DNA of 64,000 nt, taken from assembly GCA_963705305.1 (NCBI GenBank), contig OY970067.1, forward strand, positions 2,912,001-2,976,000. The letters are read 5' to 3'. Position numbers and translations under genes: made by a program. How positions within the stretch are numbered: position 1 is the first letter of the stretch; each line of letters begins with the position of its first letter. The notes under the pieces were generated by a model. It was not told where the DNA came from. It saw only the letters and a program-made list of their open reading frames with translations, and made no database searches. Source of the DNA: an uncultured Methylomirabilota bacterium. Lineage in GTDB: Bacteria > Methylomirabilota > Methylomirabilia > Methylomirabilales > 2-02-FULL-66-22. Positions 1 through 64,000 of the stretch are shown here, piece after piece.

Positions 1-564
1 CTGCGGTGTGTGGAGGGGTGGTCCATGGTCATCCCATGGATCGGCTATCCGCTGTCGGTGCTGTTGAAGAAGGTCGAACCGGCCAGCCAGGCCCGGTTCG
101 CGGAGTTCACGACGCTCCTGGATCCCGAGCAGTTCCCGGCGCAGCGACCGGGCCCATTCAATCTTGGCGGCCTGGACTGGCCCTACACGGAAGGACTCCG
201 GCTGGACGAGGCCATGCACCCCCTCACCCTGCTCACCTTCGGCATGTACGGCCAGGTCTTGCCGAATCAGGACGGAGCCCCCATCCGGGTGGTGGTGCCG
301 TGGAAATACGGCTTCAAGAGCGCCAAATCCCTGGTGCGGATCCGCCTGACGACGGAGCAGCCCAAGACCACGTGGTCGTCGGCGGCGCCCAACGAGTACG
401 GCTTCTATTCCAACGTCAACCCCACCGTGGATCATCCCCGCTGGAGCCAGGCCAGCGAGCGGCGCATCGGGGAGTTTCTGCGGCGCAAGACGCTGATGTT
501 CAACGGCTACGCCGACCAGGTGGCCTCCCTGTATGCGGGCATGGACCTGCGGAAAAATTTCTGA
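1..564 (+). CDS. msrP: Protein-methionine-sulfoxide reductase catalytic subunit (3' part; gene starts upstream of window)
   Basis: Motifs [68 protein letters not shown]; followed by msrQ. Confidence 0.97.
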
Positions 565-574
565 GGGGAGCGGC

Positions 575-1225
575 GTGGCGACGCAAACGCGCATCGGGCT
601 CAAGGCGGCCGCCTGGATCCTGTGTCTCCTGCCGCTCGTCCTGCTGGTCCGGCTGGCGGTCACCGGCGGCCTGGGGCCCAACCCCATCAGCTTTGCGACC
701 AACTGGCTGGGCCAGTGGACGTTTCGCCTGCTGCTGATGACCCTGGCCCTGACCCCCCTGCGCGTGCTGCTCGGCATCCGCTGGCCGCTCCAGCTCCGCC
801 GGCTCCTGGGTCTATTCGCCTTCTTCTATGCCTGCCTGCACTTCGCCGTCTGGGTGGTCGTGGACCACTTCTTCAACTGGCCGGAGATGTGGGCCGACAT
901 TCTGAAGCGCCGCTATGTCACCGTCGGCATGCTGGCGCTGCTGCTCCTGGTCCCCCTGGCCGTGACGTTGACCCGCGGAATGGTAAAGCGGCTGGGCGGC
1001 GCGCGCTGGCGGCGGCTGCACCGGCTGGTCTACCCCGTGGGCGTCCTGGCGGCCCTGCATTTTCTTTGGCTTGCCAAAGTCGGCCGTGTTGATCAGTATG
1101 TATACGCGGCAATCCTGGCCCTGCTCTTGGGGATCCGGGTCGTGGATGCGCTGCGCCGCCGGCTGCGCCGCCGGGCTGCTGCCCCGGCGGCCAGCTCTGG
1201 CCTCCTGGCGGAATCCGGCAAATAG
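575..1225 (+). CDS. msrQ: Protein-methionine-sulfoxide reductase heme-binding membrane subunit
   Basis: GTG start after GGGGAG; RRLLGLFAFFYACLH and WRRLHRLVY heme-His motifs; directly downstream of msrP. Confidence 0.95.
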   Translation: MATQTRIGLKAAAWILCLLPLVLLVRLAVTGGLGPNPISFATNWLGQWTFRLLLMTLALTPLRVLLGIRWPLQLRRLLGLFAFFYACLHFAVWVVVDHFFNWPEMWADILKRRYVTVGMLALLLLVPLAVTLTRGMVKRLGGARWRRLHRLVYPVGVLAALHFLWLAKVGRVDQYVYAAILALLLGIRVVDALRRRLRRRAAAPAASSGLLAESGK

Positions 1226-1244
1226 TGTCCGCGGCCGTTGACCC

Positions 1245-1916
1245 TCAGCTTTCCCCCGGCCAGGATTCTCCCCGCCAGCACATCTCCCAGAAGAGCCATT
1301 CGTATCGGCTGGAGAGGACGAAGAGATCGACCAGCCGCTCTCGCTTGGCAGGCGTGGCGCCCTCGGCCAGGCGATTCATCTCCGCCTTGAGCCACTCCGC
1401 GGCCTGGACGAAGTCGTCGGAGGCGTACTGGACGATCCAGTCGGCGTAGCGTTGATCCGACGGGGGACGGCCCCGACTCAGGTGCTCCGCGATGTACACG
1501 TATCCCCAGGCGCAGGGCAGCAGGGCGGCGACGAGATCGGCCAGGTCCCCGTCGGCCGCGGTGCGGATGAGGAAGTCGGTGTACGCCCGCGTGGTCGGCC
1601 ATATCGGCGTGGCTTCCAGGTCGCCGACCGTGATGCCGAAGCGCCGGGCGTAGCCGCGGTGAAGGGCCATCTCGGTGTTGAGCGTCAAGTGGAGGACCGA
1701 CGCGTACCACCCCATGGACTCCAGCCGGTCGGCCTTGGCCACCGCCCAGGCGAAGACGCGGGCGAAGTCCTTGAGATAGACGTAATCCTGACAGATGTAC
1801 CGCTTGAATCGCTCCTCCTCCACGGACCCGTCGGCAATCCCCCTGACGAATGGGTGGTCGAGCTGGGCATCCCAGATCGGCTTGGCGGCTGTGTAGAGAT
1901 CGTCCGCAAATGCCAT
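1245..1916 (-). CDS. tenA: Thiaminase II / aminopyrimidine aminohydrolase
   Basis: HPFV, YICQDYVYL, LLPCAWGY (catalytic Cys), YADWI, EWLFWEM motifs; AGGAGG RBS. Confidence 0.93.
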   Translation of the reverse strand: MAFADDLYTAAKPIWDAQLDHPFVRGIADGSVEEERFKRYICQDYVYLKDFARVFAWAVAKADRLESMGWYASVLHLTLNTEMALHRGYARRFGITVGDLEATPIWPTTRAYTDFLIRTAADGDLADLVAALLPCAWGYVYIAEHLSRGRPPSDQRYADWIVQYASDDFVQAAEWLKAEMNRLAEGATPAKRERLVDLFVLSSRYEWLFWEMCWRGESWPGES

Positions 1917-2135
1917 CGGTCATCCTCCTTCCTGCACGGCGCCGTCGCTCCCACGGGCCCGACTGTATGGCCGGCCGATGCCCGCCGTCAAGGGGGAGAC
2001 GCTGCCAGGCCAAACCGTCCCGCTACCCTCCCCACAAAGCTTGTGCTAGTCTAGGAGTCCCGGGCGGCGGACACGGTTGGGGGTCCGGCGGCCCGGCACT
2101 GTCTGGTGTTCCCGCAGGGGTGAAGGAGATTCGAC

Positions 2136-3116
2136 ATGCACTACGTCAACCTGGGAAAGTCCGGGCTCAAGGTGTCCCGCGTGTGTCTGGGGATGATGTC
2201 CTATGGCGACAAGCGGTGGCGCGAGTGGACGCTGGGCGAGGAGGAAGCCCGGCCGATCGTCCGGCGTGCGGCGGAGCTGGGGATCAATTTCTACGACACC
2301 GCCAACGTATACTCGCAGGGCGTCAGCGAGGAGATCACCGGCAAGCTACTGAAGGAGATCTACGCCGGGCGGGACGAGTACGTGGTGGCCACCAAGGTCC
2401 ACGGAGTCATGGGAGAGGGACCCAACCAGCGGGGGCTCTCGCGCAAGCACATCCTGGAGAGCATGGATGCCTCGCTCCGTCGGCTGGGACTCGCGTACGT
2501 GGACCTCTACCAGACCCACCGCTGGGACCCCGTCACCCCCATCGAGGAGACGCTGGCCGCCCTGGACGATCTGGTGCGGGCGGGCAAGACGCGGTACATC
2601 GGGGCCTCCAGCATGTACGCCTGGCAGTTCGCCAAAGCGCTGTATACGGCCGACCTCAGGGGCTGGAGCCGCTTCGTCTCCATGCAGAACCACTACAATG
2701 TGATCTACCGGGAGGAGGAGCGCGAGATGATCCCGCTCTGCCTCGACCAGGGGATCGGCATCATCCCATGGAGCCCGCTGGCCCGCGGCTTTGTGATCGG
2801 CAACCGGACCGCCCAGAAGGGGGGAGACACCGCGCGGGCCAGGAGCGACGGCTTCGCCCACAGCCTGTACTACCAGCCCACCGACTTCGAGATCGCCGAC
2901 CGGGTCGGCCAGGTGGCGGAGCGGCTCGGCCTGCCGCGGGCGAGGGTGGCCCTGGCCTGGGTGCTCGGCAAAGCCGGCATCACCTGTCCTATCGTGGGGG
3001 CGACCAAGCTCTCCCACGTGGACGATGCCGTGGCGGCCGTGGACATCCGGCTGGATGACGAGGATGTCGCCCGGCTTGAAGCGCCCTACCGGCCCAAGCC
3101 GGTCCTCGGGATGTAA
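2136..3116 (+). CDS. Aldo/keto reductase (YajO-like)
   Basis: LGKSGLKVSRVCLG, DTANVYS, ATK, DLYQTHRWD, SMQNHYN, IPWSPLARG. Confidence 0.93.
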   Translation: MHYVNLGKSGLKVSRVCLGMMSYGDKRWREWTLGEEEARPIVRRAAELGINFYDTANVYSQGVSEEITGKLLKEIYAGRDEYVVATKVHGVMGEGPNQRGLSRKHILESMDASLRRLGLAYVDLYQTHRWDPVTPIEETLAALDDLVRAGKTRYIGASSMYAWQFAKALYTADLRGWSRFVSMQNHYNVIYREEEREMIPLCLDQGIGIIPWSPLARGFVIGNRTAQKGGDTARARSDGFAHSLYYQPTDFEIADRVGQVAERLGLPRARVALAWVLGKAGITCPIVGATKLSHVDDAVAAVDIRLDDEDVARLEAPYRPKPVLGM

Positions 3117-3154
3117 GCAACGTCTCTCCATGTCCGGAAGACCGCAGTTTGGTC

Positions 3155-3190
3155 TTGACACGGGGCGTGGATTGGAAAAAAGTTAACTTT
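3155..3190 (+). promoter_or_regulatory. Putative sigma70 promoter with palindromic operator
   Basis: TTGACA at 3155-3160; perfect palindrome AAAGTTAACTTT at 3179-3190 over the expected -10 region; AT-rich patch in GC-rich DNA. Confidence 0.5.
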
Positions 3191-3396
3191 CCTGAGTGGT
3201 GTTGTGCGTTCGTCCGAATCCCTACGCACGGGGCCGCGGGGCCGGCGGGGGGTCCTGGGGGATGCAGAGACCAGAAGAGAGGATGGGAGCGGACCCGAGG
3301 CGGGCAGACCGCGGCTGCATCGCCGCCGTCGACCATCCTTCTCGACCAGAAAGGAGGGTGGCCGTGGTCCGGACATCCGGCCCAGGCCGACATGTC

Positions 3397-4416
3397 ATGA
3401 AGCGCACGCTGATTGTCAGCACGATGCTGGCCCTAATGATCGGGGGCGCCGGGGTGGCCAGGGCGGCGGATCTGGTGATCTACGCGGCGCTGGATACCAA
3501 GACCATCGGGGAGATTGCCCAAGCCTTCACCAAGGCCACAGGTCTGACGGCGGAGGTCGCCCTGCAGATCGAACAGGCCGGGACCATCTCCTCCCGGATC
3601 AAGACTGAGGCGGCCACCCCCCGGGCCGACATCTTCATCGGGGGCAACTCCTCCATCCATGACAGCCTGGCCCACGAGGGATTCCTGGCCAAGTATGTCT
3701 CCCCCGAGGTGGCCAAGGCCCGGATTGACAAGAAATACATGGACCCCGACGGCTTCTGGAGCGGCTGGTATCTGGGCGCCCTGGCCATTTTGGTAAACCA
3801 GAAGCGATTCCAGGCCGAAATCGCCCCCAAGGGCATCCACCTGCCCACCACCTGGGATGATCTCTTGAATCCGGCCTACAAGGGCGAGATCATCGGGGCC
3901 AATCCCACCACCACGGGTGGGGCGGTGATCTTCGTGGCCACCCAGATCTTCCGGCTGGGAAGCATGGACAAGGGCTTCGAGTACATCGCCCAGCTCAACA
4001 AGAACGTCTCCCAGTACACGCCGGGAGCCAACGGCTCGATTCCGCTGGTGGCTCAGGGTCAGGCCATCGCGGGGGTGGCCTGGGGGCACGACCTGATCCG
4101 TCAGAAGCGGGCGGAGAACCTCCCCGTGGATGTGATCTTCCCCAAAGACGACGGCTACGAGATCGGCGGCGTCTCCATCATCAAGGGGGCTCCGCACCTG
4201 ACCGCCGCGCAGAAGTTCGTGGACTTCATGCTGACCCCCACGCCGGAAGAGATCAATGCGCGAAACGGGCTGCGCTACCCGGTCCGCGGGGGGGTGAAGC
4301 TTCCCGAGGGCATGCCGGCCTTCGAGAGCATCCAGTTCGTGAACTACAACCAGGCCGAAGTGGCCAAGAATCTGGCCGCCTGGAATCAGCGCTGGTCCCA
4401 GATCACCGGCCAGTAG
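3397..4416 (+). CDS. ABC transporter substrate-binding protein (Fe3+/polyamine/phosphonate-like class)
   Basis: Signal peptide MKRTLIVSTMLALMIGGAGVARA; PRADIFIGG, PTTWDDLLNPAYKG, NPTTTG; followed by permease and ATPase. Confidence 0.9.
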   Translation: MKRTLIVSTMLALMIGGAGVARAADLVIYAALDTKTIGEIAQAFTKATGLTAEVALQIEQAGTISSRIKTEAATPRADIFIGGNSSIHDSLAHEGFLAKYVSPEVAKARIDKKYMDPDGFWSGWYLGALAILVNQKRFQAEIAPKGIHLPTTWDDLLNPAYKGEIIGANPTTTGGAVIFVATQIFRLGSMDKGFEYIAQLNKNVSQYTPGANGSIPLVAQGQAIAGVAWGHDLIRQKRAENLPVDVIFPKDDGYEIGGVSIIKGAPHLTAAQKFVDFMLTPTPEEINARNGLRYPVRGGVKLPEGMPAFESIQFVNYNQAEVAKNLAAWNQRWSQITGQ

Positions 4417-4442
4417 CGTCGAGAGGACTTGACTGACGGCTG

Positions 4443-4472
4443 GGCGAGCCCGGAGATCTCTCCGGGCTCGCC
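4443..4472 (+). terminator. Intercistronic hairpin (mRNA stabiliser or attenuator)
   Basis: GGCGAGCCCGGAGA-TC-TCTCCGGGCTCGCC inverted repeat between the binding-protein and permease genes; no U-tract. Confidence 0.5.
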
Positions 4473-4491
4473 GCCGTATTGAGGACGACCT

Positions 4492-6102
4492 GTGAGACGG
4501 CTGCTGCGCGAGCCGCTGCTCTTCCTGGCGCTCGCCGGAATCTTCCTGGTGCTGGGGCTGTTTGTCGTCTACCCGGTCCTCCGGGTGCTCTGGTACCCGC
4601 CCCTGCGGGCCTTCTGGACTTTCCCGGCTAATGCGCGCTACGTGGCGGCCACGCTGCACACCTTCCAGATCATGATCCTGTCCACGACCAGCGCGACGCT
4701 GGTCGGCTTCCTCTTCGCCTATGCCTTCACCCGGACCACCCTGCCGGGTAAGCGGACCCTGCGGACCATCGCGATCTTGCCGCTCTTCTCCCCGCCCTTC
4801 ATGATCGCATTCAGCTATTTGCTGATGTTCGGGCGGAACGGCCTGGTGAGCTACGGGCTGTTCGGAACGCGCTACGATATCATCGGCTGGCACGGCCTGT
4901 GGCTCTCCGAGACCATTGCCTTCTTTCCCATCGCCCTTCTGGTGATGGAGGGGGTACTTCAATCCATCGCCCCGTCGGTGGAGTACGCCGCCCGGAACCT
5001 CGGGGCGGGAGGGTGGCGGGTGTTCCGGACCGTGGTGTTCCCCCTGGCGCGGCCGGGGGTGGCCGGGGCGGCCCTCCTGGTGGCGATCTATGTTCTGGCG
5101 GACTTCGGCAACCCGATCATGATCGCGGGCAGTTTCACGGTCCTGCCGACCGAGGCGTGGACCCGAATCTCCGGCTGGGGGGATGTTAGCGGCGCCGCCG
5201 TCCTGTCCTCGATCCTCCTGGTGCCGGCCTTCGGGCTGTTTCTCCTCCAGCGGTTCTGGGTGGGCCGGCGGCAGTATGTCACCGTCACGGGAAAGACGAG
5301 CGCGCTGGCCATCCCGCCCTCCCCCTGGTACGTGGTATGGCCCCTGTTCGCCGTATGCGGTTTCGTGGCGCTCCTCATCCTGTGCGTCTTCGTGGGGCTT
5401 TTCGCCGGGGCCTTCAGCCGGGGCTGGGGCTTCGACTACACGCCCACCCTCAAACACTGGGGAGATGTGCTGGCCAGCGGGCGCGCCCTGATCCATAGTC
5501 TGGTCTTCGCGGGGGTGGCGGCAACCGCGGCCGCCCTGCTCTCCATCCTGAGCTCGTACCTGGTGTCGCGCAAGTCCTTCCCGGGCCGGGGCGCCCTCGA
5601 CTTCGTGGCCATCCTCCCCGCCGCCATCCCGGGCGTGGTGTTCGGCATCGGCTATTCCCTGGCCTTCAGTGCCCCGCCCATGGATCTGTACGGGACGGCC
5701 AGCATCATCATCCTCAGCATGATCTTCTGGAACATCCCCATGGGCTACCAGACCGGCATCGGGCAGCTGAAGCAGATTGCCCCCTCCCTGGGCGAGGCCG
5801 CCGCCAACATGGGGGCGGGGAGCCTCCGGACGTTCTGGGACATCGAGCTGCCCTTGCTCAAGTCCTCGCTGGTGTCCGCGTTCGTCGTCTCTTTCATCCG
5901 GGCGGTCACCACGCTCTCCGTCATCGTGTTCCTGGTGACCTCGCAGAACGTGGTGGCGACCTTCACGATCCTCAATCTGACCAACGACGGCTACCGGGGC
6001 GCGGCCGCGGCCCTCACCACGGCCCTCCTGGTCCTGAGCGGGGCCGTCCTGGCAACCTCCCGCCTCCTGTTCGGGCGGCACGTGGAGCTGTTTCGCATAT
6101 GA
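4492..6102 (+). CDS. ABC transporter permease (duplicated FbpB-type)
   Basis: Two EAA loops (EYAARNLGAG, EAAANMGAG); many hydrophobic segments. Confidence 0.93.
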   Translation: MRRLLREPLLFLALAGIFLVLGLFVVYPVLRVLWYPPLRAFWTFPANARYVAATLHTFQIMILSTTSATLVGFLFAYAFTRTTLPGKRTLRTIAILPLFSPPFMIAFSYLLMFGRNGLVSYGLFGTRYDIIGWHGLWLSETIAFFPIALLVMEGVLQSIAPSVEYAARNLGAGGWRVFRTVVFPLARPGVAGAALLVAIYVLADFGNPIMIAGSFTVLPTEAWTRISGWGDVSGAAVLSSILLVPAFGLFLLQRFWVGRRQYVTVTGKTSALAIPPSPWYVVWPLFAVCGFVALLILCVFVGLFAGAFSRGWGFDYTPTLKHWGDVLASGRALIHSLVFAGVAATAAALLSILSSYLVSRKSFPGRGALDFVAILPAAIPGVVFGIGYSLAFSAPPMDLYGTASIIILSMIFWNIPMGYQTGIGQLKQIAPSLGEAAANMGAGSLRTFWDIELPLLKSSLVSAFVVSFIRAVTTLSVIVFLVTSQNVVATFTILNLTNDGYRGAAAALTTALLVLSGAVLATSRLLFGRHVELFRI

Positions 6103-7224
6103 CGGACGCGCCGGCGCACATCGCCATTCGCCACCTGACCAAGCGCTTCGGTCCGGTGACCGCGGTGCGGGACGTTCTCGCTGGAGATCCCCCGGGGCAG
6201 CTTCACGACGCTCTTGGGGCCCAGCGGCTGCGGCAAGACCACCATCCTGCGGACGCTGGCCGGCTTCTACGAGCCCGACGAGGGGGAGATCTTCATCGGC
6301 GGCCGGCGGGTCAACGACATTCCCTCCCACCGGCGAAACGCCGCCATGGTGTTCCAGGACTACGCCCTGTTTCCCCACATGACCGTGGCCGAGAATGTGG
6401 CCTATGGCCTGAAGATTGCCGGCCTCCGGCGGGAGATCATCCGACGCAAGGTCGAGCAAACCCTCCAGGACCTCGGCCTGGCCGGTCTGGGAGAGCGCAT
6501 GCCGGGGATGCTCAGCGGGGGTCAACAGCAGCGGGTGGCCCTGGCCCGGGTGCTGGTCATGGAGCCGGAGGTCCTGCTCCTCGACGAGCCCCTGTCCAAC
6601 CTGGATGCCAAGCTGCGGGTGACGATCCGCGCGGAGCTGCGGCAGATCCACCGGCGGGTCGGCATCACCACCGTGTATGTCACCCACGACCAGGAGGAGG
6701 CCCTGGCCATCTCGGACCGGATCGCCGTGATGCACCAAGGACAGGTGGCGCAGTACGGCAGCCCCTGGGAGGTCTACTTCACTCCCGCCAACATGTTCGT
6801 GGCCGACTTCGTGGGGACGGCCAATTTCATCCGCGGCCGGATCCGCGAGGTGCACGGGGACCGGTTCGTCCTGGAGTTCCACGGCGGATCGATTCCGGTC
6901 CATGCCCCGAGCGCGGGGCTCCAGGCGGGTGCGGAGGCGATCCTCAGCATCCGCCCCGAGGCCATCGGCATCACGGCCGCGCCGCCAGCGGGGAACGAGG
7001 CCGCTGTCCTGGAGGGGACGATCCGGACCCACACCTTCGTGGGGCAGTGGGTACGGTACTGGGTCGACGTCGAGCCGCCACCGGGCGGGCCCGCCCAGGA
7101 GGTCATCGTGGATGTGCCGGATCCCCGCGAGCGGGGCATCCTGGACGGGCACGTGTTCCTCCGCCTGGATCCCGCCAAGCTCCACCATCTGCGCGGATCC
7201 GAACAGATTTTCACCGGGTTCTGA
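6099..7224 (+). CDS. ABC transporter ATP-binding protein; +1 frameshift at 6171-6177, probably a sequencing artefact
   Basis: Span is 3n+1; removing one T from GACGTTC joins ...TAVRDV to SLEIPRGSFTTLLGPSGCGKTT; LSGGQQQR, LLLDEP, VTHD motifs. Confidence 0.92.
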
Positions 7225-7356
7225 GCGCCCGTCGCGCTTGCCCGGGGCAGGGAAACGTGTTAAGGTGACCCGCCGGTCGAGCGGGGTGATCCGCTGCCCC
7301 TGACGGCACGGAACGGCCGGCGTGCGAGGGATTCCAGGCTCGCGAGGAGGAGTGGG

Positions 7357-9027
7357 ATGCGAAGCGATATGGTAAAGAAGGGGTACGAGAAGGCACCGCA
7401 CCGCAGCCTGCTGCGGGCCGTGGGGCTTTCCGATGCCGATTTCGACAAGCCGTTCATCGGGGTGGCCAACTCCTATGTTGGCATCATCCCGGGACACGTA
7501 CACCTGCAAGAGGTTGGCCGGGTCGTGCGGGAGGCCATCCGGGAGGCCGGCGGGGTGCCCTTTGAGTTCAACACCATCGGCGTGGACGACGGGATCGCCA
7601 TGGGGCACACCGGGATGCGCTACTCGCTGCCCAGCCGGGAGCTCATCGCGGACGCCATCGAGACCATGGCCATGGCCCACTGCTTCGACGGTCTGGTGCT
7701 GATCGGAAACTGCGACAAGATCGTCCCGGGGATGCTGATGGCGGCCGTGCGGGTCAATATTCCCGCCATTTATGTGAGCGGCGGCCCCATGACCGCCGGC
7801 AAGACGGCCACCGGCCGCGTCGTGGACCTGGCCACGGTCTTCGAGGGGGTGGGGGCGTATTCGGCGGGGAAGCTCGACGATGCCGGCCTGCTGGAGCTGG
7901 AAAAGACGGGCTGCCCCACCTGTGGCTCGTGCTCGGGCATGTTCACGGCCAATTCGATGAACTGCCTGGCCGAGGCGCTGGGCATGGCCTTGCCCGGCAA
8001 CGGGACCATCCTGGCCGTGGACGAGCGGCGGCAGGCCCTCTACCGGTCGGCGGGGCGGCAGATCCTGAAGCTGGTCGAGTCCAATCTCAGGCCGCGCGAC
8101 ATCGTGACCCGCGAGGCCGTCGACAACGCCTTCTGCCTGGATATGGCCATGGGGGGCTCGACCAACACCGTGCTGCACACGCTGGCCATTGCCCACGAGG
8201 CCGGGGTCGAGTACTCGCTGGACCGGATTAACCAACTCTCGGACCGGGTCCCGTACCTCTGCAAGGTGAGCCCGGCGGGTCACCACCACGTGGAGGATGT
8301 GGATCGGGCGGGAGGCATCAGCGCCATCCTGAAGCGCCTGGCCGACAAGGGCGACGCCCTCAGGCTGGAGTGCCCCACCGTCACGGGGAAGACCCTGGGC
8401 GAGGTGATTCGGGAGGCCCGGGTGAAAGACGAGGATGTCATCCGTCCGCTCGCCAGCCCGTACCGGGCCACCGGCGGCCTCACGATCCTCTTCGGTAACC
8501 TGGCCCCCGAGGGGGGAGTCGTCAAGGCGGGCGGTGTGGCCCCCGAGATGATGCGACACGAGGGGCCGGCGGTGATCTTTGAGTCGCAGGACGAGGCGCT
8601 GGCCGGGATCCTGGCCGGCGAGGTGAAGGCGGGGGACGTGGTGGTGATCCGGTACGAAGGGCCGCGGGGCGGTCCCGGGATGCAGGAGATGCTCTCGCCG
8701 ACCTCGGCAATCATCGGGCGCGGTCTGGGCAAATCGGTGTCCCTCATCACCGACGGCCGGTTTTCCGGCGCCAGCCACGGGGCCTGCATCTGCCATGTCT
8801 CTCCCGAGGCGGCTGCCGGCGGCCCCATCGGCCTGCTCAGGCCGGGAGACCGGATCCGCGTCGACATCGAGAAGCGGCTCCTGGAGGTGGACCTCGGCGA
8901 GGCCGAGCTGAAGGCGCGTCGCGCCAATTGGAAGGCGCCGGAGCCTCGCGTGAAGAGCGGATGGCTGCATCGCTATTCCAAGATGGTGACGTCGGGGAGC
9001 CGTGGAGCGGTCCTGCGGGTCGAGTAG
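7357..9027 (+). CDS. ilvD: Dihydroxy-acid dehydratase
   Basis: [62 protein letters not shown]. Confidence 0.97.
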
Positions 9028-9050
9028 GCGGGTGCCCCGATTCAAAGGGG

Positions 9051-9096
9051 GACGCGGGGGGTGGCAAGAAGGGTGGCCGCCCCCCGTCGTCTTTTT
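9051..9096 (+). terminator. Rho-independent terminator after ilvD
   Basis: GACGCGGGGGGTGGC...GCCGCCCCCCGTCGTC stem followed by TTTTT. Confidence 0.6.
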
Positions 9097-9219
9097 CCCG
9101 GGTTCCGTCCCACTTGATTCGGCTGCCTGTCTGTGGCAGGCTGAACGGCGGCAACCCGCGGACGGCGGTGGGGGGTGCAGGCGGCTCGAATGTTTCGGCA
9201 GACGGAAGGGGGGTGCGGC

Positions 9220-10563
9220 ATGGCGGGCCGGTTCGACGGCGGGACGCGGAGGGTGGCGCTGTGCGCCCCGCTGCTGGTTCTGGCGCTGCTCGCCGCCGGT
9301 ACCGTCCGGGCGCAAGAGTCTCGAGCGGTGGGTATGCGGATCCTGGTGGTCCAGACGGAGGAGGATATGCGCGCCGCCCTGGCGGCCGTGAAGGCGGGCA
9401 CCCCGTTCGAGACGGTCGTGCGCGAGCGGTCGATCGGCCCCAACCGGGAGCGGGGCGGATACCTCGGGCGCATGGATCCTGCCGCCTTGGCGCCCGAGGC
9501 CCGGGCGGCGATCGCCGGGGTTCGCCGCGGGTCGATCAGCCCCGTCTTCCGGACCGAGGGCGGCTTCGCGGTGATCCGGGTGGTCACGACGGAGGCGGAA
9601 GAGACACTGGAGCAGCAGGGCCGGGACCGGGCCGAGGCCCTGAAGCTCCTGGAGCAGGGAACGGCGCTTGGCCAGGAGGGAAAGCTGGAGGAGGCCGTCC
9701 AGGCGCTGCAACGGGCCGTGGCGCTGGATGCGGACCTGGCGGACGCCCAGTACAACCTGGCCATCGCCTATCGTAAGCTGGGGCGTACGGATGCGGCAAT
9801 CACGGCGCTGATGCGGGTGACGCAGCTGGAGCCCCGGGACTACGAGGTGCGGATCGGCCTGGGGAATTGGCTGACCGAGCGGGGCCGCCACCTGGAGGCC
9901 AGTCAGCAATACGAGCGGGCGGCGCTGCTCCGGCTGGACTCCGTAGAGGCCTGGCGAAAGCTGGCGGAGAGCTACGAGGCCGCCGGCCAGGTCCGCGCCG
10001 CCGTAGGGGCCTACCGCCGCGTCCTGGGGCTCCTCGGCCAGGATGACCCGGCCGTCCTGACGTCCCTGCTTCGGGTGGCCCTCCAGGCCAAGGACGGACC
10101 GTCGGCGATGGAAGCCGCCCGCAAGATCGAAGCCCTTCACCAAGATCATGAAGGGTACCTGGCACTGGGGAAGGCCCTGCTCTTGAATGGTCAGACCGAA
10201 GAGGCCGTGGGCGAGCTGGAGAAGGCGGCGGCGTTGGCGCCCTCCTCGGTGGACGCGCAGGCCGCCCTGGGAACGGCCTATGCCGCACTGGGGCGATCCG
10301 ACGAGGCCATCCAGCACCTGGTCCAGGCCATCGAGCTGGGACCCAAGGATCCGGCGCTCTACCGGACGCTCTCCCGCATCTATGCGGCGTCGGGCCGCCT
10401 GGATCTCGCCATCGTCTCCCTGCGCGATGGCGTCGCCGCGGCCTCGCCACGCCCGCTCCAGGCCGAGATGATGGAGGAGCTGGCGACACTGTACGACCGC
10501 GCGGGCATGACCCGCGAGGCCGCCCGCGAGCGACGTGAGCTCCATTCCCTTCCCACCCCTTGA
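9220..10563 (+). CDS. Exported protein with parvulin/rotamase-like domain and TPR repeats
   Basis: Signal peptide; PFETVVRERSIGPNRERGGYLG and ISPVFRTEGGF (PpiC-like); multiple TPR repeats such as AQYNLAIAYRKLG and AQAALGTAYAALG. Confidence 0.8.
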   Translation: MAGRFDGGTRRVALCAPLLVLALLAAGTVRAQESRAVGMRILVVQTEEDMRAALAAVKAGTPFETVVRERSIGPNRERGGYLGRMDPAALAPEARAAIAGVRRGSISPVFRTEGGFAVIRVVTTEAEETLEQQGRDRAEALKLLEQGTALGQEGKLEEAVQALQRAVALDADLADAQYNLAIAYRKLGRTDAAITALMRVTQLEPRDYEVRIGLGNWLTERGRHLEASQQYERAALLRLDSVEAWRKLAESYEAAGQVRAAVGAYRRVLGLLGQDDPAVLTSLLRVALQAKDGPSAMEAARKIEALHQDHEGYLALGKALLLNGQTEEAVGELEKAAALAPSSVDAQAALGTAYAALGRSDEAIQHLVQAIELGPKDPALYRTLSRIYAASGRLDLAIVSLRDGVAAASPRPLQAEMMEELATLYDRAGMTREAARERRELHSLPTP

Positions 10564-10716
10564 CGTCCCCCCCAGCTCGCTATTTTCCTTGACAGGGTCG
10601 GGCGTCTTGTCCTACACAGCGATCTGCATACACGAAGGCGTTGTGCCGCGGCCCGCGCCTGGCCGGCGGGGAAGCCGCGGCGGCGGGGGGACCCGACCGC
10701 CATCAAGGAGGCCACT

Positions 10717-12174
10717 ATGCCCGAGCTGCCGCGTGCCGCCGGATCGCTGACGGCCTATGCCGCCGAATTCATCACCGGGACCGACTTCGCCGCCATCCCG
10801 GCGGATGTCCTGCAGCTGGCGAAGAAGTCCATCCTGGATGGGTTGGGATTGGCGCTAGCGGGATCGGTCGCCAAGAGCGGCCGCATCGTCCGCCGCTACC
10901 TCCGGGATCTCGGGTGCGCCGAGGGCGTGGCCTCGGTGATCGGCGGGGACCTGCGCGTGCCGGTGCGATTTGCCGCCTTCGCCAACGGCACGGCCATCCA
11001 TGCCGACGACTATGACGATACGCAGCTCGCGGTGGCCAAGGACCGCGTCTACGGCCTGTTGACACACCCGACCGCGCCCGTGCTGCCCGCGGTGCTGGCG
11101 ATGGCGGAGCGGGACGGTCGATCGGGGCGCGACCTGTTGACCGCCTACGCTGTCGGGGTCGAGGTGGAAAGCAAGATCGCCGAGGCTATCTTCCCTCGCC
11201 ATTACCAGGAGGGGTTCCATTCCACGGCCACCTGCGGAACCCTGGGGGCCGCGGCCGGTATGGCCAGCCTGTTGGGGTTCCCCGCCGAGCGGACACGCGT
11301 CGCGCTGGGGATCGCCGCCAGCCAGTCCGCGGGGCTGCGGGAGAACTTCGGGACCATGACGAAGCCGTTCCACGCCGGGCGGGCGGCAGAGAGCGGCGTG
11401 GTGGCCGCCGAATTCGCGCGGCTGGGCTTCACCGCCGCCCCCACCATCCTGGAGGCGCCCCGCGGCTTCTTCCGGGCGGCCGGCGGCGGTTACGACGAGG
11501 CTGCCATCCTGGGGAAGCTGGGCCGCCCCTGGACCTTCCAGACCCCGGGCGTCTCGATCAAGCCCCATCCGTCCGGATCCCTCACGCACCCGGGGATGAC
11601 CGAGATGCTGGACCTCATCCGCCGTCACGACATCCGCCCATCCCAGATTGTCCGGGTAAAAGTCGGCACCAACCAGAATATGCCCAATGCGCTCATCCAC
11701 CATCGTCCCGCGACGGAGCTGCAGGCCAAGTTCAGCATGGAATTCTGTATGGCCATTCTGCTTCTGGAGCGCAAGGCGGGACTGGCCGAATTCACCGACG
11801 AGGTCGTCAACCGGTCGGATGTCCAGGCCATGATTCGAAAGATAGATTTCGGGGTGCACCCCGAGGCTGAGGCGGTCGGCTACGACAAGATGACCACGAT
11901 CATCGAGATCCAACTGACCGATGGGCGCACCGTCACCGGGCGGGCCGACTTCGGCAAGGGCAGTCCGGCGAACCCCATGAGCTACGAGGAAGTGGCGGAC
12001 AAGTTCAAGGGGTGCGCGGCATACAGCCGGTGGCCGGCGGCAAAGGCCCGGCGGGTGGTGGAGGTGGTGCGAAAGTTGGAGAGCCTGTCCGACGTACGGG
12101 AGTTGACCGGGCTCCTCACCCGCCAGACCAAGCGACGCCGACCGCCGATCGCCCGACGGAAGCGCCGGCCATAA
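10717..12174 (+). CDS. MmgE/PrpD family protein
   Basis: NGTAIHADDYDD, THPTAPVLPA, GFHSTAT, TMTKPFHAG, IKPHPS, AKFS; AGGAGG RBS; TTGACA upstream at about 10589. Confidence 0.93.
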   Translation: MPELPRAAGSLTAYAAEFITGTDFAAIPADVLQLAKKSILDGLGLALAGSVAKSGRIVRRYLRDLGCAEGVASVIGGDLRVPVRFAAFANGTAIHADDYDDTQLAVAKDRVYGLLTHPTAPVLPAVLAMAERDGRSGRDLLTAYAVGVEVESKIAEAIFPRHYQEGFHSTATCGTLGAAAGMASLLGFPAERTRVALGIAASQSAGLRENFGTMTKPFHAGRAAESGVVAAEFARLGFTAAPTILEAPRGFFRAAGGGYDEAAILGKLGRPWTFQTPGVSIKPHPSGSLTHPGMTEMLDLIRRHDIRPSQIVRVKVGTNQNMPNALIHHRPATELQAKFSMEFCMAILLLERKAGLAEFTDEVVNRSDVQAMIRKIDFGVHPEAEAVGYDKMTTIIEIQLTDGRTVTGRADFGKGSPANPMSYEEVADKFKGCAAYSRWPAAKARRVVEVVRKLESLSDVRELTGLLTRQTKRRRPPIARRKRRP

Positions 12175-12447
12175 CACCCTGGATCCCTCGGCCAAGGGGC
12201 GCGGCGCCGAAGACGTGGCGATTTCTGCGCCCATCGTTGACCGTCTGCTGCTGGAACCCGCCCATCGCCTTCCCGCGTGCCATCCCCGCGGGATCCACGA
12301 GCCCAGCCTGGCTATCCCTATCGGCGCGGCCGGTCCGCGCCGGCCGGCAGTCGTCCAGGAAGTCCTGAGCATGGGTCAAGCAACCCCTTATCCATCAACG
12401 CACCCCGGATGCACAACGCGGATCGATTAGGTCACCATTCTCACACA

Positions 12448-12530
12448 TTGTATCCAAAAATAATTGACAGGCAGGGAGACCGGCGTATATTTCATGCATT
12501 ACGCGGCTACAAATATAAGATTGGATACAA
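12448..12530 (+). promoter_or_regulatory. sigma70 promoter flanked by two GntR-type operators
   Basis: TTGTATCCAA (12448-12457) and its reverse complement TTGGATACAA (12521-12530) flank TTGACA (12464) ... TATATT (12486). Confidence 0.65.
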
Positions 12531-12536
12531 AAAGTC

Positions 12537-13211
12537 ATGCCGGCCCAATCAGATACGCTCCCGGCCAGGGAGCGCGCCTACGAATTCCTGAAGGCCTCCA
12601 TCCTGGAAGGGCGATTCAATCCCGGGGAACGCCTGACGGAGGAGCACCTGGCCAAGGAGCTCGGCATTAGCCGCACCCCCGTCCGTGAGGCCCTCCACAA
12701 GCTCGAATCGGAGGGGCTGATCAAGCCGTTGGCGACGCGGGGATTCATCGCCTCGCCAGACTCGAAAGAAGAGATCCGGGAGCTCTTCGAGATCCGAGCC
12801 GTCCTGGAAGGCTATGCCTTGCGGGTTATCTGCGGCCGCCTCACCGGGCCCCTGCTCGGCCAGTTGGAGGAGGCCGTCGCCAGCGCCGAGGAGGCGCTGG
12901 GACGGGGCAGCCTGGACGAGGTCTTCCGCTGGAACACCCGGTTTCACGACACGCTCCACGAGCTGATCACCGACAAGCACCGGCTCTACCATCAGATGGT
13001 CACCATGCGGCAATACGTGCTGCGGTACCGCAAGAACACGCTGCAGTATCCGGACGGGGGGAGGCGGACGGTGGAGGGCCACCGCAAGATCCTCCTGGCC
13101 CTGCGCCTCCGGGATCCCGACCTGTCCGAGCGCCTGATGCGGGAGCACATCGAGCAGTCCATGAGGGACGCCTTACAATTCCTCTTCGAGAAGAACAAGG
13201 AGGTGATGTGA
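12537..13211 (+). CDS. GntR family (FCD) transcriptional regulator
   Basis: PGERLTEEHLAKELGISRTPVREAL winged HTH; C-terminal FCD with NTRFH and EGHRKI. Confidence 0.94.
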   Translation: MPAQSDTLPARERAYEFLKASILEGRFNPGERLTEEHLAKELGISRTPVREALHKLESEGLIKPLATRGFIASPDSKEEIRELFEIRAVLEGYALRVICGRLTGPLLGQLEEAVASAEEALGRGSLDEVFRWNTRFHDTLHELITDKHRLYHQMVTMRQYVLRYRKNTLQYPDGGRRTVEGHRKILLALRLRDPDLSERLMREHIEQSMRDALQFLFEKNKEVM

Positions 13212-13528
13212 GCATGCCCAAGCATATCGAGGTCCTCGTGGACAAGTGCACGGGGTGCAAGCTCTGCGAGCTCGCCTGCTCCGCGATCAAGACGGGAGAG
13301 TTCAATCCCAGGGATTCCAGGATCAAGGTCGTCCTGGTCGATATCCCGGAAATCCCGGTGCCCATCCTGACCGAGGATTGTGACTACTGCTTCGGGAATC
13401 CGGCCTGCGTGGGCGTCTGCCTTCCCCAGGCCATCGTGTGGAGAGAGATGGACGCCCAGCCCGCGCGGCCGAAGCTCAGCGAGGCCAAGGCGATCGCCCA
13501 GGCGTGGCTCCAGTCGGTGAGCCGCTGA
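13208..13528 (+). CDS. Small 4Fe-4S protein (AOR electron-transfer subunit)
   Basis: CTGCKLCELAC and CDYCFGNPACVGVC motifs; translationally coupled to gntR. Confidence 0.85.
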   Translation: MSMPKHIEVLVDKCTGCKLCELACSAIKTGEFNPRDSRIKVVLVDIPEIPVPILTEDCDYCFGNPACVGVCLPQAIVWREMDAQPARPKLSEAKAIAQAWLQSVSR

Positions 13529-13537
13529 GGAGACAGC

Positions 13538-13822
13538 GTGGCGAGGGTAAGCGTGAAGGGCTTCTCGGTGGTCCGGGACGCGCTCGGCGCCAGCGTCGTC
13601 GAGGTTGATGTGCTCCCTCCCGAGACCGTCAAGAGGACACTGGGGACGCTGCTGGAGAAATACGAGCGCCTCAAACAGGTGCTCGTGGATCCGGAGACCG
13701 GGGAGACCGCCCCGTTCCTGCTCGTGCACAACGGGAAGGTCATTTCTTCGACCCTGGACGCAGACAGATCGGTGAAAAGCGGAGATGAGCTCGTTCTCAT
13801 TTTTCCCATCGGAGGAGGTTGA
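13538..13822 (+). CDS. MoaD/ThiS family sulfur carrier
   Basis: Ubiquitin-like size; C-terminal FPIGGG. Confidence 0.88.
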   Translation: MARVSVKGFSVVRDALGASVVEVDVLPPETVKRTLGTLLEKYERLKQVLVDPETGETAPFLLVHNGKVISSTLDADRSVKSGDELVLIFPIGGG

Positions 13823-13824
13823 TC

Positions 13825-15685
13825 GTGGCAAACGGGTTCAAGTACGGCGGCTATAAAGGGCAGATGCTCAGAGTCAACCTGACCAGGAAGGCGGCCAGCA
13901 CCGAGCCCCTGCGTGAGGACTGGGCGCGGGACTTTGTGGGCGGCGTGGGCTACGCGGCCCGCCTTCTCTACGGAGCGATCCCGCCCAAAGCCGATCCGCT
14001 GGGTCCCCAGAACACGCTCGTTTTCATGACCGGCCCGGTCAACGGCACCATGATCCCGGCAGCCTCGCGGGCCACCGCCTGCGCCAAGTCCCCGCTGACC
14101 GGCTCCTTCTTCCACAGTATATTCGGCGGGTATTTCGGCCCCGAGTTGAAGTTCGCCGGCTACGACGGCCTGATCGTGGAGGGGAAGGCGAGCAAGCCGG
14201 TCTACCTCTGGATCGACGATGACCGGATCGAGATCCGCGACGCCTCCCATCTGTGGGGCAAGAATCCCTTCAAGGCTCAGGAGATGATCCGCGGGGAGAT
14301 CGGCGACGAGGCAATCCATGTGGCGGTTATCGGCGAGGCAGGCGAGCGCGGGACCGCGTACGCCATGATCCTCCTGGACATCCGGGCCGCGGGCCGCGGG
14401 GGGATCGGTGCCGTGATGGGGTCCAAGAACCTCAAAGCCATCGCGGTGCGTGGCACGGGCGGCGTCAGGGTCCCCAACATGCTGCGGGTGTACAACACCA
14501 CCCAGCGGCTCAACGAGCTGGTGGCCACCAATCCGGCGGTGAAGGGTCTGTCCGACTACGGCACCCCCCGCAACGTGGCCAGCATGAACGCCGCAGGCAT
14601 CCTGCCCACCCGCAACTGGCAGACCGAAGTGTTCCCCAAGGTGGACGGCATCACCGGGGAGACCATGAAGGAGAAGGTGGTCAAGGGCCACCGCGCGTGC
14701 TTCGCCTGCTCCATCAACTGCACCAAATACAGCGTGGTTCCCTCCGGGAAATACAAGTCCATCATCAACGGGCCCGACTATGAGACGGTCTACGGCTTCG
14801 GCAGCATCTGCGAGGTGGATGACATCCAGGCCCTGTGCAAGGTAGACGAGGTCTGCGACGAGTACGGCATCGATCTGATCCAGGCCTCCATGAGCGTGGC
14901 CTGGGCCATGGAGTGCTACGAGAAGGGCATCTTCACCAAGGAAGACACGGGGGGCCTCGAGCTCACCTGGGGGAACGCCGATGCCATGATCCGCCTGACC
15001 GAGATGATCGGCAGGGCGGAGGGTCTAGGCGCCCTGCTGGCCAAGGGGACCCGCGAGGCCGCCAGGATCGTCGGCAAGGGCTCCGAGCGCTTCGTCATCA
15101 GCAACAAGGGGACGGACTGGCCCGGCCATACCTGCCGGCCATTTCCGGCCGCGGCAGTCGGCTATGCCACCGGCCCGCGGGGAGGCAGCCACCACGACAT
15201 CCGGCCCACCCCGGAAAAGAGCGGCCTGGTGGACCGCAAGGTTCTGGACGGCAAGGGCGGGGTGGCGGCCGAGATCAACCACTGGCTGATCCTGGCCGAC
15301 TCGGCCCTCGTCTGCCACCTGGGCGAGCCCATCTGGGGCCCGCTGAAGATCAACGACAACCTGGTGGAGGCGTTGAACGCCGTCACCGGGTGGAATCTCA
15401 ACTTCGATCAGGCGCGGAAGATCGCTGAGCGGCAGTGGAATATGATCCGCTGCTTCGCGGCCCGGGAGGGGTTCACACGCAAGGACGACCAGCTTCCCGT
15501 CCGGTTCAAGACGGAGCCCGTTCCCGAAGGACCCATGCAGGGGAGCCTGATCTCCGAGGAGACCCTCGAGCGGCTAAAGGACGACTACTACACCTATCGC
15601 GGTTGGGATCTAAAGTCCGGCAATCCGACCAAGGCGAAGCTGGCCGAGCTTGGGCTGGAATTCGCCGCCAAGGACGTTCTGCTGA
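13825..15685 (+). CDS. Aldehyde:ferredoxin oxidoreductase (tungsten AOR family); true stop probably TGA 15683-15685
   Basis: KSPLTG, AAGRGGIGAVMGSKNLKA, CFACSINC, PDYET, DEYGID, YYTYRGWD. The called ORF runs on to 15978 into the convergent gene; deleting one T in GACGTTC (15673) gives D-V-C-stop at the normal AOR end. Confidence 0.92.
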
Positions 15686-15902
15686 CGTTTGTTCACGACT
15701 CGGTGAGTCTTGACTCGGATCGGGGATGCCCAGACCGAGAGGCGTTGCATCGACGCGAGCAAGGGGAAGCGGGCGGAGGATGGCCGCCCATCACCGCCCC
15801 CATCTACGCCGCAGGGAGCCGCTGGCGGGGGGCGGGTCCCCGGGACGGGGGCGGCAGGTGCACCGCATGGGATCCGGATGTCCGGCAGGGTCCGGGCGGG
15901 CG

Positions 15903-16715
15903 TCAGCGTCCCCGCCACGTCGGCGCGCGCTTTTCCAGGAACGCCGAGACGCCCTCCTTGAAATCCTCGCTCAAATAGCACATCAGGTACAGGTCGGGCG
16001 TCTCCTCGATGCGGCCATGCCCCAGCAGCCGCCGCATGCCCTCCTTGATAGAGCGAATGGTCAGCGGTGCGGCCCCGGCGATGTCCGCGGCCAGCTGGCG
16101 CGCGCACGGCTCGAGGGCGTCGGCGGCGACGACCTCGCTGAACAGGCCGGCGGCCTTTCCCTCTTCAGCGTCGAGGAAGCGCGCGGTGAAGAGCAGCTCC
16201 TTGGCGCGCGCCGGCCCCGCCAGTGCCGCCAGCCGCGCCAGGTTCTGGGCGGACAGGGTGTTGCCCAGCGTGCGCGCGATCGGCACGCCGAACGTGGCGT
16301 CCTGGCTGGCAATGCGCAGGTCGCAGGCCAGGGCGATCACCGCCCCGCCCCCGGCACAGACGCCGCGGATCATCGCCAGCGTGGGCTTGCGCACTGCCTC
16401 CAGTCGGCTGACGATCCGGTTCAAGTTCCGCTCGTAGCTCAAGGCGTCGTCGGCCGTCTGAAAGGCCTGGAACTGCGAGATGTCGGTGCCCGCCACGAAG
16501 GCGCGATCGCCGGCGCCGCGCAGGATGCAGATGCGGACAGCCTCCTCGGCATCCACGCGCTCGCAGGCCGCGTGCAATCCCTCGTACATGGGCCAGGTCA
16601 TGGCATTGCGAACCTGTGGACGGTTGAACGTCAGCCACGCCACCGGGCCCTCGAGCTCGAACACCAGATCCTGCGTGCCCAGATCAATCCGCGTTTTCTC
16701 GATATAGTCCGTCAT
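15903..16715 (-). CDS. Enoyl-CoA hydratase/isomerase family protein
   Basis: FNRPQVRNAM, AFVAGTDISQF, CAGGG, CDLRIA, SEDFKEGVSAFLEKR. Confidence 0.92.
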   Translation of the reverse strand: MTDYIEKTRIDLGTQDLVFELEGPVAWLTFNRPQVRNAMTWPMYEGLHAACERVDAEEAVRICILRGAGDRAFVAGTDISQFQAFQTADDALSYERNLNRIVSRLEAVRKPTLAMIRGVCAGGGAVIALACDLRIASQDATFGVPIARTLGNTLSAQNLARLAALAGPARAKELLFTARFLDAEEGKAAGLFSEVVAADALEPCARQLAADIAGAAPLTIRSIKEGMRRLLGHGRIEETPDLYLMCYLSEDFKEGVSAFLEKRAPTWRGR

Positions 16716-16865
16716 GGGTGCCCTTTCTTCCGAAGCCGGAGGGTAGAACGCCCGGCCGCAGCCGTGGGGGGAGAAAAGTCCGGCCGGGCGAGTTCTGGGC
16801 CGCGAAAGGTGGCGACTCCGAAGGCGCCGGCGACCCGACTCCGCACAAGACCGCACGTGCTGGGG

Positions 16866-16895
16866 AACCTAGCAACGCCGGCAGGCCGCTGTCAA
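16866..16895 (-). promoter_or_regulatory. Putative sigma70 promoter of the enoyl-CoA hydratase gene
   Basis: Minus strand TTGACA-N18-TAGGTT with TG just upstream of the -10. Confidence 0.45.
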
Positions 16896-17147
16896 GGGTG
16901 CTGTCGAGACATGCGGGGTCGCCAGGGCATCGCCCCGGCAGCGGACGCGATCAGCGGGGGAAGACGCCTATCGGCCCGGCCGACCGAACATGCGGGCAGG
17001 TTTGCCTTGACAGGGGGAATTTCTGTGGAGTAGTCATACGGAAGCCCGCGGCTTTACTACCTGCCCGTGAGGGACCAGCGCTGCTGGTCCGCATATCCAC
17101 GCGAGCAACAGTTCATGATGGGACACCGGGGTCGAACGGGGGCGCGG

Positions 17148-17330
17148 ATGCGCATCGAGCACTCCAAGCGCGTTGCCTGTGTGAACCGCGTGCCCGTCTG
17201 CCCCATGGGGCCAGCCACGTCGACCCGGGGATCCACCGGGCCGGGCTGGTCGAGGATGCCCGCGTGGAGTGCCGCCCCTGCTCCCGGAAGATGAGCGCGG
17301 AACGCCTGCGGCCGTCCCGGGCTGACGCCG
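17148..17330 (+). pseudogene. Decayed N-terminal fragment of a 2x[4Fe-4S] ferredoxin-domain protein
   Basis: MRIEHSK(R)VACVN(R)VPVCPMG / frameshift / ASHVDPGIHRAGLVEDA(R)VECRPC: CxxCxxCxxxCP spacing, with three Cys positions now CGC. Confidence 0.6.
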
Positions 17331-17460
17331 GGGCGCGCTGAGGGGCTCTTCTCCGGGCCGGGCCGCGTAAAGGCCGGCTCGCGGAGGGGAAAAGCCACCG
17401 CGCCGGGACGGAGTCCCGGCAGGCTCAACTCGTTGTGCCGAGCGCAGAAGGAGGGACGCT

Positions 17461-18465
17461 ATGCGCGCAGGAACGCAGTGGAGCAGGATCTGGCGAGTGG
17501 GGGCGGTCGCGGCCTTGGGACTGGCCTTGGTCGCGGGGTGGGCGCCGCCTGCCGGCGCCGCGACGGTCATCCGAATGGGCGACGTAGGGTACCCGGATTC
17601 GCTGCTCGCTCTCCAAACCGATGAGTTCGCGAAGCGAGTGAACGAGGCTCTCAAGGGCCGGGTCGAGGTCAAGGTCTTCCACGCCAGCCAGCTCGGCTCC
17701 GACGAGGAGATGCTCAAGGGAATCAAGGTCGGGGTCCTGGAAATGTTCCAGCCGTCCACGGTCATGAGCACCGTGGATCCGGGGTTCGGCGTATTCGAGA
17801 TGCCGTACCTCTTCAAGGATCGCGCCCAGGTGAAGCGGGTGGCCGAGGATCCGCAGATTCAGAAACTGCTGTTCGGGTCGCTCCCCGAAAAGGGGCTCCG
17901 GATCCTGGGGATGTGGGAGAACGGCTACCGGGTCATCACCAACAATGTGCGTCCCATCGTCAAACCTGAGGATCTGAAGGGGATCAAGCTGCGCGTCCCC
18001 GGAGGCGTCTGGCGCGTCAAGATGTTCAAAGCCTACGGGGCCAACCCGACGCCCATGGCCTATTCGGACGTCTTCGCCGCCTTGCAGGCTGGGGTCATGG
18101 ACGGCCAGGAGAACCCCTTCGCCCAGATCTACGGTGGGAAGTTCTACGAGGTGCAGAAGTACCTGTCCCTGACGGACCACGTCTACACGCCGTCCTATGC
18201 CGTAATCTCCGAGCGGTTCTGGAAGACGCTGCCCCCCGACGTACAACAGGTTCTGGCCAAGATCGCGGTGGAGGTGGGGGATTACGGCCGCAAGGAAGGG
18301 GCCCGGATGGACACGGACCTCGAAGGGAAGATGCAGAAGTACCTCAAGGTCAACGAGGTGGACAAGGAGGCCTTCGTCGAGGCGTCCAAGCCCATCTACG
18401 AGGAGTTCACGAAAGAGGTCAAGGGAGGCAAGGAGCTGGTGGACCGGATCATGGCCTTGCGGTAG
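17461..18465 (+). CDS. dctP: TRAP transporter substrate-binding protein
   Basis: Signal peptide; SQLGSD, ENGYR, DLKGIKLRVP, GANPTPM, DGQENP. Confidence 0.95.
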   Translation: MRAGTQWSRIWRVGAVAALGLALVAGWAPPAGAATVIRMGDVGYPDSLLALQTDEFAKRVNEALKGRVEVKVFHASQLGSDEEMLKGIKVGVLEMFQPSTVMSTVDPGFGVFEMPYLFKDRAQVKRVAEDPQIQKLLFGSLPEKGLRILGMWENGYRVITNNVRPIVKPEDLKGIKLRVPGGVWRVKMFKAYGANPTPMAYSDVFAALQAGVMDGQENPFAQIYGGKFYEVQKYLSLTDHVYTPSYAVISERFWKTLPPDVQQVLAKIAVEVGDYGRKEGARMDTDLEGKMQKYLKVNEVDKEAFVEASKPIYEEFTKEVKGGKELVDRIMALR

Positions 18466-18510
18466 AACGGCACAGCCGCCAAAGATGCCGGTGGGGAAGG
18501 AGGGAGGTCC

Positions 18511-19023
18511 ATGCGCAAGCTCTACACCAACCTGATCGCTTTTCTCCTGGGCGTTTCGGGGGTCCTGATGCTGGCCATGCTGGGGGTCGTCCTGCTGGGC
18601 GTGATCTTCCGCTACGCTCTCAATGCGGCCCTGTCCTGGTATGACGAGTTCGCCGGGTACGTCCTGGTCTGGCTGACGATGTTCGGGACGGTGGTGGCGC
18701 TGGCCAAAGGGAAGCACATCAGCTTCGAGACCCTGGCGGAGAAACTCCCGACTCGCTGGCAGCGGGCGGTGGAGATCTTCGGCAGCGTGTGTGTCCTGAG
18801 CTTTTCCCTCGTCATGCTGGTATCGGGGTGGGTGCTGGTGCGCTCCATGTGGGGGGAGACGTCGGTCTCGGTCCCCACGGTGGAGATGTCCTGGGTGTAC
18901 AGCGTGCTACCCATCTCCGGAGTGCTCCTGGTCCTGGTCGGCATCGTCCAGCTCACGATGCTGGTGACCGGGCAGGAGGTGCCGGAGGCCCCGAAGCGCA
19001 AAGCCATGGAGGAGGGACAGTAA
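18511..19023 (+). CDS. dctQ: TRAP transporter small permease
   Basis: 4 TM segments; FRY, SWYDEFA, HISF; position between dctP and dctM. Confidence 0.92.
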   Translation: MRKLYTNLIAFLLGVSGVLMLAMLGVVLLGVIFRYALNAALSWYDEFAGYVLVWLTMFGTVVALAKGKHISFETLAEKLPTRWQRAVEIFGSVCVLSFSLVMLVSGWVLVRSMWGETSVSVPTVEMSWVYSVLPISGVLLVLVGIVQLTMLVTGQEVPEAPKRKAMEEGQ

Positions 19024-20304
19024 ATGGGTTGGGTCGTCCTGAGCCTCGTGCTGTTCCTGTCCGCTCTCAACGTCCCCATCGGGTTCGTGCTGGCCATCGC
19101 CACCATCCTGGCCGTCCTGATCCAGGGGACGGCTCCCCTGGAGGCTATCCCGCTGATGATCTTCGGCGGCGCCTCCAAGTTCCCCTTGCTGGCCATCCCC
19201 CTGTTCATCCTGGCGGGGGGGCTGATGACGACCACCGGGATCTCCACGCGCCTCATCAACCTCGCCAGCGCCCTGGTGGGGTTCATCCGGGGGGGCCTGG
19301 CCATGGTGACGATCGTGGCCTCCATGTTTTTCGGAGAAATCTCCGGATCGGCGGTGGCGGGAGCCGCCGCCATCGGTCAAGTGGTCATCCCGGCCATGGA
19401 GAAGAAGGGCTATCCTAAATCCTTCAGCGCCGGGGTGGTGTCCAACGCCGCCACCCTGGCCATCATCATCCCGCCCAGCATCCCCATGATCATTTACGCG
19501 GCCATGGCGGACACCTCGGTGGTGAAGCTGTTCATCTCAGGGGTTATCCCGGGCATCATCGGTGGGGGCTTGATGATGCTGCTCTCCTATTATTTCGCGC
19601 GGACCCGCGGCTACCCGGCTGAGGCGGCGTTCTCGCTGCGGGGGGTGGGGCGAGCGCTAAAGGACGGCTTCTGGGCCCTGATGATCCCGGTGGTGATTTG
19701 GGGGGGGATTTTCGGCGGGATTGCCACGGCCACCGAAGTCGGGGGGCTGGCGGCACTGGCGGCCATCCTGATCGGGATTTTCATCTACCGGGAGCTGAAC
19801 TGGCGAGACTTCTGGAAGACGGTCGTGGACTCCGCCATGCAGACGGCAGTCATCATGCTGATCGTGGCGACCTCGGCCGTCCTGAGTTGGTATCTCACCA
19901 ACGAGGGGCTCCCCCAGCAGTTGACCCAGGCCATGCTGACCCTGACGCAGAACAAGTACCTCATCCTGTTCCTGCTCAACATCGCATTTTTCGTCGCCGG
20001 CTGCTTCTTGCACAGCGCCGCGGCGATCATCCTGATCGTGCCCATCGTGCTGCCCCTGATCAAGCACCTCGGCATCGATCCAATCCACTTCGGGCTCATG
20101 GTCACGATCAACCTGGGGGTCGGCCAGCAAACCCCACCCGTGGCCACGGTGCTGATGACGACCTGCGCCATCGCCGACCTGTCCATGTGGGAGGTGTTCA
20201 GGACCGGCTTCTGGTACATGATGGTCCTGGTGCTGCTGACCCTTCTGGTGACCTACCTACCGGATACTGGTCTCTGGCTGGTGAGACTGGTGTATCGCAT
20301 GTAA
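19024..20304 (+). CDS. dctM: TRAP transporter large permease
   Basis: LLAIPLFILAG, ISGSAVA, IIPPSI, ATATE, GQQTPPV. Confidence 0.95.
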   Translation: MGWVVLSLVLFLSALNVPIGFVLAIATILAVLIQGTAPLEAIPLMIFGGASKFPLLAIPLFILAGGLMTTTGISTRLINLASALVGFIRGGLAMVTIVASMFFGEISGSAVAGAAAIGQVVIPAMEKKGYPKSFSAGVVSNAATLAIIIPPSIPMIIYAAMADTSVVKLFISGVIPGIIGGGLMMLLSYYFARTRGYPAEAAFSLRGVGRALKDGFWALMIPVVIWGGIFGGIATATEVGGLAALAAILIGIFIYRELNWRDFWKTVVDSAMQTAVIMLIVATSAVLSWYLTNEGLPQQLTQAMLTLTQNKYLILFLLNIAFFVAGCFLHSAAAIILIVPIVLPLIKHLGIDPIHFGLMVTINLGVGQQTPPVATVLMTTCAIADLSMWEVFRTGFWYMMVLVLLTLLVTYLPDTGLWLVRLVYRM

Positions 20305-20319
20305 CGAGGGTGCAGAGGT

Positions 20320-21279
20320 ATGAAGACGCGAGCGGCGCAGCTGGTGGCTCCAGGAAAGGTGGTCCTGGTCGAGCGGGACCTCGAGCCGGGCCCCGACGAG
20401 GTGCTGGTGAAAGGACACCTCTCCGGGGTCTGCGGCTCGGACAAGGCTATGTATCGGGGGGACATCCCGCCGAAGATTCGGCTGCCATTTTTCATCGGCC
20501 ACGAGAGCGGCGGGACGGTGGTTGCCACGGGGTCGCGGGTGCGGGAGTATAAGACCGGTGACCGCGTGATGGTGTTCAAGTGGTGCAACACGTTTGCCGA
20601 CTACTACGTGGTCCCCGTGGGCGGACTCCAGCCGGTTCCCGAGGGCCTGGATCTGGACCTGGCCAGCCTGGGGGAGCCGGTGGCGTGTGCCATGTACTCG
20701 GCCCTCACCTGCGGCGCCGTGTTGGGCGATGTGGTGGCGGTCTACGGAATGGGGTTTGCCGGTCAGATCATCGCCCAGGCGGTCAAGCGCATGGGGGCGC
20801 ACGTGGTCGTGGCCATCGACGTGGCAAAGAGCAAGCTGGACGTGGCCAGGCGGCTGGGGAGCGACGTGACGGTCCATGCCGGCGAGACGGACCCGGTCCA
20901 AGTGGTCATGGACCTCACCGGAGGCCGCGGAGCCGATGTGGTGGTGGAGGCGGCCGGCACCGAGGCCAGCATGAACCAGGCCACGGCCATGCTCAAGCAT
21001 AACGGCATCCTGGCGCTCTACAGCTGGATCACCCAGCCGGTGAGACTGAGCATCGGCCGCTGGCACGATGATGGGCTTCAGATCCGCACGACCTGCCTGG
21101 TTCATCACACCGAGCAGGAGCGGGCCGTCTGGACGCCGTGGGCCCTGCGGCCGGTGATCCAGGGACAGATCGACGTCCGCGCGCTGATCACCCACGAGTT
21201 CCCGCTGGAGAAGGTCGCCGAAGCCTTCCGGGCGGCCGACGGGGACCCCACGGCCATCAAGGTGATCGTTCGGAGCTGA
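20320..21279 (+). CDS. Zinc-dependent medium-chain dehydrogenase (sorbitol/threonine-DH-like, lacks structural-Zn loop)
   Basis: GVCGSD, GHE, EPVAC, GMGFAG, LITHEFPL. Confidence 0.88.
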   Translation: MKTRAAQLVAPGKVVLVERDLEPGPDEVLVKGHLSGVCGSDKAMYRGDIPPKIRLPFFIGHESGGTVVATGSRVREYKTGDRVMVFKWCNTFADYYVVPVGGLQPVPEGLDLDLASLGEPVACAMYSALTCGAVLGDVVAVYGMGFAGQIIAQAVKRMGAHVVVAIDVAKSKLDVARRLGSDVTVHAGETDPVQVVMDLTGGRGADVVVEAAGTEASMNQATAMLKHNGILALYSWITQPVRLSIGRWHDDGLQIRTTCLVHHTEQERAVWTPWALRPVIQGQIDVRALITHEFPLEKVAEAFRAADGDPTAIKVIVRS

Positions 21280-21311
21280 GCCCCTCTCCTGAGAGACTCA
21301 CCGACAGTCCG

Positions 21312-21341
21312 TCCGGCCCGGGCCGATCGGCCCGGGCCGGA
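21312..21341. repeat. 30-bp perfect palindrome
   Basis: TCCGGCCCGGGCCGATCGGCCCGGGCCGGA is its own reverse complement. Confidence 0.85.
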
Positions 21342-21453
21342 TGCCCGGTTCCCGCCTGCGGCTCTCGAGCGGGGCCGCGGGTTCCGCTTTCTCTGCTTGT
21401 CCTGCTCCCCCTGCATTGGGTAATATGCGTTCACCATCCTGGGGGACTCCAGC

Positions 21454-22347
21454 GTGCCCAAGCCGGTCGTCTGCCGCATCGTGACGACGCGCCAGGAGGT
21501 TGAGGCCTGGCGCGATCAAGCGTTCCGCCGCCTCCCGGCGCGACGTGTGCGGGGAGAGCGAACCGCCCTCCAGTTCGTGCGGGAGGTCGGATTCTGCTTC
21601 ACCCTGAGCGACTTCGGTCTCCCGGTGGCCAGCCTGTACGTCGCGGTCTGCGGCCACCGCCATCCGCGGTGGCCCAAGCACACCCACCATGATCCGGCCA
21701 TCGGATTGACTTGGAATCTCAAGGACAGTCTGCCGGCGCGGCGCCTGACCTACTACGGCAAGCTGGTCAAGGGAAAGCCGACGCTGGTCTCGCTGGATCT
21801 CCTACCCGCCTTCTGCGCCGTGATCCGCGAGGGCCGCGGGAGCGGGGATTACATCCTGGATTACCGGCGCGGCCGCATGAGCCGCGTCGCGGCCTCCGTC
21901 CTGGACGCCCTCCACGAGCGGGGTCCCCTCACGACGCCCGAGCTGCGGAAGGCCGTCACGCAGAGCGGCCCCGGCCGCACCGCGGAGTTCGATCGGGCCA
22001 TGGCGGAGGCGCAGCGGGGGCTCTGGGTGGCCAAGGTGGAAGAGGTCTACGACCCCGACTTCTACTACCGCTGGGATCTCTTGGATAACTGGCTTCCCGG
22101 CCCCCTTGCCGCCTCGCTGGATCTGGGCCGGGCGGAGGCCGTCCAGCGGCTGTTGGCGGCCTACCTCGCGGGTGCGGCGGCGGCCCAACCCCGGTTCCTG
22201 GGGGGTCTCTTCGGCCTGGGGCTGGCGGAGGTGGAGGCCGGCCTAGCCGCGCTGGAACGGGCCGGCGCCATCCGGCGCGCCCAGCGCATCCGCGGGCTCC
22301 CCGGGAACTGGGCGGTCTGGGCTCCGGGGGCGCGGGACGAGAGGTGA
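21454..22347 (+). CDS. AlkZ/YcaQ-like winged-helix protein (putative DNA crosslink glycosylase)
   Basis: FVREVGFCF, WNLKDSLP, YYGKLVKGKPTLVS, GPLTTPELR; resemblance recalled from family, not searched. Confidence 0.6.
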   Translation: MPKPVVCRIVTTRQEVEAWRDQAFRRLPARRVRGERTALQFVREVGFCFTLSDFGLPVASLYVAVCGHRHPRWPKHTHHDPAIGLTWNLKDSLPARRLTYYGKLVKGKPTLVSLDLLPAFCAVIREGRGSGDYILDYRRGRMSRVAASVLDALHERGPLTTPELRKAVTQSGPGRTAEFDRAMAEAQRGLWVAKVEEVYDPDFYYRWDLLDNWLPGPLAASLDLGRAEAVQRLLAAYLAGAAAAQPRFLGGLFGLGLAEVEAGLAALERAGAIRRAQRIRGLPGNWAVWAPGARDER

Positions 22348-22475
22348 CCGGTGGCGCCTGGGAGCGGAGATGGCGGATGTGCTGGGGCTGGATCTGATTG
22401 CGGCGGCCGGCCAGAAGCTCTGCGAGAACGCCGAGAAGTATCCCGTGGCGCGGGCACGGGGAAACGCCAAGAAGT

Positions 22476-23744
22476 ATGATCAGCTGGCCTCGTAGGCGGT
22501 GGCGCCGGGCCTTGGGCCTCCTGCTGCTTATCCTGGGTGGGGCGGCGTGTGGCCGCGAGGCGCCCCTGGCCGAGCGGGTGAACGGCCTCCTGGAGCGGGG
22601 CGAGGCGGCCCGGGCCCTGGCCCTGGTATCCCAGCGGATCCAAACACGGCCGGAAGACTGGGCGGCCCACGACCTTCGAGTCCGGGTCCTCCTGCGCATG
22701 GGAGATCCGGACCAGGCGCTTCAGGCCTATGGGGCGCGCTGGCCCGAAGGCGGTCCCGAGGCACCGCTCCTGTTCCGCCGGATTGCCGTGTCCCTGCTCC
22801 GCGAGGGGCTGCAGAGCCCGGACGGCCTGCTGCGTAGCCGGGCGGCCGCGGCGCTGGCGGCGCTCGGCGCCCCGGATCTTTTGCCCCTCTTTCGCCTAGG
22901 CCTGGCGCAGCCGGAGGCCTCCGTCCGGGCGCTGACGGCGCGTGCTCTGGCTGCGCTGCCGGGGGAGGCCGGCAGTCGGCTGCTGCTCCAGGCGATCACG
23001 GATTCCCGGCCCGAGGTGCGGGCCGCGGCGGCAGGCGCGCTGGGGAACCGATCCGGCGTGGAGACGCGGGCGGCTCTGGAGCGGGCGCGCGCCGATGCGA
23101 GTCCGGCGGTGCGACTGGGGGCGGCCGCGGCGCTGGCTGAACGGGGGGACACGGCCGCATTGCGCGAGGTGCGCGCGATCCTGATCGGGGGAAAGGACTC
23201 CCTCCGCATGCAGGCTGCCGAGATCCTCGGCCATCTCGGAGATCCGGCCGCTGCTCGGCCGTTGCATGCCATGCTTCGGGAGGCGAATCCGTACGTGAGA
23301 ATCCCGGCGGCGGAGGCGCTGGCTCGCCTGGGGGATCCCGCCGGACCCGCGGCGCTCTCTGCCCTGCTGCATCATGCCGACGCCGTGGTTGCCCTGTATG
23401 CTGCAGAGGCCCTCTCCAACCTCAAAGATGCCGCCGGCACGGCCCGCCTCCTGGAGGCCCTCCGTCCCGCGGCGGAGCTGTCGACGCGCCTGTACGCCGC
23501 CTGGACGCTGGCCCGCTTGGGCGATCTCCGCGGTCGCCCTGTCCTGGAAGAGCTGGTGGCGCACCCCGATCCGCACGTGCGGATGCAAGCCGCCTGGGCG
23601 CTGGGGGAGATGGGACAGGAGGCCGGCGCGGCGGCGCTTCGTCGGGCCGTGCACGATCCGGTGCCGGCCGTTCGACTTCAAGCTGCCTTGGGGCTGGCGG
23701 CCCAGTTCATGCATGGGGAGGGGGTGGCACGGATAGGCGGGTGA
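22476..23744 (+). CDS. HEAT/PBS-lyase repeat protein, probable lipoprotein
   Basis: Repeated VRxxAAxALG units; N-terminal hydrophobic stretch ending GGAAC. Confidence 0.8.
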   Translation: MISWPRRRWRRALGLLLLILGGAACGREAPLAERVNGLLERGEAARALALVSQRIQTRPEDWAAHDLRVRVLLRMGDPDQALQAYGARWPEGGPEAPLLFRRIAVSLLREGLQSPDGLLRSRAAAALAALGAPDLLPLFRLGLAQPEASVRALTARALAALPGEAGSRLLLQAITDSRPEVRAAAAGALGNRSGVETRAALERARADASPAVRLGAAAALAERGDTAALREVRAILIGGKDSLRMQAAEILGHLGDPAAARPLHAMLREANPYVRIPAAEALARLGDPAGPAALSALLHHADAVVALYAAEALSNLKDAAGTARLLEALRPAAELSTRLYAAWTLARLGDLRGRPVLEELVAHPDPHVRMQAAWALGEMGQEAGAAALRRAVHDPVPAVRLQAALGLAAQFMHGEGVARIGG

Positions 23745-23981
23745 CCCAGGGCCCGCTGCCTGCACAGAGACCGACCCCCGCCTTGTATCGTTCTGAAGCG
23801 CAGAGAATATCTAGCGCGGCAAGCCTTACAAGGCCGGTGGCAGGGAGAGCGGCAGGGGCGAGAGGAAGGTGTCTGGGGCCACAGATCCAGGGTTGTTGAA
23901 ACAGTCACCACTGCCATTGTGACTGGAGAACCCGGATCCGTTCGCGTTCATGGGGGTAGCGTGAAAGGCTTGCCGTGCCGG

Positions 23982-24641
23982 ATGCGGGGCAGACAATTGA
24001 AAGTGGGCCGGCTCGCCCTCCTGTGTTTGCTGGTAGCGTCCTGCGCCCGCCCCGCGATCGTCCCGCCAGCCACCCTGGGAGCCGGCGAGATCGGCATGGC
24101 CTCGTGGTACGGGCCGGGCTTCCATGGCCGGCGAACTTCCAGTGGAGAGGTCTACGACATGTACCAGCTCACCGCCGCCCACAGGGACCTACCGCTGGAG
24201 ACGTGGGTCATGGTGACGAATCTCAACAACGGACGATCCGTGGAAGTTCGGGTAAACGACCGTGGCCCGTTCGTTGACGATCGGATCATTGATGTCTCCT
24301 ATGCCGCGGGGCGCCTGTTGGGGATGATCGGTCCCGGGGTGATTCCTGTCCGGGTTGTGGTGACTCGGCCTGCGCAGACATACGGCCCTGGTCCTGTCAC
24401 TTTGTCAGCTGGATACACCGTCCAAGTGGGCTCCTTTGCTGCCGAAGAGAACGCCCGCGAGCTGGAGCGGATACTGGACGCAGATTTTCAGGATGTGGAA
24501 GTGGTCCGTCGGCTGGTGGCTGGCAGCACCTACTTCCGGGTCCGGGTGGGCAAGTTCTCCAGCCACCTGGAGGCGGAGGCGCTGGCCAAGCGGCTGGCCG
24601 CCCGCGGGCTAAATGTGCTCATCATGGAGGTAGAGCCGTAG
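23982..24641 (+). CDS. rlpA: Septal ring lytic transglycosylase with SPOR domain
   Basis: Lipobox VASC; GMASWYG, TAAHRDLP, VRVNDRGPF, IIDVS; SPOR YTVQVGSF...FRVRVG; start uncertain. Confidence 0.93.
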   Translation: MRGRQLKVGRLALLCLLVASCARPAIVPPATLGAGEIGMASWYGPGFHGRRTSSGEVYDMYQLTAAHRDLPLETWVMVTNLNNGRSVEVRVNDRGPFVDDRIIDVSYAAGRLLGMIGPGVIPVRVVVTRPAQTYGPGPVTLSAGYTVQVGSFAAEENARELERILDADFQDVEVVRRLVAGSTYFRVRVGKFSSHLEAEALAKRLAARGLNVLIMEVEP

Positions 24642-24952
24642 ATGGCGATGAGTTGCGATTGTGCGCAGACCGGCAACAGCAGGAGATAGGGCTTGACTCT
24701 CCGGCGCGATGCGTGTTACCGTGCGCCCGAATTTGTTACGAAAATCACATACGGAACGGGAGGCGCTGTCTTGCCGCATGCGCTCACAGAGTGCTGGGCG
24801 GCCCAAAGATCGAAAGGGAATTGATTCTCACGGGCGTGGCATCGCCTGGCCAATGACCAGGGAAGTTGCGTCCATCCCGAGCGCCGTCTGGCCGGCCTCG
24901 GGTCCTCCCCAAGCAGGCAGCATGCCGTGATCCTTTGCGCAAGGAGGCAGGA

Positions 24953-25901
24953 ATGGCCACCCGGTTTTATACAGTACTCGTCCTTCCCGATGCCACCTCT
25001 CCGGCTCGAAAGTTTCATATCCACCGGTCTGTCCTCACCGGGCTGTCCGTGTTCGCGGCGCTATTGTTTCTCGCTTTCGGCTTCTTCACCTACCAATACG
25101 TCAATTTGAACGTCCGGATGCTGGAGCTCAAGCAGCTGCGCCAAGAGGTGCGGGATCAGAGTCATCTGGCGCAGAAGGTAAGCCAGCTGGAAGGCGATCT
25201 CTCCCGGCTGCGCGATCTGGACCGCAGGGTGCGCGTTGCCGCCGGCCTGGGCAAGGCCGATGCGCAGGAACCCGTCCTGGCAGAGGGGGGTGCCGTGACG
25301 CCGAGCCGGACGGCCCTGCTGGAGGCGGTGAAGGAGCAGGCCGTCCGCCCCGCGGACTCGATGAACCACGACCTGGACGTTCCTGGGGCAGGAGATCACC
25401 TCTCGCGAACAGAGTTTCCGCGAGTTGAATCGCCTCTTGGAGGAAAAGCGGTCCCTGCTGGCCTCGACCCCGACCATCCCCCCCGTCAAGGGCCTGATCA
25501 CGGCCGGTTTCGGCTACCGGCGATCGCCCTTCACGGGACAGCGCGAGATGCATGAAGGCGTGGACATCGCCGCCCCGGTGGGGACGCCGGTGGTGGCGAC
25601 GGCAGACGGCATCGTCTCCTTTGCCGGCCCGCTGTCGGATTACGGCAATGCAGTGTACATCGATCACGGCCACGGCTTCGCGACCTTCTACGCGCACAAC
25701 AGCAGAATCCGGGTGCGGGAGGGGCAGTCGGTGAAGCGGGGGAACGTCATCGCGTACGTGGGATCCACCGGGCGAGCCACCGGACCCCATGTCCATTACG
25801 AAGTTCACCTCAACGGAGCCGTCCTGAACCCCATGAAATATATCATTGACACGACGGGAATAAAGTTCGCCGGCGAAGGGGAGGGCAGCGGCCAGTCCTA
25901 G
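24953..25901 (+). CDS. M23 family peptidase; +1 frameshift at 25376-25382, probably a sequencing artefact
   Basis: Span is 3n+1; TM plus coiled coil, then HEGVD, YAH and GPHVHYEV; restoring GACGTC fuses the two ORFs. Confidence 0.9.
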
Positions 25902-25924
25902 CCGCCCCAAGTCGCGTGCAGGTC

Positions 25925-25956
25925 AGCGCCCCGGACAGAATCCGGGGCGCTTTTTT
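25925..25956 (+). terminator. Rho-independent terminator
   Basis: AGCGCCCCGGA-CAGAA-TCCGGGGCGC followed by TTTTTT. Confidence 0.85.
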
Positions 25957-26016
25957 GCGCGCCATGACAACGCGACTGATGCCCATCCCGGAAACATCCG
26001 GGGATGAAAGGAGGTA

Positions 26017-26196
26017 TTACTCCTCCTCGTCCTGGAGACTGGCGAGGAGGGCGGTGAGATGGGGGTCGCCTCCCGCCGGGGGACGCCAATCCACCTGAAC
26101 GACCTCGACGCCCTCGGCGCGCAGCCCCTCGGCGAAGCTCTCCAGCCCGATATTGACGACCCAGAGCGTCTCCGGGAAGATCCCCTTCCGATTCAT
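26017..26196 (-). CDS. Small FdrA-associated protein (59 aa; below the ORF-track cutoff)
   Basis: MNRKGIFPETLWVVNIGLESFAEGLRAEGVEVVQVDWRPPAGGDPHLTALLASLQDEEE; ATGA overlap with fdrA stop; VVNIGL...VDWRPPAGG motif. Confidence 0.8.
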   Translation of the reverse strand: MNRKGIFPETLWVVNIGLESFAEGLRAEGVEVVQVDWRPPAGGDPHLTALLASLQDEEE

Positions 26197-27746
26197 GATT
26201 TGCCCTCCAAGAGTTGGCTGGCCAGCGCAGGCCGTGCGATCAGGGCCGCGAACCGGGCCGCCTCGGCGTTGGCCGGAAGCACCTCGGCGCCTGCCTCCTG
26301 AAGTTGCGCGACCTGGCGCTCCAGCCCCTGCGGGTCCTGCGAGGTGCCGACGACGGAGGCCACCGCCGCCAGGGTTCGCCCGGACTCCCCGGCCGTCCGG
26401 CGGGCTGCTCGCAGAGCCGCCGCCAGCGGGGCGGCGGGATCGGGATGGGACGCCCGGCCCAGGACTAGGTCCACCAGCAGAACCGACACGTGGGGCGACC
26501 GGCCCGCCTCCCGGATCAGCTCCGTGCGCATCTGGGGGTCGATCATGGGATGCGGCCTGCCCACGGTGAATTGGTCGTCGCCCAGGTCCACGATGCGATG
26601 GGGCACCTCAGCGGTCCGGGTAAGCGCGTTGAATCCGACCGGGCCGAGCAGGGGTGCGAGCACCAGCTGGGCCTCGTGCGCCAGCGTCCCGCCGGTGTAC
26701 AGGCCGAGCAGGCCCCCTCCGCCGGCCCCCGCGAGACGATGCGCCCGCTCCCACCGGGTCCGTACGTCCCGGAGGTCGCCGAAGACCTGCGGCGACCATT
26801 CGCGCATCCGAAGCGCCGCCACGGCGGCGTCGGCGGCCGCGTCGAGCGTCTCCACCCAGCGGGCCCGGCCCGTCCCGGGAGGGGCGGCACCCAGACAGCA
26901 CACGATCGTGGGCTTCCGGATCGTATCGAGCGCCTCCAGCAGCCGCGGCAGCATCTCGGGGTGTGGAGGCTTGGAGAGGAGCACGACGGCTTCGGTGGCC
27001 GCATCCCCGGCCAATGCCCCCAGCGCGAACAAGGTCATTGTCCCCTCGACCTCGAGGGACAGGTCTCGCCCGCCTACGCCGATCCCGTGGGAGATGCCTT
27101 CGCCCAGCGCCGCCAGGCGCGAGGCGACGGCCTGCAGGCCGGTTCCGGAAGCGGCCACGATCCCGATGCGCCCGCGGGGGACGACGTTGGAGAACCCGAT
27201 GCCCTGCCCGCTCAGGTAGGCCGTGCCGCAATCAGGCCCCATGCAGAAGCGTCCCAGCCGCCGGGCTTCCCGCTTCAGCTCGATCTCGTCCGCCAGGGGT
27301 ACGTGGTCGCTGAAGAGGAACACGTGCAGGCCGCGCCGCAAGGCCCGCAAGGCCTCGAACTTGGCGTAGGCGCCGGGCACCGAAATGGCGACTAGGTTGG
27401 CCCGGGGCAGCGTTTTGAGCGCGGAGTCAAGAGTGCGCGGCCGGCCTTCGGCCGATTGCTCCGCGGTCCGGCGCCGCTCGGTGAGCAGCTCGCGGGCCGC
27501 CGCGAGCGCCGCCGCAGCCGCCGCCTCGGTCTCCGCCTCGACGGCCAGGATCAGGTCGTCGGGCCGGGCCGCTCGTGTCTCGGCGACGGCCAGACCCGTC
27601 TGCTCCAGCAGGGCGTGATTGGCGGGAGTGCCCATGAAGGCAGCCGCCTCCCGGACACCCGGCCGGCCGCGCACCTGTCCGGCCACCCGCATCAGGACGA
27701 CCGAGTCTTGATAGAAGGATGTTAGGACCTCAGCGCGGATCGGCAT
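26193..27746 (-). CDS. fdrA: FdrA/AllF acyl-CoA synthetase-like protein (oxamate carbamoyltransferase subunit)
   Basis: YQDSVVLM, MGTPAN, ISVPG, FSDHV, MGPDCGT, ASGTGLQ, GGTL, DLGDDQFTVGRPHPMIDP. Confidence 0.92.
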   Translation of the reverse strand: MPIRAEVLTSFYQDSVVLMRVAGQVRGRPGVREAAAFMGTPANHALLEQTGLAVAETRAARPDDLILAVEAETEAAAAAALAAARELLTERRRTAEQSAEGRPRTLDSALKTLPRANLVAISVPGAYAKFEALRALRRGLHVFLFSDHVPLADEIELKREARRLGRFCMGPDCGTAYLSGQGIGFSNVVPRGRIGIVAASGTGLQAVASRLAALGEGISHGIGVGGRDLSLEVEGTMTLFALGALAGDAATEAVVLLSKPPHPEMLPRLLEALDTIRKPTIVCCLGAAPPGTGRARWVETLDAAADAAVAALRMREWSPQVFGDLRDVRTRWERAHRLAGAGGGGLLGLYTGGTLAHEAQLVLAPLLGPVGFNALTRTAEVPHRIVDLGDDQFTVGRPHPMIDPQMRTELIREAGRSPHVSVLLVDLVLGRASHPDPAAPLAAALRAARRTAGESGRTLAAVASVVGTSQDPQGLERQVAQLQEAGAEVLPANAEAARFAALIARPALASQLLEGKS

Positions 27747-27774
27747 CGGCTATCTCCCCATGGTCATGAGCCGT

Positions 27775-27935
27775 CTAGCAGGCTGCTGAAAAAGTCCCGT
27801 CTGCGGCGTTGCCGCACTCCCGCGACGCTGCGGCGTACGGGCGAAGTACGCCTCGCGCCGCAGATCGTGCGGCGCCTTGCATCTGGGCCTTTTTGAGCAG
27901 CCTGAGCGAAAACAAGTACTTCAGCACCTTGCTAG
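27775..27935. mobile_element. MITE-like element, copy 1 (about 160 bp)
   Basis: CTAG-CAGGCTGCTGAA...TTCAGCACCTTG-CTAG terminal inverted repeats with CTAG at both ends; internal hairpins; homologous to 47933-48091. Confidence 0.8.
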
Positions 27936-28957
27936 AGAAGTCCGGGGGACCTCCCGCCCGGCGGGGCGTGGCGTTCCTGTGCGAGATGCACCCGCGACAC
28001 CGCCAGCAGCCCGGCGAGGGCATCCCAGCCGGACGTGTGACCGATGGTGTCCAGGGCAGTCAGGGACGCGGCGAGCCCCGGGACGTCCGGCGTTCCCAGG
28101 GCCGCAATGACATCGTGCAGCGGGGCGGACCCCTCGCCACCTCCGGCGCAATCCAGGTGGGCCAGGCTGATGGCGTGCGTCAGGTGCTGCCCCCAATCGA
28201 TCACCTGGGCGGCCAGCCGCCGTGCCAAGAATCCCCAGCCCAGGCTGTGGAGGGCAATCATCGCCCCGCAGAGAAAGTCATCGCCGGACGGGGTGAGGCC
28301 GGGCCCCAACCCGACCAGCGCCCGTACGGCGGAAGGCAGGAACGGCGGAGCGCCACCGCCGCCGGCCATGCTCTCCCCCAGCCATACCTCCAGCGCATGG
28401 ATGCCCGGCACCGCCGCCCGGAGGAGAGGGGAGCATGCCGCCGTGCCCAGCCGCGGCCCGCTCGCAGGCACCGCCAGCGGCAGGAGGAGCGGCCACAGGC
28501 CATTGCGTGGCGGATGGGCCGCCAACCGGGACCGGAGCGCATCCACGCCGCGGGACAGGTATATGCTCTGCCAGCCTGGCGGAGGCGGGGTCGGACGCCA
28601 GCGGGCCGCATCGCGGAAGGTGAAACGGGTCCCCTCCGGGAAGGTCAGCGCAGCCCCGTCGCAGCCCGCGGCCATCCCCGGATGAAGTCCGGCGGCCGGC
28701 CAGTCGGCAGCCGGCGGGATGGCACACAAGACATTGAGGGGACCCCCGCCGAGGGCGGTCGGCCCCAGGCAGATCAGCCGTCCCGCCCCGCTCCGGCAGT
28801 AGAAAGAACGTCGGAACACGGCCAGAACGCTCCAGTGCGTTCCGACACCGAGCGCGCGTCGGGCCGGGTCGCCCAGGAGTGTTACATGGTACATCCGGGG
28901 GGGAGGGGGTTGCCGCCCCGGCGTGCCGCGGGTGTCTGAGCGGATGTTAGGATTCAT
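27932..28957 (-). CDS. DUF2877 / YlbF (AllH)-like protein
   Basis: LVGLGPGLTPSGDDFLCG and IGHTSGWD motifs; in cluster with fdrA and carbamate kinase. Confidence 0.88.
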   Translation of the reverse strand: MNPNIRSDTRGTPGRQPPPPRMYHVTLLGDPARRALGVGTHWSVLAVFRRSFYCRSGAGRLICLGPTALGGGPLNVLCAIPPAADWPAAGLHPGMAAGCDGAALTFPEGTRFTFRDAARWRPTPPPPGWQSIYLSRGVDALRSRLAAHPPRNGLWPLLLPLAVPASGPRLGTAACSPLLRAAVPGIHALEVWLGESMAGGGGAPPFLPSAVRALVGLGPGLTPSGDDFLCGAMIALHSLGWGFLARRLAAQVIDWGQHLTHAISLAHLDCAGGGEGSAPLHDVIAALGTPDVPGLAASLTALDTIGHTSGWDALAGLLAVSRVHLAQERHAPPGGRSPGLL

Positions 28958-29915
28958 CGGGTAAGATGTGCGTCCCCCTCTCTCCGAGCAATGCCGGCAG
29001 CGCCTCGTTCAGGTGCGCGATGATGGCCCGCTGGCCCCCGCCCTCCAGAAAGCGGATGGCGGCCTCGATCTTTGGTCCCATGCTCCCCGCCGGAAACTGG
29101 CCCGCCGCCAGATGCGCGCGCATCTCCGAGGCAGACACCCTCCCCAGGGGGCGCTCCTGCGGGGTGCCGAAGTGAACGGAAACGCGAGGGACGGCCGTCA
29201 GGATCATCATCACCGGAATATGCAGGACGTTGGCCATGAGGGCGGATGTCAGATCCTTGTCGATGACCGCCTCCACCCCGTGGCGAATCTTCTGGGGGTC
29301 GCGGATCACGGGAATGCCGCCGCCGCCCCCTGCGATGACCACCGTGCCTCGCTTGGCCAAGGCCTCGATCAGCGAGATGTCCACGATGTGCCTGGGCCTG
29401 GGCGAGGGGACCACCAGACGCCACCCCCGCCCCGCATCCTCCTGCATGGCCCATCCCAGTTCCTGCGTGAGGGCACGCGCCTCCTCCTCGGTAAAGAAGT
29501 AGCCCACCGGCTTGGTCGGCTGCCGGAAGGCCGGATCGTCGGGATCCACTTCCACCTGGGTAAGGAGACAGACGACGTGCCGCTGGTTGCCCACCTCGCG
29601 CAGGGCGTTCTCGAAGGCCTGCATCAAGAGGTAGGCAATCCCGCCCTGACTGTGGGCGACGCAGATGTCCAGGGACATGGGCACGACCCGGTCCCGGGCG
29701 AGAGCCTGCCGCATGAGGATCTTGCCGACGACCGGGCCGTTCCCGTGCGTCACGATCAGCTCGTTGTCCAGCTCCATCAAGGGGAGGAGGGCGCGACCCG
29801 TCGCGGCGGCCAGGTGCGCCTGCTCCTCGGCCGAGCCCCGGGTGTCCGCCGGATGGATGGCGTTTCCCCCGATGGCGACCAACAGGCGGCGCGGCAGGCT
29901 CGGCAGATCGCTCAC
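28947..29915 (-). CDS. arcC: Carbamate kinase
   Basis: AIGGNA, THGNGPVVG, SQGGIAY, PTKPVG, VVPSPRP, GGGGIPV, EAVIDKD, GSMGPK; GTG start overlapping the upstream stop. Confidence 0.94.
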   Translation of the reverse strand: MSDLPSLPRRLLVAIGGNAIHPADTRGSAEEQAHLAAATGRALLPLMELDNELIVTHGNGPVVGKILMRQALARDRVVPMSLDICVAHSQGGIAYLLMQAFENALREVGNQRHVVCLLTQVEVDPDDPAFRQPTKPVGYFFTEEEARALTQELGWAMQEDAGRGWRLVVPSPRPRHIVDISLIEALAKRGTVVIAGGGGGIPVIRDPQKIRHGVEAVIDKDLTSALMANVLHIPVMMILTAVPRVSVHFGTPQERPLGRVSASEMRAHLAAGQFPAGSMGPKIEAAIRFLEGGGQRAIIAHLNEALPALLGERGTHILPDES

Positions 29916-30808
29916 GGCTCCCGTCCTGGACAGGGGTTCGGCGCGGTACCGGAGGTCCCGCCGGCCTGCGCGGGGTGGCACGGCCAACAGCCGGCCTCGA
30001 CGGCAGTGAGGAAGTCCAGGAGTGTCCGGTTGAAGAGGTCGGGCTCCTCCAGATTGATGGTGTGTCCGGAATTCGGGAAGACGGCCAGCCCGGCCCCCGG
30101 GATCGTCCGCTTCAGGAAGAGGCTCGGCTCCAGGGCGGGCTCGTCTTCGTCCCCGACCAGGATCAGGGTCGGCACACGCAGCGCGGCAAGCTGCGGCTCG
30201 AGGTCGTACACGGAAGGCCGCCGGGCTTGGATCCCCAGCAGCGTGTGGGTGCGGCCGACCGGAGAGCCTGCCGCCAGCCAGTCGTGGAACTCCCGCCAGC
30301 CGTCCGGGTCCTTGCGCAGGAATTGCAGGCGGGCGGGCCCCTGTGCATACGCGTCGGCAACCCGGGCCATTCCGTCCTCCAGCAGGCGCTGGGCCACCCC
30401 TGCCATGGCCTCCCGGAACCCGGCGCGGTCGGCGCCGCTCCCGTAGCCGCAGCCGGCCACCGTCAAGGACAGGGCCCGCTCCGGGTAGGCCAGGCCGAAG
30501 AGCAGGGTGGTGAAGGATCCCATGGAGAGGCCGCAGATGTGCGCTGCGGGGATTGCCAGACAATCCAGGAGGCCCCGGAGGTCCTGTACGGCCAGCTCCT
30601 GCGAATATGCCGCCGGATCGTCCGGGACCGCCGAGGGAGGGTACCCCCGGGCGTTGTAGGCGACGGCGCGGAAGCGGCGGGCCAGGAAGCGGACCTGGGG
30701 CCGCCAGCTCCGGCAGTCGCCGCCGAATTCGTGGACAAACACCAGCGGGGGTCCGGCCCCCCATGTGTCGTAATAGAGCCCGAGACCGTTGATCGTGGCG
30801 TGCGGCAT
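29912..30808 (-). CDS. Alpha/beta hydrolase
   Basis: FVHEFGGD, YNARGYPPS, GLSMG nucleophile elbow, GDED, SGHTINLEEP. Confidence 0.9.
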   Translation of the reverse strand: MPHATINGLGLYYDTWGAGPPLVFVHEFGGDCRSWRPQVRFLARRFRAVAYNARGYPPSAVPDDPAAYSQELAVQDLRGLLDCLAIPAAHICGLSMGSFTTLLFGLAYPERALSLTVAGCGYGSGADRAGFREAMAGVAQRLLEDGMARVADAYAQGPARLQFLRKDPDGWREFHDWLAAGSPVGRTHTLLGIQARRPSVYDLEPQLAALRVPTLILVGDEDEPALEPSLFLKRTIPGAGLAVFPNSGHTINLEEPDLFNRTLLDFLTAVEAGCWPCHPAQAGGTSGTAPNPCPGREP

Positions 30809-31011
30809 GCTCGCTCCCGAAAAAGGCGGAAAGGCTGGAAACCTGCCGCGCCCCTGCCAGGCGCCGCTTCGGAAAGCCTCATAATACCAGCCTCCGCCGC
30901 GGGGGTGTCAACCCCAATCCGGCGGGGAATTGCATTGCTGCCCCTCTGGTTCGTCTGCTAAGATAAACGGGCTTTTAGGTCGTCCCAAACCGAAAGGACG
31001 GGCATTCCCGT

Positions 31012-33912
<2,901 letters not shown>

Positions 33913-33977
33913 GGGCCGCCAGGACGAGGCGGCCGGGCAACAGTGAAGGTGCCGGGGCCGTCATGGGAGGTCGGGTA

Positions 33978-34820
33978 GTGAGCGAGCGCGGATCGGCTGG
34001 CGGTATGGTCACGGTTGCGGGAATTCAGTTGGCGTGCGGCGCGGAGCGGGATGCCAACATCTCCAAGGCCATGGACCTGGCCCGCATCGCGGTCGAGCGG
34101 GGAGCCAAGATCGTCTGCTTCGCCGAGTGCTTTGCCTGGCCCTGGTTCCCCCGCAAGGCCGTGGAGGCGAACCGCGCCCTGGCAGAGCCGATCCCCGGCT
34201 CCCTGACGCGCGCCCTGCAGCTCTTGGCGGAATCGACTCAGGCGGTGGTGGTGGCTCCCATGTACGAGGCGGCCGAGGAGTCGGCCCGCTACAACACCAC
34301 CGCGGTCATCGACGCCGACGGCAGCCTCCTGGGGGTGTACCGGAAGAATCACATTCCCGACCTTCCCAACTATGAGGAGCGCTTCTACTTCCGGCCTGGG
34401 AACCTGGGGTTCCCGGTGTTCAAGACGCGGTACGCGACCATCGGGATCCAGACGTGCTGGGACAACTTCTTCCCGGAGGGCGCACGCGCCCTGGCCCTCA
34501 AGGGGGCCCAGATCATCCTCTGCCCGACGGCCTGTTCCACGGCCGGCGGCTCCGCCAAGTGGGAGCGGGCCATCGCCGGCCACGCGGTCTACAACTGCCT
34601 GTATGCCTTCCGCGTGAACCGGATCGGAACGGAAGAGTCGATGAGCTTCTATGGGCGGAGCTTCTGCGTGGATCCCAACGGGGATTTCGTCAGCGAGCCC
34701 GCCGGCCCCAACGAGGGGATCATCCTGGCGGACCTCGACCTGGGGTGGATCAAGCTGGTGCGGGACGACTGGACCTTCTTCAAGGACCGGCGACCGGGCA
34801 TCTACAAGGATCTGGTCTGA
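33978..34820 (+). CDS. Carbon-nitrogen hydrolase (N-carbamoylputrescine amidase / beta-ureidopropionase-like)
   Basis: E-K-C triad context: CFAE, YRKNHIP, YEERFYFRPG, TCWD; start uncertain. Confidence 0.88.
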   Translation: MSERGSAGGMVTVAGIQLACGAERDANISKAMDLARIAVERGAKIVCFAECFAWPWFPRKAVEANRALAEPIPGSLTRALQLLAESTQAVVVAPMYEAAEESARYNTTAVIDADGSLLGVYRKNHIPDLPNYEERFYFRPGNLGFPVFKTRYATIGIQTCWDNFFPEGARALALKGAQIILCPTACSTAGGSAKWERAIAGHAVYNCLYAFRVNRIGTEESMSFYGRSFCVDPNGDFVSEPAGPNEGIILADLDLGWIKLVRDDWTFFKDRRPGIYKDLV

Positions 34821-34911
34821 GGCGGGGCGTCGAGCGCCCTCCGGTCGAAGATGCACGCGGCCGGCTCCCGGGGGAGCCGGCCGCGTCGTGTGTGCCGGGC
34901 CGAAGCCCGGA

Positions 34912-35697
34912 TTATTTCTTCGCCGATCCCATGACCGTCGTGTAGGCGGCCTGCATGGCGTCCTGCAGCCAGGCCATGTCGCCACCCAGGCACATGAAGC
35001 GGCAGCCTCGCCCGATCCACTTCTTGGCGGAGTCCAGATCGTAGGTGTGCACGCCGCAGGGAATGTTCTTCTTTTGGCAAGCCTCCAGGATGTGGTCCAC
35101 CCGCTTGGATACCTCGGGGTGACCGATGTCCCCCGGAATGCCCAGCGTCTGGGACATGTCGTTCGGACCGATGAAGACGGCATCCACGCCGGGGACGTCG
35201 AGCATTGCCGCGACGTTGTCCGCCCCCTCCTTGGACTCGATCTGCAGGACGATCATGGTCTCCTGGTTCAGCTTGGGGGTCAGCTCGGACCCCTTGTACT
35301 TGCCCCAGGAGGTGTGGGCGTTGCGCAGAGACATCCCGCGCTGGCCCATGGGGTAGTACTTGGTCGAGTGGATGATGAACTCCACCTGCTCGCGGGTCTC
35401 GGTTTGGGGACAGAGCAGGCCGGTGGCGCCCAGGTCGAGGATCTGGTACATCCGCTGGGCCTCGCGGCTGTTGGGCACCCGGACGATGGTTGGAAGGTTG
35501 ACCCCGCGGGCGGCGATGCAGAAGTCCATCAGGCTGGGGGGCGTGAACGAGCCGTGCTCGGCATCCAGGAACACGTAATCCCAGCCGGCGTTCTTCATCA
35601 GGACGGCCACGGCGGGCTGATTCAGATGGGTGAGCATGGTGCCGAGGACTACGCCCCCGGCTTTCAGTGTCTTCTTCACTTGGTTGTCCAGGATCAT
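34912..35697 (-). CDS. HpcH/HpaI class II aldolase family protein
   Basis: DYVFLDAEH, IVRVP, LDLGA, LQIESKEG, FIGPNDMS. Confidence 0.92.
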   Translation of the reverse strand: MILDNQVKKTLKAGGVVLGTMLTHLNQPAVAVLMKNAGWDYVFLDAEHGSFTPPSLMDFCIAARGVNLPTIVRVPNSREAQRMYQILDLGATGLLCPQTETREQVEFIIHSTKYYPMGQRGMSLRNAHTSWGKYKGSELTPKLNQETMIVLQIESKEGADNVAAMLDVPGVDAVFIGPNDMSQTLGIPGDIGHPEVSKRVDHILEACQKKNIPCGVHTYDLDSAKKWIGRGCRFMCLGGDMAWLQDAMQAAYTTVMGSAKK

Positions 35698-35846
35698 CGC
35701 TTCCTCCGTGCCAAAGCGTGCGGCGTGATTGGTTGCGGTTCAGCGCGCGGAACGGGTGTGAGGGTAGCGCAGGTGGGCCAGAAGGCAAGCAAAAAGGGCC
35801 AGAGGTCCGAACCCCTGGCCCTTTCCCCCTCCCCGGTCCCGATGGG

Positions 35847-36122
35847 TCAGCCGCCCATCAGGATGGGGTGCAGCTCGACGACGTGGCCGTCCTTGGGCCT
35901 GAAGGTGAGGTACTCTCGCTCGCCGTTCACCGCAGCAAGGCCGAACTCGACCTCCGGCAGGCCGGCCAGGCGGATGAGATCGCGAACGGTCGCCTCCTGG
36001 GGCCCCCGGACTTCGATCAGATGCGAGGGAAGATTGTAGTAGCGCAGGAAGCTCCGGGGGATCTCCAGGAGCACAGTTTTCCCGGCGCGCTCATGCCCGT
36101 TGCCGTTTCCGCTCCCCTTCAC
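35847..36122 (-). CDS. MoaD/ThiS-like sulfur carrier
   Basis: AVNGE...ELHPILMGG C-terminus; GTGA overlap with AOR stop. Confidence 0.8.
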   Translation of the reverse strand: MKGSGNGNGHERAGKTVLLEIPRSFLRYYNLPSHLIEVRGPQEATVRDLIRLAGLPEVEFGLAAVNGEREYLTFRPKDGHVVELHPILMGG

Positions 36123-37993
36123 GTGAACACGACTTCCTTCTCGTCGGTCAGCTCCAAGGTGTGGAGCGTCTCCGGCGTCGGCAGTCCGTCGGGCGACCAG
36201 CCCCGGACCTCATAGTATTCGTCCAGCATCTTCTCGAACGCTTCGGGCGGGATGTTGGGCAGGTCCTCGCCCCGCTTCTGGAGGGTGAGGATGCGGTGAG
36301 GAAGCTGGTCGTCCTCGCGCGTCACGCCCAGCCGTGCATTGTAGAGCCGCTTCAGGGTGAAGATGCGGTCTCCCGCCTCCATCAGGTCTTCCCAGGTCCA
36401 CTTCCATCCCGTGATGAGGTTCAGGGCCTCGGTGACAGGCGTCGGACTCATGGCCCGCGCGTAGAATTTGCAGAGGCCGACCCCGTTGTAGACCGCCATC
36501 AGGCTGTGCATGCGGGCGGCCAGCAGGGCCTTCCCGTCGGTGACGCGGGGGCTCAGCTTGGCGTTGTAGCCGAACTCCGGCATGGGGACCCCGGTCTCCA
36601 CGATGAAGGGGAGCCCCTCCAGGTGGCAGGCGCCCCGCGCCCCGGTGGCGTAGTTCAACCCCATGGACCAGAAGGCCCGGGGATCGTGCATGGGAAACTC
36701 CAGGCCCTTCACCGTGACCGTAAGCTTCTCGGCCCCGCCCCCGATTTTTTTGGCCGCAGCCAGCGAACCGTCGGCCAACAGGTCCCCCAGGCCCTGGCGG
36801 TGCGCGATCTGCTCTACCAAGGTCAGGATGGCCTTGGCATCCCCCCAGGCGAGCTTCATCCCGCCGGTGTCCCGCTCACCGATGAGGCCCTGCTCGAAGG
36901 CCTCGATGGCGAAGGCGATGCTGTTCCCCGTGGAGATGGTATCGAGGCCGTAGCGGTTGCACAGCTCGTTGGCCCGGATGACGGAAGGCAGATCGTCGTT
37001 CAGCGACATGGCGCCGAACGCCCCCAGCGTCTCGTACTCGGGGTTGTGGCCGACGTTCATCCGGACCCCGTCGGGACCCTCCATCGTGACGTGTTGCCAG
37101 CAGTGGATGGGGCAGCCGGAGCAGGAGCTGGACTTGACCTCGTACTTCTGATGAATGGTCTTGCCGCTGATCTTGGCCGCGCCCTCCGGCCAGTGTCCTC
37201 CCCGGAAGTTCTGGATGGGGAGGCCGCCGCGCTCTTCGTGAACCTCGATGCCGCCGGAGGTGCCGTAGGTCGTAAAGAGGCCGAACTTGGGGGGCATCTC
37301 GACGGTCTTCTTGAAGGCCCAGCCCATGAGCCCACCCGGGTTGGCGACCGGCACGCCTCGGGTGCCGCGGACCACGACGGCCTTCAGGTTCTTGGCCCCC
37401 ATGACGGCGCCCAGGCCGGTGCGTCCGGCGGCACGGGCATGTTGGCCCTCCACCATGATGGAGGCGATCCGCACCAGGTTCTCGCCGGCCAGCCCGATGG
37501 CGGCCACCTTGGCCTTGGGATCCGTCTCTGCCAGCAAGAGATCGTTGGCGTCGTACGTGTCTTTTCCCCAGAGGTGCTCGGCGGGTCGGAGCTTGACGTG
37601 GTCGTCGCTGATCCAGAGATAGACCGGGCGCTTCGCCGCGCCCAGGATCACCAGGCCGTCGTAGCCGGTGAATCGGAACTCGGCGCCCCAGGTCCCGCCG
37701 ACGGTGGCCTCGCCCCAGATATTGGTGAGGGGAGAGCGGGAGATCACGGAGGTGCGTGTCCCCCCGGGGATGGTCGTCCCCGTGAACATCCCGGGCATGA
37801 AGATCAGCGGATTGCGGGGATGAAATGGGTCCAGCGGCGGGTTGCCCAGGTCCATGAGCAGCCGCGCTCCCAGGCCGCTTCCCATGAGGTACTTCTTGTA
37901 CAGGGCGTCCGGGAGCGTCCGTTTTTCTACCGTCCCGGAGGTGAGATCAACCAGGAGGATCTTGCCAGAATATCCCTTGCCTCGCATTGCCAT
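36119..37993 (-). CDS. Aldehyde:ferredoxin oxidoreductase (tungsten AOR family), second copy
   Basis: RSPLT, AAGRTGLGAVMGAKNLKA, CSGCPIHC, PEYET, GLDTIS, KGLEFPMHDPR, RGACH, YYEVRGW. Confidence 0.94.
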   Translation of the reverse strand: MAMRGKGYSGKILLVDLTSGTVEKRTLPDALYKKYLMGSGLGARLLMDLGNPPLDPFHPRNPLIFMPGMFTGTTIPGGTRTSVISRSPLTNIWGEATVGGTWGAEFRFTGYDGLVILGAAKRPVYLWISDDHVKLRPAEHLWGKDTYDANDLLLAETDPKAKVAAIGLAGENLVRIASIMVEGQHARAAGRTGLGAVMGAKNLKAVVVRGTRGVPVANPGGLMGWAFKKTVEMPPKFGLFTTYGTSGGIEVHEERGGLPIQNFRGGHWPEGAAKISGKTIHQKYEVKSSSCSGCPIHCWQHVTMEGPDGVRMNVGHNPEYETLGAFGAMSLNDDLPSVIRANELCNRYGLDTISTGNSIAFAIEAFEQGLIGERDTGGMKLAWGDAKAILTLVEQIAHRQGLGDLLADGSLAAAKKIGGGAEKLTVTVKGLEFPMHDPRAFWSMGLNYATGARGACHLEGLPFIVETGVPMPEFGYNAKLSPRVTDGKALLAARMHSLMAVYNGVGLCKFYARAMSPTPVTEALNLITGWKWTWEDLMEAGDRIFTLKRLYNARLGVTREDDQLPHRILTLQKRGEDLPNIPPEAFEKMLDEYYEVRGWSPDGLPTPETLHTLELTDEKEVVFT

Positions 37994-38335
37994 CCTCGAA
38001 CATCCGCGGCCGATTCGTTGAGTCAGAATACGCCATAAGGCACCGTTATCATCCTGTATCAAGCCGGATGGTTCAAGAGAAAATTCAAAGGCCAGATTAT
38101 GCTTGTAAATATTTGTATTTTCACAGCTAGGTCGAATGGAGATACCAGATTGAAGCCACCAAATATGCTGGCATATTGGTGAGATTTCGCAGACGCAAGG
38201 CTGCGGCATGAGTGTCAAGATTCCTCTGCCGCCATTGGAGGTTGACGAGGCGGGGGTGAAAGAGTAAAAAGCCAACAATTCCAAAAGAAGCAATGCGCGC
38301 CGGCTGCCATCCTCGGCCGGGCGGCGGGATCGCAC

Positions 38336-39151
38336 ATGTCTGGGAAATACGTGCACGGTTATTCGCCGACGGAGGGCGGACGCCTCATGGATCAGGCGTC
38401 CACCCTGGCGGAGCTCTTGCACTCGGACACCGCCTACCCGGCGGGAAGCCTGGTGCTGGAGGCGGGCTGTGGCGTCGGCGCCCAGACCGTCACGCTGGCC
38501 GCTTCCAGCCCGCATGCTGCCTTCGTCTCCGTGGACATTTCGGCGGACTCGCTGGCGCAGGCAGAATCCCGGCTGCGACAGGCGGGGCTGGACAACGTCA
38601 CCTTCCGGCAGGCCGACATCTTTGCCCTGCCCTTCGATGCTGCCCACTTCGATCACGTCTTCATCTGCTTTGTCCTGGAGCACCTGGCAAGCTCCAAGCG
38701 CGCGCTGGCGGAGATGATCCGGGTCCTGAAGCCCGGCGGAACGCTGACCGTGATCGAGGGGGACCACGGCTCGGCCTACTTCCATCCCCAGAGCGACTTC
38801 GCCCGGAAAGCCATCCAGTGCCTGGTGGATCTCCAGCGCGACGCGGGCGGTGATGCGCTCATAGGGCGCCGGCTGTATCCGCTGCTGGTCCAGGCCGGGT
38901 TCCGTGAGGTTCGCGTGTCGCCGCGAATGGTCTACGCCGACGCCAGCCGGCCGGCGATGGTGGATGGCTTCATTCGCAAGACCTTCGCGGCCATGGTGGA
39001 GGGAGTGGGGCAGCAGGCTATCCGCCAGGGGTTGATGGACGCGGCCTCTTGGGCACGGGGGATTCAGGACCTGTACCGGACGGCGGAGAACGACGGGACC
39101 TTCTGCTATACGTTCTTCAAAGCTATTGCACGGCGTCCGGAGGGTGCGTGA
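38336..39151 (+). CDS. Class I SAM-dependent methyltransferase
   Basis: VLEAGCGVG, SVDIS, FDHVFICFVLEHL, LKPGG. Confidence 0.92.
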   Translation: MSGKYVHGYSPTEGGRLMDQASTLAELLHSDTAYPAGSLVLEAGCGVGAQTVTLAASSPHAAFVSVDISADSLAQAESRLRQAGLDNVTFRQADIFALPFDAAHFDHVFICFVLEHLASSKRALAEMIRVLKPGGTLTVIEGDHGSAYFHPQSDFARKAIQCLVDLQRDAGGDALIGRRLYPLLVQAGFREVRVSPRMVYADASRPAMVDGFIRKTFAAMVEGVGQQAIRQGLMDAASWARGIQDLYRTAENDGTFCYTFFKAIARRPEGA

Positions 39152-39176
39152 CCCCGTCGATCCGGGGGGTCACGCG
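39147..39176 (+). terminator. Hairpin after methyltransferase
   Basis: GCGTGACCCC...GGGGTCACGC inverted repeat overlapping the stop; no U-tract. Confidence 0.35.
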
Positions 39177-39391
39177 ACGCCCGAAGCCTCACAGGTACCG
39201 GAACCGGGGCCTTTCTGCCGCATAACTGCCCTGCCTTCTCGGCGATCTTTCGGTCAACCCACAGACTCAGCCCGATTTCTGCCGCATTTGCTTGAACAAA
39301 TGGAAAATATGTGCACAATGCCTCCTACGATCCCCGCAGGGACGGGGAGGGAGGCGGGTCCAGCTAACAACGAAAGGCGGCGAGGTGGCAC

Positions 39392-39967
39392 ATGGAAGAG
39401 AAGAACACGATTGGCGACAAGCTGAAGGCGGTGCGCGCATCCCGGAGCCTGAACCAGGATCAGCTGGCGGAGCGCGCCGGTCTCCGGCTCGAGGTCGTGA
39501 GCGGAATCGAGTCGGGAGAGTTGGTTCCGTCCCTGGCCCCCCTGATCCGGATCGCCCGGGCCCTGGGGGTGCGGCTTGGCACCTTCCTGGATGACCGGGA
39601 AAACGTAGGTCCCGTGCTGGTGCGGGCCGGGGAAAAGCGCAAGGTCATGCACGTCTCGGACAAGAACCATCCCGGGCACAGCGACCTCGATTTCTTCTCA
39701 CTGGCGGCCGACAAGGCGGGCCGTCACATGGAGCCCTTCCTCATCGATATCTATCCCTCCTCGGCGCAGGAGGTCAAGATGTCAACCCACGAGGGGGAGG
39801 AGTTCATCTACGTCGTCGCCGGCCAGGTGGAGATCACTTACGGGACGGAGGTCCATCGCCTCTCGCCCGGCGATTCGGTCTACTATGACAGCATCGTCGC
39901 CCACAGTGTGCATTGCGCGGGGAGTCAGCCGGCGCAGATCCTGGCTGTCGTGTACGCCCCGTTCTGA
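39392..39967 (+). CDS. XRE HTH / cupin transcriptional regulator
   Basis: N-terminal HTH ([15 protein letters not shown]); cupin motifs [21 protein letters not shown]. Confidence 0.93.
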
Positions 39968-39984
39968 TTCCGAGAGGAGGCCGC

Positions 39985-41637
39985 ATGGAGTACATCACAG
40001 AGACGCTCGGTCAGGTCCTGGAGGCGCAGGTTGCCCGCCATCCCGAGAAGGAGTTCATGGTCTACGCCGACCGGGACCTGCGCTTCACGTACGCGGAGTT
40101 CGACCGCCGGGTGAACTCCATGGCCAAAGGCCTGCTGGCCATCGGCCTGCGAAAGGGGGACCATCTCGGCATCTGGGCCACCAACGTTCCCGACTGGCTC
40201 ACGCTGCTCTTCGCCACAGCCAAAATCGGCGTCGTCGCGGTCACCGTGAACACCGCGTACCGGCTCCATGAGATCGACTATCTGGTAAAGCAGTCGGACA
40301 TCAAGGCCCTCTGCCTCGTTGACGGATTCCGCGACAGCGATTACGTGGCCATGATCAACGAGCTGGTGCCCGAGCTGAAATCTTGCGAGCGGGGCCGGCT
40401 GGTCAGCGCGCGCTTCCCCAATCTGAAGAGTGTGATCTTCGTCGGTCCCGAGAAGCACCGGGGAATGTACAACACCCAAGAGCTCTTGCTCCTGGGTGCC
40501 CACACGCCCGACGAGGCGGTGGCGCGGGCCTCGGCGGACCTCTCCTGCGACGAGGTGATCAACATGCAGTACACCTCGGGCACCACGGGCTTCCCGAAGG
40601 GCGTGATGCTCACGCACCATAACATCCTGAACAACGGGTTCCACATCGGGGAGCGGCAGAAGCTCACCGAGGCCGATCGCCTCTGCCTGTCCGTCCCCCT
40701 GTTCCACTGCTTCGGGCTGGTGCTGGGGGTCATGGCCGTCCTCACCCACGGGGCCACCCTGGTGATCCTGGAAAGCTTCGACCCGCTGCTGGCCCTGGCC
40801 TCCGTGCAGAAAGAGCGATGCACGGCACTTTACGGCGTGCCGACCATGTTCATCGCCGAGCTGAACCACCCCATGTTCAAGATGTTCGACCTCTCCACGT
40901 TGCGGACCGGCATCATGGCCGGCTCTCCCTGCCCGATGGAGATCATGAAGCGGGTGATCTCGGACATGCGCTGCCGCGACATCACCATCGCCTACGGTCT
41001 CACCGAGGGCTCGCCGGTGATGACCCAGACCTCCACCGATGACCCCATCGAGATGCGGGTCTCGACGGTGGGGCAGCGGCTACCGGGGATCGAGGTGCGG
41101 ATCGTGAATCCGGAGACCCACACGGAGGTGCCGCCGGGGACGCAGGGGGAGGTGGTCTGCCGGGGCTACAACGTGATGAAGGGCTACTACCATTTGCCCG
41201 AGGCCACCGCCCAGGCCATCGACGCGGACGGGTGGCTGCACTCCGGGGATCTGGGCACCATGGACGAGAACGGGTACTTCAAGATCACGGGCCGGATCAA
41301 GGACATGATCATCCGGGGCGGCGAGAACATCTCGCCTCGCGAGATCGAGGAGTTCCTCCTCCAGCTGGACGGCATCCGGGACATCCAGATCGCCGGGATC
41401 GCCAGTCCCAAGTACGGCGAGGAGGTCGGCGCCTTCATCATCAAGAGGGAGGGCGCCACGATCACCGAGGAGGACGTACGGGATTTCTGCCGGGGCCAGA
41501 TCGCCAATTTCAAGATCCCCCGCTACGTGTTCTTCGTGGACGGGTACCCGATGACGGCCAGCGGCAAGGTCCAGAAATACAAGCTCAGGGAGCTGGGCCT
41601 GGAGCTGCTCAAGGCGCAGGGGGTCGAGCCGGCCTAG
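39985..41637 (+). CDS. AMP-dependent acyl-CoA synthetase
   Basis: [44 protein letters not shown]; usual partner of the upstream XRE-cupin regulator. Confidence 0.95.
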
Positions 41638-41708
41638 TGCGGGGCCACGCGGCCGTCCGGCACTGGACGGTTGTCCCGCCTGTGCGCACCGGGGGTGGAG
41701 GCGGCAAG

Positions 41709-42074
41709 ATGAACAAGCTGCAGGAGATCGCGCGGCGGCGGAAAGAGGCGCACGCGAAGCTGGTGGCGCTGAAGTCGCCCGTGTACCAGGCGTTCCTGGC
41801 GATGGAGCAGGCGGCCTTTACGGATGGGGCGCTGCCCAAGAAGACCAAGGAGCTGATCGCGGCCGGGATCTCGGTCGTCCTGGACTGCGAATCCTGCATG
41901 CAGTGGCACATCGAGCAGGCGGCCCGGGCCGGGGCGAGCTTCCGGGAGGTCCTGGAGGCGGTCGAGGTGGGCATCGAGATGGGCGGCGGCCCGGCCACCG
42001 TCTCCGCCCGGTTCGCCCTCGAGGTCATGGAGGAGACCTTCCCAAACACTTCACCGCCAAGCTGCCAAGAATAA
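41709..42074 (+). CDS. Carboxymuconolactone decarboxylase / AhpD-like protein
   Basis: DGALPKKTKELIA, CESCMQWH; GGAGG RBS. Confidence 0.88.
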   Translation: MNKLQEIARRRKEAHAKLVALKSPVYQAFLAMEQAAFTDGALPKKTKELIAAGISVVLDCESCMQWHIEQAARAGASFREVLEAVEVGIEMGGGPATVSARFALEVMEETFPNTSPPSCQE

Positions 42075-42113
42075 CGGGGAAGGTCTGCCTGCCTGCAGGT
42101 CAACACGCCAATC

Positions 42114-43255
42114 ATGCAGCACCTCAAAGCCGCCGGGGGGGTTGCTGTGTCAAGAACGTGGAAGCCGGAAACCGTCAACCTGCTGACGGTCTGCCTGGCC
42201 GGGCTCTTCGCTATTTTCATCATGCTGCGCTGCACGGCAGCAGCCTCGGCCGCAAGCGCCGCAGTACCCCAACCCCTGTTCAATGTCGGCTACCAGATTC
42301 TCGATCTCAAGTATCCAAAGGACGGACAGGTGCAGGCGCTCACCGTGGCCGTATGGTACCCGACCACGGCGCAGCCGAAACCGTACACCTACGCGGGGCC
42401 GACGACGCGCAGCGTCGCGGTCGGGGGGGGGCACCCGACGCCGGCAACAGCCCCTATCCTCTCCTGGTCTTTTCCCACGGCTATGGAGGAAGCGGCCTCA
42501 GCGCGGTGTTTTTCACGGAAGCCCTCGCCGCGCACGGCTGGGTCGTGGCCTGCCCGGATCATCACGACGAGTATTCGGCGGCCCGCATCCGGACCGGCCC
42601 GCAGAAGAACTTCGACCGCCTGGGCTTCCTGCGGGGCGCCAGGGAGATAACGAATTCGGGTCCCGGCGACCGAGGGAAGTACCTCTACCGACTGGACGAG
42701 ATGAGCCTTGTCCTGAACAGCATGCTGACCTCCGCCTCCTTCGGGAAACTCATCGACGGCGATCGAATAGCCGTCGGGGGTCACTCGCTGGGAGGATTCA
42801 CCGCACTGGGCTTGAGCGGAACCATTCCGGACCGGCGAGATCCCCGCATCAAGGCCGTCTTGTTGTTCTCGACAGGAGCCGGTGGATACCTGTTCAGGGA
42901 GGACGAGCTTGCGGGCGTGCGCATTCCATCCATGCTGTTCATGGGGGAAAGGGAAGAGCGCCAATCGCGCGGTTCCGGGACGATGGTGGAGCTTTCGACC
43001 AGGATTTTCGTGAAGGTATCGCCGCCGAAGTACTTCCTTGAAGTCAAAGGGGCCAGCCATTTCTCGTTCAACAACCGCTTTACGGACAACCGCATGGCGA
43101 GACTGCTGAGCGGCACCGAGGTGCAGTTTCGGGTGATTCGAAGATACTCGATTGCTTTCTTGGAGAAATATGTTGCCGGAAGGCAAGACTCCGGGCACGT
43201 GCTGGAGCACAGCGACCCAATGCTGACGCGGTATCTCGCGATACCCGGATCGTGA
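42114..43255 (+). pseudogene. Exported alpha/beta hydrolase (dienelactone hydrolase / PAF-acetylhydrolase-like), frameshifted at a G9 tract
   Basis: AVWYP in one frame, then PYPLLVFSHG, GHSLGG, GASHFSF in another; break at G9 42423-42431; could be a homopolymer error. Confidence 0.75.
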
Positions 43256-43317
43256 ACACGCTCCAAGGCTCTCCGTGCCGGACATCGCAAAAATGTCGGG
43301 ATAACGGAGCGATCAGA

Positions 43318-43346
43318 AGTCCACTGAGTCAACAACGTCCCCCAAA
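43318..43346 (+). repeat. 29-bp dispersed repeat, copy A
   Basis: AGTCCACTGAGTCAACAACGTCCCCCAAA; 28/29 identical to 45726-45754. Confidence 0.85.
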
Positions 43347-43418
43347 ACGAGGGAAATGGCTCGGTCTACGCGTACCTGAACTTCGCCTGTTGAAGAGACG
43401 CGGGAAATCTGATACACC

Positions 43419-44108
43419 ATGCTCATGAAACCTGACGACAAGCTTCGCGATTTGTCGATGCGCACGGGGAAGGCGGTCGCCCACTCTTGGAAGACTCGGA
43501 CAGGACAGCAAGATAGGCAGCGGAAGACCGGGAAGGCCGACCAGGGACTGCGCAGCGCCGTCACCGGCGGCGCGCAGATGGACGGATTCATCGACCTCTT
43601 CACGGAGTTGATAACGGCAGCCGGGATTTTTCCGTCCCCCAAAGAGTGGGACCTGCTCGTGGTGCGCGAGAAGACGCTCCTTGCCGCGATCGAGGCCAAG
43701 TCCCAGGTGGGTCCATCCTTTGGCAACAACTTCAACAACCGAACTGAGGAGGCGATCGGAAGCGCCCTTGACCTCTGGACCGCATACCGCGAACATGCCT
43801 ACCTGAGCAGCCCCCAGCCTTTCCTTGGCTATTTCTTCATGCTGGAAGACTGTGTCGCCTCCAATCGCCCGGTCAAGGTGCAGGAGCCGCATTTCAAAGT
43901 GTTTCCCGAATTCGTCGACGCCTCGTACATGCGCCGCTATGAAGTCTTCTGCCGCAAGCTCGTGCTGGAGCGGCATTACACGGCAGCGGCGTTCATCTCG
44001 TCCACGGCGTACGACGGGATTGGGGGACGCTTCTCGACGCCGGCGGACGACCTGTCCGTCGAGCGTTTCGCGAAGACACTCGCGGCCCACTTGGCCGCCT
44101 TTGCGTGA
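43419..44108 (+). CDS. XhoI/PaeR7I family type II restriction endonuclease (possibly internally deleted)
   Basis: RSAVTGGAQMDGF, WDLLV, AIEAKSQVGPSFGNNFNNRTEEAIG, CRKLVLERHY. Confidence 0.85.
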   Translation: MLMKPDDKLRDLSMRTGKAVAHSWKTRTGQQDRQRKTGKADQGLRSAVTGGAQMDGFIDLFTELITAAGIFPSPKEWDLLVVREKTLLAAIEAKSQVGPSFGNNFNNRTEEAIGSALDLWTAYREHAYLSSPQPFLGYFFMLEDCVASNRPVKVQEPHFKVFPEFVDASYMRRYEVFCRKLVLERHYTAAAFISSTAYDGIGGRFSTPADDLSVERFAKTLAAHLAAFA

Positions 44109-44112
44109 ACCC

Positions 44113-45020
44113 ATGGTCACTACGATTCACAGGCTGATCAACGGCGACGCGAGGGAGCTCGCGTACCTGGATGATGCTTCGGTTCATCTTGTCGTCACGT
44201 CTCCCCCGTATTGGAATCTGAAGCGCTACAACGAGAACCCGGACCAGCTCGCCATATTCAGGACTACGAGGCGTTCCTGTTCGAGCTGGAAAAGGTCTGG
44301 CGGCATGTCTACAGGATCCTCGTGCCGGGTGGGCGACTCGTGTGTGTGGTGGGAGACGTCTGCGTCGCGCGCCGCGACTTCGGACGCCACCTCGTCTTTC
44401 CCCTCCACGCCGACATCTGTGTCATGTGTCGACGGATCGGATTCGACAACCTGAACCCCATCATCTGGCACAAGATCGCCAACGCCTCCTACGAAGTGGA
44501 AAACGGCTCCAAGTTTCTCGGAAAGCCCTACGAGCCGAATGCCATCGTGAAGAACGATATGGAGTTTATCCTGATGCAGCGAAAGCCCGGGGGCTACAGG
44601 AAACCAACGAACGCGCAACGAGAGGCAAGCAAGATTGCCAAAGACGACTTTGACCGGTGGTTTCAACAGATCTGGACCATCACCGGAGCCTCAACCAAAG
44701 ACTACCCAGCCCCCTTCCCGCTGGAACTTGCCACACGCCTGGTCCGCATGTTCTCCTTCACCGAGGACACGGTCCTGGACCCGTTCAGCGGGTCAGGCAC
44801 GACGATGGTCGCCGCCCTGCGCCACGGACGAAACAGCATTGGTGTTGAGATCGATCCGGAATACTGCCGCATGACCGCCCGGTATCTGAAAGCCGAGACG
44901 GCCGACCTCTTCACGAAAGCGGAACTTCGCTTTGAGAAAGCACCTACAGAAACCACCGCGTTCGTGAGAGAAGAGCGCGCCCTGTACGAGGTCCGGCCGG
45001 CCAGAAAGAAGCTTGAATAG
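44113..45020 (+). pseudogene. N4-C/N6-A DNA methyltransferase (beta class), one base missing near 44250
   Basis: VVTSPPYW in the first frame; IIWHK, PAPFP, VLDPFSGSGTT, GVEID in the second; span is 3n+2. Confidence 0.85.
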
Positions 45021-45110
45021 TCAAACAAAACTGTGTCGGTCGAAAAGCTTGCCACGGCATTCCGGCGCCGCTAAGTTGGGCGTTGGGCGGGCGCGCCCTG
45101 CGGAGGCTTT

Positions 45111-45569
45111 ATGGTAGTCGTTTCACTGCGCGAGATCATCGAGGAGCTGGAGCTACAGAGCGAGGAGGCGGTTATCTATCTGAACCGTGTGACGGGCGAG
45201 ATTGTCCGAGTCTCGGAGGAGGAAAGCCGGCTGGTCGAAAACGACGAGCCGGACGACAGCCTACCGGAGTGGTAGCGGGAGATGCTCCCGAAAATCCGTG
45301 AGGCCCTCGAGTCCGATGACTTCCTCCAGTTGCCCAATCGTTTCGAGATCAATGAGTGGAGCATCATGGAGCGCTTTGCGGAGAGCCAAGAGAACCGCGA
45401 GCATCGAGAGGCCCTTCGCGAGGCGATTCACGGAAAGGGCGCGTTCCGGCGCTTTCGCGAAACGCTTCGTGACCTGGACCTCGAGGACGCATGGTACCGA
45501 TTTCGCGAGCTGGCGCTCGAGGAGATCGCCAAGGACTGGCTGAATGCCAACGGCATCAGCTACCGGTAG
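45111..45569 (+). pseudogene. UPF0158-like protein with in-frame TAG at 45273-45275
   Basis: GGAGG RBS; YLNRVTGEI...LPEW*REM...INEWSIMERF...AIHGKGAFRRF...WYRFR, all in one frame. Confidence 0.75.
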
Positions 45570-45574
45570 TAATT

Positions 45575-45603
45575 TTTGTGGGACGTTGCTGACTGAGTGG
45601 AAC
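45575..45603 (-). repeat. 29-bp dispersed repeat, copy B (inverted, degenerate)
   Basis: Reverse complement GTTCCACTCAGTCAGCAACGTCCCACAAA; 24/29 identical to copy A. Confidence 0.75.
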
Positions 45604-45725
45604 AACTCCCAGTAGCATCCCACCCGCTTCGGGGGATCAAGCGCGTGGAGGCATATCCCGGCAGACCCCGCTGACGTTTTCCCGCCGCACGTAATAACTG
45701 CTGTCGCCTCTGGCGACGAAACTAC

Positions 45726-45754
45726 AGTCCAATGAGTCAACAACGTCCCCCAAA
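45726..45754 (+). repeat. 29-bp dispersed repeat, copy C
   Basis: AGTCCAATGAGTCAACAACGTCCCCCAAA. Confidence 0.85.
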
Positions 45755-45899
45755 GTATCGGGCGGCCGCCTATGAACTGGGGGACGCTGCATTATCTGCG
45801 CAATTCATGACCTCGCGCGCGCGCCGGGTGCATGACATCGTGCGGGCGAGATGCTAGACTGCCTCAGCGCTTTTGCGTGCTGTCACAACGGGAGGCCCA

Positions 45900-46202
45900 G
45901 TGGCCCACACCTGCATCATTCAGGGAGAGCGCGGGGTGCCGGACGACGGCTATCGAGCCGTGATTGAGATCACCGCCAACATCCCCATGCCCGGCAGCAG
46001 TAACGCCGTCCGCGGTCTGTCGCCTTGGATCACCACCATCCTCCCATGCCCGGATTGCGGCCAGACGATGCTGTGGGCCGAGAACAGATATGGTCCCTGG
46101 CACCGGATCTGCGAAGGCTGCGGCTCTCACTGGACCGTGACCCCCGAGGACATGGTCGAGGACCGGCAACGCGTTGTGATCCAGCGCGCCAGGTTCCCTT
46201 AG
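45900..46202 (+). CDS. Hypothetical zinc-ribbon protein
   Basis: GGAGG RBS then GTG; CPDCG...CEGCG pair. Confidence 0.55.
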   Translation: MAHTCIIQGERGVPDDGYRAVIEITANIPMPGSSNAVRGLSPWITTILPCPDCGQTMLWAENRYGPWHRICEGCGSHWTVTPEDMVEDRQRVVIQRARFP

Positions 46203-46221
46203 GCCAGGTCCAGATTTCGGA

Positions 46222-46361
46222 CTCACGCAAAGATCGCCAAGACAAGCCGTTCATTTCGAAATTCGAACTTCGAAATTCGAATTTTCCCTGCACTACTTTG
46301 CGACCTTTGCGTCTTGGCGTGAGGAATATCCAAGTGTGGTCTCACGCAAAGATCTCCAGGA
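46222..46361. repeat. REP-like short inverted and tandem repeats
   Basis: CTCACGCAAAGATC at 46222 and 46341; inverted related units at 46296-46323; (NTTCGAA)x4 at 46254-46281. Confidence 0.65.
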
Positions 46362-46382
46362 TTGAGGGGAAGGGTGGAGCCG

Positions 46383-46766
46383 ATGTGGAAGTACGCGCTC
46401 GCCTGGGTGCCGATGGTCCTCATCGCCATCCTAAACGGGGCCGTGCGGGAGGTGTGGTACGGGAAGTCCCTCGGTGAATTGCGCGCCCACCAGCTCTCCA
46501 CGCTGATCGGCGCGGTGCTTCTTGGGCTTTACATCTGGGGGATCTCCCGGCTCTGGCCGCTGGCATCGGGGCACCAGGCCCTGGCCGTGGGTGTACTCTG
46601 GCTGGTTCTGACCGTGGGCTTCGAGTTCCTGTTCGGGCACTACGTCGTCGGACACCCCTGGACCCGACTGTTCCACGACTACGACCTCCTGGCCGGGCGC
46701 GTCTGGAGCCTGCTCCTCCTCTGGGTGACGGTTGCGCCCTATCTCTTCTACCGCCTGGGCCGCTAG
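46383..46766 (+). CDS. Hypothetical membrane protein (4 TM)
   Basis: Hydrophobic ORF with NGAVRE, AHQLST, LTVGFEFLFGHY; plausible codon usage. Confidence 0.75.
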   Translation: MWKYALAWVPMVLIAILNGAVREVWYGKSLGELRAHQLSTLIGAVLLGLYIWGISRLWPLASGHQALAVGVLWLVLTVGFEFLFGHYVVGHPWTRLFHDYDLLAGRVWSLLLLWVTVAPYLFYRLGR

Positions 46767-47936
46767 TCTAGTGTGTCATAAATACGGTGACTTATAGTAC
46801 GTACTCTGGTATGCTCCTCGGTGAGGAGGAGCAAGCCATGCGTGTGGCGGTGCCGATTGTGCTGAGCCCGCAGGAACGCACCATCTTGGAACGCTGGGCA
46901 CGGGGGCGGCGCACCCCCGCGCGCCTCGTGCGCCGGGCGCAGATCGTCCTGCGCGCGGCGGCGGGGCAGCGGAACGACGAGGTCGCCCGGGCCCTGGACA
47001 CGGATCGCGAGTGTGTGGGTCGGTGGCGGACTCGCTTCGCCCAGCAGCGGCTGGCCGGGATCGAGCGGGATGCCCCGCGCCCCGGCCGGACGCCCGCCAT
47101 CGCCCCGGCGGTCCTGCAGCGCATCGTCACCCTGACGACAACCAGCGCGCCGCCCGCCGCCACCCACTGGAGCACGCGGACCCTGGCGGCCGCGGTCGGC
47201 GTGAGCCCGAAGACCGTGCACCGGGTCTGGCAGGCCCACGGCCTGAAGCCGCATCGGGTCCGCCCGTTCAAGGTGAGCCGCGACCGGCGGTTCCTCGAGA
47301 AGCTGACCGATGTGGTGGGGCTGTACCTGAATCCCCCTGAGCACGCGTTGGTGCTGTGCGCCGACGAGAAGAGCCAGATCCAAGCGCTCGACCGCACCCA
47401 ACCCGGCCTCCCGCTGAAGAAGGGCCGGTGCGGCACCCTGACCCACGACTACAAGCGGAACGGCACGACCACGCTCTTCGCCGCCCTGGGGCTCGTGACG
47501 GGCCAGCTCATCGGCACGTGCCTGCCCAAGCATCGGCACCAGGAGTGGCTCCGGTTCCTCCGGCTGATCGACGCGCAGACCCCGCCCGACCTGGACCTCC
47601 ACCTGATCGTGGACAACTACGCCACCCATAAACACCCTGCGGTCCAGCGCTGGCTCGCCCGCCACCCACGCTTCCACATGCACTTCATTCCGACCAGCAG
47701 CTCGTGGTTGAATCTCATCGAGCGGTGGTTCCGGGAGCTCACGACCAAGCGGCTCCGCCGGGGCGTCTTCAAGAGCGTCGCCGACCTCATCGCCGCCATT
47801 GAGGCCTTCATCGCACACCACAACCGCCACCCCCGGTCGTTCACCTGGACGGCCAAGGTGGAGGACATCCTGGCGAAAGTCGAGCGGGCTCGAGCAGTGC
47901 TGCATAAGATGGCATCTGTGTGACACGGTAGACTAG
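46763..47936 (+). mobile_element. IS630 family insertion sequence
   Basis: Ends CTAGTCTAGTGTGTCA / TGACACGGTAGACTAG (14/16 inverted match), CTAG at both ends, transposase inside. Confidence 0.92.
46838..47923 (+). CDS. IS630 family transposase
   Basis: HTH region, [41 protein letters not shown] (DDE). Confidence 0.96.
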
Positions 47937-48091
47937 CAGGCTGCTGAAAAGCGCCCATATGCGGCGTTGCCCCGCTCCCGCGGCGCTGCGGCGTACGGGC
48001 TAAGTACGCCTCGCGCCTCGGATCGCGTGCGCCTTGCATCTGGGCGTTTTGAGCAGCCTCAGCGAAATCGAGCTCTTCAGCATCCCGCTAA
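47933..48091. mobile_element. MITE-like element, copy 2
   Basis: CTAGCAGGCTGCTGAAAA...TTCAGCATCCCGCTAA; colinear with 27775-27935 (shared GCGGCGTTGC, GCTGCGGCGTACGGGC, AAGTACGCCTCGCGCC, GCCTTGCATCTGGGC). Confidence 0.8.
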
Positions 48092-48400
48092 CCGGCCGGG
48101 ACTCCTCTGACCCGCGGCATGCCTCCCTCGCCGCACCTTCGCTCCGTCTTTTGCTCTGCCCGGAGAGCGCGCATGCCACGGTTGCCCTTGTCCCCCGCCC
48201 GTGCCCGCCGTAAGCGCTTGGGTTCTTCGAGGAGAGAGTCCGAACGAGGATGGACGAACAACGAGGTGTGCGATAAGATCGCCACCGACGGTGGCGTCGG
48301 GGTCTTCGGGGCAGGGAGCGGGGAGAAGCCATGAAGGCGAAGCCCCTCGGAACGCCTGGGGACAAGGGAGACCGACGGCGCTCCACCAAGGAGATCGACG

Positions 48401-50815
48401 ATGGCGATGACCAGCTGCCAGGGGATCCGGGAACAAGGTACCTTCCAGGGCGCGAGTCGGGCCACTCCCCGCATCCGGCGCCTGCGGGAGCGGATGCTGG
48501 CGGCCGTTCCGGAGATCACCGTTGAGCGGGCCGTCGTGATCACCGAGTCCTACCGGGAGACGGAGGCAGAGCCGATCGAGATCCGCCGCGCGCTGGCGCT
48601 GGACAGGATCCTCCGGCGCATGACGATCTTCATCCTGGAGGACGAGCTGATCGTCGGCCACCTGTGCGACAAGTATCGCTGCTCGCCGGTCCACCCCGAG
48701 GTGAACGTCCAGTGGATTCTGGACGACGAAGAGCTGGAGTCCATCCAGACGCGGCGCCAGAACCGGCTTCTGGTCTCCGACGAGACGAAGGCCGCGCTGC
48801 GCGAGGTGGCCCGCTACTGGCAGGGCAAGACCCTCTTCGACAGGTCGTGGGCCGCCCTCCCGGAGTCGGTGCGACGCATGCGGCGGACGGGGGGCATGAC
48901 CCTGGCCCACGAGAAGAACATGCTGGGCCACTGCATCCCCGACTGGAATCATCTGCTCCAGCAGGGCTTCGGCGGCCTGCGGGAAGAGGTGGAGGCCAGG
49001 CTGGGCCGGCTCAACCTGGCCGACCCCGACGACCTCGCCAAGTGGAACTTCCTGCGATCCCTGGTCATCGTCATCGACGCCTGCTCGGCCTTTATCCGGC
49101 GCTACGCCGCTCTGGCGGCGCAGATGGCGGACGCCGCCCCCGAGGGGGAGCGCCGGGCGGAGCTCCAGCGGATCGCCGCAGTGTGCGAGGCCATAGCGGT
49201 GGGTCCGCCGCGGGGCTTCCAGGAGGCGCTGCAGCTCCTCTGGTTCGGCCACCTGGTCACGGTCATCGAGGGGGACGCGCGCTCCACCTCGTACGGCCGG
49301 CTGGATCAGTACATGCTCCCGTTCTACCGGCGGGACATCGAGGCGGGCACTCTCACGCCGGAGCGGGCGCAGGAGCTGCTGGAGTGCTTCTGGATCAAGC
49401 CCAACGAGATGATCCTGCTGGACGACCGCGAGCACGCCACGTACCGGGGCGGGTATCCGAACGGGTGGAACCTGGTGGTGGGCGGGATGACCAGGGAGGG
49501 GCTCGACGCCGCCAACGAGCTGTCCTACATGTGCCTGCAGGCCTTCGAGGACGTGCGGCTGTTCCAGCCCAACTTCGGGGTGCGCATCTTCCGCGGCTCC
49601 CCCGAGCCGTTCCTGCGCCGCACCTACGAGGTCATCGGCCTGGGGACGGGGATTCCCCAGGTCTTCAACGACGAGGTCGTCGTGCAGGCGTTGGCGCGCT
49701 CGGGCCTCCCCATCGAGGAGGCTCGCGATTATACGGCCACCGGCTGTGTGGAGCACGCGACGCCGGCGGTGTGGATTCGCGGGAACGGCGGCTGGATCAA
49801 TCTGGCCAAGGCCGTCGAGTTCGCTCTGAACGACGGCCGCTGCGCCCTGACCGGGCAGCAGGTGGGCCTCCGGACGGGAGACGCCGCATCGTTCCAGACG
49901 TACGAGGAGTTCGAGGCGGCCGTGAAAAGACAGCTCGCCTACGAGATCGAGCAGATGGTGATCGAGAACAACATCATCGATGGGATTCATGCCGGGCTGG
50001 TCCCGGAGCTGCTCGTCTCGCTGCTCATCCGCGACTGCGTGGCGAAAGGAAGGTCGGCAGCCGCGGGGGGAGCGCGATACAACTACACCAGTCCCATGTC
50101 CATCGGCGTGGCGACGTTGGCCGACTCCCTGGCCGCCGTGAAGAAACTGGTCTTCGAAGAGCGGCGGATCGAGATAGACACGCTGCGCGCCGCCCTGGCC
50201 GCCGATTTTGTGGGGGTTGAGACGCTCCGGCAGATGCTGTGCAATCGCGCGCCGAAGTACGGGAACGACGACGATTACGTGGATCGCATCGCGATCGAGA
50301 TGCAGCGCTTCTTCGCTGAGGAGCTCCGGGAATACCGGTCGCCCCGGGGCGGGACCTTCCGGCCGGGCTTCTGGACGGTCCTGGCCAACATGGGCCTGGG
50401 GCGGCTGACGGGGGCCACCCCCGACGGGCGAAAGGCGGGGGAGCCGCTATCGGATTCCATCGGCCCCTCCAACGGCTGCGACCGGCAGGACACCACGGCG
50501 GTGCTCTGCTCCGCCGGGAAGATCGACCAGACGCTGGCGGCGAACGGGACGGTCCTGAACCTGCGGTTGTCTCCGGCCCTGGTCGCGGGCCAGGGGGGTG
50601 TGTCCCGCATCGGTCATCTCATCAAGTCGTATTTCGACATGGGGGGCGGCCAGCTGGCCATCACGGTGGTATCCACGGACACCCTGCGCGAGGCCCAGCG
50701 GCACCCCGATCGCTACCGGGATCTCTTGGTGAAAGTGGCCGGGTACGCCGCCTTCTTCGTGGAACTGGGCGAGCAGGCGCAGAACGAGATCATCCTCAGA
50801 AGCGAGCACAGCTGA
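48401..50815 (+). CDS. Glycyl radical enzyme (PFL2/dehydratase-like, class unassigned)
   Basis: GRLDQY, QPNF, Cys loop ATGCVEH, APKYGND, GATPDGR, Gly loop LLVKVAGY; cognate activase downstream. Confidence 0.93.
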   Translation: MAMTSCQGIREQGTFQGASRATPRIRRLRERMLAAVPEITVERAVVITESYRETEAEPIEIRRALALDRILRRMTIFILEDELIVGHLCDKYRCSPVHPEVNVQWILDDEELESIQTRRQNRLLVSDETKAALREVARYWQGKTLFDRSWAALPESVRRMRRTGGMTLAHEKNMLGHCIPDWNHLLQQGFGGLREEVEARLGRLNLADPDDLAKWNFLRSLVIVIDACSAFIRRYAALAAQMADAAPEGERRAELQRIAAVCEAIAVGPPRGFQEALQLLWFGHLVTVIEGDARSTSYGRLDQYMLPFYRRDIEAGTLTPERAQELLECFWIKPNEMILLDDREHATYRGGYPNGWNLVVGGMTREGLDAANELSYMCLQAFEDVRLFQPNFGVRIFRGSPEPFLRRTYEVIGLGTGIPQVFNDEVVVQALARSGLPIEEARDYTATGCVEHATPAVWIRGNGGWINLAKAVEFALNDGRCALTGQQVGLRTGDAASFQTYEEFEAAVKRQLAYEIEQMVIENNIIDGIHAGLVPELLVSLLIRDCVAKGRSAAAGGARYNYTSPMSIGVATLADSLAAVKKLVFEERRIEIDTLRAALAADFVGVETLRQMLCNRAPKYGNDDDYVDRIAIEMQRFFAEELREYRSPRGGTFRPGFWTVLANMGLGRLTGATPDGRKAGEPLSDSIGPSNGCDRQDTTAVLCSAGKIDQTLAANGTVLNLRLSPALVAGQGGVSRIGHLIKSYFDMGGGQLAITVVSTDTLREAQRHPDRYRDLLVKVAGYAAFFVELGEQAQNEIILRSEHS

Positions 50816-51780
50816 TGGGGCCGACGGAGGGACAGGCCCGCGCCGCCGGCCCGCTGGCGGAGGCGACGGGTGACACGGCGCGCGGGCTCGTGGCCAGCAT
50901 ACGCCGCTTGGCCGTCCACGACGGCCCCGGCATCCGGACGATCGTCTTCATGAAGGGATGCCCCCTGCGGTGCGTCTGGTGCGCCGCCCCCGAGACCCAG
51001 TTGCCGGGTCGGGAGATCCTCCACTATCCCGAGCGCTGTCTCGGCTGCGAACTGTGCCGCCAGGCCTGCCCCGAGGGGGCCATCGCGGTCGCTTCGGACG
51101 CGGACCGCCGCATCGACCGGTCTCGCTGCACCCTATGCGGCCGCTGCGTCGAGGCATGCGCGGCCGAGGCGTTGCAGATGCCGGCCCGCGAGATGAGCGC
51201 GGCCGAGGTGCTGGCCGAGGTGGAGCGGGACCGGATGTTCTACCGGCACTCCGGCGGGGGGGTGACCATCTCCGGGGGGGAGCCCTTGATGCAGCCGGCC
51301 TTCACGTCGGCCCTTCTCCGCTCCTGCCGGCAGGCCGGCCTCCACACGGCGATGGAGACCTCTGGGCTCCAGTCCTGGGAGGTCTTCGCCGCCACGCTGG
51401 TCGACCTGGACCTTCTGCTGTACGATCTGAAGCTCATGGACCCCGAGGCGCACCGTCAATATACCGGCGCCTCCAACGAGCGGATCCTCGAAAATTTGGA
51501 GCGGGCCGTGGCCCGCGGAATTCCGACCGTCGTGCGCATCCCCGTGATCCCCGGATTCACCGACCAGGATTCCAACATCCTCGCCATGCGCCAGCTCCTC
51601 CGGGGCATCGGGCCGATCCGGCGCATCGATCTCTTGCCGTACCACCGGCTGGGGGAGGCGATGTACGCACGGCTGGGGCGGGAGTATGCCCTGAGCCTCC
51701 CGTTGGTGACCGACGAGCGGCTGGAGCACGTGGCCGGGCTGCTGCAGGCGGCAGGCTTTGTGGTCCAGGTCGGCGGGTGA
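50815..51780 (+). CDS. Glycyl-radical enzyme activase (radical SAM with ferredoxin insert)
   Basis: HDGPGIRT, KGCPLRCVWC, two CxxCxxCxxxC motifs, GGVTISGGEP, LLPYH. Confidence 0.95.
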   Translation: MGPTEGQARAAGPLAEATGDTARGLVASIRRLAVHDGPGIRTIVFMKGCPLRCVWCAAPETQLPGREILHYPERCLGCELCRQACPEGAIAVASDADRRIDRSRCTLCGRCVEACAAEALQMPAREMSAAEVLAEVERDRMFYRHSGGGVTISGGEPLMQPAFTSALLRSCRQAGLHTAMETSGLQSWEVFAATLVDLDLLLYDLKLMDPEAHRQYTGASNERILENLERAVARGIPTVVRIPVIPGFTDQDSNILAMRQLLRGIGPIRRIDLLPYHRLGEAMYARLGREYALSLPLVTDERLEHVAGLLQAAGFVVQVGG

Positions 51781-52006
51781 GCCGGTTTTCGAATCCTTCG
51801 GCATTCATCCCGCGCGCGCCGCCGCCGGTCGGCAAGGCTTGCCCTTGTGTCATCTCCACAGCTGCGGTACTCTTCCTTCCGGCTTGGCCCGCGTCCGGCG
51901 GGACCTGATCGAGTGTGAATTCGTCCTGGCGGTTCCGTCCAACGAGACAGGCGGAACTACGCGTCCGCCGTGGAGACCCTCCATCCCATGAAAGGAGCCC
52001 TCGCCC

Positions 52007-53050
52007 ATGCCGACACTTCGCTGCGAACCGCTGGAGCAGCTGGCGGTGAGCATCTTCCAGGCCATCGGCGTCCCCCCGGCCGGGGCGACCTGGATGGGCC
52101 AGCTCTTGGTCCGCGCCAATCTGCGCGGCCATGACTCCCACGGGGTCATCCGCATCCCTCAGTACGTGACCTCCTGGAAGAAGGGGGAGGCCGATCCGGC
52201 GGCCGACCCGCAAATTGTGCAGGAGGGACCCGCCACGGCCCTGGTGGATGGCAAGCGAGGATTCGGACAGATCGTGGCCCGCCGCGGGATGGAGATGGCC
52301 CTGGAGAAGGCCGCGGCCGTCGGGGTGGCGGCCGTGGGGGTGCACAACAGCAACCACATCGGCCGCCTGGCGGACTACACCGAGATGGCCGCCGAGCGGA
52401 ACATGCTGGCGTTCCTGGCGGTAAACGCCGCCGGCGCCGGCCTGCGGATGGCCCCCTGGGGCGGGCGCGCCGCCCGGCTGAGCACCAATCCGTTCGCTTT
52501 TGCCTGCCCGACCGGACGGGGCGTCCCCATCAGCTTCGACGTTGCCACCACCGTGGTGGCCGAAGGAAAGGTGCGCGTCAAGCGGAACCGCAAGGAGCCG
52601 CTGCCCCTCGGCTGGGTCCTCGACGCGCAAGGGAACCCCACCACGGATCCCAACGCCCTCTACGGCGATCCCCCAGGAACCATCCTGCCGGCGGGCGGCC
52701 ACAAGGGATACGCGCTGGCGCTGATGATCGAGGTGCTGGCGGGAGTCCTGGCGCGGGCGGGATACTCGCGGGAGAAGCCCGGACCGATCCTGAACGGCCT
52801 GCTCATGGTGGTGGTGGACATCGCCCGCTTCGTGTCAGCCGACACGTTCCGCGCCGAGGTGGACGACCTCACTCGCTACCTGAAGACGTCTCCCACGGTT
52901 CCCGGCGTCAAGGAGATCCTGACGCCGGGCGAACCAGAGGCCATGTGCGAGGCGGAGCGACGCCGGACGGGGATCTTCGTCGAGGAGCAGACTTGGGGCC
53001 AGATCGTGCAGGCGGCGGAGGGGTTGCGGGTGCCGGTGCCGTCCGTCTGA
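52007..53050 (+). CDS. Ldh_2 family oxidoreductase (malate/L-sulfolactate/ureidoglycolate dehydrogenase-like)
   Basis: GHDSHG, NHIGRL, STNP, DVATT, GGHKGYAL, PGEPE. Confidence 0.92.
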   Translation: MPTLRCEPLEQLAVSIFQAIGVPPAGATWMGQLLVRANLRGHDSHGVIRIPQYVTSWKKGEADPAADPQIVQEGPATALVDGKRGFGQIVARRGMEMALEKAAAVGVAAVGVHNSNHIGRLADYTEMAAERNMLAFLAVNAAGAGLRMAPWGGRAARLSTNPFAFACPTGRGVPISFDVATTVVAEGKVRVKRNRKEPLPLGWVLDAQGNPTTDPNALYGDPPGTILPAGGHKGYALALMIEVLAGVLARAGYSREKPGPILNGLLMVVVDIARFVSADTFRAEVDDLTRYLKTSPTVPGVKEILTPGEPEAMCEAERRRTGIFVEEQTWGQIVQAAEGLRVPVPSV

Positions 53051-53136
53051 TGTCGCCTGCGCGCCTGGCCGCCCGGACCGCCGTGGCTGCGTCCCGGGCG
53101 GCGATGCCGAGCGAGGCGGCCGGAAGGTGATGGGCT

Positions 53137-53643
53137 ATGAAAAGACATGCGATCCGACGCGGTGGAATCGGGACGGGCCTGTTGGCGGCGGCCCTGGTGC
53201 TGGCAGCCGGGTGCCAGTATGCGCCGCCCCCGCTGCCCCGGCTGCCCATCCAGGTGGAGGTGGAGAACTCGGGCCCCCTGCGCGTGGCGGTCGTGGACAC
53301 GGTCAAGCGCCCGGTGCCGGCGGTGGAGCTGTCGGGGTTCCTCAAGGCGGGGGTCCGCTGGACCTACACGGTCCAGTTCGCCAACACCGGCTCGGTCGGC
53401 ATCCGGCTGCTGGAAGTGGAGGCCACCGTCGAAAGCTTGAGCGGGGTGACCAGCACCCGGACGATTCCGCTGCCCAGCCGGGTAGAGCCCGGAGGCACCA
53501 CCCCGGTCGCCATCGAGGCGGTCCTCACCACCTCCAATCCCGCGGAGCCGCAGAATCTGACCGGGGTGCAACGGCTGGTGTTCCTGGGGCGGGACGATCG
53601 GGGGAATCCCCTCCGCGTGACCGTGCGCGTCCCGCTGGTGTGA
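53137..53643 (+). CDS. Hypothetical lipoprotein
   Basis: Lipobox LAAGC; beta-rich mature region. Confidence 0.6.
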   Translation: MKRHAIRRGGIGTGLLAAALVLAAGCQYAPPPLPRLPIQVEVENSGPLRVAVVDTVKRPVPAVELSGFLKAGVRWTYTVQFANTGSVGIRLLEVEATVESLSGVTSTRTIPLPSRVEPGGTTPVAIEAVLTTSNPAEPQNLTGVQRLVFLGRDDRGNPLRVTVRVPLV

Positions 53644-53670
53644 GGATGGGGGGCCGGGCGGGAGAGCCGC

Positions 53671-55065
53671 TCAAGCCGACAGGAGCCCGGGCATCTCTTT
53701 CGACGGGGTGCCGGACGCCGAGGCATACAGCCGGAGCTTGCGGTACAGGGTCCGCTCCGAGAGGCCCAGCATCTTGGCCGCCGCGGCGCGGTTTCCCCGG
53801 CAGTGAACGAGGGTGCGCAGGATGGCTTCCCGCTCCAGGTCGGTGATGGTCATTCCCAGCGGGAGGCGCAATCCCTCCTTGGGGCCCATGGCGCGGACGG
53901 AGGGGGGAAGCTCGTTGGCGGTGATGGCGGGCCCCTTGGCCAGCACTACGGCCCGCTCGATGCAGTTTTCCAGCTCGCGCACGTTCCCCGGCCAGGCGTA
54001 GTCCAGGAGGAGGCCCATGGCCTCCTCCCCGATCCGCTCGACAGGTTTCCCCATCTTCTTGGCAAACCGCTCCAGGAAGTGGTTGGCGAGGAGGGGGAGA
54101 TCCTCGGTCCGCTCCGCCAAGTCGGGGAGGGCGATCGTGATGACGTTCAGCCGGTAGTACAGATCCTCCCGGAACGTGCCGTCGGCGACCGCCTGTATCA
54201 GATCCCGGTTGGTGGCCGCGATGAACCGGACATTGACCTTGATGGTCTGATTGGAGCCGACCGGCTTGATTTCTCCCTCTTGGATGGTTCGCAGCAGCTT
54301 TACCTGCATCGCCGGCGGCATGTTTCCGATTTCGTCCAGGAAAATGGTCCCGCCGTCCGCCTCCTGAAAGACCCCGTGCTTGTTGCCGATGGCGCCGGTG
54401 AAGGACCCCTTGACATGGCCGAACAGCTCGCTCTCCAGCAAGGTCTCCGTCAAGCCGCCACAGTTCAGGGCCATGAAGCGCCGATCCCGTCGCGGGCTCT
54501 GGGAGTGGATGGCGCGCGCCACCAGCTCCTTCCCGGTGCCGCTCTTCCCCTGGATCAGGACGTTGCTCTCGGTCCCCGCCAGGTTTTCCAAGAGCTGGAA
54601 AACCTCCTGCATGCGCGGGCTCTTGCCGATGAGGTCCTGATAGGTGTACCGGCGGTCCAGCTCCCGGCGCAGGGCCTCGTTCTCCTGGCGGAGGCGGATC
54701 TCTTCGATGGCCTTCTTGGTCAGATGCAGCAGCCGGTCGCGCGTGATGGGCTTGGTGATGTAGCAGAGAGCCCCTTGCTTGATAGCCTTGACGGCCGTGT
54801 CGATGGTCTCGTAGGCGGTGACGAAGATGACTCCCGGTGTGGCGGCCAACTCGCGCAGGGCCTCCAGGAGGCCCAGGCCGCTCATCTCCGGCAGGCGCTC
54901 GTCGGTGAAGACCAGCTCCGCGGGCTCCCGGCGCAGCGCGGCGAGCGCCCCGGACGCGGTCTCGACACCCCGCACGTGAAAGCCGTCCGACTCCAGCGTG
55001 GCCTGGATGAGACCACGCAGATCGTTGTCGCTGCTGACGACGAGAACGCGCGCGTGTTTGGCCAT
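53671..55065 (-). CDS. Sigma54-dependent response regulator (NtrC/AtoC type)
   Basis: Receiver domain; GKSGTGKE, ESELFGHVKGSFTGA, FLDEIG, REDLYYRL, WPGNVREL; C-terminal HTH. Confidence 0.95.
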   Translation of the reverse strand: MAKHARVLVVSSDNDLRGLIQATLESDGFHVRGVETASGALAALRREPAELVFTDERLPEMSGLGLLEALRELAATPGVIFVTAYETIDTAVKAIKQGALCYITKPITRDRLLHLTKKAIEEIRLRQENEALRRELDRRYTYQDLIGKSPRMQEVFQLLENLAGTESNVLIQGKSGTGKELVARAIHSQSPRRDRRFMALNCGGLTETLLESELFGHVKGSFTGAIGNKHGVFQEADGGTIFLDEIGNMPPAMQVKLLRTIQEGEIKPVGSNQTIKVNVRFIAATNRDLIQAVADGTFREDLYYRLNVITIALPDLAERTEDLPLLANHFLERFAKKMGKPVERIGEEAMGLLLDYAWPGNVRELENCIERAVVLAKGPAITANELPPSVRAMGPKEGLRLPLGMTITDLEREAILRTLVHCRGNRAAAAKMLGLSERTLYRKLRLYASASGTPSKEMPGLLSA

Positions 55066-55082
55066 CGCTGACCTCGCTGCGC

Positions 55083-55493
55083 TCAGCCTCTGCCTTCCGC
55101 GGGAGGATGAGGCGCCGAATGGGCCCCCGGGCCCGCAGCATGGTCCCGGAGAATCTGCGGCAGTCGTGCCGCAAAGGCGGAGCGGGGCATGACCTCGTCG
55201 CAGCCCGCGTCCGCCGCGGCCGCCTTGAGATCGTCGCGCACGTGGGAGAAGATCCCCAGCGTGCGGGTCCCCTTCAGCTCGGGATCCGCCTTTATCTGCC
55301 GGATAGCCGCCAGGGGCTCGCAGCCCTGGCAGTGCAAGTCCACGATCAACAAGGCCGGATGGCTGGCCCGGGCCCGGGCGATCATCTCGCTCCGCGTGCG
55401 CGCCAGGCTGAGGGGCACGTGAAGCTGCCGCGCGGTTTCCTGGATGCGCGCCTCGAAGAACAAATCATCCATGGCGGCCACCACGCCAGCCAC
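55083..55493 (-). CDS. Single-domain receiver-like protein
   Basis: DDLFF, IVDL, FSHV, AGCDEVMPRS. Confidence 0.75.
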   Translation of the reverse strand: MAGVVAAMDDLFFEARIQETARQLHVPLSLARTRSEMIARARASHPALLIVDLHCQGCEPLAAIRQIKADPELKGTRTLGIFSHVRDDLKAAAADAGCDEVMPRSAFAARLPQILRDHAAGPGAHSAPHPPAEGRG

Positions 55494-55517
55494 GCCCCTT
55501 CCCCCGCCCGCTGCCGG

Positions 55518-56741
55518 CTAGCCCTTGGAGGCCAGCACCTTTGGGACCACGGGCGCGCGGAGGCGGTGGGCCGACTCCAACCCGGATCCCATCAGCGGCA
55601 ACGCATAGCCCCGAAACGCCTCCGTGACGTTGTTCCCGGCATCGTTGATGAAATGATCGGGCATATGGCGGGTCTTGCCGGCGATGTCCATCAGGGGAAC
55701 CAGCCGGTAGTCAACGGCGTAGTCCCCGGTGCGGACGATGGCGATGGAGCCGTTCACATTATCCCGCATGGCGAACTGGGCCCCCTTCTCGCCGACCTCC
55801 CGTGCCTCGCGCTGGTCCACGTCGGAGACGCAGCCGAAGAAGGATCGCTGCAGATACCCGAAGGTGTCGGCGCGCACGCGCTTGATCTTCAGCTGCGCGC
55901 GCACCGCCTCGGCCAAGACGTCCCCCAAGGCCCCCGTTCCCGAGAGCTGTACGTTGCCGTGGGCGTCCTTCTCTTGCAGCTGGATGAATTTGGTCAGGAT
56001 GGGAGTGCCGTCCTCGGCCTGAATTCCTTCCGAGACGGCAACCACGCAGCGGCCGAACTGGTCGTAAACACCCTTGACGTCCGCCAGGAACCGCTCCATG
56101 CTGAACGGCCGCTCGGGCAGGTAGATCAGGTGGGGGCCGTCGTCGGGATACTTGCGGGCGATTGCAGAAGCCGCCGTCAGGAATCCGGCGTGGCGCCCCA
56201 TGACGACCGCGACGTAGACGCCGGGCAGCGATCGGTTGTCGAGGTTCGCCCCGATGAACGCCTGGGCCACGAACCGGGCCGCCGAACCGTATCCCGGCGT
56301 ATGGTCGTTCAGCACCAGGTCGTTGTCGATGGTCTTGGGAATATGGATGGCCCGCAGCTCGTACTGGGCCCGGTCGGCTTCCTGGTTGACGATGTTCACC
56401 GTGTCGGACGAATCGTTGCCCCCGATGTAGAAGAAGTAGCGCACGTCGTGGGCCTTCAGGACCCGGAAGATCTCCTGGCAGTACTTGTGGTCGGGCTTGT
56501 CGCGGGTGGAGAGGAGAGCCGCGGCGGGGGTGTTGGCCACCCGCTCCAGGTTCTGGGAGGTTTCCCGGGTCAAATCGAGGAACGCTTCGTTGACGATCCC
56601 TCGGACCCCCTGCACGGCCCCGTAGACGCCGGTGACCTGGGGAAATTTCCACGACTCCAGGACGGCACCGACCAGCGACTGATTGATGACCGCGGTGGGG
56701 CCGCCCCCCTGGGCCACCACAACCTTTCCAGCCAATGCCAT
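55518..56741 (-). CDS. pfk: 6-phosphofructokinase (probably PPi-dependent)
   Basis: QGGGPTAVIN, IGGNDS (Asp typical of PPi-PFK), PKTIDND, MGRHAG, SEG. Confidence 0.92.
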   Translation of the reverse strand: MALAGKVVVAQGGGPTAVINQSLVGAVLESWKFPQVTGVYGAVQGVRGIVNEAFLDLTRETSQNLERVANTPAAALLSTRDKPDHKYCQEIFRVLKAHDVRYFFYIGGNDSSDTVNIVNQEADRAQYELRAIHIPKTIDNDLVLNDHTPGYGSAARFVAQAFIGANLDNRSLPGVYVAVVMGRHAGFLTAASAIARKYPDDGPHLIYLPERPFSMERFLADVKGVYDQFGRCVVAVSEGIQAEDGTPILTKFIQLQEKDAHGNVQLSGTGALGDVLAEAVRAQLKIKRVRADTFGYLQRSFFGCVSDVDQREAREVGEKGAQFAMRDNVNGSIAIVRTGDYAVDYRLVPLMDIAGKTRHMPDHFINDAGNNVTEAFRGYALPLMGSGLESAHRLRAPVVPKVLASKG

Positions 56742-57074
56742 ACCATTCTCCTGCCGCCCAGGATCCATCCTCGGATCGATGGAGGAAGTGGGCGCAAACG
56801 AGACACCGTCCGGCGCTGGCAGTCCAATGGCATGCCCGCCGGACAGACTGTCACTCTTCTATCATATTGACCGAACGCTCGTAAAGGAGAAAGGCGATTC
56901 CCGCGCATGGATACAGAACGGCAGGTGGCTTTGTTTGAGGCCGACGAGGGTCCGAAAATCTTGCGGCGTCTCGGGCCGGGTCGTATGCAGTTCCGCGGTC
57001 GGGGAAGTACCGATGGGAAGGAAGTGGCCGGGCGGATAGCCCGGTTCGCAAAGGCCTAGGGTGGGAAGGCGGGC

Positions 57075-57618
57075 CTAGCGCTTGGTCTTGAGCGCCAGGG
57101 CTTTCTTGATAAGGCCGATGAGCTGGTTGGGATCAAACGGCTTCTGTATGGCCAGGTTTGCTCCTGCATCCACCCCCTTTTCTTTCAGGCGGGGGTCAGC
57201 CATGGCAGTCAGGATGATGATGGGGGTGCGCCGGAGTACGGGGTCGGCCCGCATCTGGCGGCAGAACGTCGAAGCCGCTCATTTTCGGCATCATCACATC
57301 CACCAGAATAACGTCCGGCCGCTCCTTCCGGGCAATTTCGATGCCCGAGGGGCCGTCCGTGGCGGTGATTGCCTTGAAATTCTGTCCCTCCAGGGTGTCG
57401 GTAAAGAGGGCCAGGAGCAGGCGGTCGTCGTCGATGCAGAGGATCTTGGGGCGCGCGGGGGGGGCGGCAGCCGCGGCTGGGGCGGATTCAGCCCCCGGGC
57501 GCGCCTCACCTAGGGGGGAGGCGCAGGACTTGCAGCAGATGATGACCCGCCCGCCTTGGCGAACCAGTTCCCCGGGTTGATCGGCGCCACAGAAAGGGCA
57601 GAAGTAGGTAGGTTTCAC
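57075..57618 (-). CDS. Zinc-finger-response regulator; +1 frameshift at 57264-57270, probably a sequencing artefact
   Basis: CPFC...CKSC, then ILCIDDD, VDVMMPKMSGFDV/CRQMR...IIILTA...IQKPF; span is 3n+1; restored by GACGTTC to GACGTC on the minus strand. Confidence 0.82.
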
Positions 57619-57853
57619 GCTGCACCTCGAATGGCAGGCAATCCCCGATACCCGCACAGATCTATCGATTGGGTGAAAACGTATGGCACACGCCGGTTTG
57701 TGTCAAGTGGAATTCCCAATTCATCCCCGCGGGGGAATTAGGCCGGCCGGAAGCGCCTCCGCGGATCCTCCCTGCCCGCGCCGGACGCGTGGCCCGCGGG
57801 AGCGTCGCAGCCCGCACCCGGTGCAGGAGAGCCGGACGCACGGGAGGTTGACG

Positions 57854-57887
57854 TTGACACCCTTTTGCGGCGGGCAGTATACTGCCC
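57854..57887 (+). promoter_or_regulatory. Putative sigma70 promoter of glpX-hisS-aspS
   Basis: TTGACA (57854)-N18-TATACT (57878); the -10 sits in the palindrome GGGCAGTATACTGCCC. Confidence 0.55.
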
Positions 57888-57957
57888 TTCACCGTCCGGG
57901 CCGGCCCGGAGGGGCTGGCCGCCAGGAGCGGCGCGCGGTATCGGGGGGAGAAAGACC

Positions 57958-58914
57958 GTGGAGCGCAATCTGGCTTTACAAGTCGTTCGGGTGACCGAAG
58001 CGGCGGCCTTGTCCTCGGCCCGATGGATGGGGGTGGGCAACGAGCAGGCGGCGGACCAGGCCGCGGTGGACGCCATGCGGCGGGGGTTTGAGGCCGTGCC
58101 GTTGTGCGGGACGGTGGTCATCGGACAGGGGGAGCGGGAGGAGGTGCCCACCCTCTTCAACGGCGAGCGGATCGGGACGGGCGACGGACCGAAATTGGAC
58201 GTGGCCCTCGATCCCCTCGTCGATGCCGACAGCCTGGTGCAGGGTCGGGCCAACACCCTGTCCGTCGTTGCCATCACCGACAGCGGGGGCTTCCTCCGCG
58301 TCCCCGAGACATACATGGAGAAGATCGCCGTGGGACCGAAGGCCAAGGGGGCCGTCGACCTGAGCCTGAGCCCGGCGCAGAATCTGCAGAACATCGCCGA
58401 TGCCATGAAGTGTTACGTGGAAGATCTGACGGTCGTCATCCTCGACCGCCCGCGGCATGTCGACCTGATCCGCTCGGTTCGGGAGATCGGCGCCCGTATC
58501 AAGCTCATCCAGCACGGTGACCTGTCCGCCGCCATCGCGACGGCTTTTCCGGAGACCGGGGTGAACGTTCTCATGGGCATCGGGGGCGCCGCGGAGGGAG
58601 TCCTGGCCGCCGCGGCGCTGCAGTGCCTGGGGGGCGACATGCAGGGCCGGCTTCGGCCGCGGGACGACCAGGAGGTGGAGCGGGCCCGGCGGCTGGGCGT
58701 CAAGGACCCTGACCGGATCTACCGGATCGGGGAGCTGGCCAACGGCGGCGATCTCATGTTCGCAGCCACCGGCGTGACCGACGGCGATCTCCTGCGGGGC
58801 GTCCGCTTCTTCGGCGGCGGGGCTCGGACGCACTCGATTGCCATGCGGCAGCGGTCCGGAACCGTCCGACTCATCGAGACGACCCACCGGTTCGATCGGC
58901 ATCCTGTTTACTGA
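57958..58914 (+). CDS. glpX: Class II fructose-1,6-bisphosphatase
   Basis: VRVTEAAA, ADQAAV, YMEKI, LDRPRH, GIGGAAEGV, ATGVTDG. Confidence 0.95.
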   Translation: MERNLALQVVRVTEAAALSSARWMGVGNEQAADQAAVDAMRRGFEAVPLCGTVVIGQGEREEVPTLFNGERIGTGDGPKLDVALDPLVDADSLVQGRANTLSVVAITDSGGFLRVPETYMEKIAVGPKAKGAVDLSLSPAQNLQNIADAMKCYVEDLTVVILDRPRHVDLIRSVREIGARIKLIQHGDLSAAIATAFPETGVNVLMGIGGAAEGVLAAAALQCLGGDMQGRLRPRDDQEVERARRLGVKDPDRIYRIGELANGGDLMFAATGVTDGDLLRGVRFFGGGARTHSIAMRQRSGTVRLIETTHRFDRHPVY

Positions 58915-58981
58915 CCCGGACAGAAAGACGCTCGGCGAGATCGCGGGGAGAGACGACTGCCGGCAGGAGAAGGGTGGCGGC

Positions 58982-60253
58982 GTGATCAAAGGCGTACGAG
59001 GAGCTCCGGATATCCTGCCCGAAGAGACGGGGAGATGGCAGGCGCTGGAGGCCGTGGCCCGGGACGTGTTCGATCGGTACGGGTACGCGGAGATCCGGAC
59101 GCCGATCTTCGAGCGGACGGAGCTGTTTATCCGCGGGATCGGTGAGGGGACGGACATCGTCGAGAAGGAGATGTACACCTTCGAAGACCGGGGTGGGGAC
59201 AGCTTGGCGCTTCGCCCCGAGGCCACGGCCTCGTTGATGCGGGCCTACGCCGAGCACAACCTGGGGGCCAGGAGCAGCCTGGTAAAGCTGTACCTTGTCG
59301 GCCCCATGTTCCGCCACGAGCGCCCGCAGTCGGGCCGCTTCCGGCAGTTTCACCAGATCGATGTGGAGGCGGTGGGCTCCCCGGGGCCGGCGGTGGACGC
59401 CGAGGTGATTGCGCTCCTCCACCATCTGCTTGAGACGTGGGGGCTGCGGGGGATCCAGCTGCACCTGAACAGCATCGGGGACCCCGTCTGCCGGCCGGCC
59501 TACCGCCAGGCTTTTGTGGAGTACCTGTCTGTCCACCGCGAGGCGCTGTGTGCCGACTGCCACGTCCGCCTGGGAAAAAACCCGCTGCGGGTCCTGGACT
59601 GCAAGCAGGCCGGCTGCCAGCAGATCGCGGTCGGGGCGCCCACCATCACGGGCTACCTGTGTCCCCCCTGCCGCGAGCACTTTGCCGCCGTCCGGACGCT
59701 CCTGGAAGGGCTCAAAATCGACTACGCGATCAACGAGAGGCTGGTCCGCGGCCTGGACTACTACACCCGGACCACGTTCGAATTCCTCAACCCGGCCCTC
59801 GGCGCGCAGAACGCCGTGGCGGGAGGGGGCCGGTACGACGGGCTGCTGGAAGAGCTGGGCGGGCCGCCCACGCCCTCTATCGGGTTTGCCGTGGGGGAGG
59901 AGCGGGTTCTCACCTCCCTGGCGGCCCAGGCCGGTCCGGCAGAGACTCCGTTCTACGTCGGCGTGTACGTGGCGACCGTGGGCGAGGTGCCACTTTCGGC
60001 GGCCTTCGACCTGTGCCAGACCTTCCGGCGGCGAGGGCTCCGGGCCGGACTGGACCTCGAGGGCCGCAGCCTGAAGGGCCAGATGCGCCAGGCCAACAAG
60101 GACCGCTTCCGATACTCGGTGATCCTGGGGAGCGAGGAGCTGGCCCGGGCCCAGGTGACCCTGAAGGACATGCTGTCCGGCGCGCAGCGCGAGGTGCCGC
60201 TGGCGGAGATCGTGGATCAGCTGACCCGGCTGCCCGAACGGGAGATCGTCTAG
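58982..60253 (+). CDS. hisS: Histidine--tRNA ligase
   Basis: KEMY, LRPEATA, FRHERPQSGRFRQFHQ, RGLDYY, GGGRYD. Confidence 0.98.
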   Translation: MIKGVRGAPDILPEETGRWQALEAVARDVFDRYGYAEIRTPIFERTELFIRGIGEGTDIVEKEMYTFEDRGGDSLALRPEATASLMRAYAEHNLGARSSLVKLYLVGPMFRHERPQSGRFRQFHQIDVEAVGSPGPAVDAEVIALLHHLLETWGLRGIQLHLNSIGDPVCRPAYRQAFVEYLSVHREALCADCHVRLGKNPLRVLDCKQAGCQQIAVGAPTITGYLCPPCREHFAAVRTLLEGLKIDYAINERLVRGLDYYTRTTFEFLNPALGAQNAVAGGGRYDGLLEELGGPPTPSIGFAVGEERVLTSLAAQAGPAETPFYVGVYVATVGEVPLSAAFDLCQTFRRRGLRAGLDLEGRSLKGQMRQANKDRFRYSVILGSEELARAQVTLKDMLSGAQREVPLAEIVDQLTRLPEREIV

Positions 60254-62023
60254 ATGAACGACTGGAAGCGAAGCTGCTACTGCGGTGAGGTGGGTGTTGC
60301 GCGGATCGGCCAGACGGTGACCTTGAACGGCTGGGTGGATCGCCGCCGGGATCTGGGCGGGCTGATCTTCGTCCACCTGCGGGACCGAGAGGGGGTCGTC
60401 CAGGTGGTCTTCAATCCGGAGCGGTTCGTCGCCGCACATGGGCTGGCCGAATCCATGCGGCCGGAGTATGTGGTGGCGGTGCGCGGCGAGGTGGCCCGCC
60501 GGCCGGCGGGCAGCGAAAACCTGGATCTCCCGACGGGAGAGGTGGAGGTGATTGCCCGCGAGGCTGTCATCCTCAGTGAGGCCAAGACTCCCGTCTTTCC
60601 GATCGAGGACGAGACCGAGGTGGCGGAGGATGTGCGGCTGGCCTACCGCTACCTCGACCTGCGACGCGCCCCCCTGCAGCGCAATCTTCGGCTGCGGCAC
60701 CGCTTCTATCAGGTGACCCGCCGCTACCTGGACGCGCACGGTTTCCTGGAGGTGGAGACGCCGGTCCTCACCAAGAGCACCCCGGAGGGGGCGCGCGACT
60801 ACCTGGTGCCGAGCCGGGTCAATCCGGGGCAGTTCTTCGCCCTGCCCCAATCCCCGCAGCTGTTCAAGCAGCTCCTGATGGTGGCGGGGTACGACCGCTA
60901 CTTTCAGATCGTCAAATGCTTCCGGGATGAAGACCTCCGCGCGGACCGGCAGCCCGAGTTCACCCAGATCGATATCGAGATGTCCTTCGTGGACCGGGAC
61001 GATGTCCTGGACACGATGGAGGGCCTGGTGGTGGAGCTGTTCCGGGAACTCAAGAGCATCCGCCTCGCGCGCCCGTTTCCCCGGCTCACCTACGACGAGG
61101 CCATCCGGCGATTCGGCCTGGACGCCCCGGACCTGCGATTCGGTCTGGAGCTCCAGGACGTCGGCGACCTCTTCGCCGGAACCGACTTCCGCGCCTTTGC
61201 CCAGCCGCTCCAGGCTGGAGGTCGGGCCATGGCGCTGAATGCCAAGGGCTGCGGGGATTTCTCGCGGAGCCAGGTGGACCAGATGGAAGCCTTCATCAAA
61301 GGGTTCGGCGCCAAGGGGCTGGCTTGGTTCAGGATCGGACCCGACGGCATTCAATCGCCGATCGCCAAGTTCCTCCCGGCCGAGGTTGTGCAGCGCTTCC
61401 GCGAGCGGATGGGCGGCGAGGAGGGGGATCTGCTTCTCCTCTGCGTGGACCGGCCCAAGCCGGCTGCGGATGCCATGGGGCGCCTGCGCCTACGGCTGGG
61501 CCAGGAGCTGAAGCTGATTCCGAGCGATGCGCTGGCCATCACCTGGGTCACCGACTTTCCACTGCTGGAGTGGGACGAGAAGGAGAAGCGCTGGTCGGCC
61601 ATGCACCACCCCTTCACGTCGCCCCAGGATGAGGACCTCCCGCTCTTCGAGAGCGACCCCGGGAAGATTCGGGCCAAGGCCTACGATCTGGTGGTGAACG
61701 GAGCCGAGGTGGGCGGCGGGAGCATTCGGATTCACCGGCGGGAGATTCAGAACATGATGTTTCAGGCTTTGGGCATCGGACCGGACGAGGCCCGGGCGAA
61801 GTTCGGATTCCTGCTGGACGCCTTGGAGTACGGGACGCCGCCTCACGGCGGGATTGCCTTCGGGCTGGATCGGCTGGTGATGATCCTGACCGGGGCGGAG
61901 TCCATCCGGGACGTCGTGGCCTTCCCCAAGACGCAGAAGGCCCAGGACCTCATGACCAGGGCCCCCTCGCCCGTGGACGCCGCCCAGCTCAAAGAGCTCC
62001 ACATCAAGCTGGACCTCGCCTGA
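60254..62023 (+). CDS. aspS: Aspartate--tRNA ligase
   Basis: [49 protein letters not shown]. Confidence 0.98.
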
Positions 62024-62102
62024 CCCCGGGCCTCCCGCCGCGTCCGACGTGCCGGCGGGGCGGCCGTGCCGCATCGAGGAGGGCAGCGACCCCTGGAGAT
62101 CG

Positions 62103-62813
62103 TCAGAGCGCCTGAAGATAGGCCGGTCCGCCCAGATGGCCCATCTGCTCCAGGATCCACGCCGCCCGCTCCCGCACGTACTCGGAGGGATGCCCGGCGT
62201 GGAACCGCACCGGGTTCGGGAGCACGGCGGCGAGAAGGGCCGCCTCATCCGCCGTTAACTTCGCCGGAGGCCTAGCGAAGAACGTGTGAGCCGCGGCCGA
62301 CACGCCAAAGATTCCATCGCCGAACTCGGCGACATTCAAATAGACCTCCAAGATCCGCCGCTTCGTCCAGCAGAGCTCCAAGAGCAGGGTGAAATAGGCC
62401 TCCAGTCCTTTTCGGACGTAACTGCGGCCGGGCCAGAGGAACAGATTCCTGGCGACCTGCTGGGTGATCGTGCTGGCTCCCCGCAGGCGGCCGCGCGCCT
62501 CGTCCTCCTTCACAGCTTCTTGGATGGATGCGAAATCGAATCCCCAGTGGTACGGGAATTTCTGATCCTCGGCCGCAACCGCGGCCAGGCGCATCTCGGG
62601 GGAAATGGACTCCCATGCGGTCCAGCGGTACCGAATAACCCTGGGCGGGTTTCCCCGAACGATGTCGGCCGCGCGCTGCTCCAGCATGTACGCGCTCGTG
62701 GGGGGAGGAATCCAGCGCAGGCAGACGACGGGGACGACCGTGACTGCCAACGCCCCCAGCCCCATGTACCAGAGGACCCGGCACACCCGCCTGAATCCGT
62801 GTCTTCGCGACAT
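62103..62813 (-). CDS. mtgA: Monofunctional biosynthetic peptidoglycan transglycosylase
   Basis: AEDQKF, RGASTITQQVARNLFL, RKGLE, KRRILEVYLNVAEFG. Confidence 0.95.
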   Translation of the reverse strand: MSRRHGFRRVCRVLWYMGLGALAVTVVPVVCLRWIPPPTSAYMLEQRAADIVRGNPPRVIRYRWTAWESISPEMRLAAVAAEDQKFPYHWGFDFASIQEAVKEDEARGRLRGASTITQQVARNLFLWPGRSYVRKGLEAYFTLLLELCWTKRRILEVYLNVAEFGDGIFGVSAAAHTFFARPPAKLTADEAALLAAVLPNPVRFHAGHPSEYVRERAAWILEQMGHLGGPAYLQAL

Positions 62814-62990
62814 GGCTGTTGCCGATGCCGCCTCCCTTGGAGGCGGGGGAGGTTCACCCGCACGGTGACCGCGGCGCGCGCGAGGCCCCTTGTCCGATGA
62901 CGCGCCCGCAGGAGGAGGGGGAGGATGCCGTGCGAAGGAAGCACGGCCGCTCGGGCTCACCTGCTTCGAAAGTTCGCAGTGACTGGATCG

Positions 62991-63248
62991 CTAGAGGGGG
63001 GATTTCAAGACGCTCTGCAGCTTCGTGATCAGCGCAAGATTGGGAAGCTCGCGGAGAATCGAGCGGACGGTAAAGCCGCAGCGGCGACAGCGCTTATAGA
63101 CGTAGATCCACCGCCCCTCTTCCTGCGGCTCTCCGAGCACCTCCATGTCGGAAAAGCAACAGAGACCAGACCGCATGGGCGATACGATCCGTTCGGGAAA
63201 CTGATTGCGGGGCCGCTTTGTGTCGGTGTATTCGATAATCGTCGGCAT
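62991..63248 (-). CDS. Small Cys-rich hypothetical protein
   Basis: MPTIIEYTD...CC...YKRCRRCGFTVR; GGAG-like RBS. Confidence 0.5.
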   Translation of the reverse strand: MPTIIEYTDTKRPRNQFPERIVSPMRSGLCCFSDMEVLGEPQEEGRWIYVYKRCRRCGFTVRSILRELPNLALITKLQSVLKSPL

Positions 63249-63401
63249 TTCCCCACTCCAGGCGCCAGCGGTTTCAATGAAATATATGCATGCGACGTGT
63301 CCTGGAGTCAAGGCAAAAGCCCAACGACTGACGCATACGTATGACCGGAACCAGCCAGGCATCTGCGAGGTCCGCTCGCTCCGCCTCCGCGCCCGGCCGC
63401 C

Positions 63402-64000
63402 CTATGAGGCCACCGAGGGGTAGAGCCACCCGGCGAAGGCCACCAGACCGGCCGTCACCCCCAGCAGGACGGCCAGATCGAGCGCCACACCGCCGCTCGT
63501 TCCTCCGGCCAGCATCAGGCTCCGCAGGGCATTCACCTCGTAGCTCAGTGGGTTTGTCCGTGCGATGACCTGCAGCCAAGCCGGCATGATCGAAATGGGA
63601 TAGATGGCGTTGCTGGCAAAGAACAGCGGCATGGTCAGCACCTGCCCGATGCCCATGAACCGCTCGCGTGTCTTGACCACACAGGCGACGATCAGGGAGA
63701 AGGTGGAGAAGCAGGCGGCGCCCAGCAGGACCACCAGCATCACTCCCAGGAGGGCCTGTGGGCTCCAGTTCATCCGCACTCCCAGGAACAGTGCCAAAAT
63801 ATAAACGATTGCGGCCTGGGACAGCCCGCGGATGCCGGCGGACAGAGCCTTGCCCAGGACCAGCGCCGCGCGCGGCGTGGGCGTGGCGAGGAACTTGTGC
63901 ACGATTCCCAGATCCCGCTCCCAGATGATGGCGATGCCGTAGAAGATCGCAATGAACAGCACGCTCTGGGCCAGGATCCCGGGGGCCATAAAGTCGATGT
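63402..64000 (-). CDS. ABC-2 type exporter permease (3' part)
   Basis: APGILAQS, WERDLG, PLFFASNAIYP, NPLSYEV. Confidence 0.92.
   Translation of the reverse strand, partial: IDFMAPGILAQSVLFIAIFYGIAIIWERDLGIVHKFLATPTPRAALVLGKALSAGIRGLSQAAIVYILALFLGVRMNWSPQALLGVMLVVLLGAACFSTFSLIVACVVKTRERFMGIGQVLTMPLFFASNAIYPISIMPAWLQVIARTNPLSYEVNALRSLMLAGGTSGGVALDLAVLLGVTAGLVAFAGWLYPSVAS

Follow-up and report, generated by a model that had tools for sequence, protein, structure and literature searches.

The described enzymes closest to the glycyl radical enzyme (GRE) analysed here are the glycerol dehydratase of Clostridium butyricum (GD; PDB 1r8w) and 1,2-propanediol dehydratase (PD; 5i2a, 9rco), which have a CXE cysteine loop and an activase with a ferredoxin insert, and occur in a diol or microcompartment context. 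The mechanistic roles of the GD-type Cys, Glu, His and Ser residues are set out in sections 5.6 and 5.7 of a review (PMC13450708). The same fold is found in dehydratases of carboxylate substrates, namely HypD (6vxc; trans-4-hydroxy-L-proline dehydratase) and the N-methyl-hydroxyproline dehydratases HpyG and HpzG (8id1, 8iof). According to PMC7077986, Trp277 of HypD contacts the substrate and Ser334 binds its carboxylate. Other GRE eliminases, the sulfonate C–S lyases IslA, IseG and HpsG and the DHPS dehydratase HpfG, act on anionic substrates and hold the anion with arginines; section 5.6.3 of the review describes two arginines that anchor the sulfonate in the lyases. In a sulfate reducer, isethionate is imported by a TRAP transporter, as an open paper describes.

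The window, a 64,000-nucleotide stretch from an uncultured Methylomirabilota bacterium, contains a GRE gene, a coupled activase gene and an Ldh_2-family gene (Table 1), as a sequence-only reading had described, and every motif quoted there was found in the translations: TGCVEH (C449-V-E451), KVAGY (G781), EGDARSTS (R294) and YRGGYPNGWNL (R349). The GRE gene is an uninterrupted reading frame with a Shine-Dalgarno-like AAGGAG 7 nt ahead of its start, and its product matches the Pfam PFL-like domain over residues 22–667 (699 bits) and Gly_radical over residues 684–787. The activase gene overlaps the GRE gene by a single base, the final one of the stop codon. Its product has a CxxxCxxC motif plus two ferredoxin-type cysteine motifs (Fer4 matches at residues 69–125), the same type as in the GD and PD systems, and passes TIGR02494 (334.7 bits, cut-off 174). 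GRE and activase are real and intact, and come from a small uncharacterised clade.

Table 1 Features of the GRE locus and its surroundings, in window positions.
Feature	Position	Strand	Evidence
IS630-family insertion sequence, directly left of the GRE module	46762..47937	+	
Short dispersed repeat, ~150 bp, between the insertion sequence and the GRE leader	47937..48090	.	blastn
GRE, eliminase type, 804 aa	48401..50815	+	translation, Pfam, NCBIfam, alignment, AF2 model
GRE key residues: Cys449, Glu451, Gly781, His177, Ser295; clade-specific Arg294, Arg349			
GRE-activating radical SAM enzyme, two-cluster ferredoxin insert	50815..51780	+	Pfam, NCBIfam
Probable DUF3303 3'-end remnant, 5' part deleted	51893..51977	+	DNA alignment
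Ldh_2-family oxidoreductase (YbiC/HcxB-like), genus-core backbone gene outside the GRE island	52007..53050	+	PF02615
Conserved small ORF, no known family, 168 aa, backbone	53137..53643	+	
Sigma-54-dependent response regulator, backbone	53671..55065	-	Pfam

By sequence, the GRE fits no characterised class, in keeping with the earlier view that it was unassigned. The only NCBIfam model passed was the subfamily model TIGR01774, and no NCBIfam equivalog cut-off was reached; scores were 601.8 bits for the HypD model NF043068 (cut-off 1100) and 567.5 and 610.8 bits for the HpsG and HpfG models (cut-offs 1000). GD and PD gave the best matches in sequence (626 and 592 bits) and structure (TM 0.94–0.97) at only 36–39% identity, and 1r8w (39%) was the top Foldseek match to the AF2 model (mean pLDDT 92). 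No solved GRE exceeded 39% identity in the sequence and Foldseek comparisons, HypD, HpyG and HpzG reaching 34–36% and the solved sulfonate C–S lyases and HpfG members 31–34%. A FastTree phylogeny built from 93 GREs placed the 11 sequences of the clade (11 clusters) on a single branch (support 100), sister to P0014/P0015 and then P0017. This branch lies within a superclade of 34 rows (support 99) from which labelled references are absent; GD/PD-like sequences fell on a separate branch. The distance of the window GRE to CutC, IslA, HpsG, HpfG and HplG, whose references were outside this tree, was judged from NCBIfam scores and solved-structure comparisons.

The catalytic core of GD is retained, with C433, E435, H164 and S282 of 1r8w aligning with C449, E451, H177 and S295 of the GRE. 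This core and the best-match scores speak for a standard dehydratase of glycerol or 1,2-propanediol with a neutral diol substrate, but we regard that identity as very improbable. H281, F333, Y339, D447 and Y640 of GD are replaced by R294, R349, G355, N462 and W658, GD/PD-like sequences branch separately, and the transporter found in relatives is of an organic-anion-importing type (see below). Neither a microcompartment nor an aldehyde-processing neighbour is present, and the absences noted in the sequence-only reading hold within the range covered: no shell gene (PF00936) occurs anywhere in the window genome, and no cut, P5C-reductase or AdhE family member was found among the scanned window ORFs (a selection at 39.9–61.4 kb, plus each of the 69 ORFs elsewhere that reach 200 aa). 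The glycine loop also differs, with K where GD and PD have R. K occupies this position in 14 of 258 aligned GREs (the 11 of the window clade and three others) and R in 244, so KVAGY is as unusual as had been suggested.

The comparison motifs given in that reading were essentially right (IESNGHSIS and FGGYPMYQNL in 1r8w, IESSGHSIS in 5i2a), and its two 'added arginines' proved specific to the clade. R294 and R349 are invariant in 11/11 clade sequences and occur in 0/247 other GREs of the 258-sequence alignment; in the sister clade (66% identity) the corresponding residues are Y and H. R294 aligns with HypD Trp277 and R349 with HypD Ser334, so that alignment to HypD and GD predicts both to lie at substrate-contact positions and point into the pocket. 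HypD otherwise shares its β1 histidine (H160, aligned with H177), whereas W277, D278, S334, D339, F340, Y450 and T645 are not conserved in the GRE and no HypD-type P5C reductase gene lies near it.

Anionic substrates are also those of sulfonate C–S lyases, and an IslA/IseG/HpsG-like enzyme that frees sulfite from isethionate, DHPS or sulfolactate would suit the arginines, the TRAP transporter and the second-best NCBIfam match of the neighbouring Ldh_2 protein, sulfolactate dehydrogenase (NF040650). We consider this improbable. The Arg-Gln-Arg triad of the lyases is replaced by N173, H177 and probably G656 (the third equivalence is tentative), the arginines of the GRE lying elsewhere, and the HpsG model score is little over half its cut-off. 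Of the solved GREs, IslA, IseG and HpsG belong to the more distant ones (415–486 bits), and the retained His177 corresponds to the acid proposed for the leaving hydroxyl in GD.

Genomic context was seen for three clade members, all from one genus: the window, locus L091 and locus L084. In L091, whose GRE and activase are 79% and 62% identical to those of the window, the order is AccA, FCD-GntR regulator, DctP, DctQ region, DctM, GRE, activase, DUF3303 and Ldh_2. The 3.2-kb contig L084, part of the metagenome-assembled genome G009, carries the C-terminus of DctM followed by GRE (76% identical) and activase. TRAP genes thus lie directly upstream of the orthologous GRE in two relatives, with the FCD-GntR gene also visible in one; for GD and PD, by contrast, the context is diol or microcompartment genes. 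TRAP transporters import organic anions. DctM orthologues (at least 79% identity) formed ~14 clusters, similar to the 11 of the GRE clade, and three of them match GRE-clade clusters in contig size and source (23104, 10291 and 3756 bp). No orthologue of the island DctP was found in 40 relatives or in the window genome (best 43% identity). This binding protein says little about the ligand, since its best solved relatives scored only 160–177 bits. The best NCBIfam match of the regulator, a phosphonate-utilisation regulator (130.7 bits, cut-off 271.5), points away from a simple carboxylate.

The sequence-only reading had further proposed that the elimination is coupled to redox of the oxo-acid by Ldh_2; in such a pathway the GRE would yield a 2-oxo acid for reduction by Ldh_2, or Ldh_2 would supply the 2-hydroxy acid that the GRE eliminates. 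The gene does lie directly downstream of the GRE module on the same strand in both loci where that side is visible (window and L091), and its product matches PF02615 over its full length (380.6 bits), a family whose enzymes interconvert 2-hydroxy and 2-oxo acids. Its best NCBIfam model was PRK10098 (YbiC/HcxB-like; 292.9 bits, under the equivalog cut-off of 336), followed by sulfolactate dehydrogenase (242.7 bits); the best solved match was 2g8y, deposited as 'Malate/L-lactate dehydrogenases', and close homologues are named 'hydroxycarboxylate dehydrogenase B' by JGI. No enzyme that would process the product is encoded in the island itself, so the resident Ldh_2 could have been recruited. We nevertheless find this coupling unlikely, because Ldh_2 is conserved independently of the GRE. 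Orthologues occur in 17/20 genomes of the genus, against 1/20 for the GRE, and more than 120 Ldh_2 clusters at 76–80% identity compare with 11 GRE-clade clusters. In all 12 related loci that lack the GRE, activase and island TRAP genes, Ldh_2 sits within the same housekeeping backbone (DnaE-AccA-DUF3303-Ldh_2-PFK), with AccA directly upstream in 11/12 and PFK downstream in 11/12. The sigma-54-dependent response regulator has orthologues in 8/12 of these loci, and the 168-aa ORF, which has no Pfam or NCBIfam match, is present in 5/12 and is 63% identical to L091:13821-14348.

The Ldh_2 sequences agree with this synteny. That of L091 is 93% identical to its counterpart in a GRE-free genome (G020) and only 79% to that of the window, which is no nearer to L091's than to those of GRE-free genomes. 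In G009 the AccA/Ldh_2 junction is intact and the GRE orthologue lies behind a DctM gene on another contig, although L084 might represent this AccA/Ldh_2 site in a different strain rather than a GRE elsewhere. The backbone gene DUF3303 (L091) or its remnant (window) separates the island from Ldh_2. Adjacency is therefore explained by synteny: Ldh_2 is an ordinary genus-core gene that stands beside the insertion site by chance.

In the window genome the island is truncated, its transporter and regulator gone. The island TRAP genes and GntR are absent genome-wide (best matches 37–44% identity), and DnaE-AccA lies 2.1 Mb from the GRE locus. The IS630 element to the left (DDE_3 transposase ORF 46787-47923; Pfam DDE_3 and HTH domains) has nine genome copies with 100% identity over 1174–1176 bp, and the short repeat has eight further copies (85–91%). 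The probable DUF3303 remnant, which translates as RRDLIECEFVLAVPSNET, aligned with the DUF3303 3' ends of six relatives at 55–66% identity over 82–85 columns, against 37.5% for a relative without DUF3303. The broken DnaE-AccA synteny, the truncated DUF3303 and the upstream insertion sequence and repeat would also fit a decaying leftover, in which the GRE goes unused without its transporter and regulator. To this we give a low probability: both ORFs are intact, all catalytic and clade-specific residues and the ribosome-binding-like site are kept, and the genome has ~30 other DctP paralogues that could import the substrate.

We favour instead a reading in which the GRE–activase pair is the core that remains of a small accessory island, which in relatives comprises the FCD-GntR regulator, TRAP transporter (DctP-Q-M), GRE and activase. 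The island would have inserted just upstream of Ldh_2, between AccA and DUF3303. As we infer the order of events, a rearrangement at the IS630 site then removed the regulator and transporter and split the locus from DnaE-AccA, and a further deletion cut DUF3303 short. The activase would place the radical on Gly781, with Cys449 as the relay to the substrate; its thiyl radical would take a hydrogen from the hydroxyl-bearing carbon, Glu451 would deprotonate its hydroxyl, and His177 with Ser295 would assist the exit of the neighbouring hydroxyl or another leaving group. By analogy with the proposal for the B12-independent glycerol dehydratase, the step may be a direct 1,2-elimination. The substrate would be small, anionic and hydroxylated, a hydroxy-carboxylic acid or sugar acid carrying a vicinal diol being the likeliest candidate, and Arg294 and Arg349 would hold its acid group(s).

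Of the chemistry first suggested, dehydration or elimination of an anionic hydroxy compound thus gains support, and its coupling to Ldh_2 redox does not. The clade-specific arginines, the retained GD-type residues and the TRAP and FCD-GntR genes upstream in relatives lend good support to an anionic hydroxy substrate, and the GRE probably takes water or another group off such a negatively charged compound. Taken as a whole, the explanation of a surviving island core that acts on such a substrate, with Ldh_2 outside the module, seems to us reasonably probable. The GRE–Ldh_2 pathway is not supported, and the locus encodes a worthwhile but ordinary uncharacterised GRE.

The 804-aa protein combines the two domains that define the superfamily of glycyl radical enzymes (GREs), a PFL-like barrel (PF02901, 699.3 bits, residues 22-667) and a C-terminal glycyl radical domain (PF01228, 87.8 bits; both Pfam). 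Its Gly loop, KVAGY, contains the radical glycine G781 and fits the superfamily pattern RVxG[YF]; the G, V, A and Y were invariant in alignment A2, with K replacing the usual R in 14/258 sequences. The Cys loop, C449-V450-E451, matched the motif of GRE 1,2-eliminases and isomerases as defined in the accessible text of a 2026 review (PMC13450708, sections 5.6 and 5.7). The adjacent gene encodes the cognate radical SAM activase (TIGR02494, 334.7 bits; cut-off 174). An AlphaFold2 model of the GRE (mean pLDDT 92) superposed on the B12-independent glycerol dehydratase 1r8w with a TM score of 0.94-0.97, at an identity of only 39%. Scans of the GRE region for promoters, terminators and RNA folds gave no signal above chance. 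Every detail of the GRE, activase and Ldh_2 genes in the sequence-only reading that could be tested here, namely their ORFs, motifs and domains, was borne out.

Features of the GRE region, the wider window and related loci (window positions unless prefixed)
Feature	Position	Strand	Details
Organic-acid gene cluster	7357-20304 and 36119-38785		
Aldehyde:ferredoxin oxidoreductase (organic-acid cluster)	13819-15978		
DctP (organic-acid cluster)	17461-18465		
DctM (organic-acid cluster)	19024-20304		
Aldehyde:ferredoxin oxidoreductase (organic-acid cluster)	36119-38785		
XhoI-type restriction endonuclease and N6/N4 DNA methylase	43419-45020		adjoining genes, 3 kb left of the IS element
IS630-family element	46762-47937		directly left of GRE region; 9 identical copies in genome
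Dispersed repeat	47937-48090		~150 bp, after IS630 element; 8 related copies
GRE	48401-50815	+	uninterrupted 804-aa ORF with TGCVEH, KVAGY, EGDARSTS and YRGGYPNGWNL
Activase	50815-51780	+	starts on last base of GRE stop codon; CxxxCxxC; two-cluster ferredoxin insert
DUF3303 3'-end remnant	51893-51977		in activase-Ldh_2 spacer
Ldh_2 oxidoreductase	52007-53050	+	PF02615, 380.6 bits, residues 7-333 (full length); 226-bp spacer after activase
Small ORF	53137-53643		no known family
DUF3303 of metagenome contig L091	L091:11510-12065		seemingly interrupted
Second GRE locus of this genome	G000:C1:2047966-2053662		44% identical to first GRE

The GRE lies outside every known class, in agreement with its earlier description as unassigned. 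The broad subfamily TIGR01774 was the only NCBIfam model passed, and scores for all equivalog models were far below their cut-offs. These included HpfG (NF048009, 610.8 bits; cut-off 1000), HypD (NF043068, 601.8; 1100), CutC (TIGR04394, 570; 1050) and HpsG (NF048011, 567.5; 1000), the HpfG comparison being one of model score alone. Pyruvate formate-lyase was rejected on the single Cys, where an adjacent Cys-Cys pair is expected, and on a TIGR01255 score of 136.6 against a cut-off of 994 bits. In a search of all solved structures, 1r8w scored highest (626 bits), ahead of propanediol dehydratase and then CutC, with IslA, IseG and HplG among the most distant eliminase-type matches; identity to any solved GRE was at most 39%. 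The accessible part of the 2026 review lists as characterised eliminases glycerol and propanediol dehydratase (GD, PD), HpfG, HypD, HpyG, HpzG, CutC, IslA, IseG and HpsG, and as characterised isomerases HplG, YbiW and PflD (PMC13450708). All of these except HpfG were represented by structures among the matches, and all were distant. In the literature searched, mostly openly readable papers, we found no characterised GRE of this kind tied to sulfolactate, TRAP transporters or carboxylates.

A protein search returned 11 clusters at 75-79% identity to the GRE, two at ~66% and one full-length cluster at 48%, below which homologues formed a continuum at 45% and lower. In a FastTree phylogeny, the 11 close sequences formed a single branch (support 100), sister to clusters P0014/P0015 and then P0017, within a 34-row superclade (support 99). 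This superclade contained no labelled reference and stood apart from true HypD (rows in the same alignment that owe this label to their NCBIfam scores, 1303-1454 bits), GD/PD-like and PflD-like sequences, in a 93-row tree that was drawn from the 258-sequence set, kept 8 HypD-like and 6 PflD-like rows after most were dropped, and held no references for CutC, IslA, HpsG, HpfG or HplG. One active-site signature was common to all 11 close sequences in the 258-sequence alignment. When the phylum's 251 genomes were all searched, no GRE orthologue emerged besides that of the related genome G009; species-genome contigs searched for related GRE loci yielded nothing above 44% identity, and the metagenome contigs gave one close locus, L091. 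Two related genomes (G019 and G007) carry members of another GRE clade that is likewise uncharacterised (46-47% identity, Cys loop GCDEI); in G019 the gene adjoins one for a MaoC-like dehydratase.

The catalytic residues of 1r8w, Cys433, Glu435, His164 and Ser282, align with C449, E451, H177 and S295 of the GRE. Beyond this core, the GD/PD pocket motifs (ESNGHSIS, GGYPMYQNL, WHD and PGLY) are not retained, at 39% identity overall. Relative to the GD pocket, H281 is replaced by R294, F333 by R349, Y339 by G355, D447 by N462 and Y640 by W658, positions of which we take some to touch glycerol. In the current GD mechanism, as set out in the accessible text of PMC13450708, Glu435 deprotonates the C1 hydroxyl and His164 protonates the leaving C2 hydroxyl; the conserved core of the GRE would fit such a dehydratase-type direct elimination.

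The residue roles described for HypD, in the portion available of PMC7077986, were mapped to the GRE through a true HypD sequence in the alignment. The substrate contact Trp277 corresponds to R294, and Ser334, essential and involved in binding the substrate carboxylate, to R349; Tyr450 and Thr645, both close to the carboxylate, correspond to W465 and V660, and the essential His160 to H177. At the hydroxyproline-binding positions D278, S334, F340, Y450 and T645 reported there, the GRE reads gap/S, R, G, W and V, none of them as in HypD. R294, R349, H452 and W356 were invariant in 11/11 clade members and occurred in 0/247 other sequences, the sister clade having Y and H in place of the two arginines. 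Taken together, this conservation and the HypD mapping indicate that the 'two added arginines' of the sequence-only reading are real and clade-specific, and probably occupy substrate-contact positions. Their arrangement differs from that of the C-S lyases IslA, IseG and HpsG, in which, according to the accessible text of the review, the sulfonate is anchored by Arg (β1), Gln (β1) and Arg (β8) (PMC13450708). The equivalent sites in the GRE are N173, H177 and G656, the last deduced from the equivalence of HypD T645 and IslA F682; sulfonate lyases and this clade both have two arginines, but at different positions.

The genomic context of the clade was read on L091, whose GRE is 79% identical to that of the window. 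The order there is DnaE, AccA, GntR/FCD regulator, DctP (L091:4925-6025), a DctQ-sized gap, DctM, GRE, activase, DUF3303, Ldh_2 and two small ORFs. Its DUF3303 seems to be interrupted, ~200 nt of additional sequence separating the N-terminal portion from the C-terminal stretch that is conserved. The 3.2-kb contig of G009 contains the DctM C-terminus, a GRE (76% identical) and the activase. The TRAP transporter is specific to this island of regulator, transporter, GRE and activase. Neither this genome nor 40 related ones contained an orthologue of the island DctP (best 43% identity), and DctM orthologues at ≥79% identity amounted to ~14 clusters, near the 11 of the GRE clade. Three of these DctM clusters match GRE-clade clusters in source and contig size (23104, 10291 and 3756 bp), an indirect sign of co-location. 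Two weak leads to function came from the island genes: the best solved relatives of the solute-binding protein, which presumably bind sugar acids, scored only 160-177 bits, and the top model for the regulator was one of phosphonate-utilisation regulators, whose cut-off it missed by a wide margin.

The sequence-only reading had coupled the GRE to the neighbouring Ldh_2 enzyme in one pathway and had made conservation of this neighbour a test. Across the genus, an Ldh_2 orthologue occurred in 17/20 genomes and a GRE orthologue in 1/20; Ldh_2 was found without the GRE in 12/12 related loci, from all of which the activase and island TRAP genes were also absent. Ldh_2 had AccA immediately upstream in 11 of these 12 loci and PFK on its downstream side in 11; the surrounding backbone comprises DnaE, AccA, DUF3303 (7/12), Ldh_2, a small ORF (5/12), a sigma-54 regulator (8/12), PFK, GlpX and HisS. 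The small ORF, also retained downstream of Ldh_2 in L091, showed 59-63% identity where the window ORF was the query. Ldh_2 clusters at 76-80% identity numbered >120, with sources naming candidate division NC10 and Methylomirabilis. From this synteny and distribution, we therefore conclude that the island entered a housekeeping backbone between its AccA and DUF3303 genes, Ldh_2 being the second backbone gene rightward of the point of entry. In G009 the AccA/Ldh_2 junction is intact (80-bp gap), although its short GRE contig could come from this very site in a variant strain. A resident Ldh_2 could have been recruited to work with the GRE, but adjacency was the sole support for such a pathway and is accounted for by synteny. 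Nor was there a GRE-specific Ldh_2 lineage, since the L091 protein was closer to that of G020, which has no GRE at this locus (93%), than to that of the window (79%). The proposed coupling was thus not borne out and should be dropped. Ldh_2 itself passed no equivalog (YbiC-like, 292.9 bits against 336; sulfolactate dehydrogenase, 242.7 against 500; AllD, 186.3 against 496). We also rejected the pairing of a 3-hydroxyproline dehydratase with an Ldh_2-type pyrroline-2-carboxylate reductase, which lost its premise through the synteny result; the piperideine/pyrroline-2-carboxylate reductase 1wtj matched Ldh_2 at 133.7 bits, below both YbiC (205.6 bits) and ComC (200.2 bits), and a literature search on this idea found no supporting paper.

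The island is variable, and in this genome it is truncated. Genus-wide synteny is broken at the IS630 element and dispersed repeat, DnaE-AccA lies 2.1 Mb away and is followed by unrelated genes, and no orthologue of the island regulator or TRAP genes was found anywhere in the genome. The GRE and activase are intact with all key residues kept, and the DUF3303 remnant is still recognisable (55-66% identity to six relatives; 37.5% for a control without DUF3303). The neighbour negatives noted earlier held: no microcompartment shell gene was found in the whole genome, and no cut, P5C-reductase or AdhE family matched among the window ORFs scanned.

This genome also encodes a second GRE with GD-like motifs (ESNGHSIS, GGYPLFQNL); DctM and DctP lie before it, and an activase of its own comes after. 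It passed no NCBIfam equivalog cut-off and has orthologues in three genus genomes. The organic-acid gene cluster of the window comprises an IlvD/Edd-type dehydratase, PrpD/MmgE, an FCD-GntR regulator, TRAP genes and two aldehyde:ferredoxin oxidoreductases; its solute-binding protein is only 35% identical to that of the island. Paralogues of transporters and oxidoreductases are unusually numerous in this genome: with L091 queries, tblastn returned ~30 DctP, ~30 DctM and 21 FCD-GntR hits and 10 Ldh_2 loci.

We propose that the GRE, whose gene lies on a variable island, carries out radical 1,2-elimination, probably as a dehydratase, and that its substrate would be a small hydroxy compound of anionic character brought in by a dedicated TRAP system. 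The preferred candidate would be a sugar acid or hydroxy-carboxylic acid bearing a vicinal diol, followed by a sulfonate diol and then by a phosphonate or amino acid. A tentative reading, on balance doubtful, is that the clade represents the first GRE to form an oxo-acid by dehydration of a sugar acid or hydroxy-carboxylic acid (glycerate, tartrate or erythronate/threonate, for example), with the acid group(s) clamped by Arg294/Arg349 and the substrate supplied by dedicated TRAP import.

Whole GRE clades still await experimental validation, according to the accessible text of the 2026 review (PMC13450708). The clade described here is genuine and uncharacterised, and its signature is clear and open to testing: two arginines that are invariant in it and specific to it, at probable substrate-contact positions, a GD-type catalytic core, and a dedicated TRAP transporter and regulator. 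Ldh_2 had seemed a pathway partner by adjacency alone, and it was the comparison of neighbour and enzyme distributions that revealed backbone synteny. If hydroxy-acid dehydration is correct, GRE eliminases would gain a new substrate class, in relatives of Methylomirabilis (NC10 phylum) that have large genomes. Compounds of this class are at present handled by dehydratases of the enolase superfamily and of the Fe-S type, and the finding would also point to anaerobic organic-acid use in this NC10-related lineage.
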